A stretch of DNA of 64,000 nucleotides from NCBI GenBank assembly GCA_012295275.1, contig CM022676.1, forward strand, positions 7,936,001-8,000,000, read 5' to 3'. Under the pieces are notes generated by a model. That model searched no databases. It had not been told where the DNA came from and saw nothing but the letters and a program-made list of their open reading frames with translations. Both the position numbers and the translations under genes were made by a program. This DNA comes from Chrysomallon squamiferum. Its lineage: Eukaryota > Animalia > Mollusca. Positions 1-64,000 of the stretch are shown here, one piece after another. Positions within the stretch are counted from its first letter, which is position 1. Each line of letters begins with the position of its first letter.

Positions 1-228
1 TGGATAACCTTTTAGTTTTACTTGTGAAGGAAATCGTTCTGTCTTTCTTTCTTCTATTATTGCATGGTTTGTCAATGATATTTTCGTAATGAACATCCAA
101 AGAATACATTTTTTAACTGTTCATGTAAACTAATCATTCTCACAATAAGATCTGTCAACCTCAGTCAACTTGGAACAGATGTGGACTTTACAGGCCAAAC
201 AACAATGAAATAAAAACTGAAGTGAAAG
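1..228 (+). pseudogene. Degenerate V-like Ig (A-type) exon, 5' part outside window
   Basis: Reads FSFTCEGNRS..AWFVND, then frameshifted; ends gaaag|gtgaaa; inverted copy of 40046-40273. Confidence 0.7.
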
Positions 229-2035
229 GTGAAAATAACTTATTTATTATTAATATTATTACAATACGTATTAGATGTTAAAACCCCCAACAAATTCTCA
301 ATTTCATGATGAGGCATTTGCCTCATTTGTCTGAATGTAGTTACAGCCATGCTATGTATAGGTTTTTATATATATGCTATGTATGGGTTTTGACACAAAA
401 CAGTAGATCAACGTAAAATTAAAAAAGGACAAAGAACGGCGTGTTTCGTGGTAGAATATAAAATTACCCCCGATTAACGAGAAACCTTTTTTCTTACGTA
501 CGTCTGATTAGAGTCTGCATGTAGAAAACATTCAGTAAGGTCATCCAGGTTCAGACGAATGACGTGTGAAGCGATGTGTTAGTGTGTATATTTGTATATA
601 TAACTATATGAATGTATACATGTATGTATATGTGTGTCTCTCTCTCTATATATATATACACATACACACACGTGTGTGTTCTTACATACATAATTATATA
701 TTTACAGATATCTAGACAATGAATTTGTGGATAGACGGATAGAGGAATGAATGGATGGATGGGTACAGTGATGTAAAGAATGAAAGAAAAATCAGATAGA
801 GAAACAGATGGACATAGACAGAGTAACATAAATAGACAATTATAGAATAAAAAAGAGAGGTGTCTAAAAAGAAAACAATGGTTGAAGTAGAAAAATCGAT
901 GGAGAAAGTGTGAATTAAAAAAATTAAAATTAAAATACACACAAACAGATGAACAGACTTGGAAGATAAAAATCAAAAACTTTATTTTTTGAGTACGAAG
1001 AGAAGCATTAAAGTATAACATAAAATTGGAAAACTCATTTAGTATGTAAAAGGAAAGAAAACAACAACATGGAAATCTTTTCTATTTTTTATTTTTATTT
1101 TTATTTATTTTTATTATTTTTTAATGATTCCTCTTTCTGAATAACTTTTAGGTTTGGATAATATGTCATATGAACAATCTGCTGTACATTTCTCGAAATT
1201 TCGAATGCTGAGAAAAAGAAAAAACAAATCACTAATAACTTTTCATGACAAAGGAGGTAATTTTACTAATTTATTGAATATAATATTTTAGTAATGCATC
1301 CATATTCAGACTTGCAAAAGTGTTCAGATATATGTGATTAGATCAGTTTCATTGAAATCTTTTATTACATTGTCAGATATCATTTCTTCAATTGTTTTCG
1401 CAATAAATATTATTTTGTAATGTAGTGTTATTGTTATAGTATGCATTTGTACATGTTAAATGAAGTCGAACCCGTTTATTTCAATACAAAAAAAAAAAAA
1501 AAACCTAATATGGAGGGACACTCCTCAGCTTTTACAAAATCATCATAAAATCGTCATATTGAATTATGCCTTATTGAATCTAAACTTATTATAAATATAT
1601 GAAAAACTCAAAAGTATAACGAAACAATGAAACCTTGTTAGATATGGGTTAGAAGATCTAGAGTAAATGTTCTTGTTAGTATAAATATCTGTAAATCTAG
1701 ATTTATTTTTCCATTATCAGACATGAACTTCATTTCTTTTGTCATGCAAGAAAAGAGACACTTTCTTGAGGTCATTATCCTACGTCAGAGAAAGAAAGAA
1801 ATAAAAAAACTAAAAAAAAGTGCGAATATGAACAAAATTTCATTTCTTGGACATCATCGCGGGAAGATATTACTGCGATTGACCAAAATTTGTTTATTTT
1901 TTTGTAATGTGTCAGTTTGTAAATACGTCAATTTTATGTGATAAATCTGACGAAATTTCAACTTAGTTACGGTCACAGTTTAACAATGGTAATGAATGAT
2001 AGAAATTCATGATTTGGAACTCATTGAAATGTTTA
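1..2035. repeat. Near-identical inverted duplicate of 38153-40273
   Basis: Reverse-complement match at both ends; same ORF peptides at 551..1021(-)/39168..39644(+) and 1723..1941(+)/38248..38466(-). Confidence 0.92.
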
Positions 2036-2235
2036 NNNNNNNNNNNNNNNNNNNNNNNNNNNNNNNNNNNNNNNNNNNNNNNNNNNNNNNNNNNNNNNNN
2101 NNNNNNNNNNNNNNNNNNNNNNNNNNNNNNNNNNNNNNNNNNNNNNNNNNNNNNNNNNNNNNNNNNNNNNNNNNNNNNNNNNNNNNNNNNNNNNNNNNNN
2201 NNNNNNNNNNNNNNNNNNNNNNNNNNNNNNNNNNN
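2036..2235. other. Assembly gap (200 N)
   Basis: Run of exactly 200 N. Confidence 0.99.
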
Positions 2236-2568
2236 CTTTCTCTCGCAACTCGCTCTCCGGAAAGTTGCTTTCTGTACTGCAGTAAAGGCAGATGTTACAC
2301 CTGAATCTTTTCGCTGATCTTATTGGTTTTGTTCCTACGTCATAGCTTGATTACTATTCAGCGCGCGCTACTGGACTCTCCATGGTTTGACTTTGGAAAT
2401 TTGCCAAAAAGTATGTCGCAGTATTGACAAAAGGTGTCGTGATTGTTTTGAAGTTCAAGATAGACATTTTTAACATTTGTAAATACTACATATACAGATT
2501 AAATTTGTTGTTTTTATTATCTAATTTTATTTAAGTTTGCGGTTCGGTTACTTTTGCGACACCCTGTA
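2236..2568. mobile_element. Probable end of a Tc1/mariner-type DNA transposon, cut by the gap
   Basis: More GC-rich segment ending ...cttttgcgacaccctg-TA (revcomp TACAGGGTGTCGC, mariner-like TIR plus TA); leader-intron-like sequence resumes right after. Confidence 0.4.
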
Positions 2569-3945
2569 GATTAAACGGGAATGAAAAGCAATTATGATAA
2601 TATCAAGTAATGTTATACAGTATTATAATATGATACAATATGATATTATATGACGTAATGTACTGTAATAGAATTCAGTGTTAAGCAGTCTATTTCACTG
2701 TTAAATAATGCAATGTTACATAAAGAGTAGACGGCAATTCCTTATAATTATTATACAGTTATAAAAAGTGAGTATAATGCATTAGTAAGATATAATAATA
2801 CGATAGAAGAAAATAATAATATTTATTTATTTTTATTTTTTTATTAGATTTTTTAAAATGTATTTATGTATTTTATTATTATCATTATTTACTATATTAA
2901 ACTTTACAGTGTTGTTGCAGTATTATTCTGTATTCTACTAAATTTAGCTGCAGTATAATGTACTATACTATGCTATGCTATTACACTATATTACACTATA
3001 TTTTATATTCTATATTATACTACACTATACTTTATATTCTGTATTATACTACACTATACTATACAACTTCATACTATACTACAATATACTATCCTATACT
3101 ATTCTGTATTGAAATATATACTACTATACTGTACTGTATTATACTATATTCAGTATAGTGCACTATATTGTTCTATAAAGTTCTTTAGTACATAAGCATA
3201 TTATAATCTGCTACAATATTATACATTGTTATATCACTTTAGATTACATTATTACAATATAAAGCTTGTTTGGTGCATCGGAACAGAAATTTATTCTGAA
3301 ATTATCACCTGAAAACATTTTTATTTTATATAAATACACAAGGAAATTTACACACACACACAAACACAAACACTCACAGAGGCAGACATGCGCAGATACA
3401 CAGATAGATAGATAAATAGTTAGACATATGTATACGTACATACATATATATATATATATACATACATACATATTCTGACATACATACATATAGACAAATA
3501 TGAACAAACGCAAATATACATATACCTAACTACCTCTCTACCTACCTACCTAATTACAAATATACGTACGTACAAACATACACCCATAAAGCTAATATAC
3601 ATACTTACATACTCAGCTACTTACATACGTACATATCTACACACATGTATAAATACAAACATACCTAGAAAGGAAAATACCTTCGTAAGTACAAAAACAC
3701 ACACATATAAAAAACAAAACAAAAAACAATAACAAAAAAAAACCCATTCTGACCATAATTATCTATAAAAATACAACGCTGTATGTCATGTCTCAGAGCT
3801 GTATTTAGATTGCTCGATGCAATCGACTGCATCTAGTGTATTGAAAAATATATTCAACCAGAGAATATCTTGCAAATAATATTAACAGCAGTGAAAACGT
3901 GGAACTATACTTTTATTAACGGCAGTGAAAACTAAAACATTGGAA

Positions 3946-3996
3946 ATGAGTAGAAAGTACTGTTCGTGTTACTGGGATGTGTATTGTACGCACAAA
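3946..3996 (+). pseudogene. g1 signal-peptide exon with 7-nt deletion
   Basis: 51 nt versus the 58-nt family consensus; out of phase with exon A. Confidence 0.7.
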
Positions 3997-4493
3997 GTAT
4001 GTACTTTATATTCAGATTACTTATGTCTAACTGAGTTAATCTCATTTCTTTTACAAAGTGTGAAATCTGGGTGAACTTACCGTCATTTCTGGATGACTAA
4101 TGTAAAATGAAATGTATAACTATCAGCTGAACTCTTGAAATATATCTCTTAAAATCTGAAAAAAACAACAACAGAACATAACATAATATAACATAATATA
4201 ACCTAACAGCATAACATAACAATACAGCATAATATCGCAGTCCATAAACACAGTGTACTGTAACGTAATGTAACACAATGTAATACAGTCTAAAATTATG
4301 TAACGAAACATAACAAAACGACATAATCATAATAATAATAATAATAATAATAACAATAATAATAATCATAATAATAAAACGTAACTTGTTGCCAAGTAAA
4401 AATGTAATTATAAAAAATTGGTTTAGATTAATTTAATTTAAATATATATATATATATATATGCACACAGACACACAGACAAACACACACACAC

Positions 4494-4494
<1 letters not shown>

Positions 4495-4563
<69 letters not shown>

Positions 4564-4590
4564 TTAGATAGATAGATAGATAGATAGATA
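4495..4590. repeat. (GATA)n microsatellite
   Basis: Direct reading; one of many (CA)n, (GA)n, (TA)n, (AAT)n and (GATA)n tracts in the window. Confidence 0.95.
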
Positions 4591-4617
4591 TACCTTATTT
4601 TTTTCTTCTAATTTAAG

Positions 4618-4926
4618 GTCAGCATTGTAGATTAAAAACATCAGACAGATATGCAGTTGTCGGATCACCTTTTACTTTTACTGGTCAAGGAAATCGTTCT
4701 CCTAGCATTATCTGGTTTGTGAATAATATAAAATACAGGATGCGTGTACTGGGGAGAAATGGTCACTGTGATTTTTCTGGTGAACATCCGAAAAAGTACA
4801 CTTTTTACTGTTCACCTTTGGTGAATCTCCTCATAATAAAATCTGTCAAACCCCATCAACATGGAACTGTGTGGAGATTTGGAGATGATGGAGCACGCAG
4901 CAATGAAGTAAGACTGGAAGTGAGAG
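4618..4926 (+). CDS. g1 exon A, V-like Ig domain (both canonical Cys lost)
   Basis: aag|GT..GAG|gtaaa; 309 nt open; GSPFTFTG..WFVNN..HC..YC..GTVWRF..SNEVRLEVR. Confidence 0.85.
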
Positions 4927-6317
4927 GTAAAATTAATTAATTATAATTAATATTTATTACTATTATTGTAAGTACTAAATGCTGTTAAAAAAGCAACGAA
5001 ACGAAAGTTGAACTGAGAAGTAAAATTCATTTCTTTATTATTAATACTATTATTATTCTTATTAAATGTTGTTTAAAAAAGCAACGAAATAAAACTGAAC
5101 GTGAGAAGAAAAAATATATACTGTTAATGGTAATTAAATAATAAAATCAGTACAACAAAACAATGCTGTAACTCAATTGTTTTTTTTCAAAGTTTTATGT
5201 TTATAATTATAATTTTAGGAAATATGTACTGTTACTGATAACTAAACAATACATCTCAATAAAAGAAAATAATACGTGAAATCAGAGGTCAAAAACCTTT
5301 ATTTTTTTACAGATTATAATTACAGATGATAAAAATTATTAATGTATTTTAACATTTAAGTAAATTTATATTCTTACATGAAAGAATGTCCAGCCTGATT
5401 ATACGCTTAAACAGTTAAGTACATAAACATTAACTTACGTATATGAAGATATATTTTTAAAATGATACATGTGTTCATATCTAGATATAGAATATTTTTA
5501 ATTTATTTTATTCTTATTATTATTATTATTTTAAATCAGCAAAAATATTAACAAAATTAATAAATAAATAGTTCTGACAGTAATAGTAATTATGATACGA
5601 ATAGCATTATTAATATTATTATTGCGCCTATTAAATGTTGTTAAAAAACATCCACGAAATAAAACTGAAAAGTGAGACATAAAAATATGTATTCTTAATG
5701 ATAACTAAGCGATAAACTGAATAAAACAAAACATTTCTGTAACTCAGCTGTTTTACCAGATTTATGTTTATAATTATCACTTTAGGAAGTATATACTGTT
5801 ACCGATAACTTAGCAATATATCTCAATAAAAGAAAATAATACTTGAAATCGGAGGTCAAAAAATTTAATTTTTTATAGATTATAATTACAGATAAGAATT
5901 ATTAATATATTTCAACATTTAAATATGTTTATATGCTTAAACAGATATGTACGTATATATTACATTAGAGTTCATATCTAGATATAGAATATTTTAATTT
6001 TAATTTATTATTTTATTTAATTTTATTCATGTTACTATTATTTTAAATCGGCAAAAATATTAACAAAATAAATAAATAATTAAATAAATAAATAAACAAA
6101 CAAAAAGTGGTGACAGTAATAGTAATGATGATATGAACAGCAACAACTCAAATATTTCGTTATCACAACTATTACAACGACAACATTCATAATTGCTACT
6201 ATCAGTAAGAATAAAATAAAAAATATGACGACAATGATGATTATGCTGGAGATGATGATGCTGTTGATATTCTTCTTCTTATTTATTATTATTATTATTA
6301 ATATTAATATTTTTAAG

Positions 6318-6578
6318 ATGGTCCTGGAACATCACTTAAGCTGAATACTTCGTCTGTTGTGACTGCTGTGGAAGGAAGTGACGTCACAGTGTCTTGTTCA
6401 GCGACGTGTTTAATCAAGTGTAATTATCAGTGGAAGCTCGCACATGACGTCATAAGTAACACGGGTATTCTCTCATTGGCTGATATTAATAAATCACAAT
6501 CAGGTGTCTATGTGTGTACGGCTGAAAATCCAGATACGAAACAAACTGCCAAACAAGAACTTGAACTGATTGTACATC
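6318..6578 (+). CDS. g1 exon B, C2/I-set-like Ig domain
   Basis: 261 nt; DGPGTSLKL..EGSDVTVSCSATCLIKCNYQW..QSGVYVCTAEN; AG/GT flanks. Confidence 0.88.
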
Positions 6579-6835
6579 GTAAGTAAAAATCTAATTATAG
6601 TAAAAATAAGAATGATAAAATAAACAGGCAACTTAATATTTGTTAGAGGTCTGAGTTTAAAATATCAGAGAACTAGTTATAAATGTTTACGTGCGAATAT
6701 CCGGTGTGAGTCACTTTTGTTATGATACACTTTACATTATGTGTGTATTTATATGTGTTTCTGCGTGTGTGTGTGTGTGTGCGTGTGTGGATGGACGTCT
6801 ATGTGGATGTGTGCGCCTTTTTTGTTTACTTTCAG

Positions 6836-7132
6836 GTCCGCCAAATCTTCGAGGATCTGCGCCATACGCTATCAGCGGTCTTTCTTTTACGTTCACATGT
6901 CAGATTTTTCAGTATTCACATCGCGTCACGTGGTTTGAGAATGACGTCACCTATGACGTGTATAGTTTTTGGCCCGGACACTGTTATAGTGAAAATTACA
7001 ATTTCAGTTGTTTTGGTGACAAGTTTCAGGTTACTATAAAGTCTGTCCACAAGAATCAACAAGGAAATATTTGGCGATGTGAAGATATCGATCACAAATA
7101 TTCGAGTAACAAAGTCGTTTTGATAGTTAGAG
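6836..7132 (+). CDS. g1 exon C, V-like Ig domain
   Basis: 297 nt; PPNLRGSAPYAISGLSFTFTC..VTWFEN..QGNIWRCED; AG/GT flanks. Confidence 0.88.
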
Positions 7133-7328
7133 GTATCTTAATTCAGTTTAGTTGAATTTAATTTGTTATTATCAGTAGTAGTCTCACCATCATCATCATC
7201 ATCATCTTCATAATAATAATAATAATAATTATAATTATAATTATAATTGTAATAAAAACGACGACAACAACAGTATCAACACGTATAACAATAATAATGA
7301 TGATTATGATGAGGAGAATCATGTTGAT

Positions 7329-7359
<31 letters not shown>

Positions 7360-7425
7360 CATTGATGTATTTTTTAATATTTATTTTATTTTATTTATTT
7401 ATTTATTTTTATTTTTTTTTCACAG

Positions 7426-7686
7426 ACGGCCCCGGCAGCTCACTTCAAGTCAATTCTTCATCTGACATCACTGTAGAGGAAGGAAGTGACGTCAGAATAT
7501 CATGCAAAGCCGATTGCTTTATCAAATGCCTTTACAGATGGGATCTGACCAATCAGATTGTCAGTTTCAACGGACTTCTGGCACTGACTAATATCACGAG
7601 ATTTCAAGATGGCGTCTACACATGCACTGCTGTTAATCCGGATACGAACCAAATAGCACATAAACAAATTATTATTAATGTTAAGC
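7426..7686 (+). CDS. g1 exon D, C2-like Ig domain
   Basis: 261 nt; DGPGSSLQV..SCKADCFIKCLYRW..QDGVYTCTAVNP. Confidence 0.88.
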
Positions 7687-7720
7687 GTAAGTTTTAATTA
7701 ATTTTTATTTAGCATTTAAT

Positions 7721-7792
<72 letters not shown>

Positions 7793-8354
7793 TACGTGTG
7801 TCTATATGTGTTTATATGTATGAATAAATATGTGTACCTATGTACGTTTATAGGAATGTATATTATTGTGTAGTTCTTTCTGCCAGATTGTCTCTACGTA
7901 CGAATGCATGTATGTATGCATGTATGTATGTATATATATGTATCTAAGTATGTACACATTCTCTCTTACATACATAATTATATATTTACAAATATCTAGA
8001 TATTGAGTCTGTGCTTGGATAGATTGATGGACGCATCTATGGATAGAGTGACGTAAAGAATGAAAGAAATATCAGACAGAGAAACTGATGGATATAGACA
8101 GACTAACAGATAAATAGAGAATTACAGAAAAGAAAAGAGATGTGTGTAAAATCAGAATGGTTGATGTAAAATAAATAAGTGTGAAATAAATAAAGATACA
8201 GAAACAATACCTTAACAGAAAGATACCTTAACTATAGGAAGTAAACAATTAGCTACTCTGCGATGATATATAATAAATACATATTACCTACCTACTGAAA
8301 ATGTATAAATAATATATTAGTTTAATATCACATTTTTTATTAAATGTTTTTCAG

Positions 8355-8477
8355 CGCGCTCTGTAGAGGACAGCAGTAATTTAGAAACAGAATTTGAGAT
8401 CGGTTTTGGAATTTCTTGCTTTGTTCTCTTCGTTGTCATCATCATTGCCGTTGTTCTCTACGTCCGATATAAAAGGA
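8355..8477 (+). CDS. g1 transmembrane exon
   Basis: PRSVEDSSNLETEFEIGFGISCFVLFVVIIIAVVLYVRYKR; hydrophobic span followed by basic stop-transfer residues. Confidence 0.8.
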
Positions 8478-10421
8478 GTATTTATTTATTTATTTTTATT
8501 TTATTTTTTTTGTTTCATTTACATTATTATTATTTTATTTTATTTTTTTTTTTTTGATTTTGTATTCTTTCTTTAGGTATTCATTCATCCATTTGTTCGT
8601 TCGTTCATTATTTCCTTCATATGTTTGTTTGTTTATTAGTATGTATATTTACTTATATGTTTTAGCATTTGAATTACACTTACCTATAGAGTAAAGGGGA
8701 GATAAATCAAGTCTAACTGACACAATTACTTTTAATAGAGTTATCAAACCTGTTTTCCAGATCATCTGTGCATTTCTGCCACCTAATAATGATATGGCTG
8801 ACATAAAAAATTGTTATTATTATTATTATTATTTCTGAATCATACATTCGTAGGGCACTTTGACCAAAAAATTAAACAAGCTTAATAAAACATCAGGGTA
8901 AACTCAGTAGAGAACAAACTAAAACTGAAATTCAAATCCGAACTAACCTGGACTGTGATTCCAAAAATTACATACATACAGACACACATCAATACATCTA
9001 TAGAAACACATTATTACCTCTGTGTATGTATATATATATAGATATATGTATGTGTGTATGTGCGTGTATTTATTTATATACACAAATACATACACAGATT
9101 ATTGCGATTATTGCGATGAGTGTAATCAGACGTATATAAGACAGAGAATATTCAAATCCTAAAATACACAAACATACATAAATCAATGTATATATACATA
9201 CATCCAAAGACACATACATATATATGCATATACACACATATACTTACTATGTGCACCTATATATATATACACACTTACACATCGATATATATGTATAAAA
9301 ACACATTCTTATGTGCATATGCACACACACACGAATCTACATAATTATCGAAATGAAAGACTAAATGATGTTCCAAAAAACGAGATAACGTCTGACAGTA
9401 AGTGAATTGATATTAATGAATCGCAGAGAAGAAAAGAAGTATTATTTCTTAATCAAACACTTCGTAAGACACTTTGATAAAAAAAATTAAACAAGGTTAA
9501 TAAAATCTCACTGTACATTTAGTACAGAACAAACAAAAACTGAAAATTAAATCCGAACTAACCTGGACCGTGATTTCAAAAATGTTGTGAATTTCCTAAC
9601 ATGCAAGTTATGAAAAAAAATTAAAATGAAATGTGTTGGCCATAAAAAATAAGTTACGAGTTAGAACTGTTTGTCACAAATAAGATAGTGTGGATGAAGT
9701 TAACATTCCTGTCACCATAAATTTTGACCTACCTGGCCATATACTGGACAATCGTTTTGAAATATTCCCAATAGAGCAAACTATTATTCTAAGTTGAGAA
9801 AATGAAGCTGACCTTTTTAAACTCGAACGAGAAGCGTTTTGTATTCGCACATTATAAACACAGATACCATTTTGAATAAATATTATATCGGGAAAATAGA
9901 AAGAGAGAGATAAAATATTTTTTGAGATTGACGCTAGTAAAAATTATGAAGAAATAAGATTTTAACTTCCAGACTAATATGAAATATTCAGTAACAGCTT
10001 TTCCTGTCATCGCTTACAGAACAAAAAACAAATCAATTCTAAAGGAATTTTAGTTTCTAACCGATGTTCTGATAAAATTTAATACATACATACATATATA
10101 CACACACATACGTTCATGCATACATATATACATACTTATATATGCCTATTTGTGTATATACATACATACATACATACATATATATATATTTATACACATA
10201 CATATATACAATCATACATACAGCCACACATCAATACAGCTATAGAAACACATTCTTATGTATGTATATGTATATAGACAAATGTAATGTATGTGTGTAT
10301 GCGCGAGTGTGTATTTATTTATATATATACACGCATACACATGCATTATTGCGATTATTGTTTTGCTCTGTACATGACAACTTTTATATAAACTAAGACA
10401 TAATTTCATTTCATGTTTCAG

Positions 10422-10507
10422 ACTATCAAAAATCAACTGTACACGAAGATAGAGAGAATCCATATTATCCTGAATGCGTCGAAGACTCCTGCATACGAAA
10501 TGAGTAA
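10422..10507 (+). CDS. g1 terminal cytoplasmic exon
   Basis: tttcag| NYQKSTVHEDRENPYYPECVEDSCIRNE*; homologous to the terminal exons at 25201 and 37877. Confidence 0.65.
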
Positions 10508-12373
10508 ACGATAAAGAAGAACAGAAATTCATTTGTTAAGCACACGCTTCTTAAGGCGCGTTCCTGAAAAATTAAGCAAGATTATATTGTTAAATGTTTA
10601 TACAAAAATACAAAGACTTCATATATTCAATTTCTACAGTCACACAAGACTTGAACTATGTCAACAGCTACTGTGAGAAAAGTATTAAACATTTTAATGA
10701 GTTGCCAATCGTTAATTTGTATCATTCATTACTATTGTGTGACTATAACTATGTAAAAATATCGGGATATTCATCTTGTAAAATTAACGTATTTACACAC
10801 TTACACATTAAAAAAAGAAACAGATTTGATCAATCTCTATAATGTCTTTTCGCGATGATGTCCAAGAACTGAAATATTACTCACATTCGCTATTTTACTT
10901 CATTTTTCTTTCTTTCTTTCTTTCTTTGTATTTTTTTCTTTCACGTGAGATCGTGATGTCACGAAATTGTCTATTTTCTTATATAATATGAGAAATGAAA
11001 TTCCTGGCTAACAGTTGCAGAATAAAACAATATTTCCAGTTTTCTATACTAACAACAGCAACTGCAACACTGTTTGGTAAACCATATCTATGCAAGGTTT
11101 CATTTTTGTGTGATACTTTTGTGTTTTTCATATTTTTATACTTAGTTTAGACTGAATAAGGCATGGTTATATATGATGATTTTATGATGATTCAGTGTTT
11201 ATTCTTGGTTTCGAGGATAGTGGATGACAAGGTAAAGTTTTAAAATTTGACAAGACGAGAATTACCAGGAAGGTTCTGAATTCAAGATGACAATACAGTT
11301 TTGTCTGGTGACCAGTGTAGTACATAACAAGAATATCTGAAACAATTCCACACTATCCAAGATCTGTTTGAAAAAATTGGCTCTTAGGTTGTAGGCCAAG
11401 GTTGTTGCATTTATGTGTTTGGTGGTCTTTTCTTCTACAAACAAACTGTATTGTTATCGTGATGATTGTGGTTGTTGGTGAGGTAGTATAGATTTAACTT
11501 TCTTGTTTGGAATGTTTCGCTTCGTTTTTTTTCCGGTTTTTTTTTTTGTTGTTGTTGTTTTCTTTTTTGCCGTGTCCTGAACTGTTAATGCATTACTAAA
11601 ATATAAGTTTTAGTAAACTTACCTCTTTTGTACTAAGACGTTTTTAGTCATCTTTTTTTTTCTTTATCCGTGTTTCCTTATTTCTACATCCGTGTTTCCT
11701 TATTTCTACAAATGTACAGATGTAAATTGTTGATTTTACATATTATGAAGAGGAATTATTAAAAATAAAAAAATAAAATAAAATTGCATATTCATGCATT
11801 TGTGTCTGGTTAAAGTGACATAAAATGTGTTAAACGAATTTTGAGCATGCAGTTAGAACAGGAAATAGGAAAAGGAAACAGATGTAACTACTAAACTAGA
11901 GTGTACTATGTTTTGTTAATTATATTATCTAACTTTATCATATAGCAGGTTTGTTTGTGTGTCCGCTATTCTGTGAATATTTTTCTTGGAGAGAGGAAAC
12001 AAATTTTTCATTTATCTGTTATATTTTAGAATTTTGCTTCGTACTCTAAAATAAAGTTTTAATTTTTGTCTTCTAAATCTGTTCGTCTGTTTGTGTGTCT
12101 TTCTTCATTTAACACTTTCTACATCGATTTTTGTACTTCAACCATTCTGATTTTACACACCTCTCCTCTTTTTTTTTCTTTCTATAATTCAGTATTTTTC
12201 TGTTTCTCTATATTTTTGTATCCATACATTCGTCCATCCATATTATCTGTAAACATATAATTATGTATGTAACAACGTATGTGTATATATATATTCATTC
12301 TCTGCACATACATAGATATATACACGTAAAATATATACATATGTACGTACATACACAAATATATATATATATA

Positions 12374-12623
12374 TGTCAAATTTTCGAAAATTCACATCGC
12401 GTCATGTGGTCTGAGAACGACGTCACCTATGACGTGTTTAATTCTGGTCCCGGACACTGTGATGTTAAATCACGTTTTAGTGGAAATTACAATTTCAGTT
12501 GTTTTGTTGACAAGTTTCAGGTTACTATAAAGTCTGTCCACAGAAATCAAAAAGCAGATATTTGGCGATGTGAAGATATCGATCACCAATATTCGAGTAA
12601 CGCAGTCGTTTTGAAAGTTTGAG
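12374..12623 (+). pseudogene. Orphan 5'-truncated C-type Ig exon
   Basis: CQIFENSHRVMW..IWRCEDIDHQYSSNAVVLKV*; begins abruptly after a (TA)n tract, no acceptor, ends in TGA. Confidence 0.8.
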
Positions 12624-13461
12624 GTTACTTAATTTAGTTTAGTTGAATTTAATTTGTTATTATCAGTAGTAGTCTCACCATCATCATCATCATTATCTTC
12701 GTAATTATAATAATAATAATTATAATTATAATTATAACAAAAGCGACGACAACAACAGTATCAACACGGATAAGAATAATAATGATTATTATGATGAGGA
12801 GAATCATGGTCATAACAGCAAAACCAAAAATATATCATTGATGTATTCAATGTTTTTCTGACAAATATATATATATTATTGTTTGCGCTGTCTATACATA
12901 TGTACGTGCATATGTATATATTTTATGGGTATATATCTGTATATGTGCATAGAATTTTTTTAAGGAAATGCTCCGTTTTTTACAGATTTCGATACCTTCT
13001 AAATAGTGTTTGAAATAGTTTGAAATAGATTTCCAAATGTATTTTTCTACAAGTGTATTTTATTAAATGTTACAATGTTATCTATTTTATAGTTTTGAAA
13101 ATGGATACTTTTTAAATAGTTTCTGAAAGTTTTAAATATATATTAATTATATTATTTTGTTGTGGAAATGTATTTGTATACATCTCTGAACGTTTTTGTA
13201 TAAAGTTTTAAAAGGTTTTGTCTATGTAAATAAAATATGGTAGCAAAGTAATAAATACGTAGCCAAAGGACGAAAGCGCACTGTAATATACATTACAATG
13301 GTCAACTTTAAGTCAGCTCGAATCTCTAGAAATAAAATTAAATACATACATATGTGTGTGTGTGTGTATATATATATACACACACACACACACACATACA
13401 CATACATACACACACACACATAAACATACATAATGCATACATACACACACACACACAAATT

Positions 13462-13492
<31 letters not shown>

Positions 13493-14489
13493 ACTCACAC
13501 ATCGGTACAGCAATAGAAACACATTCTTATGTCTGTGTAAGCGAAATTACATTCAGTGAGGCTTGAGAACTGAGTCTCCTTACTCTACGCATTGTTAATT
13601 TACCTGATCATCCCCTAAAAGTAACGATTCAGATTTTCTAATTTATTCCTTCTAAATGTAGTTTATCATCTACATCTCTTCACGCTGACTGATTTGGCAC
13701 AAAAAATATGTATGCTAAAAATTCTTAGATTTATGGGTTTTTTTATAGTACAAGTGAAATTATGAACATTCAAGTATTTCATTTATTTATTTTATTTCTT
13801 TACTATTTTATTATCATCATTACTACTACTGCTGCTATTATTACTACTACTATTACTACTACTACTACTACTATTATTATTATTATTATTAGTATTATTA
13901 GGATTATTATTATTATTATTATTATTATCTAGCCGTAAGTTAATGGTTTTACCAACTAAGCAAAGAGATGAAAAAAATAAAATAATAATAATAACTTTGG
14001 AATGGGCCCTCAAAAATCGGGATTTCGTCAAACTGGCAATTTTGAAACAACAGCCTCTAAAAGTTAAATGTTAAAAAATGTTTAACAATTTGACTAATTA
14101 CTTATCACTGAAATCAGGACAAAAAGACCTACAGTTTTAGCTTGGAGTATCTAATTAAAGTGTTTACAGTTTATGTTTTATTTGTTATGTTTTATTTTGC
14201 AACCAGTTTGTCCCACTACTCACTACAATATATATATATATAATGTATATATATTAATGCATATGTAGCTGGCAGTAAGACGTTGTCACGGTGTCTCCAC
14301 GTCGTTACTTTAATGTCAACTAATAAAATGGAGAGGTGCGTCTACCAAAATGGTGTGAGGGGTTCAATAAAATAGCAGTACATCGTCGTTTTATGCTTCT
14401 ACTGAACAGTAATAGCGTTCCATTCACGGTTGAGAGCAATTTGTAGGTCATGGACGTTAAGGATATGATGGTCGTTTTCGTGTACCCTA

Positions 14490-15230
14490 CAGCGCAGTAG
14501 GTCTCATGCATGCTCAGTTGGGGACAATTTAGGGGACTTTGGTGGCCAGTTCAACACTTGGATGTCGTTCCACTCAAGAAGGTTAGTGGTTAGCCTAGCG
14601 GTGTGTGGTCCAGCGTTGTGATGTTGAAACAGAAAGCCAGGATGCTGCTGCAGGAATGGAATAACCACTGGTGTAATGATCCCGTCACTGTAACGTTGAA
14701 CAGTCATGTTTCCGTGAATGAAGACAAGATCTGTTTTATCTCCACTATGAATGACGGTCCAGGCCATGACTCTGTCACCGCCATGTCGGACATTCTGAAT
14801 GACGTTGTCTGCATCATATCGTTCTCCTCGTCTCCTCCATGACGTCTACCATCAAACTGAACACAAAACCTGGAATCGTCTGTGAATAATGTTTGATCCC
14901 ACTGTCTTCGTTGCCAGTGTTGGTGTATTCTGGCCCAACTCAGAGGTTCTTGAATGTGACGCTCTATGAGCTACAACAGGGCGACGTGCTTGGAATCGTG
15001 CGGCATGGAGATGGTTACGGACAGTTTGAGCTTGAAAAACTAGTGTCTGTGGTTTGCTACAAAGTACGGGCTAAAAGTGGAGCACTCTAGAACCTGTGTC
15101 GTCGAGATGACGTCACTAAATACCTGTCTTCCCTTGGAGTAGTTAAACGTGGATTACCAGAACGTGGTCGATCTGACACTTGCCCAGTGTGGTGTACGTC
15201 GTCGGAGTCGTGATACTGTCATTAACACGA
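14490..15230 (-). mobile_element. Decayed Tc1-family transposase
   Basis: Minus-strand fragments DRPRSGNPRLTTPREDRYL, TVRNHL, LFTDDSRFC, FQHHNAGPHTA and WPPKSPKLSPTEH match Tc1 motifs (FSDESRF, FQQDNARPH, WP..SPDLNPIE); second catalytic Asp mutated, frameshifts. Confidence 0.88.
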
Positions 15231-15979
15231 AAGTAGTGGGTGAGTTCGTGTACACGTTGCCTGGCGTTGACGGCGAGTCAGTATAACAGGACAAATTCTT
15301 CCTTTTGTTTTTGGATAATGTTGGTTCAGTGTATCAACATGTATTTCAATACATCCACAGTTTTTTAAGTTTTTTTTTTTTTTTTTTTATTAGTAGTAGT
15401 AGTATTTTTAAATCTAGAGTTAACTAAATGATTTTACCAACTCTGGCTTCCCCTATCAACCTAAATATACTCTGCAGAGAATGGGCTCTATAAAATCGGG
15501 AGTTAGAAATGGCAATTTTGAGATAACACCACCAGAAAATTAAATATTAAAAAATGTGTAACTTTGGATCTATTACACTGACTACTTTGAATTTCTTCTC
15601 ACAGAAATCCGGATAAAAAGATCTACAATTATAGTTAGCAGTATTTCACAAACAGAAAAAGACTTTTGAGTGCCTAACTGAAATGTTTTCCAGCTTTGAA
15701 TTTATGTAGTATGAACGTATGTATGTACTTGTGTGTGTGAATGTATGTATGTGCGTGTTTGTATAAGTGTATATATGTATGTGTGTGAACTTGTAATTAA
15801 TTACTAAGTTTTCAAATTCATAGTAAAAGTATGTGACTGTGTGTGTGTATGCGCGTTTGTGTACGTGAGCACACACATACAATCATACGTTGTTACAAAG
15901 ATAATTATATATTTACAAATACCTAGGCAGTGAGTTGGATGGACTGATGAATGGACAGAGTGAGGTAAAGAACGAAAAT

Positions 15980-16365
15980 AAAAAAATAGATCAATGCCAA
16001 AATTACCAAAGACAAACAACGGCGTGCTTCATGGGTAGCGATGTCTGCCCTTGATTACTGAGCAAACTTTAGACACAAAAAAAATAGATACACGCAAACA
16101 TTACAAAAGACAAAGAACGGCGTGCTTCGTGGGAGAATATTCAGTCTGATAAAAACATATTTACCAGTGCAAAGTTTGACACAAAAACAAAATAGATGCA
16201 CGCAAACATTAGAAAAGACAAAGAACGGCGTGCTTCGTGGGAAGCGATGATTACCACCGATTAATGAGAAACCTGTTTTCTTGTCTAATGAGATCTACAC
16301 GTAGACAATATTCGGTGACGTCATTCACCTTCGGAGCGCATGTGAATGGCGTGTGAAGCGATGAT
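15980..16365. repeat. Dispersed repeat with three tandem subunits (aagacaaagaacggcgtgcttcgtgg)
   Basis: Three copies here; same family at ~395-575 and, inverted, ~39620-39885. Confidence 0.7.
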
Positions 16366-16579
16366 TACCCTTGGTCAGCACTGAAAAGCTGTCACTTGTT
16401 CATTAGCAGTCCGTAGCCTCATTTTTAGGTCAATTCAAACACGTCGGTCATTTTATGATAGCGGTTTTTGATTTCTTCTTCTAGTGTGTATATGTGGGAC
16501 TAAATTATATATTTATGTTACCAGCAAACTGCTGAAGTCAGTCGAGACTGAAAACATGAAAGTAGTGAAGAAAAGATAA

Positions 16580-16631
<52 letters not shown>

Positions 16632-16672
16632 CTTTATTTTTGTTAACGGGAGTGAACACTAAAATACTGGAA

Positions 16673-16730
16673 ATGAGTTGTAAGTTGTTCTGTGTGTTCG
16701 TGTTACTGGGACGTATATTGTACGTACAAG
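16673..16730 (+). CDS. g2 signal-peptide exon
   Basis: MSCKLFCVFVLLGRILYVQG|gtatgt, phase 1. Confidence 0.8.
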
Positions 16731-18142
16731 GTATGTATTTTCTGTTCAGATTTTTTATCTCTAAGTTAATCTCATTTAGTAACTGTGAAATCTGGGTATA
16801 GTTGGCGTTATGTATGGACGATGGTCATGGATAAATAGTCTTAATTTTATTATCTGATTTATTACCTTTGTGACTGTAAATATAAGCAGACATTGTACAC
16901 ACTAATAAAGTGAATTCATGATTACGTACATATTTATCTATATACTAAATATCAGCAGTTTCTTATTTTGGCGCAAAACATAAAGATTAAACGAGAATGA
17001 AAGGCAATTCTGATAATATAAAATAGTATAGTACAATATAATATACTACTACAGAAAATAATACAATATGATACGATATGATATAATAGGATGTAGTGTA
17101 ATGTAAGTCAACTTAACATAACATAACATAACATAACATAACATAACTTAACATAACATAACTGCATAAAATCACAGTCAATTACACAGCGTACTGTAAC
17201 ATAGAAAATATGTAATTACAAAAACTATTATTTTGTTTAGATTAATTTATTTTAATTTTAATTCTAATTTTAATTAATTTTTTTAAATTTGTTTCTTCTA
17301 ATTTAAGGTCAACAGTATAGATTAACAACATCAGGCCCATATCCACTGGTTGGATCACCTTTTACTTTCACCTGTAAACGTGATTTTCCTGCTCCTAACA
17401 TTACCTGGTTCGTGAATAACACAGAATACAGGATTCGTGTAATAGAAAACTATACTCAGTGTGATTATTTGGATGAATATCCAAAAGAATACAGTTTTAA
17501 CTGCTCAAATAACAAAAATCTCCTCACAATAAAATCTGTCAACTTGAGTCAACAAGGAACTGTGTGGAGATGTGGTGATTACAGACCACGCAGCAATGAA
17601 ATAAAACTTGAAGTGAGAGGTAAAAATCAGTTTTATTATTACCATTGTTGGTAATATATTCTGCTAATCATAACTAAACAAAGCATCTCAATAAAAGAAA
17701 ACAATACTGGAAGTCAGATGTATTATCAATTTCATGTTTATAATTATCTTTCTAGGAAATATGTACTGTTAATGATAACTAAGCAATACATCTCAATAAA
17801 ACAAAATAATATTTGAAATAGATTATAATTACACAAGATAAGAATTATTAATATATTTTAATATCTATATAAGTCTATATTTTTACGTGAAAGAATGTCC
17901 AGCCTAACTCTATGATTAAACAGATACGTTCGTATGCACTAACGTATATCAAGATATATCTTTAGAATTATACCTGTGTGTACATACCAACATTTAGAAA
18001 TGTTTATTTACTTACTTATTTATTTATATATAAATAAATAGTAGTTACAGCAACAGAAATTGTAATATCAACATCAACAACTCAAACACTACATCACCAC
18101 CATCACTTCTACATAATCCAGAAAGTAGTGAAGAAAAGATAA

Positions 18143-18182
<40 letters not shown>

Positions 18183-20616
18183 CTTTAGTTTTATTAACGG
18201 AAGTGAAAACTAAAATACTGGAAATTGAGTTGTAAGTTATTCTGTGTGTTCGTGTTACTGGGACGTATATTGTACGTACAAGGTATGTATTTTCTGTTCC
18301 GATTTTTTATCTCTGAGTTAATCTCATTTAGTAACTGTGAAATCTGGGTATAGTTGGCGTTATGTATGGCCGATGGTTATGGATAAATAGTCTTAATTTT
18401 ATTATCTGATTTATTACCTTTGTGACTGTAAATAGAAGCAGACATTGTACACACTAATAAAGTGAATTCATGATTACGTATATATTTATCTATATACCAA
18501 ATATCAGCAGTTTCTTATTTTGGCGCAAAACATAAAGATTAAACGAGAATGAAAGGCAATTCTGATAATATAAAATAGTATAGTACGATATAATATACTA
18601 CTACAGAAAATAATACAATATGATACGATATGATATAATAGGATGTAGAGTAATATAAGTCAACTTAACATAACATAACTGCATAAAATCACAGTCAATT
18701 ACACAGCGTACTGTAACATAGAAAATATGTAATTACAAAAACTATTATTTTGTTTAGATTAATTTATTTTAATTTTAATTCTAATTTTAATTAATTTTTT
18801 TAAATTTGTTTCTTCTAATTTAAGGTCAACAGTATACATTAACAACATCAGGCTCATATGCACTTGTTGGATCACTTTTTACTTTCACCTGTCACAGTGA
18901 TTTTCCTTCTCCTAACATTACCTGGTTCGTGAATAACACAGAATACAGGATTCGTGTAATAGAAAACTATACTCAGTGTGATTATTTGGGTGAACATCCA
19001 AAAGTATACGGTTTTCACTGCTCAAATAACAAAAATCTCCTCACAATAAAATCTGTCAGCCTCAGTCAACAAGGAACTGTGTGGAGATGTGGTGATTACA
19101 GACCACGCAGCAATGAAATAAAACTTGAAGTGAGAGGTAAAAATCAGTTTTATTATTACCATTGTTGGTAATATATTCTGCTAATCATAACTAAACAAAG
19201 CATCTCAGTAAAAGAAAACAATACTGGAAGTCAGATGTATTATCAATTTCATGTTTATAATTATCTTTCTAGGAAATATGTACTGTGAATGATAACTAAG
19301 CAATACATCTCAATAAAACAAAATAATATTTGAAATAGATTATAATTACACAAGATAAGAATTATTAATATATTTTAATATCTAAGTAAGTCTATATTTT
19401 TACGTGAAAGAATGTAACTCTATGATTAAACAGATACGTTCGTATGCACTAACGTATATCAAGATATATCTTTAGAATTATACCTGTGTGTACATACCAA
19501 CATTTAGAAATGTTTATTTACTTATTTATTTATATATAAATAAATAGTAGTTACAGTAACAGAAATTGTAATATCAACATCAACAACTCAAATACTACAT
19601 CACCACCATCATTTCAACATCATCCATAAACAACAATGCGAACAACCCCACCATTTCTCTATCAGTAAGAACAAAACAAAAATATGACGACGATGATGAT
19701 AATGCTGGCGATGATGATGTTGATGTTGACAACGTCTTTCTTTTTAGATGGTCCAGGAACATCACTCAAGCTGAATACTTCTTCTGTTCTCACTGCTATG
19801 GAAGGAAGTGACGTCACAGTGTCTTGTTCAGCGACCTGTTTTATCACGTGCAATTATCAGTGGAAGCGCTTAGATGACGTCATAAGTAACAGGAGCATTC
19901 TCTCATTGGCTGATATTAATAAATCACAATCAGGTCCCTATGTGTGTACGGCTGAAAATCCAGATACGAAAGAAACTGCCAATAAAACACTTCATTTGAT
20001 TGTAAATCGTAAGTAAAAGCTACAGTAATATTAAAAATTTCAAAATAAACAGACAACTTAGTACTTGTTAGAGGTCTATGTTTAATATATCACACAACCA
20101 GTGATAATCGTTTTACTTGCGAACATCCAGTTAAGGTCTGAGTCACCTTCCTACGCTATAGATTACATTAAGTGTGTATTTAAGTGTGCGTGCCTGTGCG
20201 CGTATTTTGTTTTACTGTTTACAGTTTACTTTCAGGTCCGCCAAATCTTCGAGGGTCCGCGCCATACGCTATCAGCGGTCTTTCTTTTACGTTGACATGT
20301 CAGATTTACCAATATTCAGAACGCGTCACGTGGCTTGTGAATGACGTCACCTATGACGTGTTAAATTCTGGGCCCGGACACTGTTATGTTTTGTCACGTT
20401 TTAGTAAAAATTACAATTTCAGTTGTTTTGATGACGGGTTTCACGTTACTATAAAGTCTGTCCACAGAAATCAACAAGGAAATGTTTGGAGATGTGAAGA
20501 TATGAATCACCAATATTCGAGTAACGCAGTCGTATTGAAAGTTAGAGGTATCTTAATTTAATAATAATAACAACAACTACAACAACAACAATAACAATAA
20601 CAATAACAACAACAAC

Positions 20617-20649
<33 letters not shown>

Positions 20650-21399
20650 TTAGTTTGATTAATTTAATTTAATTTTAATCTTAATTTTTTTTAATTATTT
20701 ATTAATCTAATTATTATTATTATTTTTTAATTTTATATATTTTTATTTTTTTTATTATTATTATTATTATTTGTTTAAATAGAAGGACAGTATCACAGTT
20801 TAACAACATCAGAGAAATATGAAGTTTTTGGATCACCTTTTACTTTTATTTATTTTGATGATTGTATGAAGAGGATCATGTTGACAATAAAAAACTCTGT
20901 GGCTTTTATTATTTATTTATTTATTTAGTTAGTTATTTTTATTTTTATTTTTATTTACACAGACGGTCCCGGCAGTCTTCGAATCAATCCTTCATCTGAC
21001 ATCACAGTAGAGGAAGGAAGTGACGTCACAGTATCATGCAAAGCCGACTGTTTTATCAAATGCCTTTACAAATGGGAATGGAATAATCAGATTGTCATTA
21101 ACAACGGACTACTGGCACTGACTAATATCACGAGATTTCAAAATGGCGTCTACACATGCACTGCTGTTAATCCGGATACGAACGAAACAACAAATGCCAA
21201 AATTATTATTAATGTTGAGAGTAAGTTTTAATTCATTTTATTGTCCATTTAATTTTGAATAGAGATTATAAACCTTTTATATAAAAATATTTGAATAGGA
21301 AAACAGATTGATATACAAATAAACAGAAATATACTGATATACATGCATAGATATAAATAGACAGACTGATGTACATATCTGTGTCCGTTTATATACGAG

Positions 21400-21449
<50 letters not shown>

Positions 21450-22277
21450 GGCACACATACATATGTTCTTGCACACATCATTATATATTTATACTGAGTT
21501 TGTGGATGGATGAACGGATGTATTGATCCAGTGATGTAAAAAATGGAAGAAAAATCAGACAGAGAAACAGACGGACATAGAGAGTAACAGATAAATACAG
21601 AATTATAGGAGAGTTGAAGTACAAACAATGATGTAGAAAGTGTTAAAAAAATAAGGACATGCAGAAAAAAGAAGAAAAGAAAACAACCTTAAATGAAAGA
21701 TACCTTAACAATAGCAAATAAATAATTACATACTTTATGAACATATATTAATAAAAGCAAATTGAAATTACCTGTCTGCTGAAGATATCTAATAATATAT
21801 TAACTTAATTTCACAATTTAATTTGATTAATGAATTTTCAGGAGCTGTAGAAGACTGCTCTCAATTTGGAAAAGGATTTGTCAGTGGTTTTGGAACTTTC
21901 TTTGTTCTGTCTGTTATCATTATCATTGTCGTTGTTTGCTACGTCCGATGTAAAAGAAGTAATTATTTATTTATTAATTTATTTATTTATATATTTGTTC
22001 GTTGTTTATATATTTATTTGTTTGTTTGTTTGTTTATTTCTTTATTTCTTTCTTTATTAGTATGTATATTTGTTTATTTGTTTTAGTATTTTAATTACAC
22101 TTACTTAGAGAGTAAAGGGGAGATAAATGAAGTGTAACTGACACAATTACTTTAAATAGAGTTATCAAACCTGTTTTCCAGATCACCTGTGCATTTCTGC
22201 CACCTGATAATGATATGGCTGACATAAAAAAATTGTTATTATAATAATAATAGTAATAATAATAATAATTATTATTA

Positions 22278-22342
<65 letters not shown>

Positions 22343-25292
22343 GCAGGAGAAAAAAAGGTAAAAAGGTCGAACGCTGAAAGGTAAATTAATTAATAAATCT
22401 CTATTAATGTCTTTTCTATCTGTAAAATAATTAATATGTTTATGTACGTCTACGTATATATATATATATATGTATGTTGTGCGTGTATGTATTTGTGTAT
22501 GTACGTATGTGTGTATGTTCACGTCTATATATGTAACATGCATATATTCATGTAATATATGTGTGTATGAGTGTATGGTGTATATATAGGTATGTATGTT
22601 TGCATTCTTGTGTACGTCCTCGGATTATTGCATCAATGTATATCTATTACTTATATTTGAATAAATAAATGTTTTGTGTCTGTATAAAGTTTCAGAATCG
22701 GCACAAATGAAGGTGTTTCCTACAGTGTTGTTCCGGATTCATGTAAGTTCACACGCACACATACACAAACACACACACACATACATACACACATACACAC
22801 ACATATACACACACATAAACACATAGACACACACAGAGATATATACAGCGATGATTACCTCGTTAACCAGTGTCTTTCCGAATATTGTCTGTGTGCAGAG
22901 TCTAATCAGACGTGCATAAGACAGAAAATATTCAAATCCTAAAATACACAAACATACATAAGTAAATGCATACATATACATACATATATGTTCACCTATT
23001 ACATACAAACACTCATACATCGATGTATCTATGAAAACACATTATTATGTGTATATGCATAGAGCGAGAGATGAGTTACATGTAAAAATATACACTTAAA
23101 AATTCACTTAAATTGTTATACATTTGTGTGTGCGAGCGCTTTCGTGTATTTGTGCACACATACACACACACACACACACACAAGCACACATCCATATATA
23201 TTAATGCGATTATTTTTATCTCTGCACAATCTTTATATAAACGAAAACATAACGTGATTCCACGTTTCAGATAATGAGACCGTGCCAGCAGCTGAACATG
23301 AAGATACAGAGAATCCATATTCTACTATACAGGAAAGACGAAATGACGTCCCAGAAAACGTTATAACGCCTGACAGTAAGTGAACTGATATTAATGAACG
23401 GAAAACAAGAAAAGGATTATTATTTCTTAATCATACACTTCATAAGGCACTTTCACAAAAAATTAAACAAGGTTAATAAAATGTCAGGCTATATTTAGTA
23501 GAAAAGAAAGCAAAACTGAATATCCTATCCGAACTAACCTGTGATTCCAAAAATGTTGTGTATTTTCTAATATGCAATTTATGTAAAACTTATAATAATA
23601 ATAATAATAATAATAAAAATGTGTTGGCCAAACTCAAAATACGTTACGCGTTAGGACTGTTTGTCACAAATACGATAATGTGGATGAAGTTGACATTCTT
23701 GTCGCCATAAGTTTTGACCTACCTGGCCATATACTGGACGATCATTTTGAAATATTCCTAATAGAGCAAACTGATATTCTCAGTCCAGAAACTGAAACTG
23801 ACCTTTTCAGACTGGAATGAGAAGGGTTTTGCATTCATACATTACTAATACAAAAACCATTCGGAATAAATGTTGCATCGAGATAAAATTATTGACACTG
23901 GTAAAAATTGCGAAGGAACAAGATTTTATCTTACGGACTACTATGAAACATCCAGTAACAGCGAATTATTTCAACAAAAGCTACGGAAATGTTTGAAAAT
24001 GTTTTCAAAAGAATTTTATGGAATTTTATGGAATTTTGTATTATTTATATATTTATATTTATTTATTTATTTTATTTATTTATTTGTTTTCCGGACATTT
24101 TACATTTTTTTTACAGATTTTGAGAAACGTAACGTGTATTTTTCGACAAGGGTATTTTGTTGAATGTTACAATATTATATATTTTAGAGAGTTTTGAGAA
24201 AGGATACTTTTTAAAGTTTCTGAAATAGTTTTAAATCGATCTGATATATATTATTTTGTTCTAGAAATGTATTTTTATACATCTCTGAACGCTTTTGTAT
24301 AAAGTTTTGAAACGTTTTATGTATGTAATTAAATGTTTTTAACATATGACAGCAAAATAATAAATATATAGCCAAATAATCAAATCATATTGTAATATAC
24401 ATTGCAGTGGTCAACTTTAAGTCAACTCGAATATCTAGAGATAAATAAAATACATACATGCTTATATACGCACACATACGTACATGCATGCATACATACA
24501 TATATGTACGTTTACTACATACTTATATATGCATGTGTGTGTGTGTGTGTAAAACTTGGATAAATAGTCCTAATTTGGTTAACTGATTTATTATCTGTGT
24601 GATTGTGAAACAGCAGGCAGATATTGCACCTCAGAACACATTAATACAGTGAATTCGTGGTTACGTTGATAGGACCAGTTTATAAACAAAATTATGATTT
24701 AATAACACTTGATTTTTATATTCTATCCTAACCAGCTTAGATGTAAGTTTTCTGTATGTAATTTCTTTATACGCTAAACATCAGTGGTTTCCTATTCTGA
24801 GGCAAGATATTTTTAAGATTAAATCGAAATGAGAAACAGTGCTAATAATACAATTTAAAGTAATGCCATAGGATATAATATGGTACTATACAACATAATA
24901 TAATATTATACGATATCGCAACATGGCAACATGGCTGATTGTCAAGTTTATTTTTTACGTTATGACGTCACTAATCAGTTTTACTCTGGTATGTTGTAAC
25001 TCTACCACTCTGTTTAAAACCAGCCATGAATGTAAGAAGACGCACAAACAAACTGACTTTTTAACTTATATGTCTGTGTGCGCATGTGTGTATTTATTTA
25101 TACATACACACACACATACACACATTATTGCGATTATTGTTTAGCTCCATACATGACAACTTTTATATAAACTAAAATATAATTTCATTCCATGTTTCAG
25201 ACTATGAGTCAGCGAGACCAACTCTACATCAAGATACAGAGACTGTATATTATCATGTATATGTTGAAAGCGCTCCTTCTACAGGAAATTAG
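16673..25292 (+). CDS. g2: Ig-superfamily type I receptor with ITIM+ITSM tail (multi-exon gene span)
   Basis: L 16673-16730, A1 17308-17619, A2 18825-19136, B 19748-20008, C 20236-20547, D 20963-21220, TM 21842-21958, tail exons 22347-22380, 22696-22742, 23271-23375, 25201-25292; all GT/AG and phase-compatible, no stops. Confidence 0.82.
17308..17619 (+). CDS. g2 exon A1, V-like Ig
   Basis: 312 nt open; FTFTCKRDFPAPNITWFVNN..GTVWRCGDYRPRSNEIKLEVR. Confidence 0.87.
18224..18282 (+). pseudogene. Duplicated leader exon with disrupted start (ATG to ATTG)
   Basis: gaaattgagttgtaag versus gaaatgagttgtaag in intact copies. Confidence 0.7.
18825..19136 (+). CDS. g2 exon A2, V-like Ig (tandem duplicate of A1)
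   Basis: 312 nt open; FTFTCHSDFPSPNITWFVNN. Confidence 0.87.
19748..20008 (+). CDS. g2 exon B, C2-like Ig
   Basis: 261 nt; SCSATCFITCNYQW..SGPYVCTAEN. Confidence 0.88.
20236..20547 (+). CDS. g2 exon C, V-like Ig
   Basis: 312 nt; FTLTCQIYQYSERVTW..QGNVWRCED. Confidence 0.88.
20963..21220 (+). CDS. g2 exon D, C2-like Ig
   Basis: 258 nt; DGPGSLRINPSSDITVEEGSDVTVSCKADCFIKCLYKW..NGVYTCTAVNP; absent from the ORF track. Confidence 0.86.
21842..21958 (+). CDS. g2 transmembrane exon
   Basis: AVEDCSQFGKGFVSGFGTFFVLSVIIIIVVVCYVRCKR. Confidence 0.85.
22347..22380 (+). CDS. g2 juxtamembrane micro-exon (34 nt, phase 1 to 2)
   Basis: REKKVKRSNAE; homologous micro-exons at 36210 and 52171, and a same-length, same-phase one at 57429(-). 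Confidence 0.65.
22696..22742 (+). CDS. g2 tail exon with ITIM (VSYSVV)
   Basis: 47 nt, phase 2 to 1; IGTNEGVSYSVVPDS. Confidence 0.7.
23271..23375 (+). CDS. g2 105-nt tyrosine-module exon (single YxxI)
   Basis: YNETVPAAEHEDTENPYSTIQERRNDVPENVITPD. Confidence 0.75.
25201..25292 (+). CDS. g2 terminal exon with ITSM (TVYYHV)
   Basis: NYESARPTLHQDTETVYYHVYVESAPSTGN*. Confidence 0.7.
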
Positions 25293-27502
25293 TAAACAAT
25301 AAAGAAGAAAACAAGTTTATTTGTTAATCATACGATTCTTAAGGCACTTTCCTGAAAAATATAGGAAGGTTAAATTGTTAAATGTTTAAATTAAGAGATA
25401 TATTCAGTTTCTACAGTCACACCAGATTTGAACTGTGTAAATAATTACTTCTGAACTGCTTATCGAGAATTTCTATCATTCATTACCACTGTGTGACTGT
25501 GACTTGTAACTATTTTAAAATCATGGGATATTTTTCATGTAAAATTAACCTATTTACATACATACACATTACAAAAAGAAAAATCTCAATAATGCCTTCC
25601 CGCAACGATGTCCAAGAGATGAAATACAGGTTGACTATATTTGCAGTTTTCTGTACTAACAAGAGTTCCCGTTCTAGTATCTTGTAACCCATATTTATCC
25701 AAAGTTTCATTTTTTGGTGATACTTTTGAGTTTTTCATATTTTTATAGTCAGTTTATAGATTTAGAGCGTACGAATGGGTTTTTCGTACTGAAATAAACG
25801 GCTTGGATTCCATTTAAAATATACGAATAAATGTTATCACATCAAAACTACAAAAGAATATTTATTACCAAAACAAATGAAGAAACGACATCTGACACTG
25901 TAATATATTGTGCATCATGCTTTTTAAAAACATTGTTCGAGACAGGAAGTGTTCAATCCGTGGAGGTCTAGAGTTGATACTAGTTATTAATTTAATTATT
26001 TATTTTTGTTTTGTTTTTTTTTTGTTTTTTGGTTATATCCTAATCTGTTAATGCATTACTAAAACATAACTTTTAGTAAACTTACCTCTTTTGTACTGGA
26101 CATTTTTTAGTCATTTTTTTTTCTTTATCCACGTTTGGATACTTCTACAAATGTACAGCAGATGTAAATAGTTCATTTTACATAATATCCAGACTTAAAA
26201 GTTATTCAGGATGAGGAATAACAAAAAAAAATAAACATTGCATATTGTTGCATTTTTTATCTGGTAAAGTGATAGAAAATGTGTTAAACAAATTGTGAGC
26301 AATCAGTTAGAACAGGAAATGGCCCAAGGAATCTGATGCAACTACTAAACTAGTGTGTACTATGTTTTGTTAATTATATTATATAACGTTATCATATAGC
26401 AGGTTTGTATGTCCGCGATTATATATATATATATTTTTCTTTGTGATAGTAAACAAATTATCTAATTAGCTGTTATATTTTCCCTTCGTACTCGAAAATA
26501 AATGTTTTAATTTTTGTAATCTAAATGTGTCTGTGTGTCTTTCACACTTTCGATTCTTGAACTTCAACCATTCTGATTTTACACACCTCTCTTTTTTTTC
26601 TATAATTCTGTACTTTTCTGTTTCTCTGAGTTTTCTTTCATTCTTGATGTTACTGTATCCATACATCCGTCCATCGATCCATCCATCAGCTCACTGTCTA
26701 GCTATCTGTAAATATATAATTTTGTATGTAAGAACGTATGTGTACATATATATATATATACATACATAGATACATGCACATAAAATACATACATACGTAC
26801 ATGTATTTATCAGCGTCTGAGTTAATGTCATTTACCAAATGTGAAATCTGGTTGGAGTCGACGTTTATGTATGGATGATGATTAAGACTCGGAAAGAATT
26901 AAACGTGGATAAATAGTCCTAATTTCCTTAAACTAATTTATTACTTGTATGACTGTGTAACAACAGGTATATATTGTGCCCGGAACACATTAATATAGTG
27001 AATTAATGATTACGTTGATAACACAGTACACGTTAATAGAGTGAATTCATGATTATTTTGATAGGGCCAGATTATAACTAAAATTATAATTTAATAACTC
27101 TTGGTTTTTATATTCTATTCCTAACTACTTTAGTTGTAGGTTTTCTGTATATTATTTTCTTATACGCTGAACGTCAGTAGTTTCTTATTCTGATGCAGAG
27201 CATTATCTACCTTAAAGGGAAAAGAAAAACAGTGTTAGTTATATAGTAAAGTCATACAGTATAATACAGTACTATACACATAATATAATATTATACGATA
27301 TGATATCATACCAACACAATAGAAAAAATACAATAACTTGTTAAAAGTATTAGGTGTTTTGGGTTACATTTTTTTCTCCGTCTTCTTTAGTGTATAAAGA
27401 AATTATATAGGGAAAACGCAGAACAAAATATAATCCAAAACGCCAAAGATTCTTTCTGCCAAGTTATTGTATTCGTGTTTGGTTTATACCGGAATATGTG
27501 TG

Positions 27503-27612
<110 letters not shown>

Positions 27613-27806
27613 CGTGTGTGTTTGTGTGTGTGTGTGTGAACGTGTGTGTGTGTGTGTCTGTGTCTGTTTAAAGTGTATATTTACATATCTGTAAGTAATA
27701 CATCTAACTGCGTGTGTGTGTATCTCTATAACGTATATAATTATATAAAAATGTACAATACGTTTCTGTTTTCTTTTCTTGGTGTGTTTGTTTGTTGTTG
27801 TTGTTG

Positions 27807-27861
<55 letters not shown>

Positions 27862-28264
27862 GTGTGTTATTGTTATTATTATTATTATTAGTAGTAGTAG
27901 TAGTAGTAGTAATATTTTATAGTTTACAGTTCATTAGAAAAATCATTTCTTTTTTTTTTATTATTTTGTTTTTCCTCTGAGATTTGTTATATGGTGGAGT
28001 ATTGTTAATCATTAATTCATTCATTCATTCATCTGGCTTTCTTTTCTCAGTGTGTTGTTCTGTGAATTGACACATACTTCCATCCATGAGTCTATCCTCG
28101 AAATGCATGCCCACTTACATAGATTTAATATACTAGCACACTTACACATATTTAATATACTAGCACACTTACATAGTAGAAACCAAAACAAGGAAGAAAT
28201 TAAAACGAAAGTACCTAAGAAAGTATAATTTTTATTAACGGTAGTTAAAACTAAAATACTGAAA

Positions 28265-28322
28265 ATGAGTTGTAAGTTGTTCTGTGCGTTCGTGTTGCTG
28301 GAATGTGTATTGTACGTACACG
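28265..28322 (+). CDS. g3 alternative leader exon a
   Basis: MSCKLFCAFVLLECVLYVHG|gtatgt. Confidence 0.6.
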
Positions 28323-29370
28323 GTATGTATTTTATATTTATGTTATGTATCTCTATCTGAAATGATCTCATTTAGTAAATGTGAAATAGAGAGAAGTCGC
28401 CATTACGTATGGATTACGGTTATGATCCGGAAAGTAGAAAACTTGCATAAATAGTCCTAATTTCGTGATTACGTTGATAACGAAGAACACATTAATGCAG
28501 TGAATTAATGCTTACGTTGATAACACAGATCACATTAATACAGTGAATTCATGATTACGTTGATGGGATCACTTCATAAATAAAATTATGATTTAATAAC
28601 ACTTCATTTCTTACTGGCAATTAATTTATATATTTGTTTCCTAACCAACTTAGATGTAGGCTTTCTCTATATAATTTCTCTGTATACTAGATAGCAGAAG
28701 TTTCTTTTTCTTATTTTAATTTTTGACGCGAAACATTACATGGGTTAAACGCAAATGAAAAGCAGTTATGATTATGTAAAGTAATCTAATATAATATAAT
28801 ATGGTACAATATGATATTATAAGACGCAATGTAGTGTAACATAATTCGGTGTTAAGTAATGTATTTCACTGTAAAATAATATCGGAGAGTGATTATTAAA
28901 TTATCAACTATATATAAAATGAATTATAGTGTATCATTATAACCTAGGCACCATGGATGTTTGTCAAGTTTTGTATCTTAAATTGACTGATCAGTTTCAC
29001 TCTGGTGTGCTGTAACTAACTCTACACTCTAATCAAATCCAGCCATGCATGGGAGAAGACGCACAAAAATACGTAACCCAGAATACCTTATACGCCTTCT
29101 GCCAATTTACTGTATCTTTTTCGGTTTTGTTCAGTTTAAACGGGAGTGACTGTGTGTGTCAGTGTGTGTGTTTGTCAGTGTGTGTGTGTGTGTGTGTATG
29201 TGTGTTTATAAATATATATATCTGTCCGTAATAGATCTAAGTCGGTAAAGTCCGTGTGTGTAAACACCTATATCATATACAATTATATAAATATGTTACA
29301 GGGTTTTGGGGGGTTTCTTTTGTTTTCTTAATCATCATGATTATTATCATCAATATCATCATCATCATCA

Positions 29371-29414
<44 letters not shown>

Positions 29415-29910
29415 CGTCGAACAAACAACACTCATTCAATAGTTTACAGTTTATTAAGAAAAAATCATCTCTTAATTTTCTCTTTCTCTCTCAGATTTGT
29501 TTTTGCTGAGTAGTGTTAATCATTTATTCATTCATCTGTCTTTCTTTCTATCTGTGTGTTGATCTGTGAATTGACATATTCTTCCACCCATCAGTCTATC
29601 CTCGAAATGCATGCGCACTTACACAGATTTAAAATACAAGCACACTTGATAAAAATAACTACCTCTGTCGCCATAGTGATTTTGTTAATTTCTAACATTT
29701 GTAAAACAAGAAGTAAATTTTCCTATTCTGAAGTGAAAACATTTCATGAATATTCGAAGACAAAGAAGTAACGCATAATACAAACGTAGTGTTGACGAGA
29801 ATTTCTATATTTAGATACTTAGTAGAAACCAAAACAAGGAAGAAATTAAAACGAAAGTAGCTTAGAAGGTATACTTTTTATTAACGGCAGTTAAAACTAA
29901 AATACTGAAA

Positions 29911-29968
29911 ATGAGTTGTAAGTTGTTCTGTGCGTTCGTGTTGCTGGAATGTGTATTGTACGTACACG
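29911..29968 (+). CDS. g3 alternative leader exon b
   Basis: MSCKLFCAFVLLECVLYVHG|gtatgt. Confidence 0.6.
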
Positions 29969-30113
29969 GTATGTATTTTATATTTATATTATTAATCTCT
30001 ATCTGAAGTGACCTCATGTAGTAAATGTGAAATCAGAGAGAAGTCGCCATTACGTATGGATGACGGCTATGATCCGGAATGTAGAAAATTTGCATAAATA
30101 GTCCTAATTTCAT

Positions 30114-30297
30114 GATTACGTTGATAAAGCAGTACACATTAATACAGTGAATTCAGGATTACGTTGATAAGGCAGTACAAGTTAATACAGTGAACTGATG
30201 ATTACGTTCATAACGAAGAACACATTAATACTGTCAATTCAGGATTACGTTGATAACACAGAACACATTAATACAGTGAATTCAGGATTACGTCGAT
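30114..30297. repeat. 43-bp minisatellite (gattacgttgataa..cacattaatacagtgaattca)
   Basis: Unit starts at 30114, 30157, 30200, 30243 and 30286; fewer units in the paralogous positions ~28467 and ~31886. Confidence 0.85.
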
Positions 30298-31109
30298 GGG
30301 ATCACTTCATAACTAAAATTATGATTTAATAACACTTAATTTCTTACTGGCAATTAATTTATATATTTGTTTCCTAACCAGCTTAGATGTAGGCTTTCTC
30401 TATATAATTTCTCTATATACTAGATAGCAGAAGTTTCTTTTTCTTTTTTTAATTTTTGACGCGAAACATTATATGGGTTAAACGCAAATGAAAAGCAGTT
30501 ATGATTATGTAAAGTAATCTAATATAATATAATATGGTACAATATGATATTATAAGACGCAATGTAGTGTAACATAATTCGGTGTTAAGTAATGTATTTC
30601 ACTGTAAAATAATATCGGAGAGTGATTATTAAATTATCAACTATATATAAAATGAATTACAGTGTATCATTATAACCTAGGCACCATGGATGTTTGTCAA
30701 GTTTTGTATCTTAAATTGACTGATCAGTTTCACTCTGGTGTGCTGTAACTAACTCTACACTCTAATCAAATCAAGCCATGCATGCGAGAAGACGCACAAA
30801 AACATGTAACCCAGAATACCTTATACGCCTTCTGCCAATTTACTGTATCTTTTTCGGTTTTGTTCAGTTTAAACGGGAGTGACTGTGTGTGTCAGTGTGT
30901 GTGTTTGTCAGTGTGTGTGTGTGTGTGTGTATGTGTGTTTATAAATATATATATCTGTCCGTAATAGATCTAAGTCGGTAAAGTCCGTGTGTGTAAACAC
31001 CTATATCATATACAATTACATAAATATGTTACAGGGTTTTGGGGGGTTTCTTTTGTTTTCTTAATCATCATGATCATTATCATCAATATCATCATCATCA
31101 TCATCATCA

Positions 31110-31176
<67 letters not shown>

Positions 31177-31682
31177 TATTATTATACGTCGAACAAACAA
31201 CACTCATTCAATAGTTTACAGTTTATTAAGAAAAAATCATCTCTTAATTTTCTCTTTCTCTCTCAGATTTGTTTTTGCTGAGTAGTGTTAATCATTTATT
31301 CATTCATCTGTCTTTCTTTTTATCAGTGTGTTGATCTGTGAATTAACACATTCTTCCACCCATCAGTCTATCCTCGAAATGCATGCGCACTTACATAGAT
31401 TTAAAATACTAGCACACTTGATAAAAATAACTACCTCTGCCGCCATATTGATTTTGTTAATTGCTAATATTTGTAAAACAAGAAGTAAATTTTCCTATTC
31501 TGAAGTGAAAACATTTCGTGAATATTCGAATACAAAGAAGTAACGCATAATACAAACGTAGTGCTGACGAGAATTTTTATATTTAGATGCTTAGTAGAAA
31601 CCAAAACAAGGAAGAAATTAAAACGAAAGTAGCTTAAAAGGTATAATTTTTATTAACGACAGTTAAAACTAAAATACTGAAA

Positions 31683-31740
31683 ATGAGTTGTAAGTTGTTC
31701 TGTGTGTTCGTCTTGCTGGGATGTGTATTGTACGTACACG
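31683..31740 (+). CDS. g3 proximal signal-peptide exon
   Basis: MSCKLFCVFVLLGCVLYVHG|gtatgt. Confidence 0.78.
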
Positions 31741-32584
31741 GTATGTATTTTATATTTATATTATTTATCTCTATGTGAAGTGATCTCATTTAGGAAATGT
31801 GAAATAAGAGAGAGGTCGCCATTACGTATGGATGACGGTTATTATCCGGAATGTAGAAAGTTTTCATAAATAGTCCTAATTTCGTGATTACGTTTATAAC
31901 GCAGTACACCTTAATCCAGACAATTCAGGATTACGTTGATAAGACAGATCACATTAATACCGTGAATTCATGATTATAATGATGGGATCACTTCATAAAT
32001 AAAATTGTGATTTAATAACACTTCATTTCTTACTGGGAATTAATTTATATATTTGTTTCCTAACCAGCTTAGATGTAGGCTTTCTCTATATAATTTCTCT
32101 GTATACTAGACAGCAGAAGTTTCTTTTTCTTTATTTAATTTTTGACGCAAAACGTTACATAGGTTAAACGCAAATGAAAAGCAATTATGATTATATAAAG
32201 TAATTTAATACAATATAATATAATATGATACAATATGATATTATATGACGTAATGTAGTGTAATATAAATCAGTGTTAAGTAATGTATCTCACTGTAAAA
32301 TAATATCTGACAGTGATTATTAAATTATCAACTATATATAAAATGAATTACAGTGTATCATTATAACCTAGGCACTAAGCATGTTTGTCAAGTTTTGTAT
32401 CTTAAATTGTGACGTGACTGATCAGTTTCACTCTGTTATGTTGTAACTCTACACTCTAATCAAATCCAGCCATGCATCCGAGAGGACGCACAAAATATGT
32501 AACCCAGCATATCTTATATGCCTTCTGCCAATTTACTGTATTTTGTTCTGTTGTGTTCGGTTTAAACGGGAGTGCTTGTTTGTG

Positions 32585-32667
<83 letters not shown>

Positions 32668-34582
32668 GTATATATCTGTACGTAATAGGTCTAAGTCGGT
32701 AAAGTCCGTGTGTGTATACACCTATATAATATATAATTACATAAATATGTTACAAAAAGATAAAAACACAAAAGTGTTAATTTAATTTGTTTATTTATTT
32801 TATTTATTTTCATTTATTTTTTTACTATTTTATTTTATTTTATTTCTAATTTAAGGTCAGCATTATAAATTAAAAACATCAGGAAGATATGCAATTGTTG
32901 GATCACCTTTTACTTTTACCTGTCAAGGAAATGGTTCTCCTATAATTACCTGGTTTGCGAATAATACAGAATACAGGATGAAAGTACAGGGAAAATACGG
33001 TCACTGTGAATTGTTTGGTGAACATCCAAAAGAATACAACTTTTTTTGTTCCGATGTTTTAAATATCCTGATAATAAAATATGTCAAACTCAGTCAACAA
33101 GGAACTGTGTGGAGATGTGGAGATGATGGAGGACACAGCAATGAAATAAAACTTGAAGTGAGAGGTAAAATTAACTTAATTATTATTAATATTATTATTG
33201 TACCTATTACATGTTGTCAAAAAAAAAGCAACGAAATAAAACTGAAAGTGAGAATAAAAATATGTACTCTTAATGATAACAGCGATAAATTTAATAAAAC
33301 AAAACAGTTCTGGAAGTCAGACGTATTATTAGTTTATGTTTATAATTATCTTTCTAGGAAATATGTACTTTTAATTAGAATTAAAATCTCAGTAAAATGA
33401 AACAATGCTGTAACTCAATTGTTTTTTCTGTGTTATGTCTATAATTATCATTTTAAGAAATATGTACTGTTGCTGATAAGTAAACAATACATATCAATAA
33501 AAGACAATAATACGTCAAAAACCTTTATTTTTATAGATTATAATTACAGGTGATAAGACTTATTAGTGTATTTTAACTTTTAAGTCAGTTTATATTTTTA
33601 CATGAAAAGGTGTCCAGCCTAATTATATGCTTAAACAGATACGTACGTAAAAAATAACTTACGTATATGAAGATATATTTTTGAAATAATACATGTGTTC
33701 ATATTTATATATAGAATATTTTAAATTTAAGCTTGAAGTGAGAGGTAAAATTAACTTAATTATTATTAATATTATTGTTGTACCTATTAAATGTTGTTTC
33801 AAAAAAGCAATGAAATAAATCTGAAAGTGAGAGGTAAAATTAAGTTATTTATTATTAATATTATTATTGTACCTATTAAATGTTGTTTAAGTAAGTAATG
33901 AAAATAGGCTTTAAGTGAAACTGAAAGTGAGAAGTAAAAATATGTACTGTTAGTGATAACTAAGCGATAAACTGAATAAATCAAGATAGTACTGGAAGTC
34001 AGACGTGTTATCTGTTTTATGTTTATAATTATTTTTCTAGGAAATATGTACTTTTAATAAAAATTAAAATCTCAGTCAAACAAAACCATACTGTAGCTCA
34101 GTTGTTTTATCAGATGTATGTCAATAATTTTCATTTTAGGAGATAAGTACTGTTAATGGTAATTAAACAATATACTCAATAAAATAAAACAATACTTGAA
34201 ATCAGAGATCAAAAATCTTTATTGTTTATAAATTATAATTTCTAATATATTTTAACATTAAAGTAAGTATATATTCTTACATGAAAATATGTCCAGCATA
34301 ATTATACGCTTAAACAGATACGTACGTATACACTAACTAACTTATCTGCAGATATATTTTTTAAATTAATTTAGTAGTAGTAGTAGTATCACAACTATCA
34401 ACATTATCTTCATAATAACAAAAATAATAAGAAGAAATAGAAGAAGGAGAAGAAGAAAAAGAGGAAGAATAATGACAACAACAACAGTATCAGCAGCGAT
34501 AAGAATAATAATGATGGCTATGATGAGGAGAATCATGTTGATAATTACAAAAATTTACTTTTTAGCTTTTATTTATTTATTT

Positions 34583-34627
<45 letters not shown>

Positions 34628-35030
34628 TTATTTGTTATTATTATTTTTTTTATTTTTTTATTTATTTGTTTATTTATTTATTTGTTTGTTTGTTTTTTTT
34701 TTTATTTATTTTTTTTTTTTTTATCTATCACAGACGGTCCCGGTAGCTCACTTCGAGTCAATTCTTCATCTGACATCACTGTGGAGGAAGGAAATGACGT
34801 CACAATATCATGCGAAGCTGACTGTTTTATCAAATGCCTTTACAGATGGGAACTGACCAGTCAGACTCTCAGTAACAACGGACTACTAGCACTGACTAAT
34901 ATCACGAGACGTCAAGATGGCGTCTACACATGCATTGCTGTTAATCCGGATACAAACCAAACAGCACATAAACAAATTATTATTAATGTTGAGAGTAAGT
35001 TTTAATTCGTTTTATTTCGCATCTAATGAC

Positions 35031-35126
<96 letters not shown>

Positions 35127-36174
35127 ATGTGTGTCTATATATTGTATATATGTGTGTATGTATGTATGTATACATGTATGTGTATGTATCTATGTATGAA
35201 TATATACACACACACACACATTCTCTCTTACATAATTATATATTTACAAATATTTAGATAGTGAGTTTGTGCTTGGATGAAAGGATGGACGCATCTGTGG
35301 ATAGACTGACGTAATGAATGAAAGAAAAATCAGACAGAGAAACTGATGGACACAGACAGAGTTACGGATAAATAGAGAATTATAGAAAAGAAAAGAGATG
35401 TGTAAAATCAGAATGGTTGATGTAGAAAGTGTGAAATAAATAAATAAACAAACAATAATTAACTGAAAGATACCTTAACTAAGGAAATAAAAAAAACTAG
35501 CTACTCTCTGATGATATATTAATAATAGCAAATACAAATTACCTGCCTATTTAATGTTTATAAATAATATATTAATTTAATCTCACGTATTTATTTTTAT
35601 TAATGAATTTTCAGGCGCTGTTAAAGTCAGCAGTCATCTTGGAACAGGAATTGGCATCGGTTTTGGAACTTGCTTTGCTCTGTTCGTTATTATCATTGTC
35701 GTTGTTCTCTTCTTCCGATACACAAAAAGTATTTATTTGTTTATTTATTTATTTGTTTGTTTGTTTGTTTAATTTTATTGTCTATTCTTTATTTATTTGT
35801 TTGTTTGTTTGTTTAATTTTATTGTCTATTCTTTATTTATTTGTTTGTTTGTTTGTTTAATTGTATTGTCTATTCTTTATTTATTTATTCATTCATCATT
35901 TTGTTCGTTCGCTCATTTATTCATTCATTCATGCCATTGTTTCTTTATTGTTTGTATGTTTATTTGTTTCATTTTTATTTTATTGTTTTGATTTTATATT
36001 CTTTCTTTATGTATTCTTTCATCCATTTGCTCGTGCGTTTATTATTTCCTTCATTTTTTTTTGTTTCTTTATTAGTATGTACATTTGCTGATATGTTTTA
36101 GTATTTGAATTACACTTTCCTATAATGCCACCTGATAATGATATGGCTGACATAAATTAAAAAAATATATATTA

Positions 36175-36207
<33 letters not shown>

Positions 36208-36600
36208 AGGAGAAATAATGGCTACTTCGAACCAGGAAAGGTAAATTGATTAATATATTTCTATTACTGATCTTTCTATCTGTAAAGTATATTCATGTGT
36301 CTATGTATATATCTATGTATGTATGTGTATGTATTTCTGTATGTACGTATGTGTGTGTATGTACATGTCTACGTATATAATATGTATGTGTGTATATAAT
36401 ATATGTATGTATGAGGAGTGTAAGATATGTGTATAGGTATGTGTGTTTGCATTCCTTTGTTTTCCTCGGATTATTACATCAATGTCTGTGTAATACATAT
36501 TGTTTAACTTTTATAAAAATATATTTTTGTGTGTGTGTCAAATTTCAGAATCAGCACAAATGAACATGATTGGTACAGTGTTGTTTCGGATTCTGGTAAG

Positions 36601-36660
<60 letters not shown>

Positions 36661-37576
36661 TAGACACATCCACACACTCTTACACAATGCACAGCGATGT
36701 TTACCTCGTGTGTCAGTGTCTTTCCGAATGTTGTCTATGTGCAGATTCTTATCAGAGAATATAAGTCAGAGAATATTCAAATCCTAAAATACTCAAAAAT
36801 ACATAAATAAATGCATATTCATACACATACTTACTATGTGTACCTATGTACATACACACATCGATGTATCTCTAAAAACACATCCTTATGTGTATATGCA
36901 TAGAGTGAGAGATGAGTTATATGTAAAAACATACACTTAAACATTCACTTTTTAAATTGTTATACATTTGAGTTTTTGTGCTCGCACTCGTGTATTTGTA
37001 TATGTGGTTTATTTTATATATATATATATATTGTTTATATATTGTTTTATATATATTGTTCTGTTGTAGAAATGTATATTTTATAAATCTGTGAACGCTT
37101 CTATATAATGTTTATAATATATATATATGTACTCACACACACATACACGTATTAATGCGATTATTGTTATCTATGCACGATCATTATATAAATGAAAACA
37201 TAATTACATTCCATTTTCAGATAAGGAGACTGCACCAGCAGCTGAACATGAAGATACAGAGAATCCATATTCTTCTATAGAGAAAAGACTAAATGACGCC
37301 CGAGAAACCGTCATAACGCCTGATAGTAAGTGAATTGATATTAATGAATGGTAAAGAAGAAAACAAATATTGTTTCTTAATCATAGGCCTCGTCAGACAC
37401 TTTGACAAAAAAAGAAACAAGGTTAATGAAATATAAAGCTAAATTCTGTAGACAACAAACTAAAACTGAATATCAAATCCGAACTAGCCTGTATACATAC
37501 ATACATACATACACATCGAAACAGCTATAGAAACACATTCTTACGTCTGTGTTTATGTATGTATGTGTGTGTGTTT

Positions 37577-37657
<81 letters not shown>

Positions 37658-37971
37658 CAGATATGTATATAAATAGATAGGTATATATACAGATAGAGAT
37701 AATATATATATATATACACTTAATCATACTGACTTTTTAAGTTATATGTGTGTATGCGCGAGTGTGTATTTATTTATATATACACACGCATACACATACA
37801 TTATTGCGATTATTGTTTACCTCCATACATGACAACTTTTATATAAACTAAAACATAATTTCATTTCATGTTTCAGACAATCAGACAGAGAGGCCAACTT
37901 TATATCAAGATACGGAGAATCCTTATTATCCAGTATACATCCAACGCGCTCCTGCTACAAGAAATAAGTGA
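31683..37971 (+). CDS. g3: 2-Ig-domain (A+D) type I receptor (multi-exon gene span)
   Basis: L 31683-31740, A 32856-33164, D 34734-34994, TM 35615-35728, tail exons 36210-36240, 36549-36595, 37221-37325, 37877-37971; open and in phase. Confidence 0.82.
32856..33164 (+). CDS. g3 exon A, V-like Ig
   Basis: 309 nt; FTFTCQGNGSPIITWFANN..GTVWRCGDDGGHSNEIKLEVR. Confidence 0.87.
34734..34994 (+). CDS. g3 exon D, C2-like Ig
   Basis: 261 nt; SCEADCFIKCLYRW..QDGVYTCIAVNP. Confidence 0.87.
35615..35728 (+). CDS. g3 transmembrane exon
   Basis: AVKVSSHLGTGIGIGFGTCFALFVIIIVVVLFFRYTK. Confidence 0.83.
36210..36240 (+). CDS. g3 micro-exon
   Basis: 31 nt; REIMATSNQE. Confidence 0.65.
36549..36595 (+). CDS. 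g3 47-nt tail exon
   Basis: ISTNEHDWYSVVSDS (ITIM -2 position is D, non-canonical). Confidence 0.68.
37221..37325 (+). CDS. g3 105-nt tyrosine-module exon
   Basis: DKETAPAAEHEDTENPYSSIEKRLNDARETVITPD. Confidence 0.75.
37877..37971 (+). CDS. g3 terminal exon (NPxY)
   Basis: NNQTERPTLYQDTENPYYPVYIQRAPATRNK*. Confidence 0.7.
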
Positions 37972-40045
37972 ATGATAAAGAAGAAAACAAGTTTATTTGT
38001 AAATCATACTCTTCTTAAGACACATTCCTAAAAAATTAAAAAAGGTTAAATTGTTAAAAGTGACTTTATTAAAATATAAGGACTATATATATTCAGTTTC
38101 TACACTGACACCAAATTTGAACTGTGTAAATAGCTGCCTGTGAAGAAAGTTATAAACATTTCAATGAGTTCCAAATCGCGAATTTCTATCATTCATTACC
38201 ATTGTGTTAACTGTGACCGTAACTAAGTTGAAATTTCGTCAGATTTATCACATAAAATTGACGTATTTACAAACTGACACATTACAAAAAAATAAACAAA
38301 TTTTGGTCAATCGCAGTAATATCTTCCCGCGATGATGTCCAAGAAATGAAATTTTGTTCATATTCGCACTTTTTTTTAGTTTTTTTATTTCTTTCTTTCT
38401 CTGACGTAGGATAATGACCTCAAGAAAGTGTCTCTTTTCTTGCATGACAAAAGAAATGAAGTTCATGTCTGATAATGGAAAAATAAATCTAGATTTACAG
38501 ATATTTATACTAACAAGAACATTTACTCTAGATCTTCTAACCCATATCTAACAAGGTTTCATTGTTTCGTTATACTTTTGAGTTTTTCATATATTTATAA
38601 TAAGTTTAGATTCAATAAGGCATAATTCAATATGACGATTTTATGATGATTTTGTAAAAGCTGAGGAGTGTCCCTCCATATTAGGTTGTTTGGTTTTTTT
38701 TGTATTGAAATAAACGGGTTCGACTTCATTTAACATGTACAAATGCATACTATAACAATAACACTACATTACAAAATAATATTTATTGCGAAAACAATTG
38801 AAGAAATGATATCTGACAATGTAATAAAAGATTTCAATGAAACTGATCTAATCACATATATCTGAACACTTTTGCAAGTCTGAATATGGATGCATTACTA
38901 AAATATTATATTCAATAAATTAGTAAAATTACCTCCTTTGTCATGAAAAGTTATTAGTGATTTGTTTTTTCTTTTTCTCAGCATTCGAAATTTCGAGAAA
39001 TGTACAGCAGATTGTTCATATGACATATTATCCAAACCTAAAAGTTATTCAGAAAGAGGAATCATTAAAAAATAATAAAAATAAATAAAAATAAAAATAA
39101 AAAATAGAAAAGATTTCCATGTTGTTGTTTTCTTTCCTTTTACATACTAAATGAGTTTTCCAATTTTATGTTATACTTTAATGCTTCTCTTCGTACTCAA
39201 AAAATAAAGTTTTTGATTTTTATCTTCCAAGTCTGTTCATCTGTTTGTGTGTATTTTAATTTTAATTTTTTTAATTCACACTTTCTCCATCGATTTTTCT
39301 ACTTCAACCATTGTTTTCTTTTTAGACACCTCTCTTTTTTATTCTATAATTGTCTATTTATGTTACTCTGTCTATGTCCATCTGTTTCTCTATCTGATTT
39401 TTCTTTCATTCTTTACATCACTGTACCCATCCATCCATTCATTCCTCTATCCGTCTATCCACAAATTCATTGTCTAGATATCTGTAAATATATAATTATG
39501 TATGTAAGAACACACACGTGTGTGTGTGTGTGTATATATATATATAGAGAGAGAGAGACACACATATACATACATGTATACATTCATATAGTTATATATA
39601 CAAATATACACACTAACACATCGCTTCACACGTCATTCGTCTGAACCTGGATGACCTTACTGAATGTTTTCTACATGCAGACTCTAATCAGACGTACGTA
39701 AGAAAAAAGGTTTCTCGTTAATCGGGGGTAATTTTATATTCTACCACGAAGCACACCGTTCTTTGTCTTTTGTAGTGTTTGCGTGCATCTATTGTTTCGT
39801 GTTAACCCTTTGGCCCATTGAAAACACGAAACACGCCGTTCTTTGTCCTTTTTAATTTTACGTTGATCTACTGTTTTGTGTCAAAACCCATACATAGCAT
39901 ATATATAAAAACCTATACATAGCATGGCTGTAACTACATTCAGACAAATGAGGCAAATGCCTCATCATGAAATTGAGAATTTGTTGGGGGTTTTAACATC
40001 TAATACGTATTGTAATAATATTAATAATAAATAAGTTATTTTCAC

Positions 40046-40864
40046 CTTTCACTTCAGTTTTTATTTCATTGTTGTTTGGCCTGTAAAGTCCACATCTGTT
40101 CCAAGTTGACTGAGGTTGACAGATCTTATTGTGAGAATGATTAGTTTACATGAACAGTTAAAAAATGTATTCTTTGGATGTTCATTACGAAAATATCATT
40201 GACAAACCATGCAATAATAGAAGAAAGAAAGACAGAACGATTTCCTTCACAAGTAAAACTAAAAGGTGATCCAATAACTGCATATCTGAATGATGTTGTT
40301 AATACTGTGTATAAATTAAAAAAATAAAATTAAATTAAATTAAATTAAATAAAATTATAATAAAATAAAATTAATATAAATTAAATTAAATCAAATTATT
40401 TGTTTATAATTACCTTGTTGCTAAATTATGTTATGCTTATTATTAGTAGTAGTAGTAGCTGTAGTAGTAGTAGTAGTAGTGGTAGTAGTAGTAGTTTCAT
40501 AATTATTATTACTTTCTTAAGATTTGTTATATAATATTACATTGCATTATATTATGTTGCATGAATTTGTGTTACAGACTGTCATATTATGCTATGTTTT
40601 GTTATTGTCTCACTTTTAATACAAATATATATAAAAAGTTCGAATCACACAATTATGCATTTCAGTTTACACTAGCCAGTAATGCGTAGCAGAGATTCAC
40701 CGGGTTATAATCGTCATCCATATATAACGTATAATCCACCCAGATCTCACAGTTACTGAGATTAACTCAGATACTGATAAATAATGTGATAATATAAAAT
40801 ACATACCTTGTACGTACAATACACATCCCAGTAACACGAACACACAGAACAACTTACAACTCAT
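40046..40864 (-). pseudogene. Inverted leader plus A-exon pseudogene fragment
   Basis: Intact leader 40807-40864 (MSCKLFCVFVLLGCVLYVQG); A exon ~40046-40304 with internal deletion, frameshift and TAA. Confidence 0.78.
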
Positions 40865-42853
40865 TTCCAGTATTTTAGTTTTCACTGCCGTTAATAAAAA
40901 ATATAGTTTTTTCTTTACTATCTTTTCTTTGCTTCTTCCTGTATGATATCTATATACTTCGTATTCAATAAAATAACGCGAATAAAAACTCTTTCAAGTT
41001 TGTTCACCTAGTACCCGCTGTAGAGTGAAGAAGTTTTTTAACAGAAACGCACACACACAACCACACACACACACAGAAGCACACAGACATACATACATAA
41101 ATAGAGATATAGGCACATGCAGAGGCCTACAGACGTATATATGTATGTATATATGTATATATGCATGTAAGTATGTATATATGTATGTATGTATGTATAT
41201 ATATATATATATATATGTACATATGTATGTATGTATGTATGTTCGTATGTATGTATGTATATATCTATGTATGTATATATACACAGAGAGAGACTATAAT
41301 GTTAGTAATATTACTAGACGTTTATGTAATAAAGCTATGAATTATCGATAATCTGTTTTTTTATACGATTGCATATGTAGTATTGCACATATTGGCGCAT
41401 ATGTAAATGAAACAGGGAACAATAGGGAGATACGTTTTTCTGGGGTTTAATTTGTTTGTTTGTTTTTTTGCTCTTTCTTTTGCATTGGTTCTTTTGTTGT
41501 TGGTGCTGTGGCTATGTAATTCAAAATATTTAATCACAATGCTCATCAATTTGCAAAAATATTGGTACAAATTATTAATTTGTACAGTTATAATAATTAA
41601 TATACCACCACTGAAAATCCTTGAATCCGTCTTTCAGACGACTTTAGTATGTTATGAAGCAGCTGCATATGAAAGATTATTTACAGCAATAAATATTTTT
41701 GTTATGTGATGTCAAATGCACCCATGACAAAAGTAACTGAAAAAGGTGTAGAAACACTCGTGTATTCTTAAGTGTTAAAGGAGAGAAGTGAAAAATGTTT
41801 TTTATGAAAAGAAAATCTGATGAAATATATTGAGTAACCTTTTTATGTATTATCAGTTGCTTTATGTCAGGTGTGCTGAGGTTTGTTTATCAGAATTTTA
41901 CTGTCAAATTTCAGTTTCTTATTTACATTGTGTTTATTTTAATGTTTGTATAGTAATTATTAAATAAGTGTTGTGCTCTGTGTTTGTGAATGTGTGGGAA
42001 ACAGAGCGACAGACAGACAGATACAAAGAAACAGACCGTGTCCACATTATTGAATATATATGTGTATATCTATATATATGTGTGTGTGTGTGTGTGTATA
42101 TATACACACATATATATATATATATATATGTGTGTGTGCGTGTGTGACTGTGTGTCTATGTATGTGTTTAAATGTATGAATAAATGTGCGTATGTATTTC
42201 CTTTTATAAGAATGTATGTAATACTTTTCTCTTTTTTATGCTTATATATCTATGTATGTGTGTATAGAACGCATACATACGCCCTTACATATATAATTAT
42301 ATATTAACAAATATCTGGGCAGTGAGTTGGTGGATGGATAAACTGAATTAAACAAAAATTAGTCAGTATTACTAATTAACAGCTATATATAAAATGGATT
42401 ACAATGTATCATTATAATTCAAATATTAGATTTAATTATGAACAATACATAAAATGAATTATAACGTATCATTATTACTCAAATACAGGATTTAACACGT
42501 ATTAATTAACAATCAGACATAAAATTAATTAAAAAGGACATAGCGTATCGTTAGAAATAAAATATTAAATTTAACACTTCCACAGATGGTAACAAACAGA
42601 TAACGGCCGGCCATTTTGAATGGTGGGTTAAGTTAGGCAACATGGCTGTTTCTCAAGTTGTTTTTCTTACGTTATGACGTCACTGACCAGTTTCACGTTG
42701 GTATGTTGTAACTCTACCACTCTGTTTAAAACCAGCCATTCATGGGAGAAGTCGCACAAAAAATGTAATCCAGAATATCTTATACTGTTTCTGCCAAGTT
42801 ACTGTATTTGTTCTATTGTGTTCGGTTTATACGGAATAAATGTGTGTGTGTGT

Positions 42854-42898
<45 letters not shown>

Positions 42899-42987
42899 TG
42901 TGTGTTTGTCTGCTTATAGTATATATATATGTATATCACCTATAGCATATATAATTATATAAGTATTTACAATAAGTTACAGGGTTA

Positions 42988-43058
<71 letters not shown>

Positions 43059-43722
43059 CGTGAAACTGACAACACTGATTTAATATTTTACAGTTAATTT
43101 GGAAATAAAATTGTTTTATTTTTCTCTTTCACTCTAAGAGTTCTATATGCTGGAGTATTGTTAATCATTCATTCATTCATCTGTCTTTCTTTTTCTCAGT
43201 ATGTTTTTCTGTGAATTGACATATTCTTCCACCCATCAGTCTATCCTCAAAATGAATGCGCACTTACATAGATTTAAAATAGAAGCACACTTGATAAAAA
43301 TAACTACCTCTGCCGCCATTTTGATTTTGTTAATTGCTAATATTTGTAAAACTAGCAGCAAATTTTCCTAACATGAAAACATTTCGTGAACATTCGAATA
43401 CAAACAAGCATGAAAAACCGGGGTTCAAATGACGTAGTTGTAGACGTTGACCTTTACTGCTGACGCAAGTTTCTATATTTAAATAGGCCAGATAGCTTTT
43501 CTTCTTTTTTCTTTCTATCTTGATTTTCTCTCTGACTCCCATAAATAATAAGTTAAAAAAAAGGCTTCATTTACATATATTTATTAAAATATGAAAGAAT
43601 AACATAAAATAACATAATATAACACAATATAACATAGTAATAAAAATAAAAATAAAGTAGTGTAGTTTAGTATAATTTTATTTCTTTATGTCTTTCTTTC
43701 TTTCTTTCTTTATTTCTTTCTT

Positions 43723-43755
<33 letters not shown>

Positions 43756-43759
43756 CAAG

Positions 43760-44074
43760 GTTGGTATTATAATTTAACAACATCAGTCAGATATGCAGCT
43801 GTTGGATCATCTTTGACTTTTATCTGTCGAGGAGATGTGCATCAAAGGCTAGAATTGATCTGGTTTGTGAATAACACAAAGTATATGGTGGGTGTACATA
43901 GAGCTCACCGTCAGTGCAACTTTTCACGGCAACATCTAAAAGAATACACGTCTTACTGTTCATTTCATATAAACATGCTCACAATAAAATCTGTTAGCCT
44001 CAGTCATCATGGAACAGTTTGGAGATGTGGTACGTCTGCGAAAGAAAGCAATGAAATAAAACTGCAAGTGAGAG
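43760..44074 (+). CDS. g4 exon A, V-like Ig (open frame)
   Basis: 315 nt; LTFICRGDVHQRLELIWFVNN..GTVWRCGTSAKESNEIKLQVR. Confidence 0.7.
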
Positions 44075-44654
44075 GTACTATCAGTTTTATTAATATTCTA
44101 GGAAATATGTACTGTTAATGATAACTAAACAATAAACTCAATAAAACATCACAATATTGTACCTCAGTGTAAAATATCTTTAGAGGTTATAATTAGAACT
44201 GATAAGAATTATTAATATATTTTAAGTAAGTTTTAATTTCTTTCATGAAAGAATAACCAGCATAATTATATGCTTAAACAGATACGTACACATACACTAA
44301 TTTAGATACATGAAACCGTATATGTGTGTATATATCCACTACCTAGAACATTTTTTCTCGGTGTACAATATTTTTGTTTTTATTTATTGTTTTATTATTA
44401 TTTCATTTTGAATCAGCAAATATATTAACGAAATAAATAAATAAATAAAAATAATTTAAAACAAATAATAGTTTCACTAATTGTAATTATGATATCAGCA
44501 GCAACAACTCAAAAACTTGACCGTCATCACCACTACAACGACAACATCCATAACTAACAGTATGAGCAGCACCCCAATTCTAATATCAATAAAAATAAAA
44601 ATGTGACGACAATGATGATGATGCTGATAACGTTTTATTTATTTACTTATTATA

Positions 44655-44702
<48 letters not shown>

Positions 44703-44731
44703 TCTTTTCTTTTTTCTTCTTTTTTTCCCAG

Positions 44732-44992
44732 ATGGTCCTGGAACATCAGTCAAGCTGAACACTTCGTCTGTTGTGACTGCTCTGGAAGGAAATGACGTCA
44801 CAGTGTCTTGTTCGGCGACGTGTTTCATCAAGTGTAATTATCAGTGGAAGCTCGCACATGACGTCATAAGTAACACGAGCATTCTCTCATTGACTGATAT
44901 TAATACATCACAATCAGGTTTCTACGTGTGTACGGCTGAAAATCCGGATACGAAACAAACTGCCAGAAAAACACTTCATTTGACTGTACATC
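44732..44992 (+). CDS. g4 exon B, C2-like Ig (open frame)
   Basis: 261 nt; SCSATCFIKCNYQW..SGFYVCTAEN. Confidence 0.7.
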
Positions 44993-46828
44993 GTAAGTAA
45001 GAAACTAATTATAGTAAAAATAAAAACGATAAAATAAACAGACAACTTAATATTAGTTACAGGTGTGTGTTTACATTTATAATTGCTTACGTGAAAATAT
45101 AAGATCAAGGTCTGAGTGAATCTGTTATGCTACAGATTACATTATAAGTTTATTTATGTATATGAATATCTGTTTATCTGCTTGGGTGCATGTGACTATG
45201 ACGGCGTTCGCGCGCTTTTTTGTTTACTGTTTGTAGTTTATTTTCAGGTCCGCCAAATCTTCGAGGGTCCGCGCCATACGCTATCAGCGGTCTTACTTTT
45301 ACGTTCACATGTCAGATTTTCCAATATTCACATCGCGTCACGTGGTTTGAAAATGGCGTCAGCTATGACGTGTTAAATTCCGGACAATGTGATGTTATGT
45401 CACGTTTTAGTGGAAACTACACTTTCAAATGTTTCAATAAGAAACTTCAAGTTACTATAAAATCTGTCAACAAATCAACAAGGAAACATTTGGCGATGTG
45501 AAAGTGATCGTTACCAGTATTCGAGTAAAACAGTCGTCTTAAAAGTTAGAGGTATTTTAATTTAATTTAGTTCTATTTAATTCATTATTATTAGTGTTAT
45601 TATTATTATCAACATCATTATCATCACCGTAAAAATAATAATAATAACAGTAACAACAATAACAGATTTAACAGTTATAACAGTTGCTGCTGATGATAAT
45701 GATTATCAGGACCATGTCGATAATAATAAAAATAAATACCATTCATGTACTTATATTTTTAGCTTTTATATATTTGCGGGTGTGTGTGTATGTGTGTATA
45801 TATATATAAACATTATCATTGTCATAATCATTATCAGCATTATTACTGTTATAACTGTTCAATCTGTTATTGTTGTTATTGTTATATATATATATTATTT
45901 TTTTTTTTTACAGACGGTCCCGACAGCTCACTTCGAGTCAATTCTTGCCTTTTCAGATGCGAACTGACCAATCAGATTGTCAGTAACAACGGACTACTGT
46001 CACTAAGGAATATCACGAGGTTTCAAGATGGCGTCTACATATGCACTGCTGTTAATCCGGATACGAACCTAACAGCACATAAACAAATTATTATTAAAGT
46101 TGAGAGTAAGCTTTTAAATTAATAGTAATTTGATTTGTCAATTTCTGTGTCATTAGATGTGTTTATGCGTATGATTAATTGTGTATATCTATGTACGTGT
46201 TTAGGATTGTATGTTATTGCTTTTTCTTTCTGTCTGTGTGTGTGTGCGTGTGTTTGTATAAATGCATGCGTATGCATCTAGGTATGTTTATACATACGTT
46301 CTTGCATACATAATTATATATTTACAGATATCTAGACATTAACTTTGTAGACGGATGGATGGATGTATTGATACAGTGATGTAAAGAATGAAAGAAAAAT
46401 CAGATAGAGAAACAGATGAACATAGAATTATAGAAAAGAAAAGAGGAGTGTGTAAAATCAGGATGGTTGAAGTACAAAAAAAAAGAGTGAAATAAATAAA
46501 TGTACACGAACAATACTTTAACTGAAACATACCTAAACAATACCAAATAGATAATTACCTAATCTCTGAAGATATATTAATAATACTAAATAGAAATTAA
46601 CTACCATTTGAAGAAATACAAATAATATATATAATTTAATGTTATTTTTGTTAATGTATTTTCAGGCGCTGTAGAAAGCAATCAGTTTGTAAAAGGATTT
46701 GCCAGCTGTTTAGGAATTTTCTTTGTTCTGCCTGTTACCATTTTCTTTGTTCTCTACTTACGATACAAAAGAAGTACGTGATTGATATGTACTAAATGAG
46801 ATTACCTGAGATACATATAAATACATAC

Positions 46829-46890
46829 TTTGTACGTACAATACAAATAAGTCCCTGTAATACGAATATACAAAATAACTTACAACTCAT
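46829..46890 (-). pseudogene. Inverted, frameshifted leader exon
   Basis: Revcomp ATGAGTTGTAAGTTATTTTGTATATTC..ACAAA|gtatgt; 62 nt versus 58. Confidence 0.65.
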
Positions 46891-48768
46891 TTCCAGTATT
46901 TTAGATTTCACAGTTAGTGTAACTAATGTGTCACAACTCCCTATAAATCTCACTGTATCCGTCCTTCAGACAACTTTTGTTTTCAATATCTAGAATGGAG
47001 GTCAAGTTTAAAAAGATAAATTATCAGAAAACAATCCACGAATTCCACGGTCAGATTTCAATCTCTTATTTACAATAGTGTTTTACAGTAACGATTAAAC
47101 ATATGTTATGTTTCTTTGTGTGTGTGTGTGTGAGTCTGAGAGAAAGAGAGAGACAGACAGACAGACAGACAGAGTGTGTACACATGAATGAATATATGTA
47201 TATACGTGTGTCTATGTATGTGTTTATATATATGAATAAATGTACATATATATGTCTTTGTATAAGATTGTATGACACACTTTTCTCTTCTTTTTTTTTT
47301 GATTGTTTGTACGTATGCATGTATGCATCTATGTATATTTGTATGTCGGTATGTATATTTATATATGTACGCAGGTACATGCACACATACGTTCTTACAT
47401 ACATAAATATATATTTACAGATATCTAGGCAGTGGGTTGGTAGATGGATGGATGGATGGACGGGTGGATTGATACACTGATGTAAAGAATGAAAAACAAA
47501 ATCAGACAGTGATATATAATCAACAGCTATATATAAAATGTTAGATTTAACACTTATTAATTATGAAGTTTTAGAGAAAATTGATTATAATGTATCATTA
47601 TAATTCAAATACAGGATTTAGCACTTATTAATTCACAAGCAGACATAAAATGAATTATGATGGTCAAAGTGTATCATTAGAAATCAAATATTAAATTTAA
47701 CACTTTAACATCAGGTAGTACACAGACGGTGACAAACAGATAAAGGGTGGCCATTTTGAATTGTGCATAGCCTAAGCAACATGGATGTTTTCTTATTTTA
47801 TGACATGACTTGTGCAGTTTTACTGTGCTATGTTGTAACTCTACACTCTATTCAAAACCAGCCATGGATGGAAGAAGACGTACAAAAAAATGTAACCCAA
47901 AACACCTAATACTCTTTCAGTCATGTTGTTGGGGTTTTTCCATTGTGTTCAGTTTATACGGGAATATATGTGTGTGTGTGTGTGTGTGTGTGTCCGTCTG
48001 GGGGTTGTATATGTGTGTATATGTACGTAACAGATGTAAGTCGGTTAAGTCCGTGTTTGTATACACCTATAGCATATATATTTATATAAATACGTTACAG
48101 GGTTGTTTTTTTTGTTTTTGTTTGGGGGGTTGGGGTTTTTAATCATCATAATCATTATTATTTTTATTATTATTATTATTGTTGTTGCTCTTGTTGTTCT
48201 TATTATTATTATACGTGAAACAAACAACACTGATTTAAAAGTTTACAGTTAATTAGGAAAAATCATCTCATAATTTTCTCTTTGTCTCTCAGATTTGCTT
48301 TATGCTGGAGTATTAAACTAGCAGCAAATTTCCTACTTTAAGCATATCGTGAAAACACGTCGTTAAAATTCGAGTACAGACAAGGATGTGAAACCAGGGT
48401 TCAAACGACGTAGTCGTACAGTTGAACTTTACAGGTAACGCGAGTTTCTTTATTTAGATACTTAGGCTCCAATAGGCCTGTCCGTTGTAGTCTTTATGTA
48501 ACATTATATTATTTTACAGTGAAGTAGATTACTTAAAATTGAATTACCTTACACTACATCATATCGTATCATAGTGTATTACATTATATTATAATGTATA
48601 GTAGTATATTATACTGTATAACGTTACTTTAATTTATGTTAAGAATAAAACGAATGTTTTACTTGTGAAACAAAAAGTAAACATGCTAACATTGGAAAAG
48701 AAAAGAAAACAAGGAAGAATTTAGAACAAGAAAGTAACTAAGAAAACATGGAAACTAAAATAATGGAA

Positions 48769-48826
48769 ATGAGTTGCAAGTTATTCTGTGTGTTCGTGTT
48801 ACTGGGATGTGTATTGTATGTACAAG
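48769..48826 (+). CDS. g5 signal-peptide exon
   Basis: MSCKLFCVFVLLGCVLYVQG|gtatgt. Confidence 0.8.
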
Positions 48827-48988
48827 GTATGTATTTTATATTCAGATTATGTATCTCTATCTGAGTTAATCTCGCTGAGGAACTGAATTCTTGGTGGTGT
48901 GGACATTGTGCTTGTATGATTAATGAAAGATGAAGCATATGATTGTGTCACTTGAACTCTTGAAATATATCTAATAAAATATGAAACA

Positions 48989-49059
<71 letters not shown>

Positions 49060-49744
49060 CATTATTATTATTATTATTATTATTTTAAATTTAAGGTTAT
49101 CATTATATATTAACAACATCACACAGTTATGCAGTTGTTGGATCACCTTTTACTTTTACCTGTCGAGGAGGTCATTCTAATGTAACTGTCTGGTTTGTGA
49201 ATAACACAGAATACTGGGTACATCTACTAGGAAGTAAAGGTGAATGTGATACTTTTCGTAAACCTCCAAAAGAATACATTTTTAACTGTTCAGCTGACAC
49301 AAATATCCTCACAATAAAATCTGTCGATTTCAATCAACATGAAACTGTATGGAGATGTGGTGATGAGGGAGGTCGCAGCAATGAAATAAAACTGGAAGTG
49401 AGAGGTAAAATTAACTTATTTATTTATTAATATTATTATTACTGTACCTATTAAATGTTGCTAAAAAATAAAATAAAATAAAAATAACAATAAATAAAAG
49501 CAACGATTTAAAAGTGAGAGGTAAAATCAGTTTTATTATTATCATTCTAGGAGATACATTTGTTAACGATGACAAAACAATATACACAATGAAACAAAAC
49601 AATACTTTAACTCCGAGATCAAATATCTCTGTGGATTATACAGTTTAAGTACCCTTATATTTTTACATGAAAGAATATCCAGCATCATTTTGAGCTTAAA
49701 CACATACTTATGCATGCATTAATTTAGCAAAAATATTAACAAAA

Positions 49745-49796
<52 letters not shown>

Positions 49797-52131
49797 GCGA
49801 GCAACCCCACAGTTTGTACTAATAGTAAGAACAAAACAAAAATTATGATGACAATGATGATGATGATGGCGATGACACTGAAGATTATGACGTTTTCTTA
49901 CTGTTTACAGTTTACTTTCAGGTCCGCCAAATCTTCGAGGGTCCGCGCCATACGCTATCAGCGGTCTTACTTTTACGTTGACATGTCGGATTTTCGAATA
50001 TTCAGATCGCGTCATATGGTTTGAGAATGACGTCACCTATGACGTGTTAAATTCTGGACCCGGACAGTGTGGGGTTACGTCACGTTTTAGTGTAAATTAC
50101 ACTTTCAAATGTTTCCGTAACAAGTTTCTAGTTACTATAAAAGCTGTCAACAGAAACCAACAAGGAAACATTTGGCGATGCGAAAGTGATCGTTACCAGA
50201 ATTCGAGTAACACAGTCGTGTTGAAAGTTAGAGGTATTTTAATTCAATGCAATTTATTATCATCATCATCATCATCATCATCAATATCGTCATATGATCA
50301 TCTTCATTATAGTAAAAATAATAATAGTAACGATGACGACAACACCACGAAGAGCTATAGCAGTAATAATGATGACGATGACTATGATAATGATCATTAT
50401 GATGAAGAGGACAACAAAAACAAACAAATATCATTGATACCTTTAATTTTTTCGTGTTTCTTTATTTCTCTCTTTCTTTCTCTACTTATTTATTTTATTT
50501 ATTTATTCATTTGTTTATTTATTTAATTTTTTTTATTATTATTATTATTTTTCACTGATGGTCCCGGTAATTCACTTCGAGTCAATTCTTCATCTGACAT
50601 CACTGTAGAGGAAGGAAGTGACGTGACAGTATCATGTAAAGCCGACTGTTTTATCAAATGCTGTTACAGATGGGAACTGACCAATCAGACTGTCAGTAAC
50701 AACAGTCTACTGGCACTGACGAATATCAAGAGATTTCAAGATGGCGTCTACACATGCACTGCTGTTAATCCGGATACGAATCAAAGAGCAGATACGAAAA
50801 TTATTATTAATGTTAAGCGTGAGTTTTAATTCATTTTATTTTGTTTTTAATTTTAAATTTATTCAAATTTTTTTTCATAATAGGAAAATAGTAGATGTGT
50901 TTAGTTACGTGCGTTTTGTGGAACGTACGTTATTGTTTGCTCTGTCTGTACGTATGTGTATGCATGTATGAATATATCTATGTATGTATACTGTATTTAT
51001 ATGTGTATGTGTATACGCATGCATATACAGTGGTACCTCGACTTAGAGTTTTTCGAGTTACGAGCAGCAGCACGGTTAGTTTGATCCCAACAAATAAATG
51101 AGAAACCCTAACCCAGAACACTTTCCAAAACCAATTCATTTCTTTACATTCTCTTTTATTTTGTTTTTATACAGTATTTGTCATTTATATATACATTTTT
51201 CTTATTTGTAAACACGTTACAAAATATTAGGCTGGTTTCGGGGGGGGGCTGGAACGGATTAACGGAATGGATAAACGGTATTTCAATTAATTTCATTTGA
51301 TAAAATTGATTTGATAAACGAGCAAAATGAGTTACGAGCTTGGTCACGGAATGAATTAAACTCGAAGATATATTAATAATAACAAATACAAATTACCTGT
51401 ATTTCTGAAGATATGTAAATAATGTATTGATTTAATCTCACGTATTTGCTTTTATTAATGAATTTTCAGGTGCTGTAGAAGACAGCAGTCAGTTTGGAAA
51501 CGGATTTGGCAGCGGTTTTGGAATTTTCTTTGTTCTGTCTGTGATCATTATCATTGTCGTTGTTATCTACTTCCGATATAAAAAAAGTATTTATTTGTTT
51601 ATTTATTTATTTGTTTGTTTGTTTGTTCGTTTGCTTCTCGGCTTGTATGCTTGTTTGTTGTTGTTTTTATTCTATTCTTTATTTATTCCTTGATCCATTT
51701 GTTCGTTTGTTCATTTATTCACTATTTTCTTGCTATTGTTTCTTTATATGTTTGTTTGTTAGTTTATTTATTTTTATCATGTGTTTAAACCTGTTTTTGC
51801 GGCCACCAGTTAATGAAATGTCTGAGGTAAAAAGAAAAAAAAAAGAAAAAAAAATGATGTCTAAGCACAAGAAGATTTAATGATAAACTTAATTTTAGAC
51901 ATGCATCACATTAAAAAATGTTTCATGATCGGTACCACTGCCAGATTATGATGTCAGTAATTAGATAGCATGATCTGAAGAGATAGGTGTGAAACTGAAC
52001 ATTATATCTTTTAGCACTGGTAGAATTACTAATACAACCATCACGAACAACACCATCGTCACTACTAATAGTATTACTACATTTATGATGATCCTGATGA
52101 TACTGTCATTATAATAATATTCTTCTTGTTG

Positions 52132-52168
<37 letters not shown>

Positions 52169-53292
52169 AGGGAAAAAAAAGCCAACTTCGAAACAACAAA
52201 GGTAAATTAATTTATATATTTTATTACTTTTCTTTCTCCTGTAAAATATATTTATGTTTAAGTTTATGTGTCTGTCTCTGTCTATGTGTGTGTGTGTTTG
52301 TACTTGTATACGTGTGTGTATGTATATATATATATGTATGTATGTATATATGTATAGGTATGTATGTGTGTATGTAGATGTGTACTTATGTAATATGTGT
52401 ATCTAATATACACATATGTTTGTAATATATGTATGTATGAATCTATGGTATGTATATAGGTATCTGTGTTTGCAATTCTTCGTTGGTGCTCGGATTATTG
52501 CATCAGTGTATATGTAAGATATTTTGTTTACTTTTGAAATTTCAGAATCAGCACAAATCAACCTGTGTACAATAGTGTTGCTCCGGTTGCTGGTAAGTTC
52601 ACACACACACACAAACACACACACACACTTAATATTTATGAGCATGTGTGTAATATGTGTGTATGTTTGTATATAAGAAAGTATGCATTTATACTCACAC
52701 ACATACATATTAATGCTTATTGTAATCTTCGCAAACAACTATTTTTATATAAACCAAAACATAATTTCATTCCATGTCTCAGATAATCAGACTGCGCCAG
52801 AGGTTGTACATCACGATACAAGGAATCCATATTCTTCTCTAGAGGAAAGACGAAATGAGGTCCCTTATGACGCATTAATGTTTGATGGTAAGTAAATTGA
52901 TATTAATCAATGATAAAGAAGAAAAACAAGTATTGTTTTTTAATCACACACTTCGCACTTTCATGAAAAATTAAACAAGGTTAATAAAATCTCAGGCTAA
53001 ATTCAGTAGACTGTGATTCTAAAAATGTTGTGTGCATCGTATGCAAATAAATATTTAAAATAATAATTTAAAAAAAATAACATTATGTTTCTTTTTTACC
53101 CAGACTTTGAGAAAGCATTCTTCAAAATAGTTTTCGAAATAGTTTTAAATCGATTTTGTATGTATGTATGTATATAAATACATGTATACACGCATAAATG
53201 TACGTATATATACAGTGTATGCGTGTGTCTGTGTGTGTTTGTATATATATATAGATAGATAGATAGATAGATATATTGATAGATAGACAGAT

Positions 53293-53343
<51 letters not shown>

Positions 53344-53832
53344 CGTCTATATGTCTGTATCTCTGTATAGATATGTATCTATATAGAGAAAGATAATGTG
53401 TATGTGTGCATTTACATATACACGCATTATTGCGACTATTGTTTTATCCGCACATCACAACTTTTATATAAAATAAAACATAATTTTGTTCCTTGTTTCA
53501 GATGATCAGACTGCGCCAGCAGCTGAACATCAAGACACAGGGAATCCATATTCTTCTCTAGAGGATAGAGGATATGAGTTCGCATATGCCGTATTATTGC
53601 CTGACAGTAAGTGAACTGATATTAATAAATCATAAAGAGGAAAACGAGCATTTTCTGTTAACAAACACTTATTCAGACACTTTCATGATAGTAAGTCAGC
53701 TGATACTAATTAATGATAGAAAAGAAAACGAGTTAGACACTTTCACGAAAGACAAGGTTGTCCTACTGTTATAACGTACAAGAAACTAAAACTAAATAGT
53801 TGTGAGAACGTCCACCATAATACCCCATAATA

Positions 53833-53906
<74 letters not shown>

Positions 53907-54404
53907 CGGATGAAGGATTATCAATATACCTATATATATATATATATAGGTATATTGATAATCCTTCATCCGAAATACTTTTGAATACTTTTGGGATTTA
54001 ATGACATAGCCTAAGGATAGAAATACAGTTTAAACATTAATTCCAGGATTTTGTATTTAGAATTTTATAAATATATGTACATATATACAGTTTGTCGCAC
54101 TACTGACTACTAAATATATGTGTGTATGTATGTATGCGTGTGTATATATATGTGCACACATACACGCATACTCACACATCGATGTATCTATAGAAACACT
54201 TTTCACGTGTGTGTATGTGTATATATTTCATTCCATGTTTCAGATAATCAGACTGCGCCAGAGGCTGTACATCAGGAGAGAAGGAATCCATATTCTTCTC
54301 TAGAAGAAAGAGGATATGAAGTCCCTTATGACGTCTTACAAAGTTTGATAGTAAATGAAGTGAGAGGAGTAAATGATAAAGAAGAAAACAAATTTATTTG
54401 TTAA
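48769..54404 (+). CDS. g5: Ig-superfamily type I receptor with three ITAMs (multi-exon gene span)
   Basis: L 48769-48826, A 49096-49404, C 49922-50233, (D 50558-50818, TG acceptor), TM 51470-51586, tail exons 52171-52201, 52546-52592, 52783-52887, 53502-53606, 54244-54404; open and in phase. Confidence 0.82.
49096..49404 (+). CDS. g5 exon A, V-like Ig
   Basis: 309 nt; FTFTCRGGHSNVTVWFVNN..ETVWRCGDEGGRSNEIKLEVR. Confidence 0.87.
49922..50233 (+). CDS. g5 exon C, V-like Ig
   Basis: 312 nt; FTLTCRIFEYSDRVIWFEN..QGNIWRCES. Confidence 0.87.
50558..50818 (+). CDS. g5 exon D, C2-like Ig, acceptor AG mutated to TG
   Basis: 261 nt open, but preceded by ttcactg rather than cacag. Confidence 0.55.
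51028..51366. mobile_element. Truncated pogo/Tigger-like non-autonomous DNA element in a g5 intron
   Basis: TA|CAGTGGTACCTCGACTT.. terminus, internal gagttacgagc repeats; absent from the paralogous introns; right TIR not seen. Confidence 0.45.
51470..51586 (+). CDS. g5 transmembrane exon
   Basis: AVEDSSQFGNGFGSGFGIFFVLSVIIIIVVVIYFRYKK. Confidence 0.85.
52171..52201 (+). CDS. g5 micro-exon
   Basis: 31 nt; RKKKPTSKQQ. Confidence 0.65.
52546..52592 (+). CDS. g5 47-nt tail exon
   Basis: ISTNQPVYNSVAPVA. Confidence 0.68.
52783..52887 (+). CDS. g5 ITAM exon 1
   Basis: DNQTAPEVVHHDTRNPYSSLEERRNEVPYDALMFD. Confidence 0.8.
53502..53606 (+). CDS. g5 ITAM exon 2
   Basis: DDQTAPAAEHQDTGNPYSSLEDRGYEFAYAVLLPD. 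Confidence 0.8.
53902..53977. repeat. 76-bp perfect palindrome
   Basis: tatttcggatgaaggattatcaatatacc-(ta)9-ggtatattgataatccttcatccgaaata. Confidence 0.95.
54244..54404 (+). CDS. g5 ITAM exon 3 (probable terminal exon)
   Basis: NNQTAPEAVHQERRNPYSSLEERGYEVPYDVLQSLIVNEVRGVNDKEENKFIC*. Confidence 0.75.
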
Positions 54405-55011
54405 TCATAAACTTCGAAGGCACTGTCATAAAAACGTTAAATAAGGTTAAATTGTTAAATGATTTTACAAAAATGTAAATACATTTTTTTTTCTACAGTT
54501 AATGAGTTGTTAATCGCGAATTTCTATCATTTATTACCATTGTGTGAATTGTGACTGTAACTGTTAAACTTTGTCACCGAAGTTAACGTCCTTACATAAA
54601 AACACAAAAATATTAATATACGTACATACATACATTCATACATACATATATACAGAAAGAGAGACATACATACACACATATATACAGACTAAACTACTTA
54701 CCTGCATACCTATCTACATACATGCAAACACAGAAATACACATAGATATAATAACGTAAAATACATACGTATATAAAGACAAACATGCATAATAAATAAA
54801 TAAGTAAATAATCGTACTGAGACAAATTAACTATAAAAAATACAACGCTGTATGTCATGTCTCTGAGCTGAATACAGGTTGCTCGGATTCAGTCGACTGC
54901 ATCTAATGTATTGAAAAATATATTCAACCACCCAGAGAATAGTTTGTGAAATGCATGAAGGCCTTGAAAATTATATTTATATCGACTGCAGTGAAAACTA
55001 AAATACTGGAA

Positions 55012-55483
55012 ATGAGTTGTAAGTTGTTGTGTGTGTTCGTGTTACTGGGATTTATATTGTTTGTACAAGGAGTGTATTTTATATTTAATTGTTAATTTAT
55101 TTTTATTTTTTTATTATTATTATTGTTATTATTTATTTTATGTAAGTTAATCTCGTTCGATTTACAAACTGTAAAATATAAATGTAGACGACGTTTTGTA
55201 TCGTTGTGTAACTGTGTAATGTGATCTTTTGAAACATACCTGTATTAAAACATGAGAAAATAACACAACACAACATAACATAACATAGCATAGCATAGCA
55301 TACAATGACATAACATGACATGACAGTCCATAACACAACGTAACATAACGCAATGTAAGATAATGCAATACAACGTAAAATTATGTAGTAAAGTATCAGT
55401 AAAAAACAAAAAATAATAATAATAAAATAATAATAAGTTTTTCTGTGTGTTCATGTTACTGTGATGTGTATTGTAGGTACAAG
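55012..55483 (+). pseudogene. Two orphan leader-exon remnants
   Basis: 55012-55069 MSCKLLCVFVLLGFILFVQG with donor GT changed to GA; ~55435-55483 partial copy with stops; no Ig exon follows on +. Confidence 0.68.
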
Positions 55484-56781
55484 GTATGTATTTTACATTC
55501 ATCTCTATCTGAGTTAATCTCATGTAATAACTGTGAAATCTGGGTGGAGTCCTTGTAATATTTGGACGTCTACGTAAGACTATGTCAATGAAACGTATGA
55601 CTATGTTAGTAAAACTCTTGAAACAAATTTAATAAAATATGAAACAATAAAATAAAATAACATGACATAACATAACATAACGTAGTGTAAAATAATGTAA
55701 TGCAATGAAACATATTGTAATACGACGTAAAATTGTGTAATAAGCATAAAAATGTAATAAATACTGAATTGCAATGAAAGATTTTCCAGGTGTACACCTC
55801 ATTGTTTCGAATTGTATACGTTCCTGAGAAAGAAAAAAAACAAACAAAAAATAAAACATGAAAAACCAACAGAAAGAAAATAAGGGAAAATTTTGTCAAA
55901 GTCTAGTAGATAACGAAAACTGACAATGCACGATTAATGTGAATAATTAAAGTTTAATATTTTGGTTCATTGTTCAACTGATGCAGTGGAAAGGTGTCCA
56001 AACGTGAAAAGAAGTCTACGAAACGCTTGAATAATACAAAACTCAGATTCGCCATCTCGTACTATTTTTAATAAAGTTTGTGCAAAGAACAAGGAGGTTT
56101 TCTTCGTCTCGTTTGTGATGACGTAATGCATCCAGATGACGTCACTCCTAAAATATCTAGCAATTATTTAGCAATTCGAGATAGTAAGGTAGGCAAAAAA
56201 GAAAGAAAAACGAAAGAAAATGTTTACGTATGCTTTTGTTAAATGGTAACAACAACAACAGCAACAGTAATGCATGTATTTTTGTTTTATATATTATTTA
56301 TTTCGTCTCCTGAGAAAAATAAAATGTTCATGTGTCCATATAAAGATATTATATATCAGTGTAAACATCTAGCCCAGATCTAAATACATAAATATTAATT
56401 CTAAATTAACCTTTTTTGTTAAGTTAGTCATAATTTTTTAATTGTATTCTACTGAAATAAAGCACACAGAATAATACATTTTATTATTAGTTAGTAAAGT
56501 AGAAACAGATAAACCCATTGCAAATTCTGGTGAATTTCTTACGCCATCGACCGATCTAATATCGCCATCAGCTGATTCTTTATTCTTAAGGGGAAATCCA
56601 TTCCAAAAAACACCAACCATGTGTCGAATAACCAAACAAGCTGGTATTCTAAATAATGGATGTTCTAGCTGGTGGGCGTTATTCTTAATGCTAAGCACTA
56701 ATGAAGTTTTTTTAACACTGAGTTTGTAAAGTTTGTGTAACTGATGATGATGAAGTGGATATCGTTTTTTTGCAATAGAAC

Positions 56782-56818
56782 TCACAGCCTAGTGTATTCG
56801 TTATCTCTGATTTTACTC
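56782..56818 (-). CDS. g6 probable terminal exon (..DNEYTRL*)
   Basis: ttttag|G AGT AAA ATC..CTG TGA continues the micro-exon phase; a gtgag donor overlaps the stop, so the tail might continue. Confidence 0.5.
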
Positions 56819-57017
56819 CTAAAACATAACAATAATAATGTTAACAACAACATAAACAACAATAATAGCGTCAAAATAAACCAAAAAAACAATAATGATA
56901 ATAACAATAACAACAACAAGAATAATAGTGATAGCAATAACAGCAATAACAATAATAATAATAATAGCAACAACAGCAGTGATGATGATAAGGATGATGA
57001 TGGTAGTAGTAGTAGCG

Positions 57018-57064
<47 letters not shown>

Positions 57065-57165
57065 CATAATAATCATAATTACAACAACAGTATTTTTAAA
57101 AACTGTTTCGAGTCTTGATTCAAAAAATATTGATGTGCGTACGTGCATGGGTACGTCATAGTATT

Positions 57166-57196
<31 letters not shown>

Positions 57197-57442
57197 TACC
57201 ATATCATGAGTATCGTTTCTGTTATTTCAGAATGTAAGATTCTTTCTTTTAATACATGAATAAGCCTCTACATACATGTATTAGTATATTTAATATAATA
57301 TAATATAATACAATACAATACAATATAATATTGTGTAAATGGTACTTATATCTGTTTGTTCTGTTGTTGTATTTTTATGTGTTTTTTATACGTACCTCGT
57401 TTTATCTTTTAAATGTGACAATTTTCTACCTGAAATAATAAT

Positions 57443-57483
<41 letters not shown>

Positions 57484-57638
57484 CAACAACATCAGTAATA
57501 GTATTTGTAATAGTAATAGTAATAGTAGTGATAGTATCAGTAGTATAACTATTAGGATTACTAATAGTAATAATTATGACAGTAATAATAATCACAATAA
57601 TGTAATAGCGTCTGTAATAATAGTGTTAGCAGTATCAA

Positions 57639-57673
<35 letters not shown>

Positions 57674-58043
57674 ATACTAATAGTAGTAGTGGTAATAATT
57701 ATAAATCAAGTAAATTATGATATCATTTGAAAACAATAATCCTTTTTACATATCTTTTTAAATATTCGTTTCATGGTGTTTTGCAAATCTACATGTAACA
57801 AAGTGTACGAAAACTGAGTTATTTGAGTAAATGAAACTTTATATTAAATAATATTAAATTACTTACATTGACGTATTTCATACAATACGAAGATGCCGGC
57901 TAATACCGCTATGAACAAAACAAGAAATTTTCCAGAATCATCGAAAATATTCAAAAAAATATTTTTCTTTCTTGTGGGAAAACCTGAAAATAGAAAATAA
58001 ATGAAGAAATATATAAGTAAATATTTCATATACTCAGAGTTAT

Positions 58044-58101
<58 letters not shown>

Positions 58102-61029
58102 AAAACAAAAATTGAAAATGAGACTTACATTCTACGAGGAGTTTCAAAGATTTCCTAACAGAGGATTTAATTCCGTTGTCTGCTTCACACGTGTAATCTC
58201 CAGCATCCAAGCACGTGCGCCCGTCCCACGTGTAGTTCACGTTGGTCACGTTACTGACCTGATACAGGAGCTTTTCCCCCTTCATGATTTTAATCGTTGG
58301 TTTAGGATTGCCGTCTGCACTGCAGGACAGAATCATTTGTGAGTCTTGCGAAACAAGAACACTGAAATCCATGAAGGAAATACTTGGCTGATCTACGTAA
58401 CGAAATAAAAATAAAAATAAATTCATTAGTTTACTTGCAAACAAGTAATTCAAGTGTTTTAGACAGTTCATTAAACGTACACAGTCGTTCACCTACGTGA
58501 AGTAGAAAAATTAAAAACGTTGACGTGTAAAACATATTCTTAAAATTATTTGTAGACCAAAGATAAAGATCCACAGAAAACAAATATATCCACATACATA
58601 CACATTCAAATACATGTCCAAACACATAGATACACTTACATATAAACTGACACATATGCACACACACACACACACACACACACACCAGTAGTACCAGTGT
58701 ATACACCAGGCAAGTTTCAGATCAGGTTTACTCGGATTTCTGGATTATCTCACATTGTGGATCAATACTTAATGAATATTAGTACTTGTGTTAACAATAC
58801 TAGTAGCTGTAGTTGTTCTTGTTGTAGTGGCAGCAGTAAAATAAACAGTAGTAGTAATTATTGCAGTTGTAATAGTAGTAGTAACAAAAGTAGTAATAAA
58901 AGTAGCAGTAGTAGTTGTTGTTGTGGTGGTAGAAGCAAAACAAAAAATTACGTTTGATGATATGAATTAAGGCCATAATTCATTTGATATATTCCCAATG
59001 ATTATTTTCTTTGTTTAGTGAATCTAACCTCTGTTAATTATAAAGCATAAAACCAATAAATGAAATCCAATATTCTCCACTTATTCATAACAAAAATAAT
59101 GAAATAGTAAAAACTTGGCACCATTTGGACGATACACACACAAGTTATATAATTATAATTCTTTAATTAAACTAAAGTATTAAAAATGCAGTGAGAAATA
59201 AAACAACTCACAGACTACATTTATATATAAATTCGTGCTGGATGTTTCTCCCGTGTCTGCGTTTCTAGCGACGCACGTGTAGACGCCATGTTGTGATCTG
59301 TTAACATTAGCCAATGACAAGACGCGTTTATTGCTGGACGTCACGCCATTGAACATCCACCTGTAGCGGCACGTGACGAAACAAGAGGCTGCGCATGACA
59401 CTGCGACGTCACTTCCTTCTTCCACTGTGATTTCTGAAGTGGTGTTGAGATGTACTGAACTGCCTGGGCCATCTTGCAATGGAAAACAATTGCTTTTAAA
59501 TATGTATATCTGTTTAAAAATCTGTCTCTGCATACCTACACACATAAAATGCAATGATAATATAACAGAATACGATATTAAAATAACAGACATATACATA
59601 AATAGTAAGTAGGTAGGTAAACAGACAGATAGATAGACAGATTGTTTCGCAGACAAACGGATAAACAGACAGATGTAAGTATTATACAAACAATTAAACC
59701 ACAAGATCTCCGGTCGTTTGAAATTAAACTAAATAAACTTTTAGCGAAATTACATTCAGTCAGACTCGAGTATAGCGTCTCCTTCCTCTACCCGGTGTTA
59801 TGTTAAAGTAGGTACTCCGTCAAAGCTGGACCTACATTTCTGGGGCCCTGAAGCTTGAACATGCTTTACAAATTTAACCTGAGTATTTCAGATTATGATT
59901 AGAATGGTGAAGAGATGTGGACTAAAGTCACGTCTGGGGGCCCTACTGGTCTCAAGCTTCGTTAGTTTCATAACAGATCCGCCCCTGTACTCAGAAACGC
60001 CTCTATTTTTCTTCTCCTATACATTGTTGACCTACTTTTTCAGACTTTTTAACGCTTGATTTTCTTTCTAAGTACAAAATGGTCCTATCTAAGTACAAAA
60101 TGCATGAATAGAAAATAGTATACGGATGACTGCGTGTGAAAAAAACTCATTTAATTTCATCAGAAGAGTCAGTGGGTAGCCGCCACTTCGTTCTGCTTCT
60201 AAAACGTGTGTCACAAACCTCTTTCATACTTTTTACATTCGCGAGGTTAACTCTACGAGTTTTCTTTCTGCACACAAACTTGACAGGGCACACACACAAT
60301 CTTTGTTTCCTTTCTTTGTCCAGTGTTTCGCCTCTGACAGCTGGATTCTTTCCCCTGTTTATTATCTAATTTGTTCAGTTTTATTTGATTAGCTTGATTA
60401 ACATTCATACTGAATTGTTTCTTAATTACAGCAAAATCTCTGCTAATTGGTATAATTATTTAATTTTAATCAGGCAAGATTTTTAGTTACTTATAAAATT
60501 GCTTACGTGAAGCAATATCATTTGTTTTTCTTTAAATGTGTTTAATCATAATAAGATGCGTAATTATCTGTTTTTTACAATAGCAAATGTTTAATTAGTT
60601 AAATTATAATATTTACTTAATTAGCTATTTTTAAATTTGTTTAGTTATCATAATAATTATATAATTAACTGTTTTAAAAACGTGATGAATGACGACAATA
60701 AATTAGATATTTCCAAAAATTTGTTTAGTTACAGTACAAGCACTTAATTTGCTATTCTTGAAGTCTGTTTAAATAGTATAACACATACTAAATCAGTTAT
60801 TGTTAAAACTTTATGTATGTATGTAAGTAGGTAACTAGGTATGTATTTACTGACACATCTGTAAACTAATTTCTATCGAGAAAAGTCAAAGTATTATATT
60901 CATAAATACAAAAACAAATTAAAAACTTAGTCCTAGCCCACGTAAAAAAATAAGAAACAAAAACGTGTATAGAATGTATTTACACTGTTGTTCATACAAT
61001 GACAAACCTCGATTGACAAAATAAATCAA

Positions 61030-61089
<60 letters not shown>

Positions 61090-62914
61090 CATTAAAATTA
61101 CCTCTGACTTCCAGAATAATTTCATTACTTTTTTCAGTTCCTGATTTTCCACCACAGCTCCAAATGGTTCCTTGATGAGAGATTTTAACTCGCTTTATTG
61201 TGAGTTGGAAAACGGATTGTGAACAGTTGAATATGTAGGCAGGATTGGGCTGGGGTGGAGTACATCGCCCGTTTTTGTCTACACGCACGTTGTAGTGGAT
61301 GTTGCTCTCAAACCACGTGACAGTGTTGTCGGCCACGTCTGTGGTACAGGTTAAGATAAAAGGAGAGTCAATGTTTCCATAGTAACGAGACGATTTCAAG
61401 TGATGTAGACCTAAATAAATAAAGAAATAAATTTAAAACAATATATTAACACAAATATATAAATAAAGAAATCTCCAAAGATATATATATATAAACAATT
61501 AACAGCTATTAAATGGAATAATTAACGATGTAAATATACAAATAAAGAAATATTTAAAAATTAAAATGTATTAATCATTCTTTTTGTTCGTTTGTTTTTC
61601 TCTGTTTTTATTTTTTCTTATTGTTTTCTTCATTGTTTTGTTTGATTACTTGTTTTGATATTTTTAATTATTATTATTATTTCCTTCTTTCTTTCTTTAA
61701 ATATTCCACCCAGACTTTACAGTTAGTAAATGAGATTAACTCAGATAGAGATAAATAATCTGTATATAAAATACATACCTTGTACGTACAATATACATCC
61801 CAGTAACACGAATACACAGAATAACTTACAACTCATTTCCACTATTTTAGTTTTCATTGCCGTTAACAAAAAATATAGTTTTTACTTTATAATCTTTTCT
61901 TAACTACTTTCTTGTTTCACTGCCGTTAATAAGAATATTTCTTCACTATTTCCTTGTTTGCTAAGTTATAAGGTGTACTGAATATCGATCTGTCGGTACC
62001 TCGTTTTATGAGTACCTAAACAACTGCTATTCAATAAAATACCCTGATTAGAAATTCAGCTGTTCACCTGGTAGCCCAGTTTACACTGCTCTTAAAAAGT
62101 TCAACACGCGTTTTACTCTTTGTAAAGTAAACTCTGGTTGGCTGTTGATGTTTTTAAATGTAGTCGATCCAGTCGACTGAATCCATTAACTTAAGAAAAT
62201 ACGTACTATACAGCGTGCTATTTTGTTACGTGCATATTCGTATGTGTGTATGTGTGTATGTGTGTAAGTGTGTATGTATGCGTGTGTGTTTTATAAATGC
62301 ATGTATGTGTATATGTGTGTGTGTATGTATGCCTTTGATATGTATATGAATGTTGGTGTGGGTGTATATGTGCATGTATGTGTGTGTAACTGCGAATGTG
62401 TGTGTATGTCTAAGTACGTACAGACAGTCTCGTTCAGTTTAATTTTATGAACGTTATCCTCTGCCAGTAGACCGTGTATATAAAAAATGTTACTCCACGT
62501 TCTGTTACCTTTTGCTGAAAGCCTCTTTAAACCTTGGCAATTAATTTCTTTACATCCTGTCGGCTGTAAATTTAGCCGAGAGGAAAAAAGGCATTCTAGT
62601 GTTACTGGGGAGCTATTTCTCACACAATACAACCTACTCATTTCATAATGTTATGTGCTTACTTAGCCTACTATGAGAAAAACTGTAAACCAATTTTAAT
62701 GTAAGTAGGGCATTTATAATTATAGGATCCCCATTATTATATGTACAGTACTGTATAAAGTAACACCATCTCAACCTTAAACCACACATATTTATATTCT
62801 TTTTCAGTAAACACTTAGTCTACACCAAACTCACTTAAACTGTATTATATTTAGTACTTGCTGCAAAAAACAACAACAACAACAACAAATAATAATAACA
62901 AACACAACTACAGC

Positions 62915-62971
<57 letters not shown>

Positions 62972-63637
62972 AATAAAATATTTAATGGTCACTGCTACTT
63001 GAAGTGGGCCAAAAATGTCGCTCCAGAATCTTGTCGACGACAAATTAAAATAATAAAAATAAATAAAAATCTGCGATTAAATTTGAGCACAAGATGCACG
63101 CAAAATGAGAGCAAAGCAAGTGAAATTGACAACTGCGCATGCTTGATCCGTGTCCAGTCCTCCCGAGATGAGTTTTATTTATTTTGTTACGTTTTATTTC
63201 TCAGCTTTGTTCACGTTAAATTAAAGATGGCTGGCGTGGAAAAAAATAACAATTCCATAATGCACTCTTCTGTTGAGCGGTGAGCTTGAGAAAATCGGAC
63301 CGAGTATGAACGCAATCAGGACGGAAGGTGCCGAGTATGTCCGAACAGTGTCGACAGAGAAATATGAGACTAGCTTTAGCCGCTGCTGTCAAAGGTAAAG
63401 TCGAACAGTCGTAACTGTACAGTTCGTAAGTCGACGACAGTCTGTATGTAGGTATGTGTGTTTTTGATTTGTTAAATCAAAACAAACAGTTATTTACAAT
63501 GATTAATATGCAATAAATAAAGTGCATCAAGGAAGAAAAAAATGAAAAGAAAAGAAGATTAACACAAATACAATTGTCCTATAACCGAACTTCAAAAATA
63601 TACTAAGTAATTTTCAAAAAAAAAAAAAAAATGATAA

Positions 63638-63688
<51 letters not shown>

Positions 63689-63767
63689 GTAAATAAATAA
63701 ACAAGAAAAGATGCTCACCATGCACTGCACAAAATACCACAGTTAAGAGAAGGCAGACACGGCTCAT
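56782..63767 (-). CDS. g6: diverged 3-Ig-domain type I receptor paralog (multi-exon gene span)
   Basis: Leader 63719-63767 or 61779-61836, A 61102-61410, B/D-type 59212-59472, I-set 58129-58392, TM 57867-57983, micro-exon 57396-57429, last 56782-56818; GT/AG and phase-compatible. Confidence 0.78.
57396..57429 (-). CDS. g6 micro-exon (34 nt)
   Basis: ttcag|..CRKLSHLKDKT..AG|gtacgt; same length and phase as the g2 micro-exon. Confidence 0.6.
57867..57983 (-). CDS. g6 transmembrane exon
   Basis: 117 nt; CFPTRKKNIFLNIFDDSGKFLVLFIAVLAGIFVLYEIRQ|gtaagt. Confidence 0.7.
58129..58392 (-). CDS. g6 I-set/C2 Ig domain exon
   Basis: 264 nt; LSCSADGNPKPTI..DAGDYTCEADNG (canonical DxGxYxC). Confidence 0.88.
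59212..59472 (-). CDS. g6 B/D-type C2-like Ig exon
   Basis: 261 nt; DGPGSSVHL..SCAASCFVTCRYRW..HGVYTCVARN. Confidence 0.88.
61102..61410 (-). CDS. g6 exon A, V-like Ig
   Basis: 309 nt; SPFILTC..VTWFESN..RC..FNC..QGTIWSCG..SNEIILEVR. Confidence 0.87.
61779..61836 (-). CDS. g6 proximal, family-type signal-peptide exon
   Basis: MSCKLFCVFVLLGCILYVQG|gtatgt. Confidence 0.72.
63719..63767 (-). CDS. g6 distal, distinct signal-peptide exon
   Basis: MSRVCLLLTVVFCAVHG|gtgagc, phase 1; candidate acceptor (tacag) at ~63823 gives a short 5' UTR. Confidence 0.6.
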
Positions 63768-64000
63768 GTTTGCTAGGTAACCAAGGTTCAAACTACTCAC
63801 AAAGTTTTATACCTGTAATCTTATAGCTTACCCGTTTGTGTTACGTAGACCGTAGCGCGCTCTAAAAAAAAATAATAATAATAATAAAAACAATTCTAAA
63901 AAAAAAAAAAAAGAAGGTCATTGCGACTTGTCTCCTGTTACTGGTGTTTGGTTCATTGTTGACGTAATACGAAGCGAACATGTAATATATAGATGTTGTG

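Follow-up and report, generated by a model that had tools for sequence, protein, structure and literature searches.

What kind of receptor is encoded by a snail gene whose predicted tail repeats the same paired-tyrosine motif three times, and how did the repeats arise? The question is raised by g4, an immunoglobulin (Ig) receptor gene in a 64,000-nucleotide stretch of Chrysomallon squamiferum DNA, the whole of which was analysed and is called the window here. The initial annotation had described the g4 tail as three tandem exons, each encoding a canonical ITAM, in the manner of CD3-zeta. ITAM multiplicity has mostly been studied in the vertebrate T-cell receptor. The explanation favoured here, which the sequence makes moderately probable, is that the single ITAM exon of the family was tripled in g4, and that the product is likely an activating receptor with predicted Syk/Shark-type signalling stronger than that of its relatives.

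The gene cluster and the predicted structure of g4

The window is animal DNA, microsatellite-rich and with a GC content of 29.5%; the genome means given in PMC7736800 for C. squamiferum (34.5%) and Gigantopelta aegis (37.5%) are both higher. It contains a tandem cluster of related Ig-receptor genes, comprising g1, g2, g3, a broken copy, g4 and a minus-strand paralog (Table 1). From its sequence, g1 likely has a truncated tail or is a pseudogene: two small tail exons are absent and the cassette is reduced to its 3' half (about 9340-9397). In g2, the unit of leader and V1 is doubled (16652-19136), with a dS of 0.03 and a dN of 0.07 between the V1 copies and a frameshift in the second leader. Ahead of g3, approximately 1.7 kb is present in three tandem copies (28170-32574), each containing a signal-peptide exon (28244, 29890, 31662), and these repeats are best read as duplicated promoter/leader units.

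The broken paralog (43760-46773) has a frameshift in V2 and a deletion in the I-type exon, and no tail exons were found for it. The minus-strand paralog (61857-57395) contains a leader, a V domain, two I-type domains, a helix and a short tail exon, and no ITAM cassette was found in it. High turnover of the cluster is indicated by orphan signal-peptide exons at 40807 and 46829 (minus strand) and at 54991 and 55405 (plus strand), and by a partial V2 exon containing a stop (12373-12634). In addition, positions 1-2035 and 38153-40273 are inverted copies of each other, about 99% identical and ending at a 200-N gap (2036-2235), which represent an assembly artefact or a very recent inverted duplication. 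A DDE transposase remnant lies on the minus strand at 14323-14970 (Pfam DDE_3, E 0.0016, below the curated cut-off).

Table 1. Genes and predicted exons, by position in the window
Feature	Position	Strand	Remarks
g1	about 3925-10511		tandem cluster member
g2	16652-25300		tandem cluster member
g2 single cassette	23271..23375	+	homologous to g4 cassettes; second Tyr absent
g3	31662-37970		tandem cluster member
g3 single cassette	37221..37325	+	homologous to g4 cassettes; second Tyr absent
g4 (gene carrying three ITAM cassettes)	48748-54404	+	tandem cluster member
Signal-peptide exon	48748..48826	+	first ATG 48748; ATG common to paralogs at 48769; hydrophobic leader read from sequence
V-like Ig domain 1 exon, phase 1/1	49096..49404	+	predicted model pLDDT 91.8
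V-like Ig domain 2 exon, phase 1/1	49922..50233	+	homologous to domain 1
I/C2-type Ig domain exon	50558..50818	+	Pfam Ig_3 E 1.6e-07
Transmembrane exon	51470..51586	+	helix without charged residue; aligns with G. aegis helix region
Tail exon 1 (31 nt, basic, phase 1 to 2)	52171..52201	+	homologues in g2 and g3
Tail exon 2 (47 nt, phase 2 to 1), single YxxV	52546..52592	+	homologues in g2 and g3
ITAM cassette exon 1 (105 nt, phase 1/1)	52783..52887	+	motif 52830-52877; second half also fits ITIM
ITAM cassette exon 2 (105 nt, phase 1/1)	53502..53606	+	motif 53549-53596; extra Tyr in spacer
ITAM cassette exon 3, read as terminal exon, to stop at 54404	54244..54404	+	motif 54291-54338; extra Tyr in spacer; second half also fits ITIM
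Likely 3' UTR	54405..54796	+	homologous to DNA behind g1, g2 and g3 terminal exons; AATAAA at 54791

When ten exons of g4 are joined at AG/GT sites (one acceptor excepted), an open frame of 508 aa results. In this predicted splice model, the frame runs from a signal peptide through two V-like domains, one I-type domain and an uncharged transmembrane helix to the tail. The length and phase that the initial annotation gave for the first two cassettes were borne out, and both are flanked by AG and GTAAGT. Phase 1/1 is also that of all the Ig exons of g4. No additional cassette or terminal exon was found behind 54404.

The predicted model of domain 1 has as its best solved matches the TCR V-beta and antibody V domains, with a TM-score of about 0.7, and its look-alikes in the Atlas are mostly molluscan. 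As modelled, domain 1 has an IgSF V-type fold; by sequence, it was left unmatched by Pfam V-set. Searches by sequence with domain 2 alone and with cassette 3 returned no matches, a blank that is weak evidence. Mean dN/dS, over sets that include broken genes, is 1.13 for V1 (15 pairs), 0.91 for V2 (3) and 0.65 and 0.68 for the I-type domains (6 and 3). The V1 value, near 1, is compatible with ligand-driven change or with relaxed selection. As the helix has no charged residue, the chain likely signals through its own tail.

The excepted acceptor is that of the third Ig exon, where 50556-57 reads TG and the paralogs have AG, a feature that the initial annotation had passed over; the first in-frame AG lies 24 nt inside the exon and has a low splice score. 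Decay of g4 is therefore possible. Here, g4 would be decaying or recently broken, and the extra cassettes would be neutral products of unequal crossing-over in a cluster prone to duplication, with no selection acting on them. The surroundings fit this account: neither g1 nor the copy at 43760-46773 is intact, and duplicated or orphan signal-peptide exons are scattered over the window. However, the frame is kept open across all ten exons, and either skipping the third Ig exon or using the AG 24 nt inside it leaves the tail in frame. The TG may also be an allele or a base-call error. Decay is considered unlikely on balance.

Splice sites of the cassettes were scored with a small matrix derived from sites in the window itself (20 acceptors, 25 donors) and biased by paralogous sites. 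On this matrix, the cassette acceptors score -0.9, 3.7 and -0.1, versus 3.1-17.6 for the 20 training acceptors, and the donors of cassettes 1 and 2 score 9.7 and 7.4, inside the training range. The weak acceptor scores of all three cassettes could mean that the cassettes are used alternatively, either as mutually exclusive exons or as alternative 3' ends, so that each protein would have one motif and the partner would be diversified instead of the signal being multiplied. The phase 1/1 symmetry points the same way, as does the extra spacer Tyr that is present in cassettes 2 and 3 and absent from cassette 1. Against this, the introns between the cassettes are long enough (614 and 637 nt) for ordinary inclusion, and g2 and g3 keep a cassette followed in series by a cassette-derived terminal exon with the same type of acceptor. 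Alternative use is judged very improbable, and the favoured model has the three cassettes in one tail. Skipping of individual cassettes, which the initial annotation proposed as a way to tune ITAM number, is compatible with the phase and hypothetical.

The tyrosine motifs and their molluscan relatives

The three motifs, each of the form YSSL-x8-YxxL, lie on the plus strand where they had been placed (Table 1). All of them fit the ITAM core YxxL/I-x6-9-YxxL/I, with a spacer of 8; this core, and the ITIM consensus [I/L/V/S]xYxx[I/V/L], are taken from work on Hydractinia (bioRxiv 10.1101/2022.03.04.482883). The term "canonical" is too strong. The classical ITAM consensus has D/E/N three residues before the first Tyr (PMC4536121), and that residue in the three cassettes is R, G and R. 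An upstream acidic residue had been claimed as well and does exist, but at -5 and not at -3. In shuffles of a one-cassette tail, the core YxxL/I-x6-8-YxxL/I appeared in 0.043% of 100,000; when the full tail was shuffled, one core appeared in 0.69% and two or more in none. A Pfam search with any of the cassettes matched no family at E up to 1, and the cassette 3 exon had 0 matches among PDB sequences at E up to 10, a weak result with so short a query. The annotation was right that the g2 and g3 cassettes lack the second Tyr: Glu stands in its place, and the first half (YSxI) is kept.

Relatives were sought with a profile built on ten V-like domains that the window encodes. At E up to 0.01 it matched 5 proteins, headed by two from G. 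aegis (E 2.5e-64 and 4.1e-46), and in a larger library it matched 122 representatives at E up to 0.001. Among 20 of these representatives, the names are molluscan in 16, fish in 1 and missing in 3. A helix and tail were called in 45 of 125 proteins scanned, where at least four of the calls are plainly wrong (the "tail" being ectodomain); YxxL/I-x6-12-YxxL/I occurs in 8 of these 45 and two motifs occur in none. Single motifs with spacers of 6-12 also recur in proteins of Mya, Tegillarca, Mactra and Haliotis that are more distantly related. Distant molluscan relatives bearing a single paired-Tyr motif are P0030, P0040, P0053, P0069 and P0112. The V/I Ig receptor family may thus be a group of ITAM receptors that is widely spread among molluscs and has been little described.

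The closest likeness is to the "CEACAM1-like" receptors of G. aegis (XP_041346676.1, XP_041372832.1, XP_041373955.1/956.1), which share with g4 the V-like and I-type domains (about 50% identity), a similar helix and a homologous YSSL-x8/9-YxxL motif. Three G. aegis helix proteins have one such motif each, and the gene models, which are automatic, put it after the transmembrane helix; such models support splicing to the helix exon without amounting to proof. The tail of XP_041346676.1 aligned to cassette 1 with a score that 0 of 5000 shuffles equalled; for cassette 3, p was 0.0016, and for cassette 2 alone the match was not above chance (p 0.116). The G. aegis receptors differ from g4 in having a single motif and a terminal YExV, an end that g4, with its three motifs, lacks. 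These likenesses place g4 within the Gigantopelta-type V/I Ig receptor family. The name "CEACAM" was attached automatically to the G. aegis proteins and is not a test of orthology; the best profile matches are molluscan. CEACAM5 is listed among the expanded immune families of G. aegis (PMC7895826), and the expanded "CEACAM-like" genes of vent snails become candidate tyrosine-motif immune receptors.

The second halves of cassettes 1 and 3, VPYDAL and VPYDVL, do fit the ITIM consensus, as had been noted. The tail may on this ground be inhibitory or dual, with these halves recruiting SHP2/SHIP-type phosphatases or with partial phosphorylation switching the sign of the signal, and Alr tails of Hydractinia are reported to be ambiguous between ITAM and ITIM in the same way (bioRxiv 10.1101/2022.03.25.485889). 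However, the ITIM-type residue at -2 is absent from cassette 2 and is found in only 1 of the 3 G. aegis tails. By contrast, all six cassettes from g4 and G. aegis retain the two Tyr-x-x-Leu halves at a spacing of 8-9. An inhibitory or dual tail is judged to be distinctly improbable. The fit to the ITAM core, together with the tail motif conserved in the G. aegis gene models, favours a putative activating tyrosine-motif receptor.

History of the cassettes and selection on them

The proposal that the tail was built by exon duplication held up, as the cassettes and the intron DNA flanking them align across g1-g4. Since the G. aegis relatives bear a homologous single motif, the two-Tyr motif is reconstructed as ancestral and conserved, with a spacer that drifts. 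In this reconstruction, g2 and g3 lost the second Tyr and g4 tripled the motif. The reverse course, in which g4 gained the second Tyr, was rejected as G. aegis has that residue. In g1-g3, the terminal exon is itself an older copy of the cassette exon, and each of the 8 cassette-type exons aligned retains the acceptor AG.

Within g4, cassettes 1 and 3 are sisters (support 91/93); the grouping of all three g4 cassettes has support of only 62/62. Cassette 3 looks like a composite, in which a cassette is joined to the terminal exon of the family. From 54244 to 54365, 20 of 23 diagnostic columns are of the internal type and 0 are terminal, and beyond 54365 the columns are split, 2 internal versus 2 terminal. 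The former donor site (54350/51) lies 2 nt out of place and is weaker. The terminal-exon reading of cassette 3 rests on BLAST scores: DNA from 54366 onwards has its best matches behind the g3 and g2 terminal exons (82 and 71 bits) versus 64 bits for the best internal copy, and the matches of 54440-54620 are to regions of the terminal type, a single weak 25-nt match excepted. These patterns would be explained by two steps: a duplication that yielded cassette 2 and the common precursor of cassettes 1 and 3, and the later substitution of a cassette 1-type copy for the 5' part of the terminal exon, giving cassette 3. Such a replacement would support cassette 3 as the last exon of g4.

The initial annotation had drawn attention to Tyr and Leu positions that are invariant while the spacers diverge. 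That is true of the three copies, which are 83-89% identical in DNA and invariant at 16 of 31 residues, but is weak evidence when taken by itself. All four Tyr/Leu positions were kept in all three copies in 12% of neutral simulation runs, so invariance within the gene does not show selection; the probability that the motifs are all kept with no stop was 0.07. Selection inferred from the three copies was thus rejected (hypergeometric 0.06, simulated 0.12). The dN/dS values between g4 cassettes, of 1.51, 0.75 and 0.50, give no sign of purifying selection. Neutral decay draws support from such ratios of about 1 and from neutral survival of 0.07-0.12. Across two species, the six cassettes (three from g4 and three from G. 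aegis) agree fully at 7 of the 34 columns without gaps (P, Y, S, S, L, Y, L), and the motif itself makes up 6 of these 7; the hypergeometric probability of 0.0008 is rough since the rows are related.

Proposed signalling and known receptors

With the favoured explanation, and with the g4 exons spliced as modelled, the fast-changing V domains would bind variable ligands. Binding would cluster the receptor, a Src-family kinase would phosphorylate the Tyr pairs, and up to three tandem-SH2 kinases of the Syk/Shark type could dock on each chain, setting off a response of the haemocyte, for example phagocytosis. This mechanism draws on established ITAM biology and on the oyster route from Ig receptor through ITAM and Syk to ERK. 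A bolder version has the cluster tuning its signal by whole-exon ITAM count, from half a motif (g2 and g3) through one (G. aegis) to three (g4), with cassettes 1 and 2 skippable to give 1-3 ITAMs; this is doubtful. One exon per motif is a simple route for changing ITAM number. With half, one and three motifs set on similar ectodomains, these close paralogs would also offer a natural series in which to relate ITAM number to signal strength in an invertebrate.

Drosophila Draper is an ITAM receptor. ITAM-driven phagocytosis in Drosophila is mentioned in the Hydractinia work (bioRxiv 10.1101/2022.03.04.482883). In the oyster, CgIgR has one ITAM and is reported to bind oyster Syk and to drive ERK phosphorylation and phagocytosis (PMC6994640). 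Like g4, it is a molluscan Ig receptor with its own cytoplasmic ITAM (predicted in g4). It has five Ig domains and a single ITAM, and its likeness to g4 is drawn from its description. The Alr proteins of Hydractinia are cnidarian, with an Fn3-like domain and overlapping motifs, and no whole-exon ITAM triplication appeared in text passages of the Alr papers (bioRxiv 10.1101/2022.03.04.482883, 2022.03.25.485889). By analogy, g4 would work like CgIgR and the ITAM-bearing Alr proteins.

Single-ITAM Ig receptors are, from these sources, already known in oyster and Hydractinia, and passages of a 2025 review name one molluscan ITAM receptor (PMC11999971). Surprise is therefore limited, as the motif class and a molluscan Syk pathway were known before. 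No report of a three-ITAM Ig receptor in invertebrates was found in literature that mostly lay outside subscription journals, and multi-motif tails may be in print.

The comparison with CD3-zeta (CD247), made in the initial annotation, stands for the count of three ITAMs in one tail and fails for the build. An ITAM gained by an added exon, as proposed for g4, is described for Xenopus laevis FcR-gamma (PMC4536121). In adaptors of the CD3-zeta type, the helix has an acidic residue and each ITAM is split over two exons (PMC4536121), which sets g4 outside that family. In g4, each ITAM is whole in one exon, the helix is uncharged and the chain carries its own ligand-binding domains. We infer that g4 and CD3-zeta are convergent and not homologous. 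In the doubtful case that the cluster tunes its signal by ITAM count, the multi-ITAM amplifier known from the T-cell receptor would have been invented independently, on a ligand-binding chain with fast-evolving V domains, among snails whose nearest sequenced relative harbours bacterial endosymbionts.
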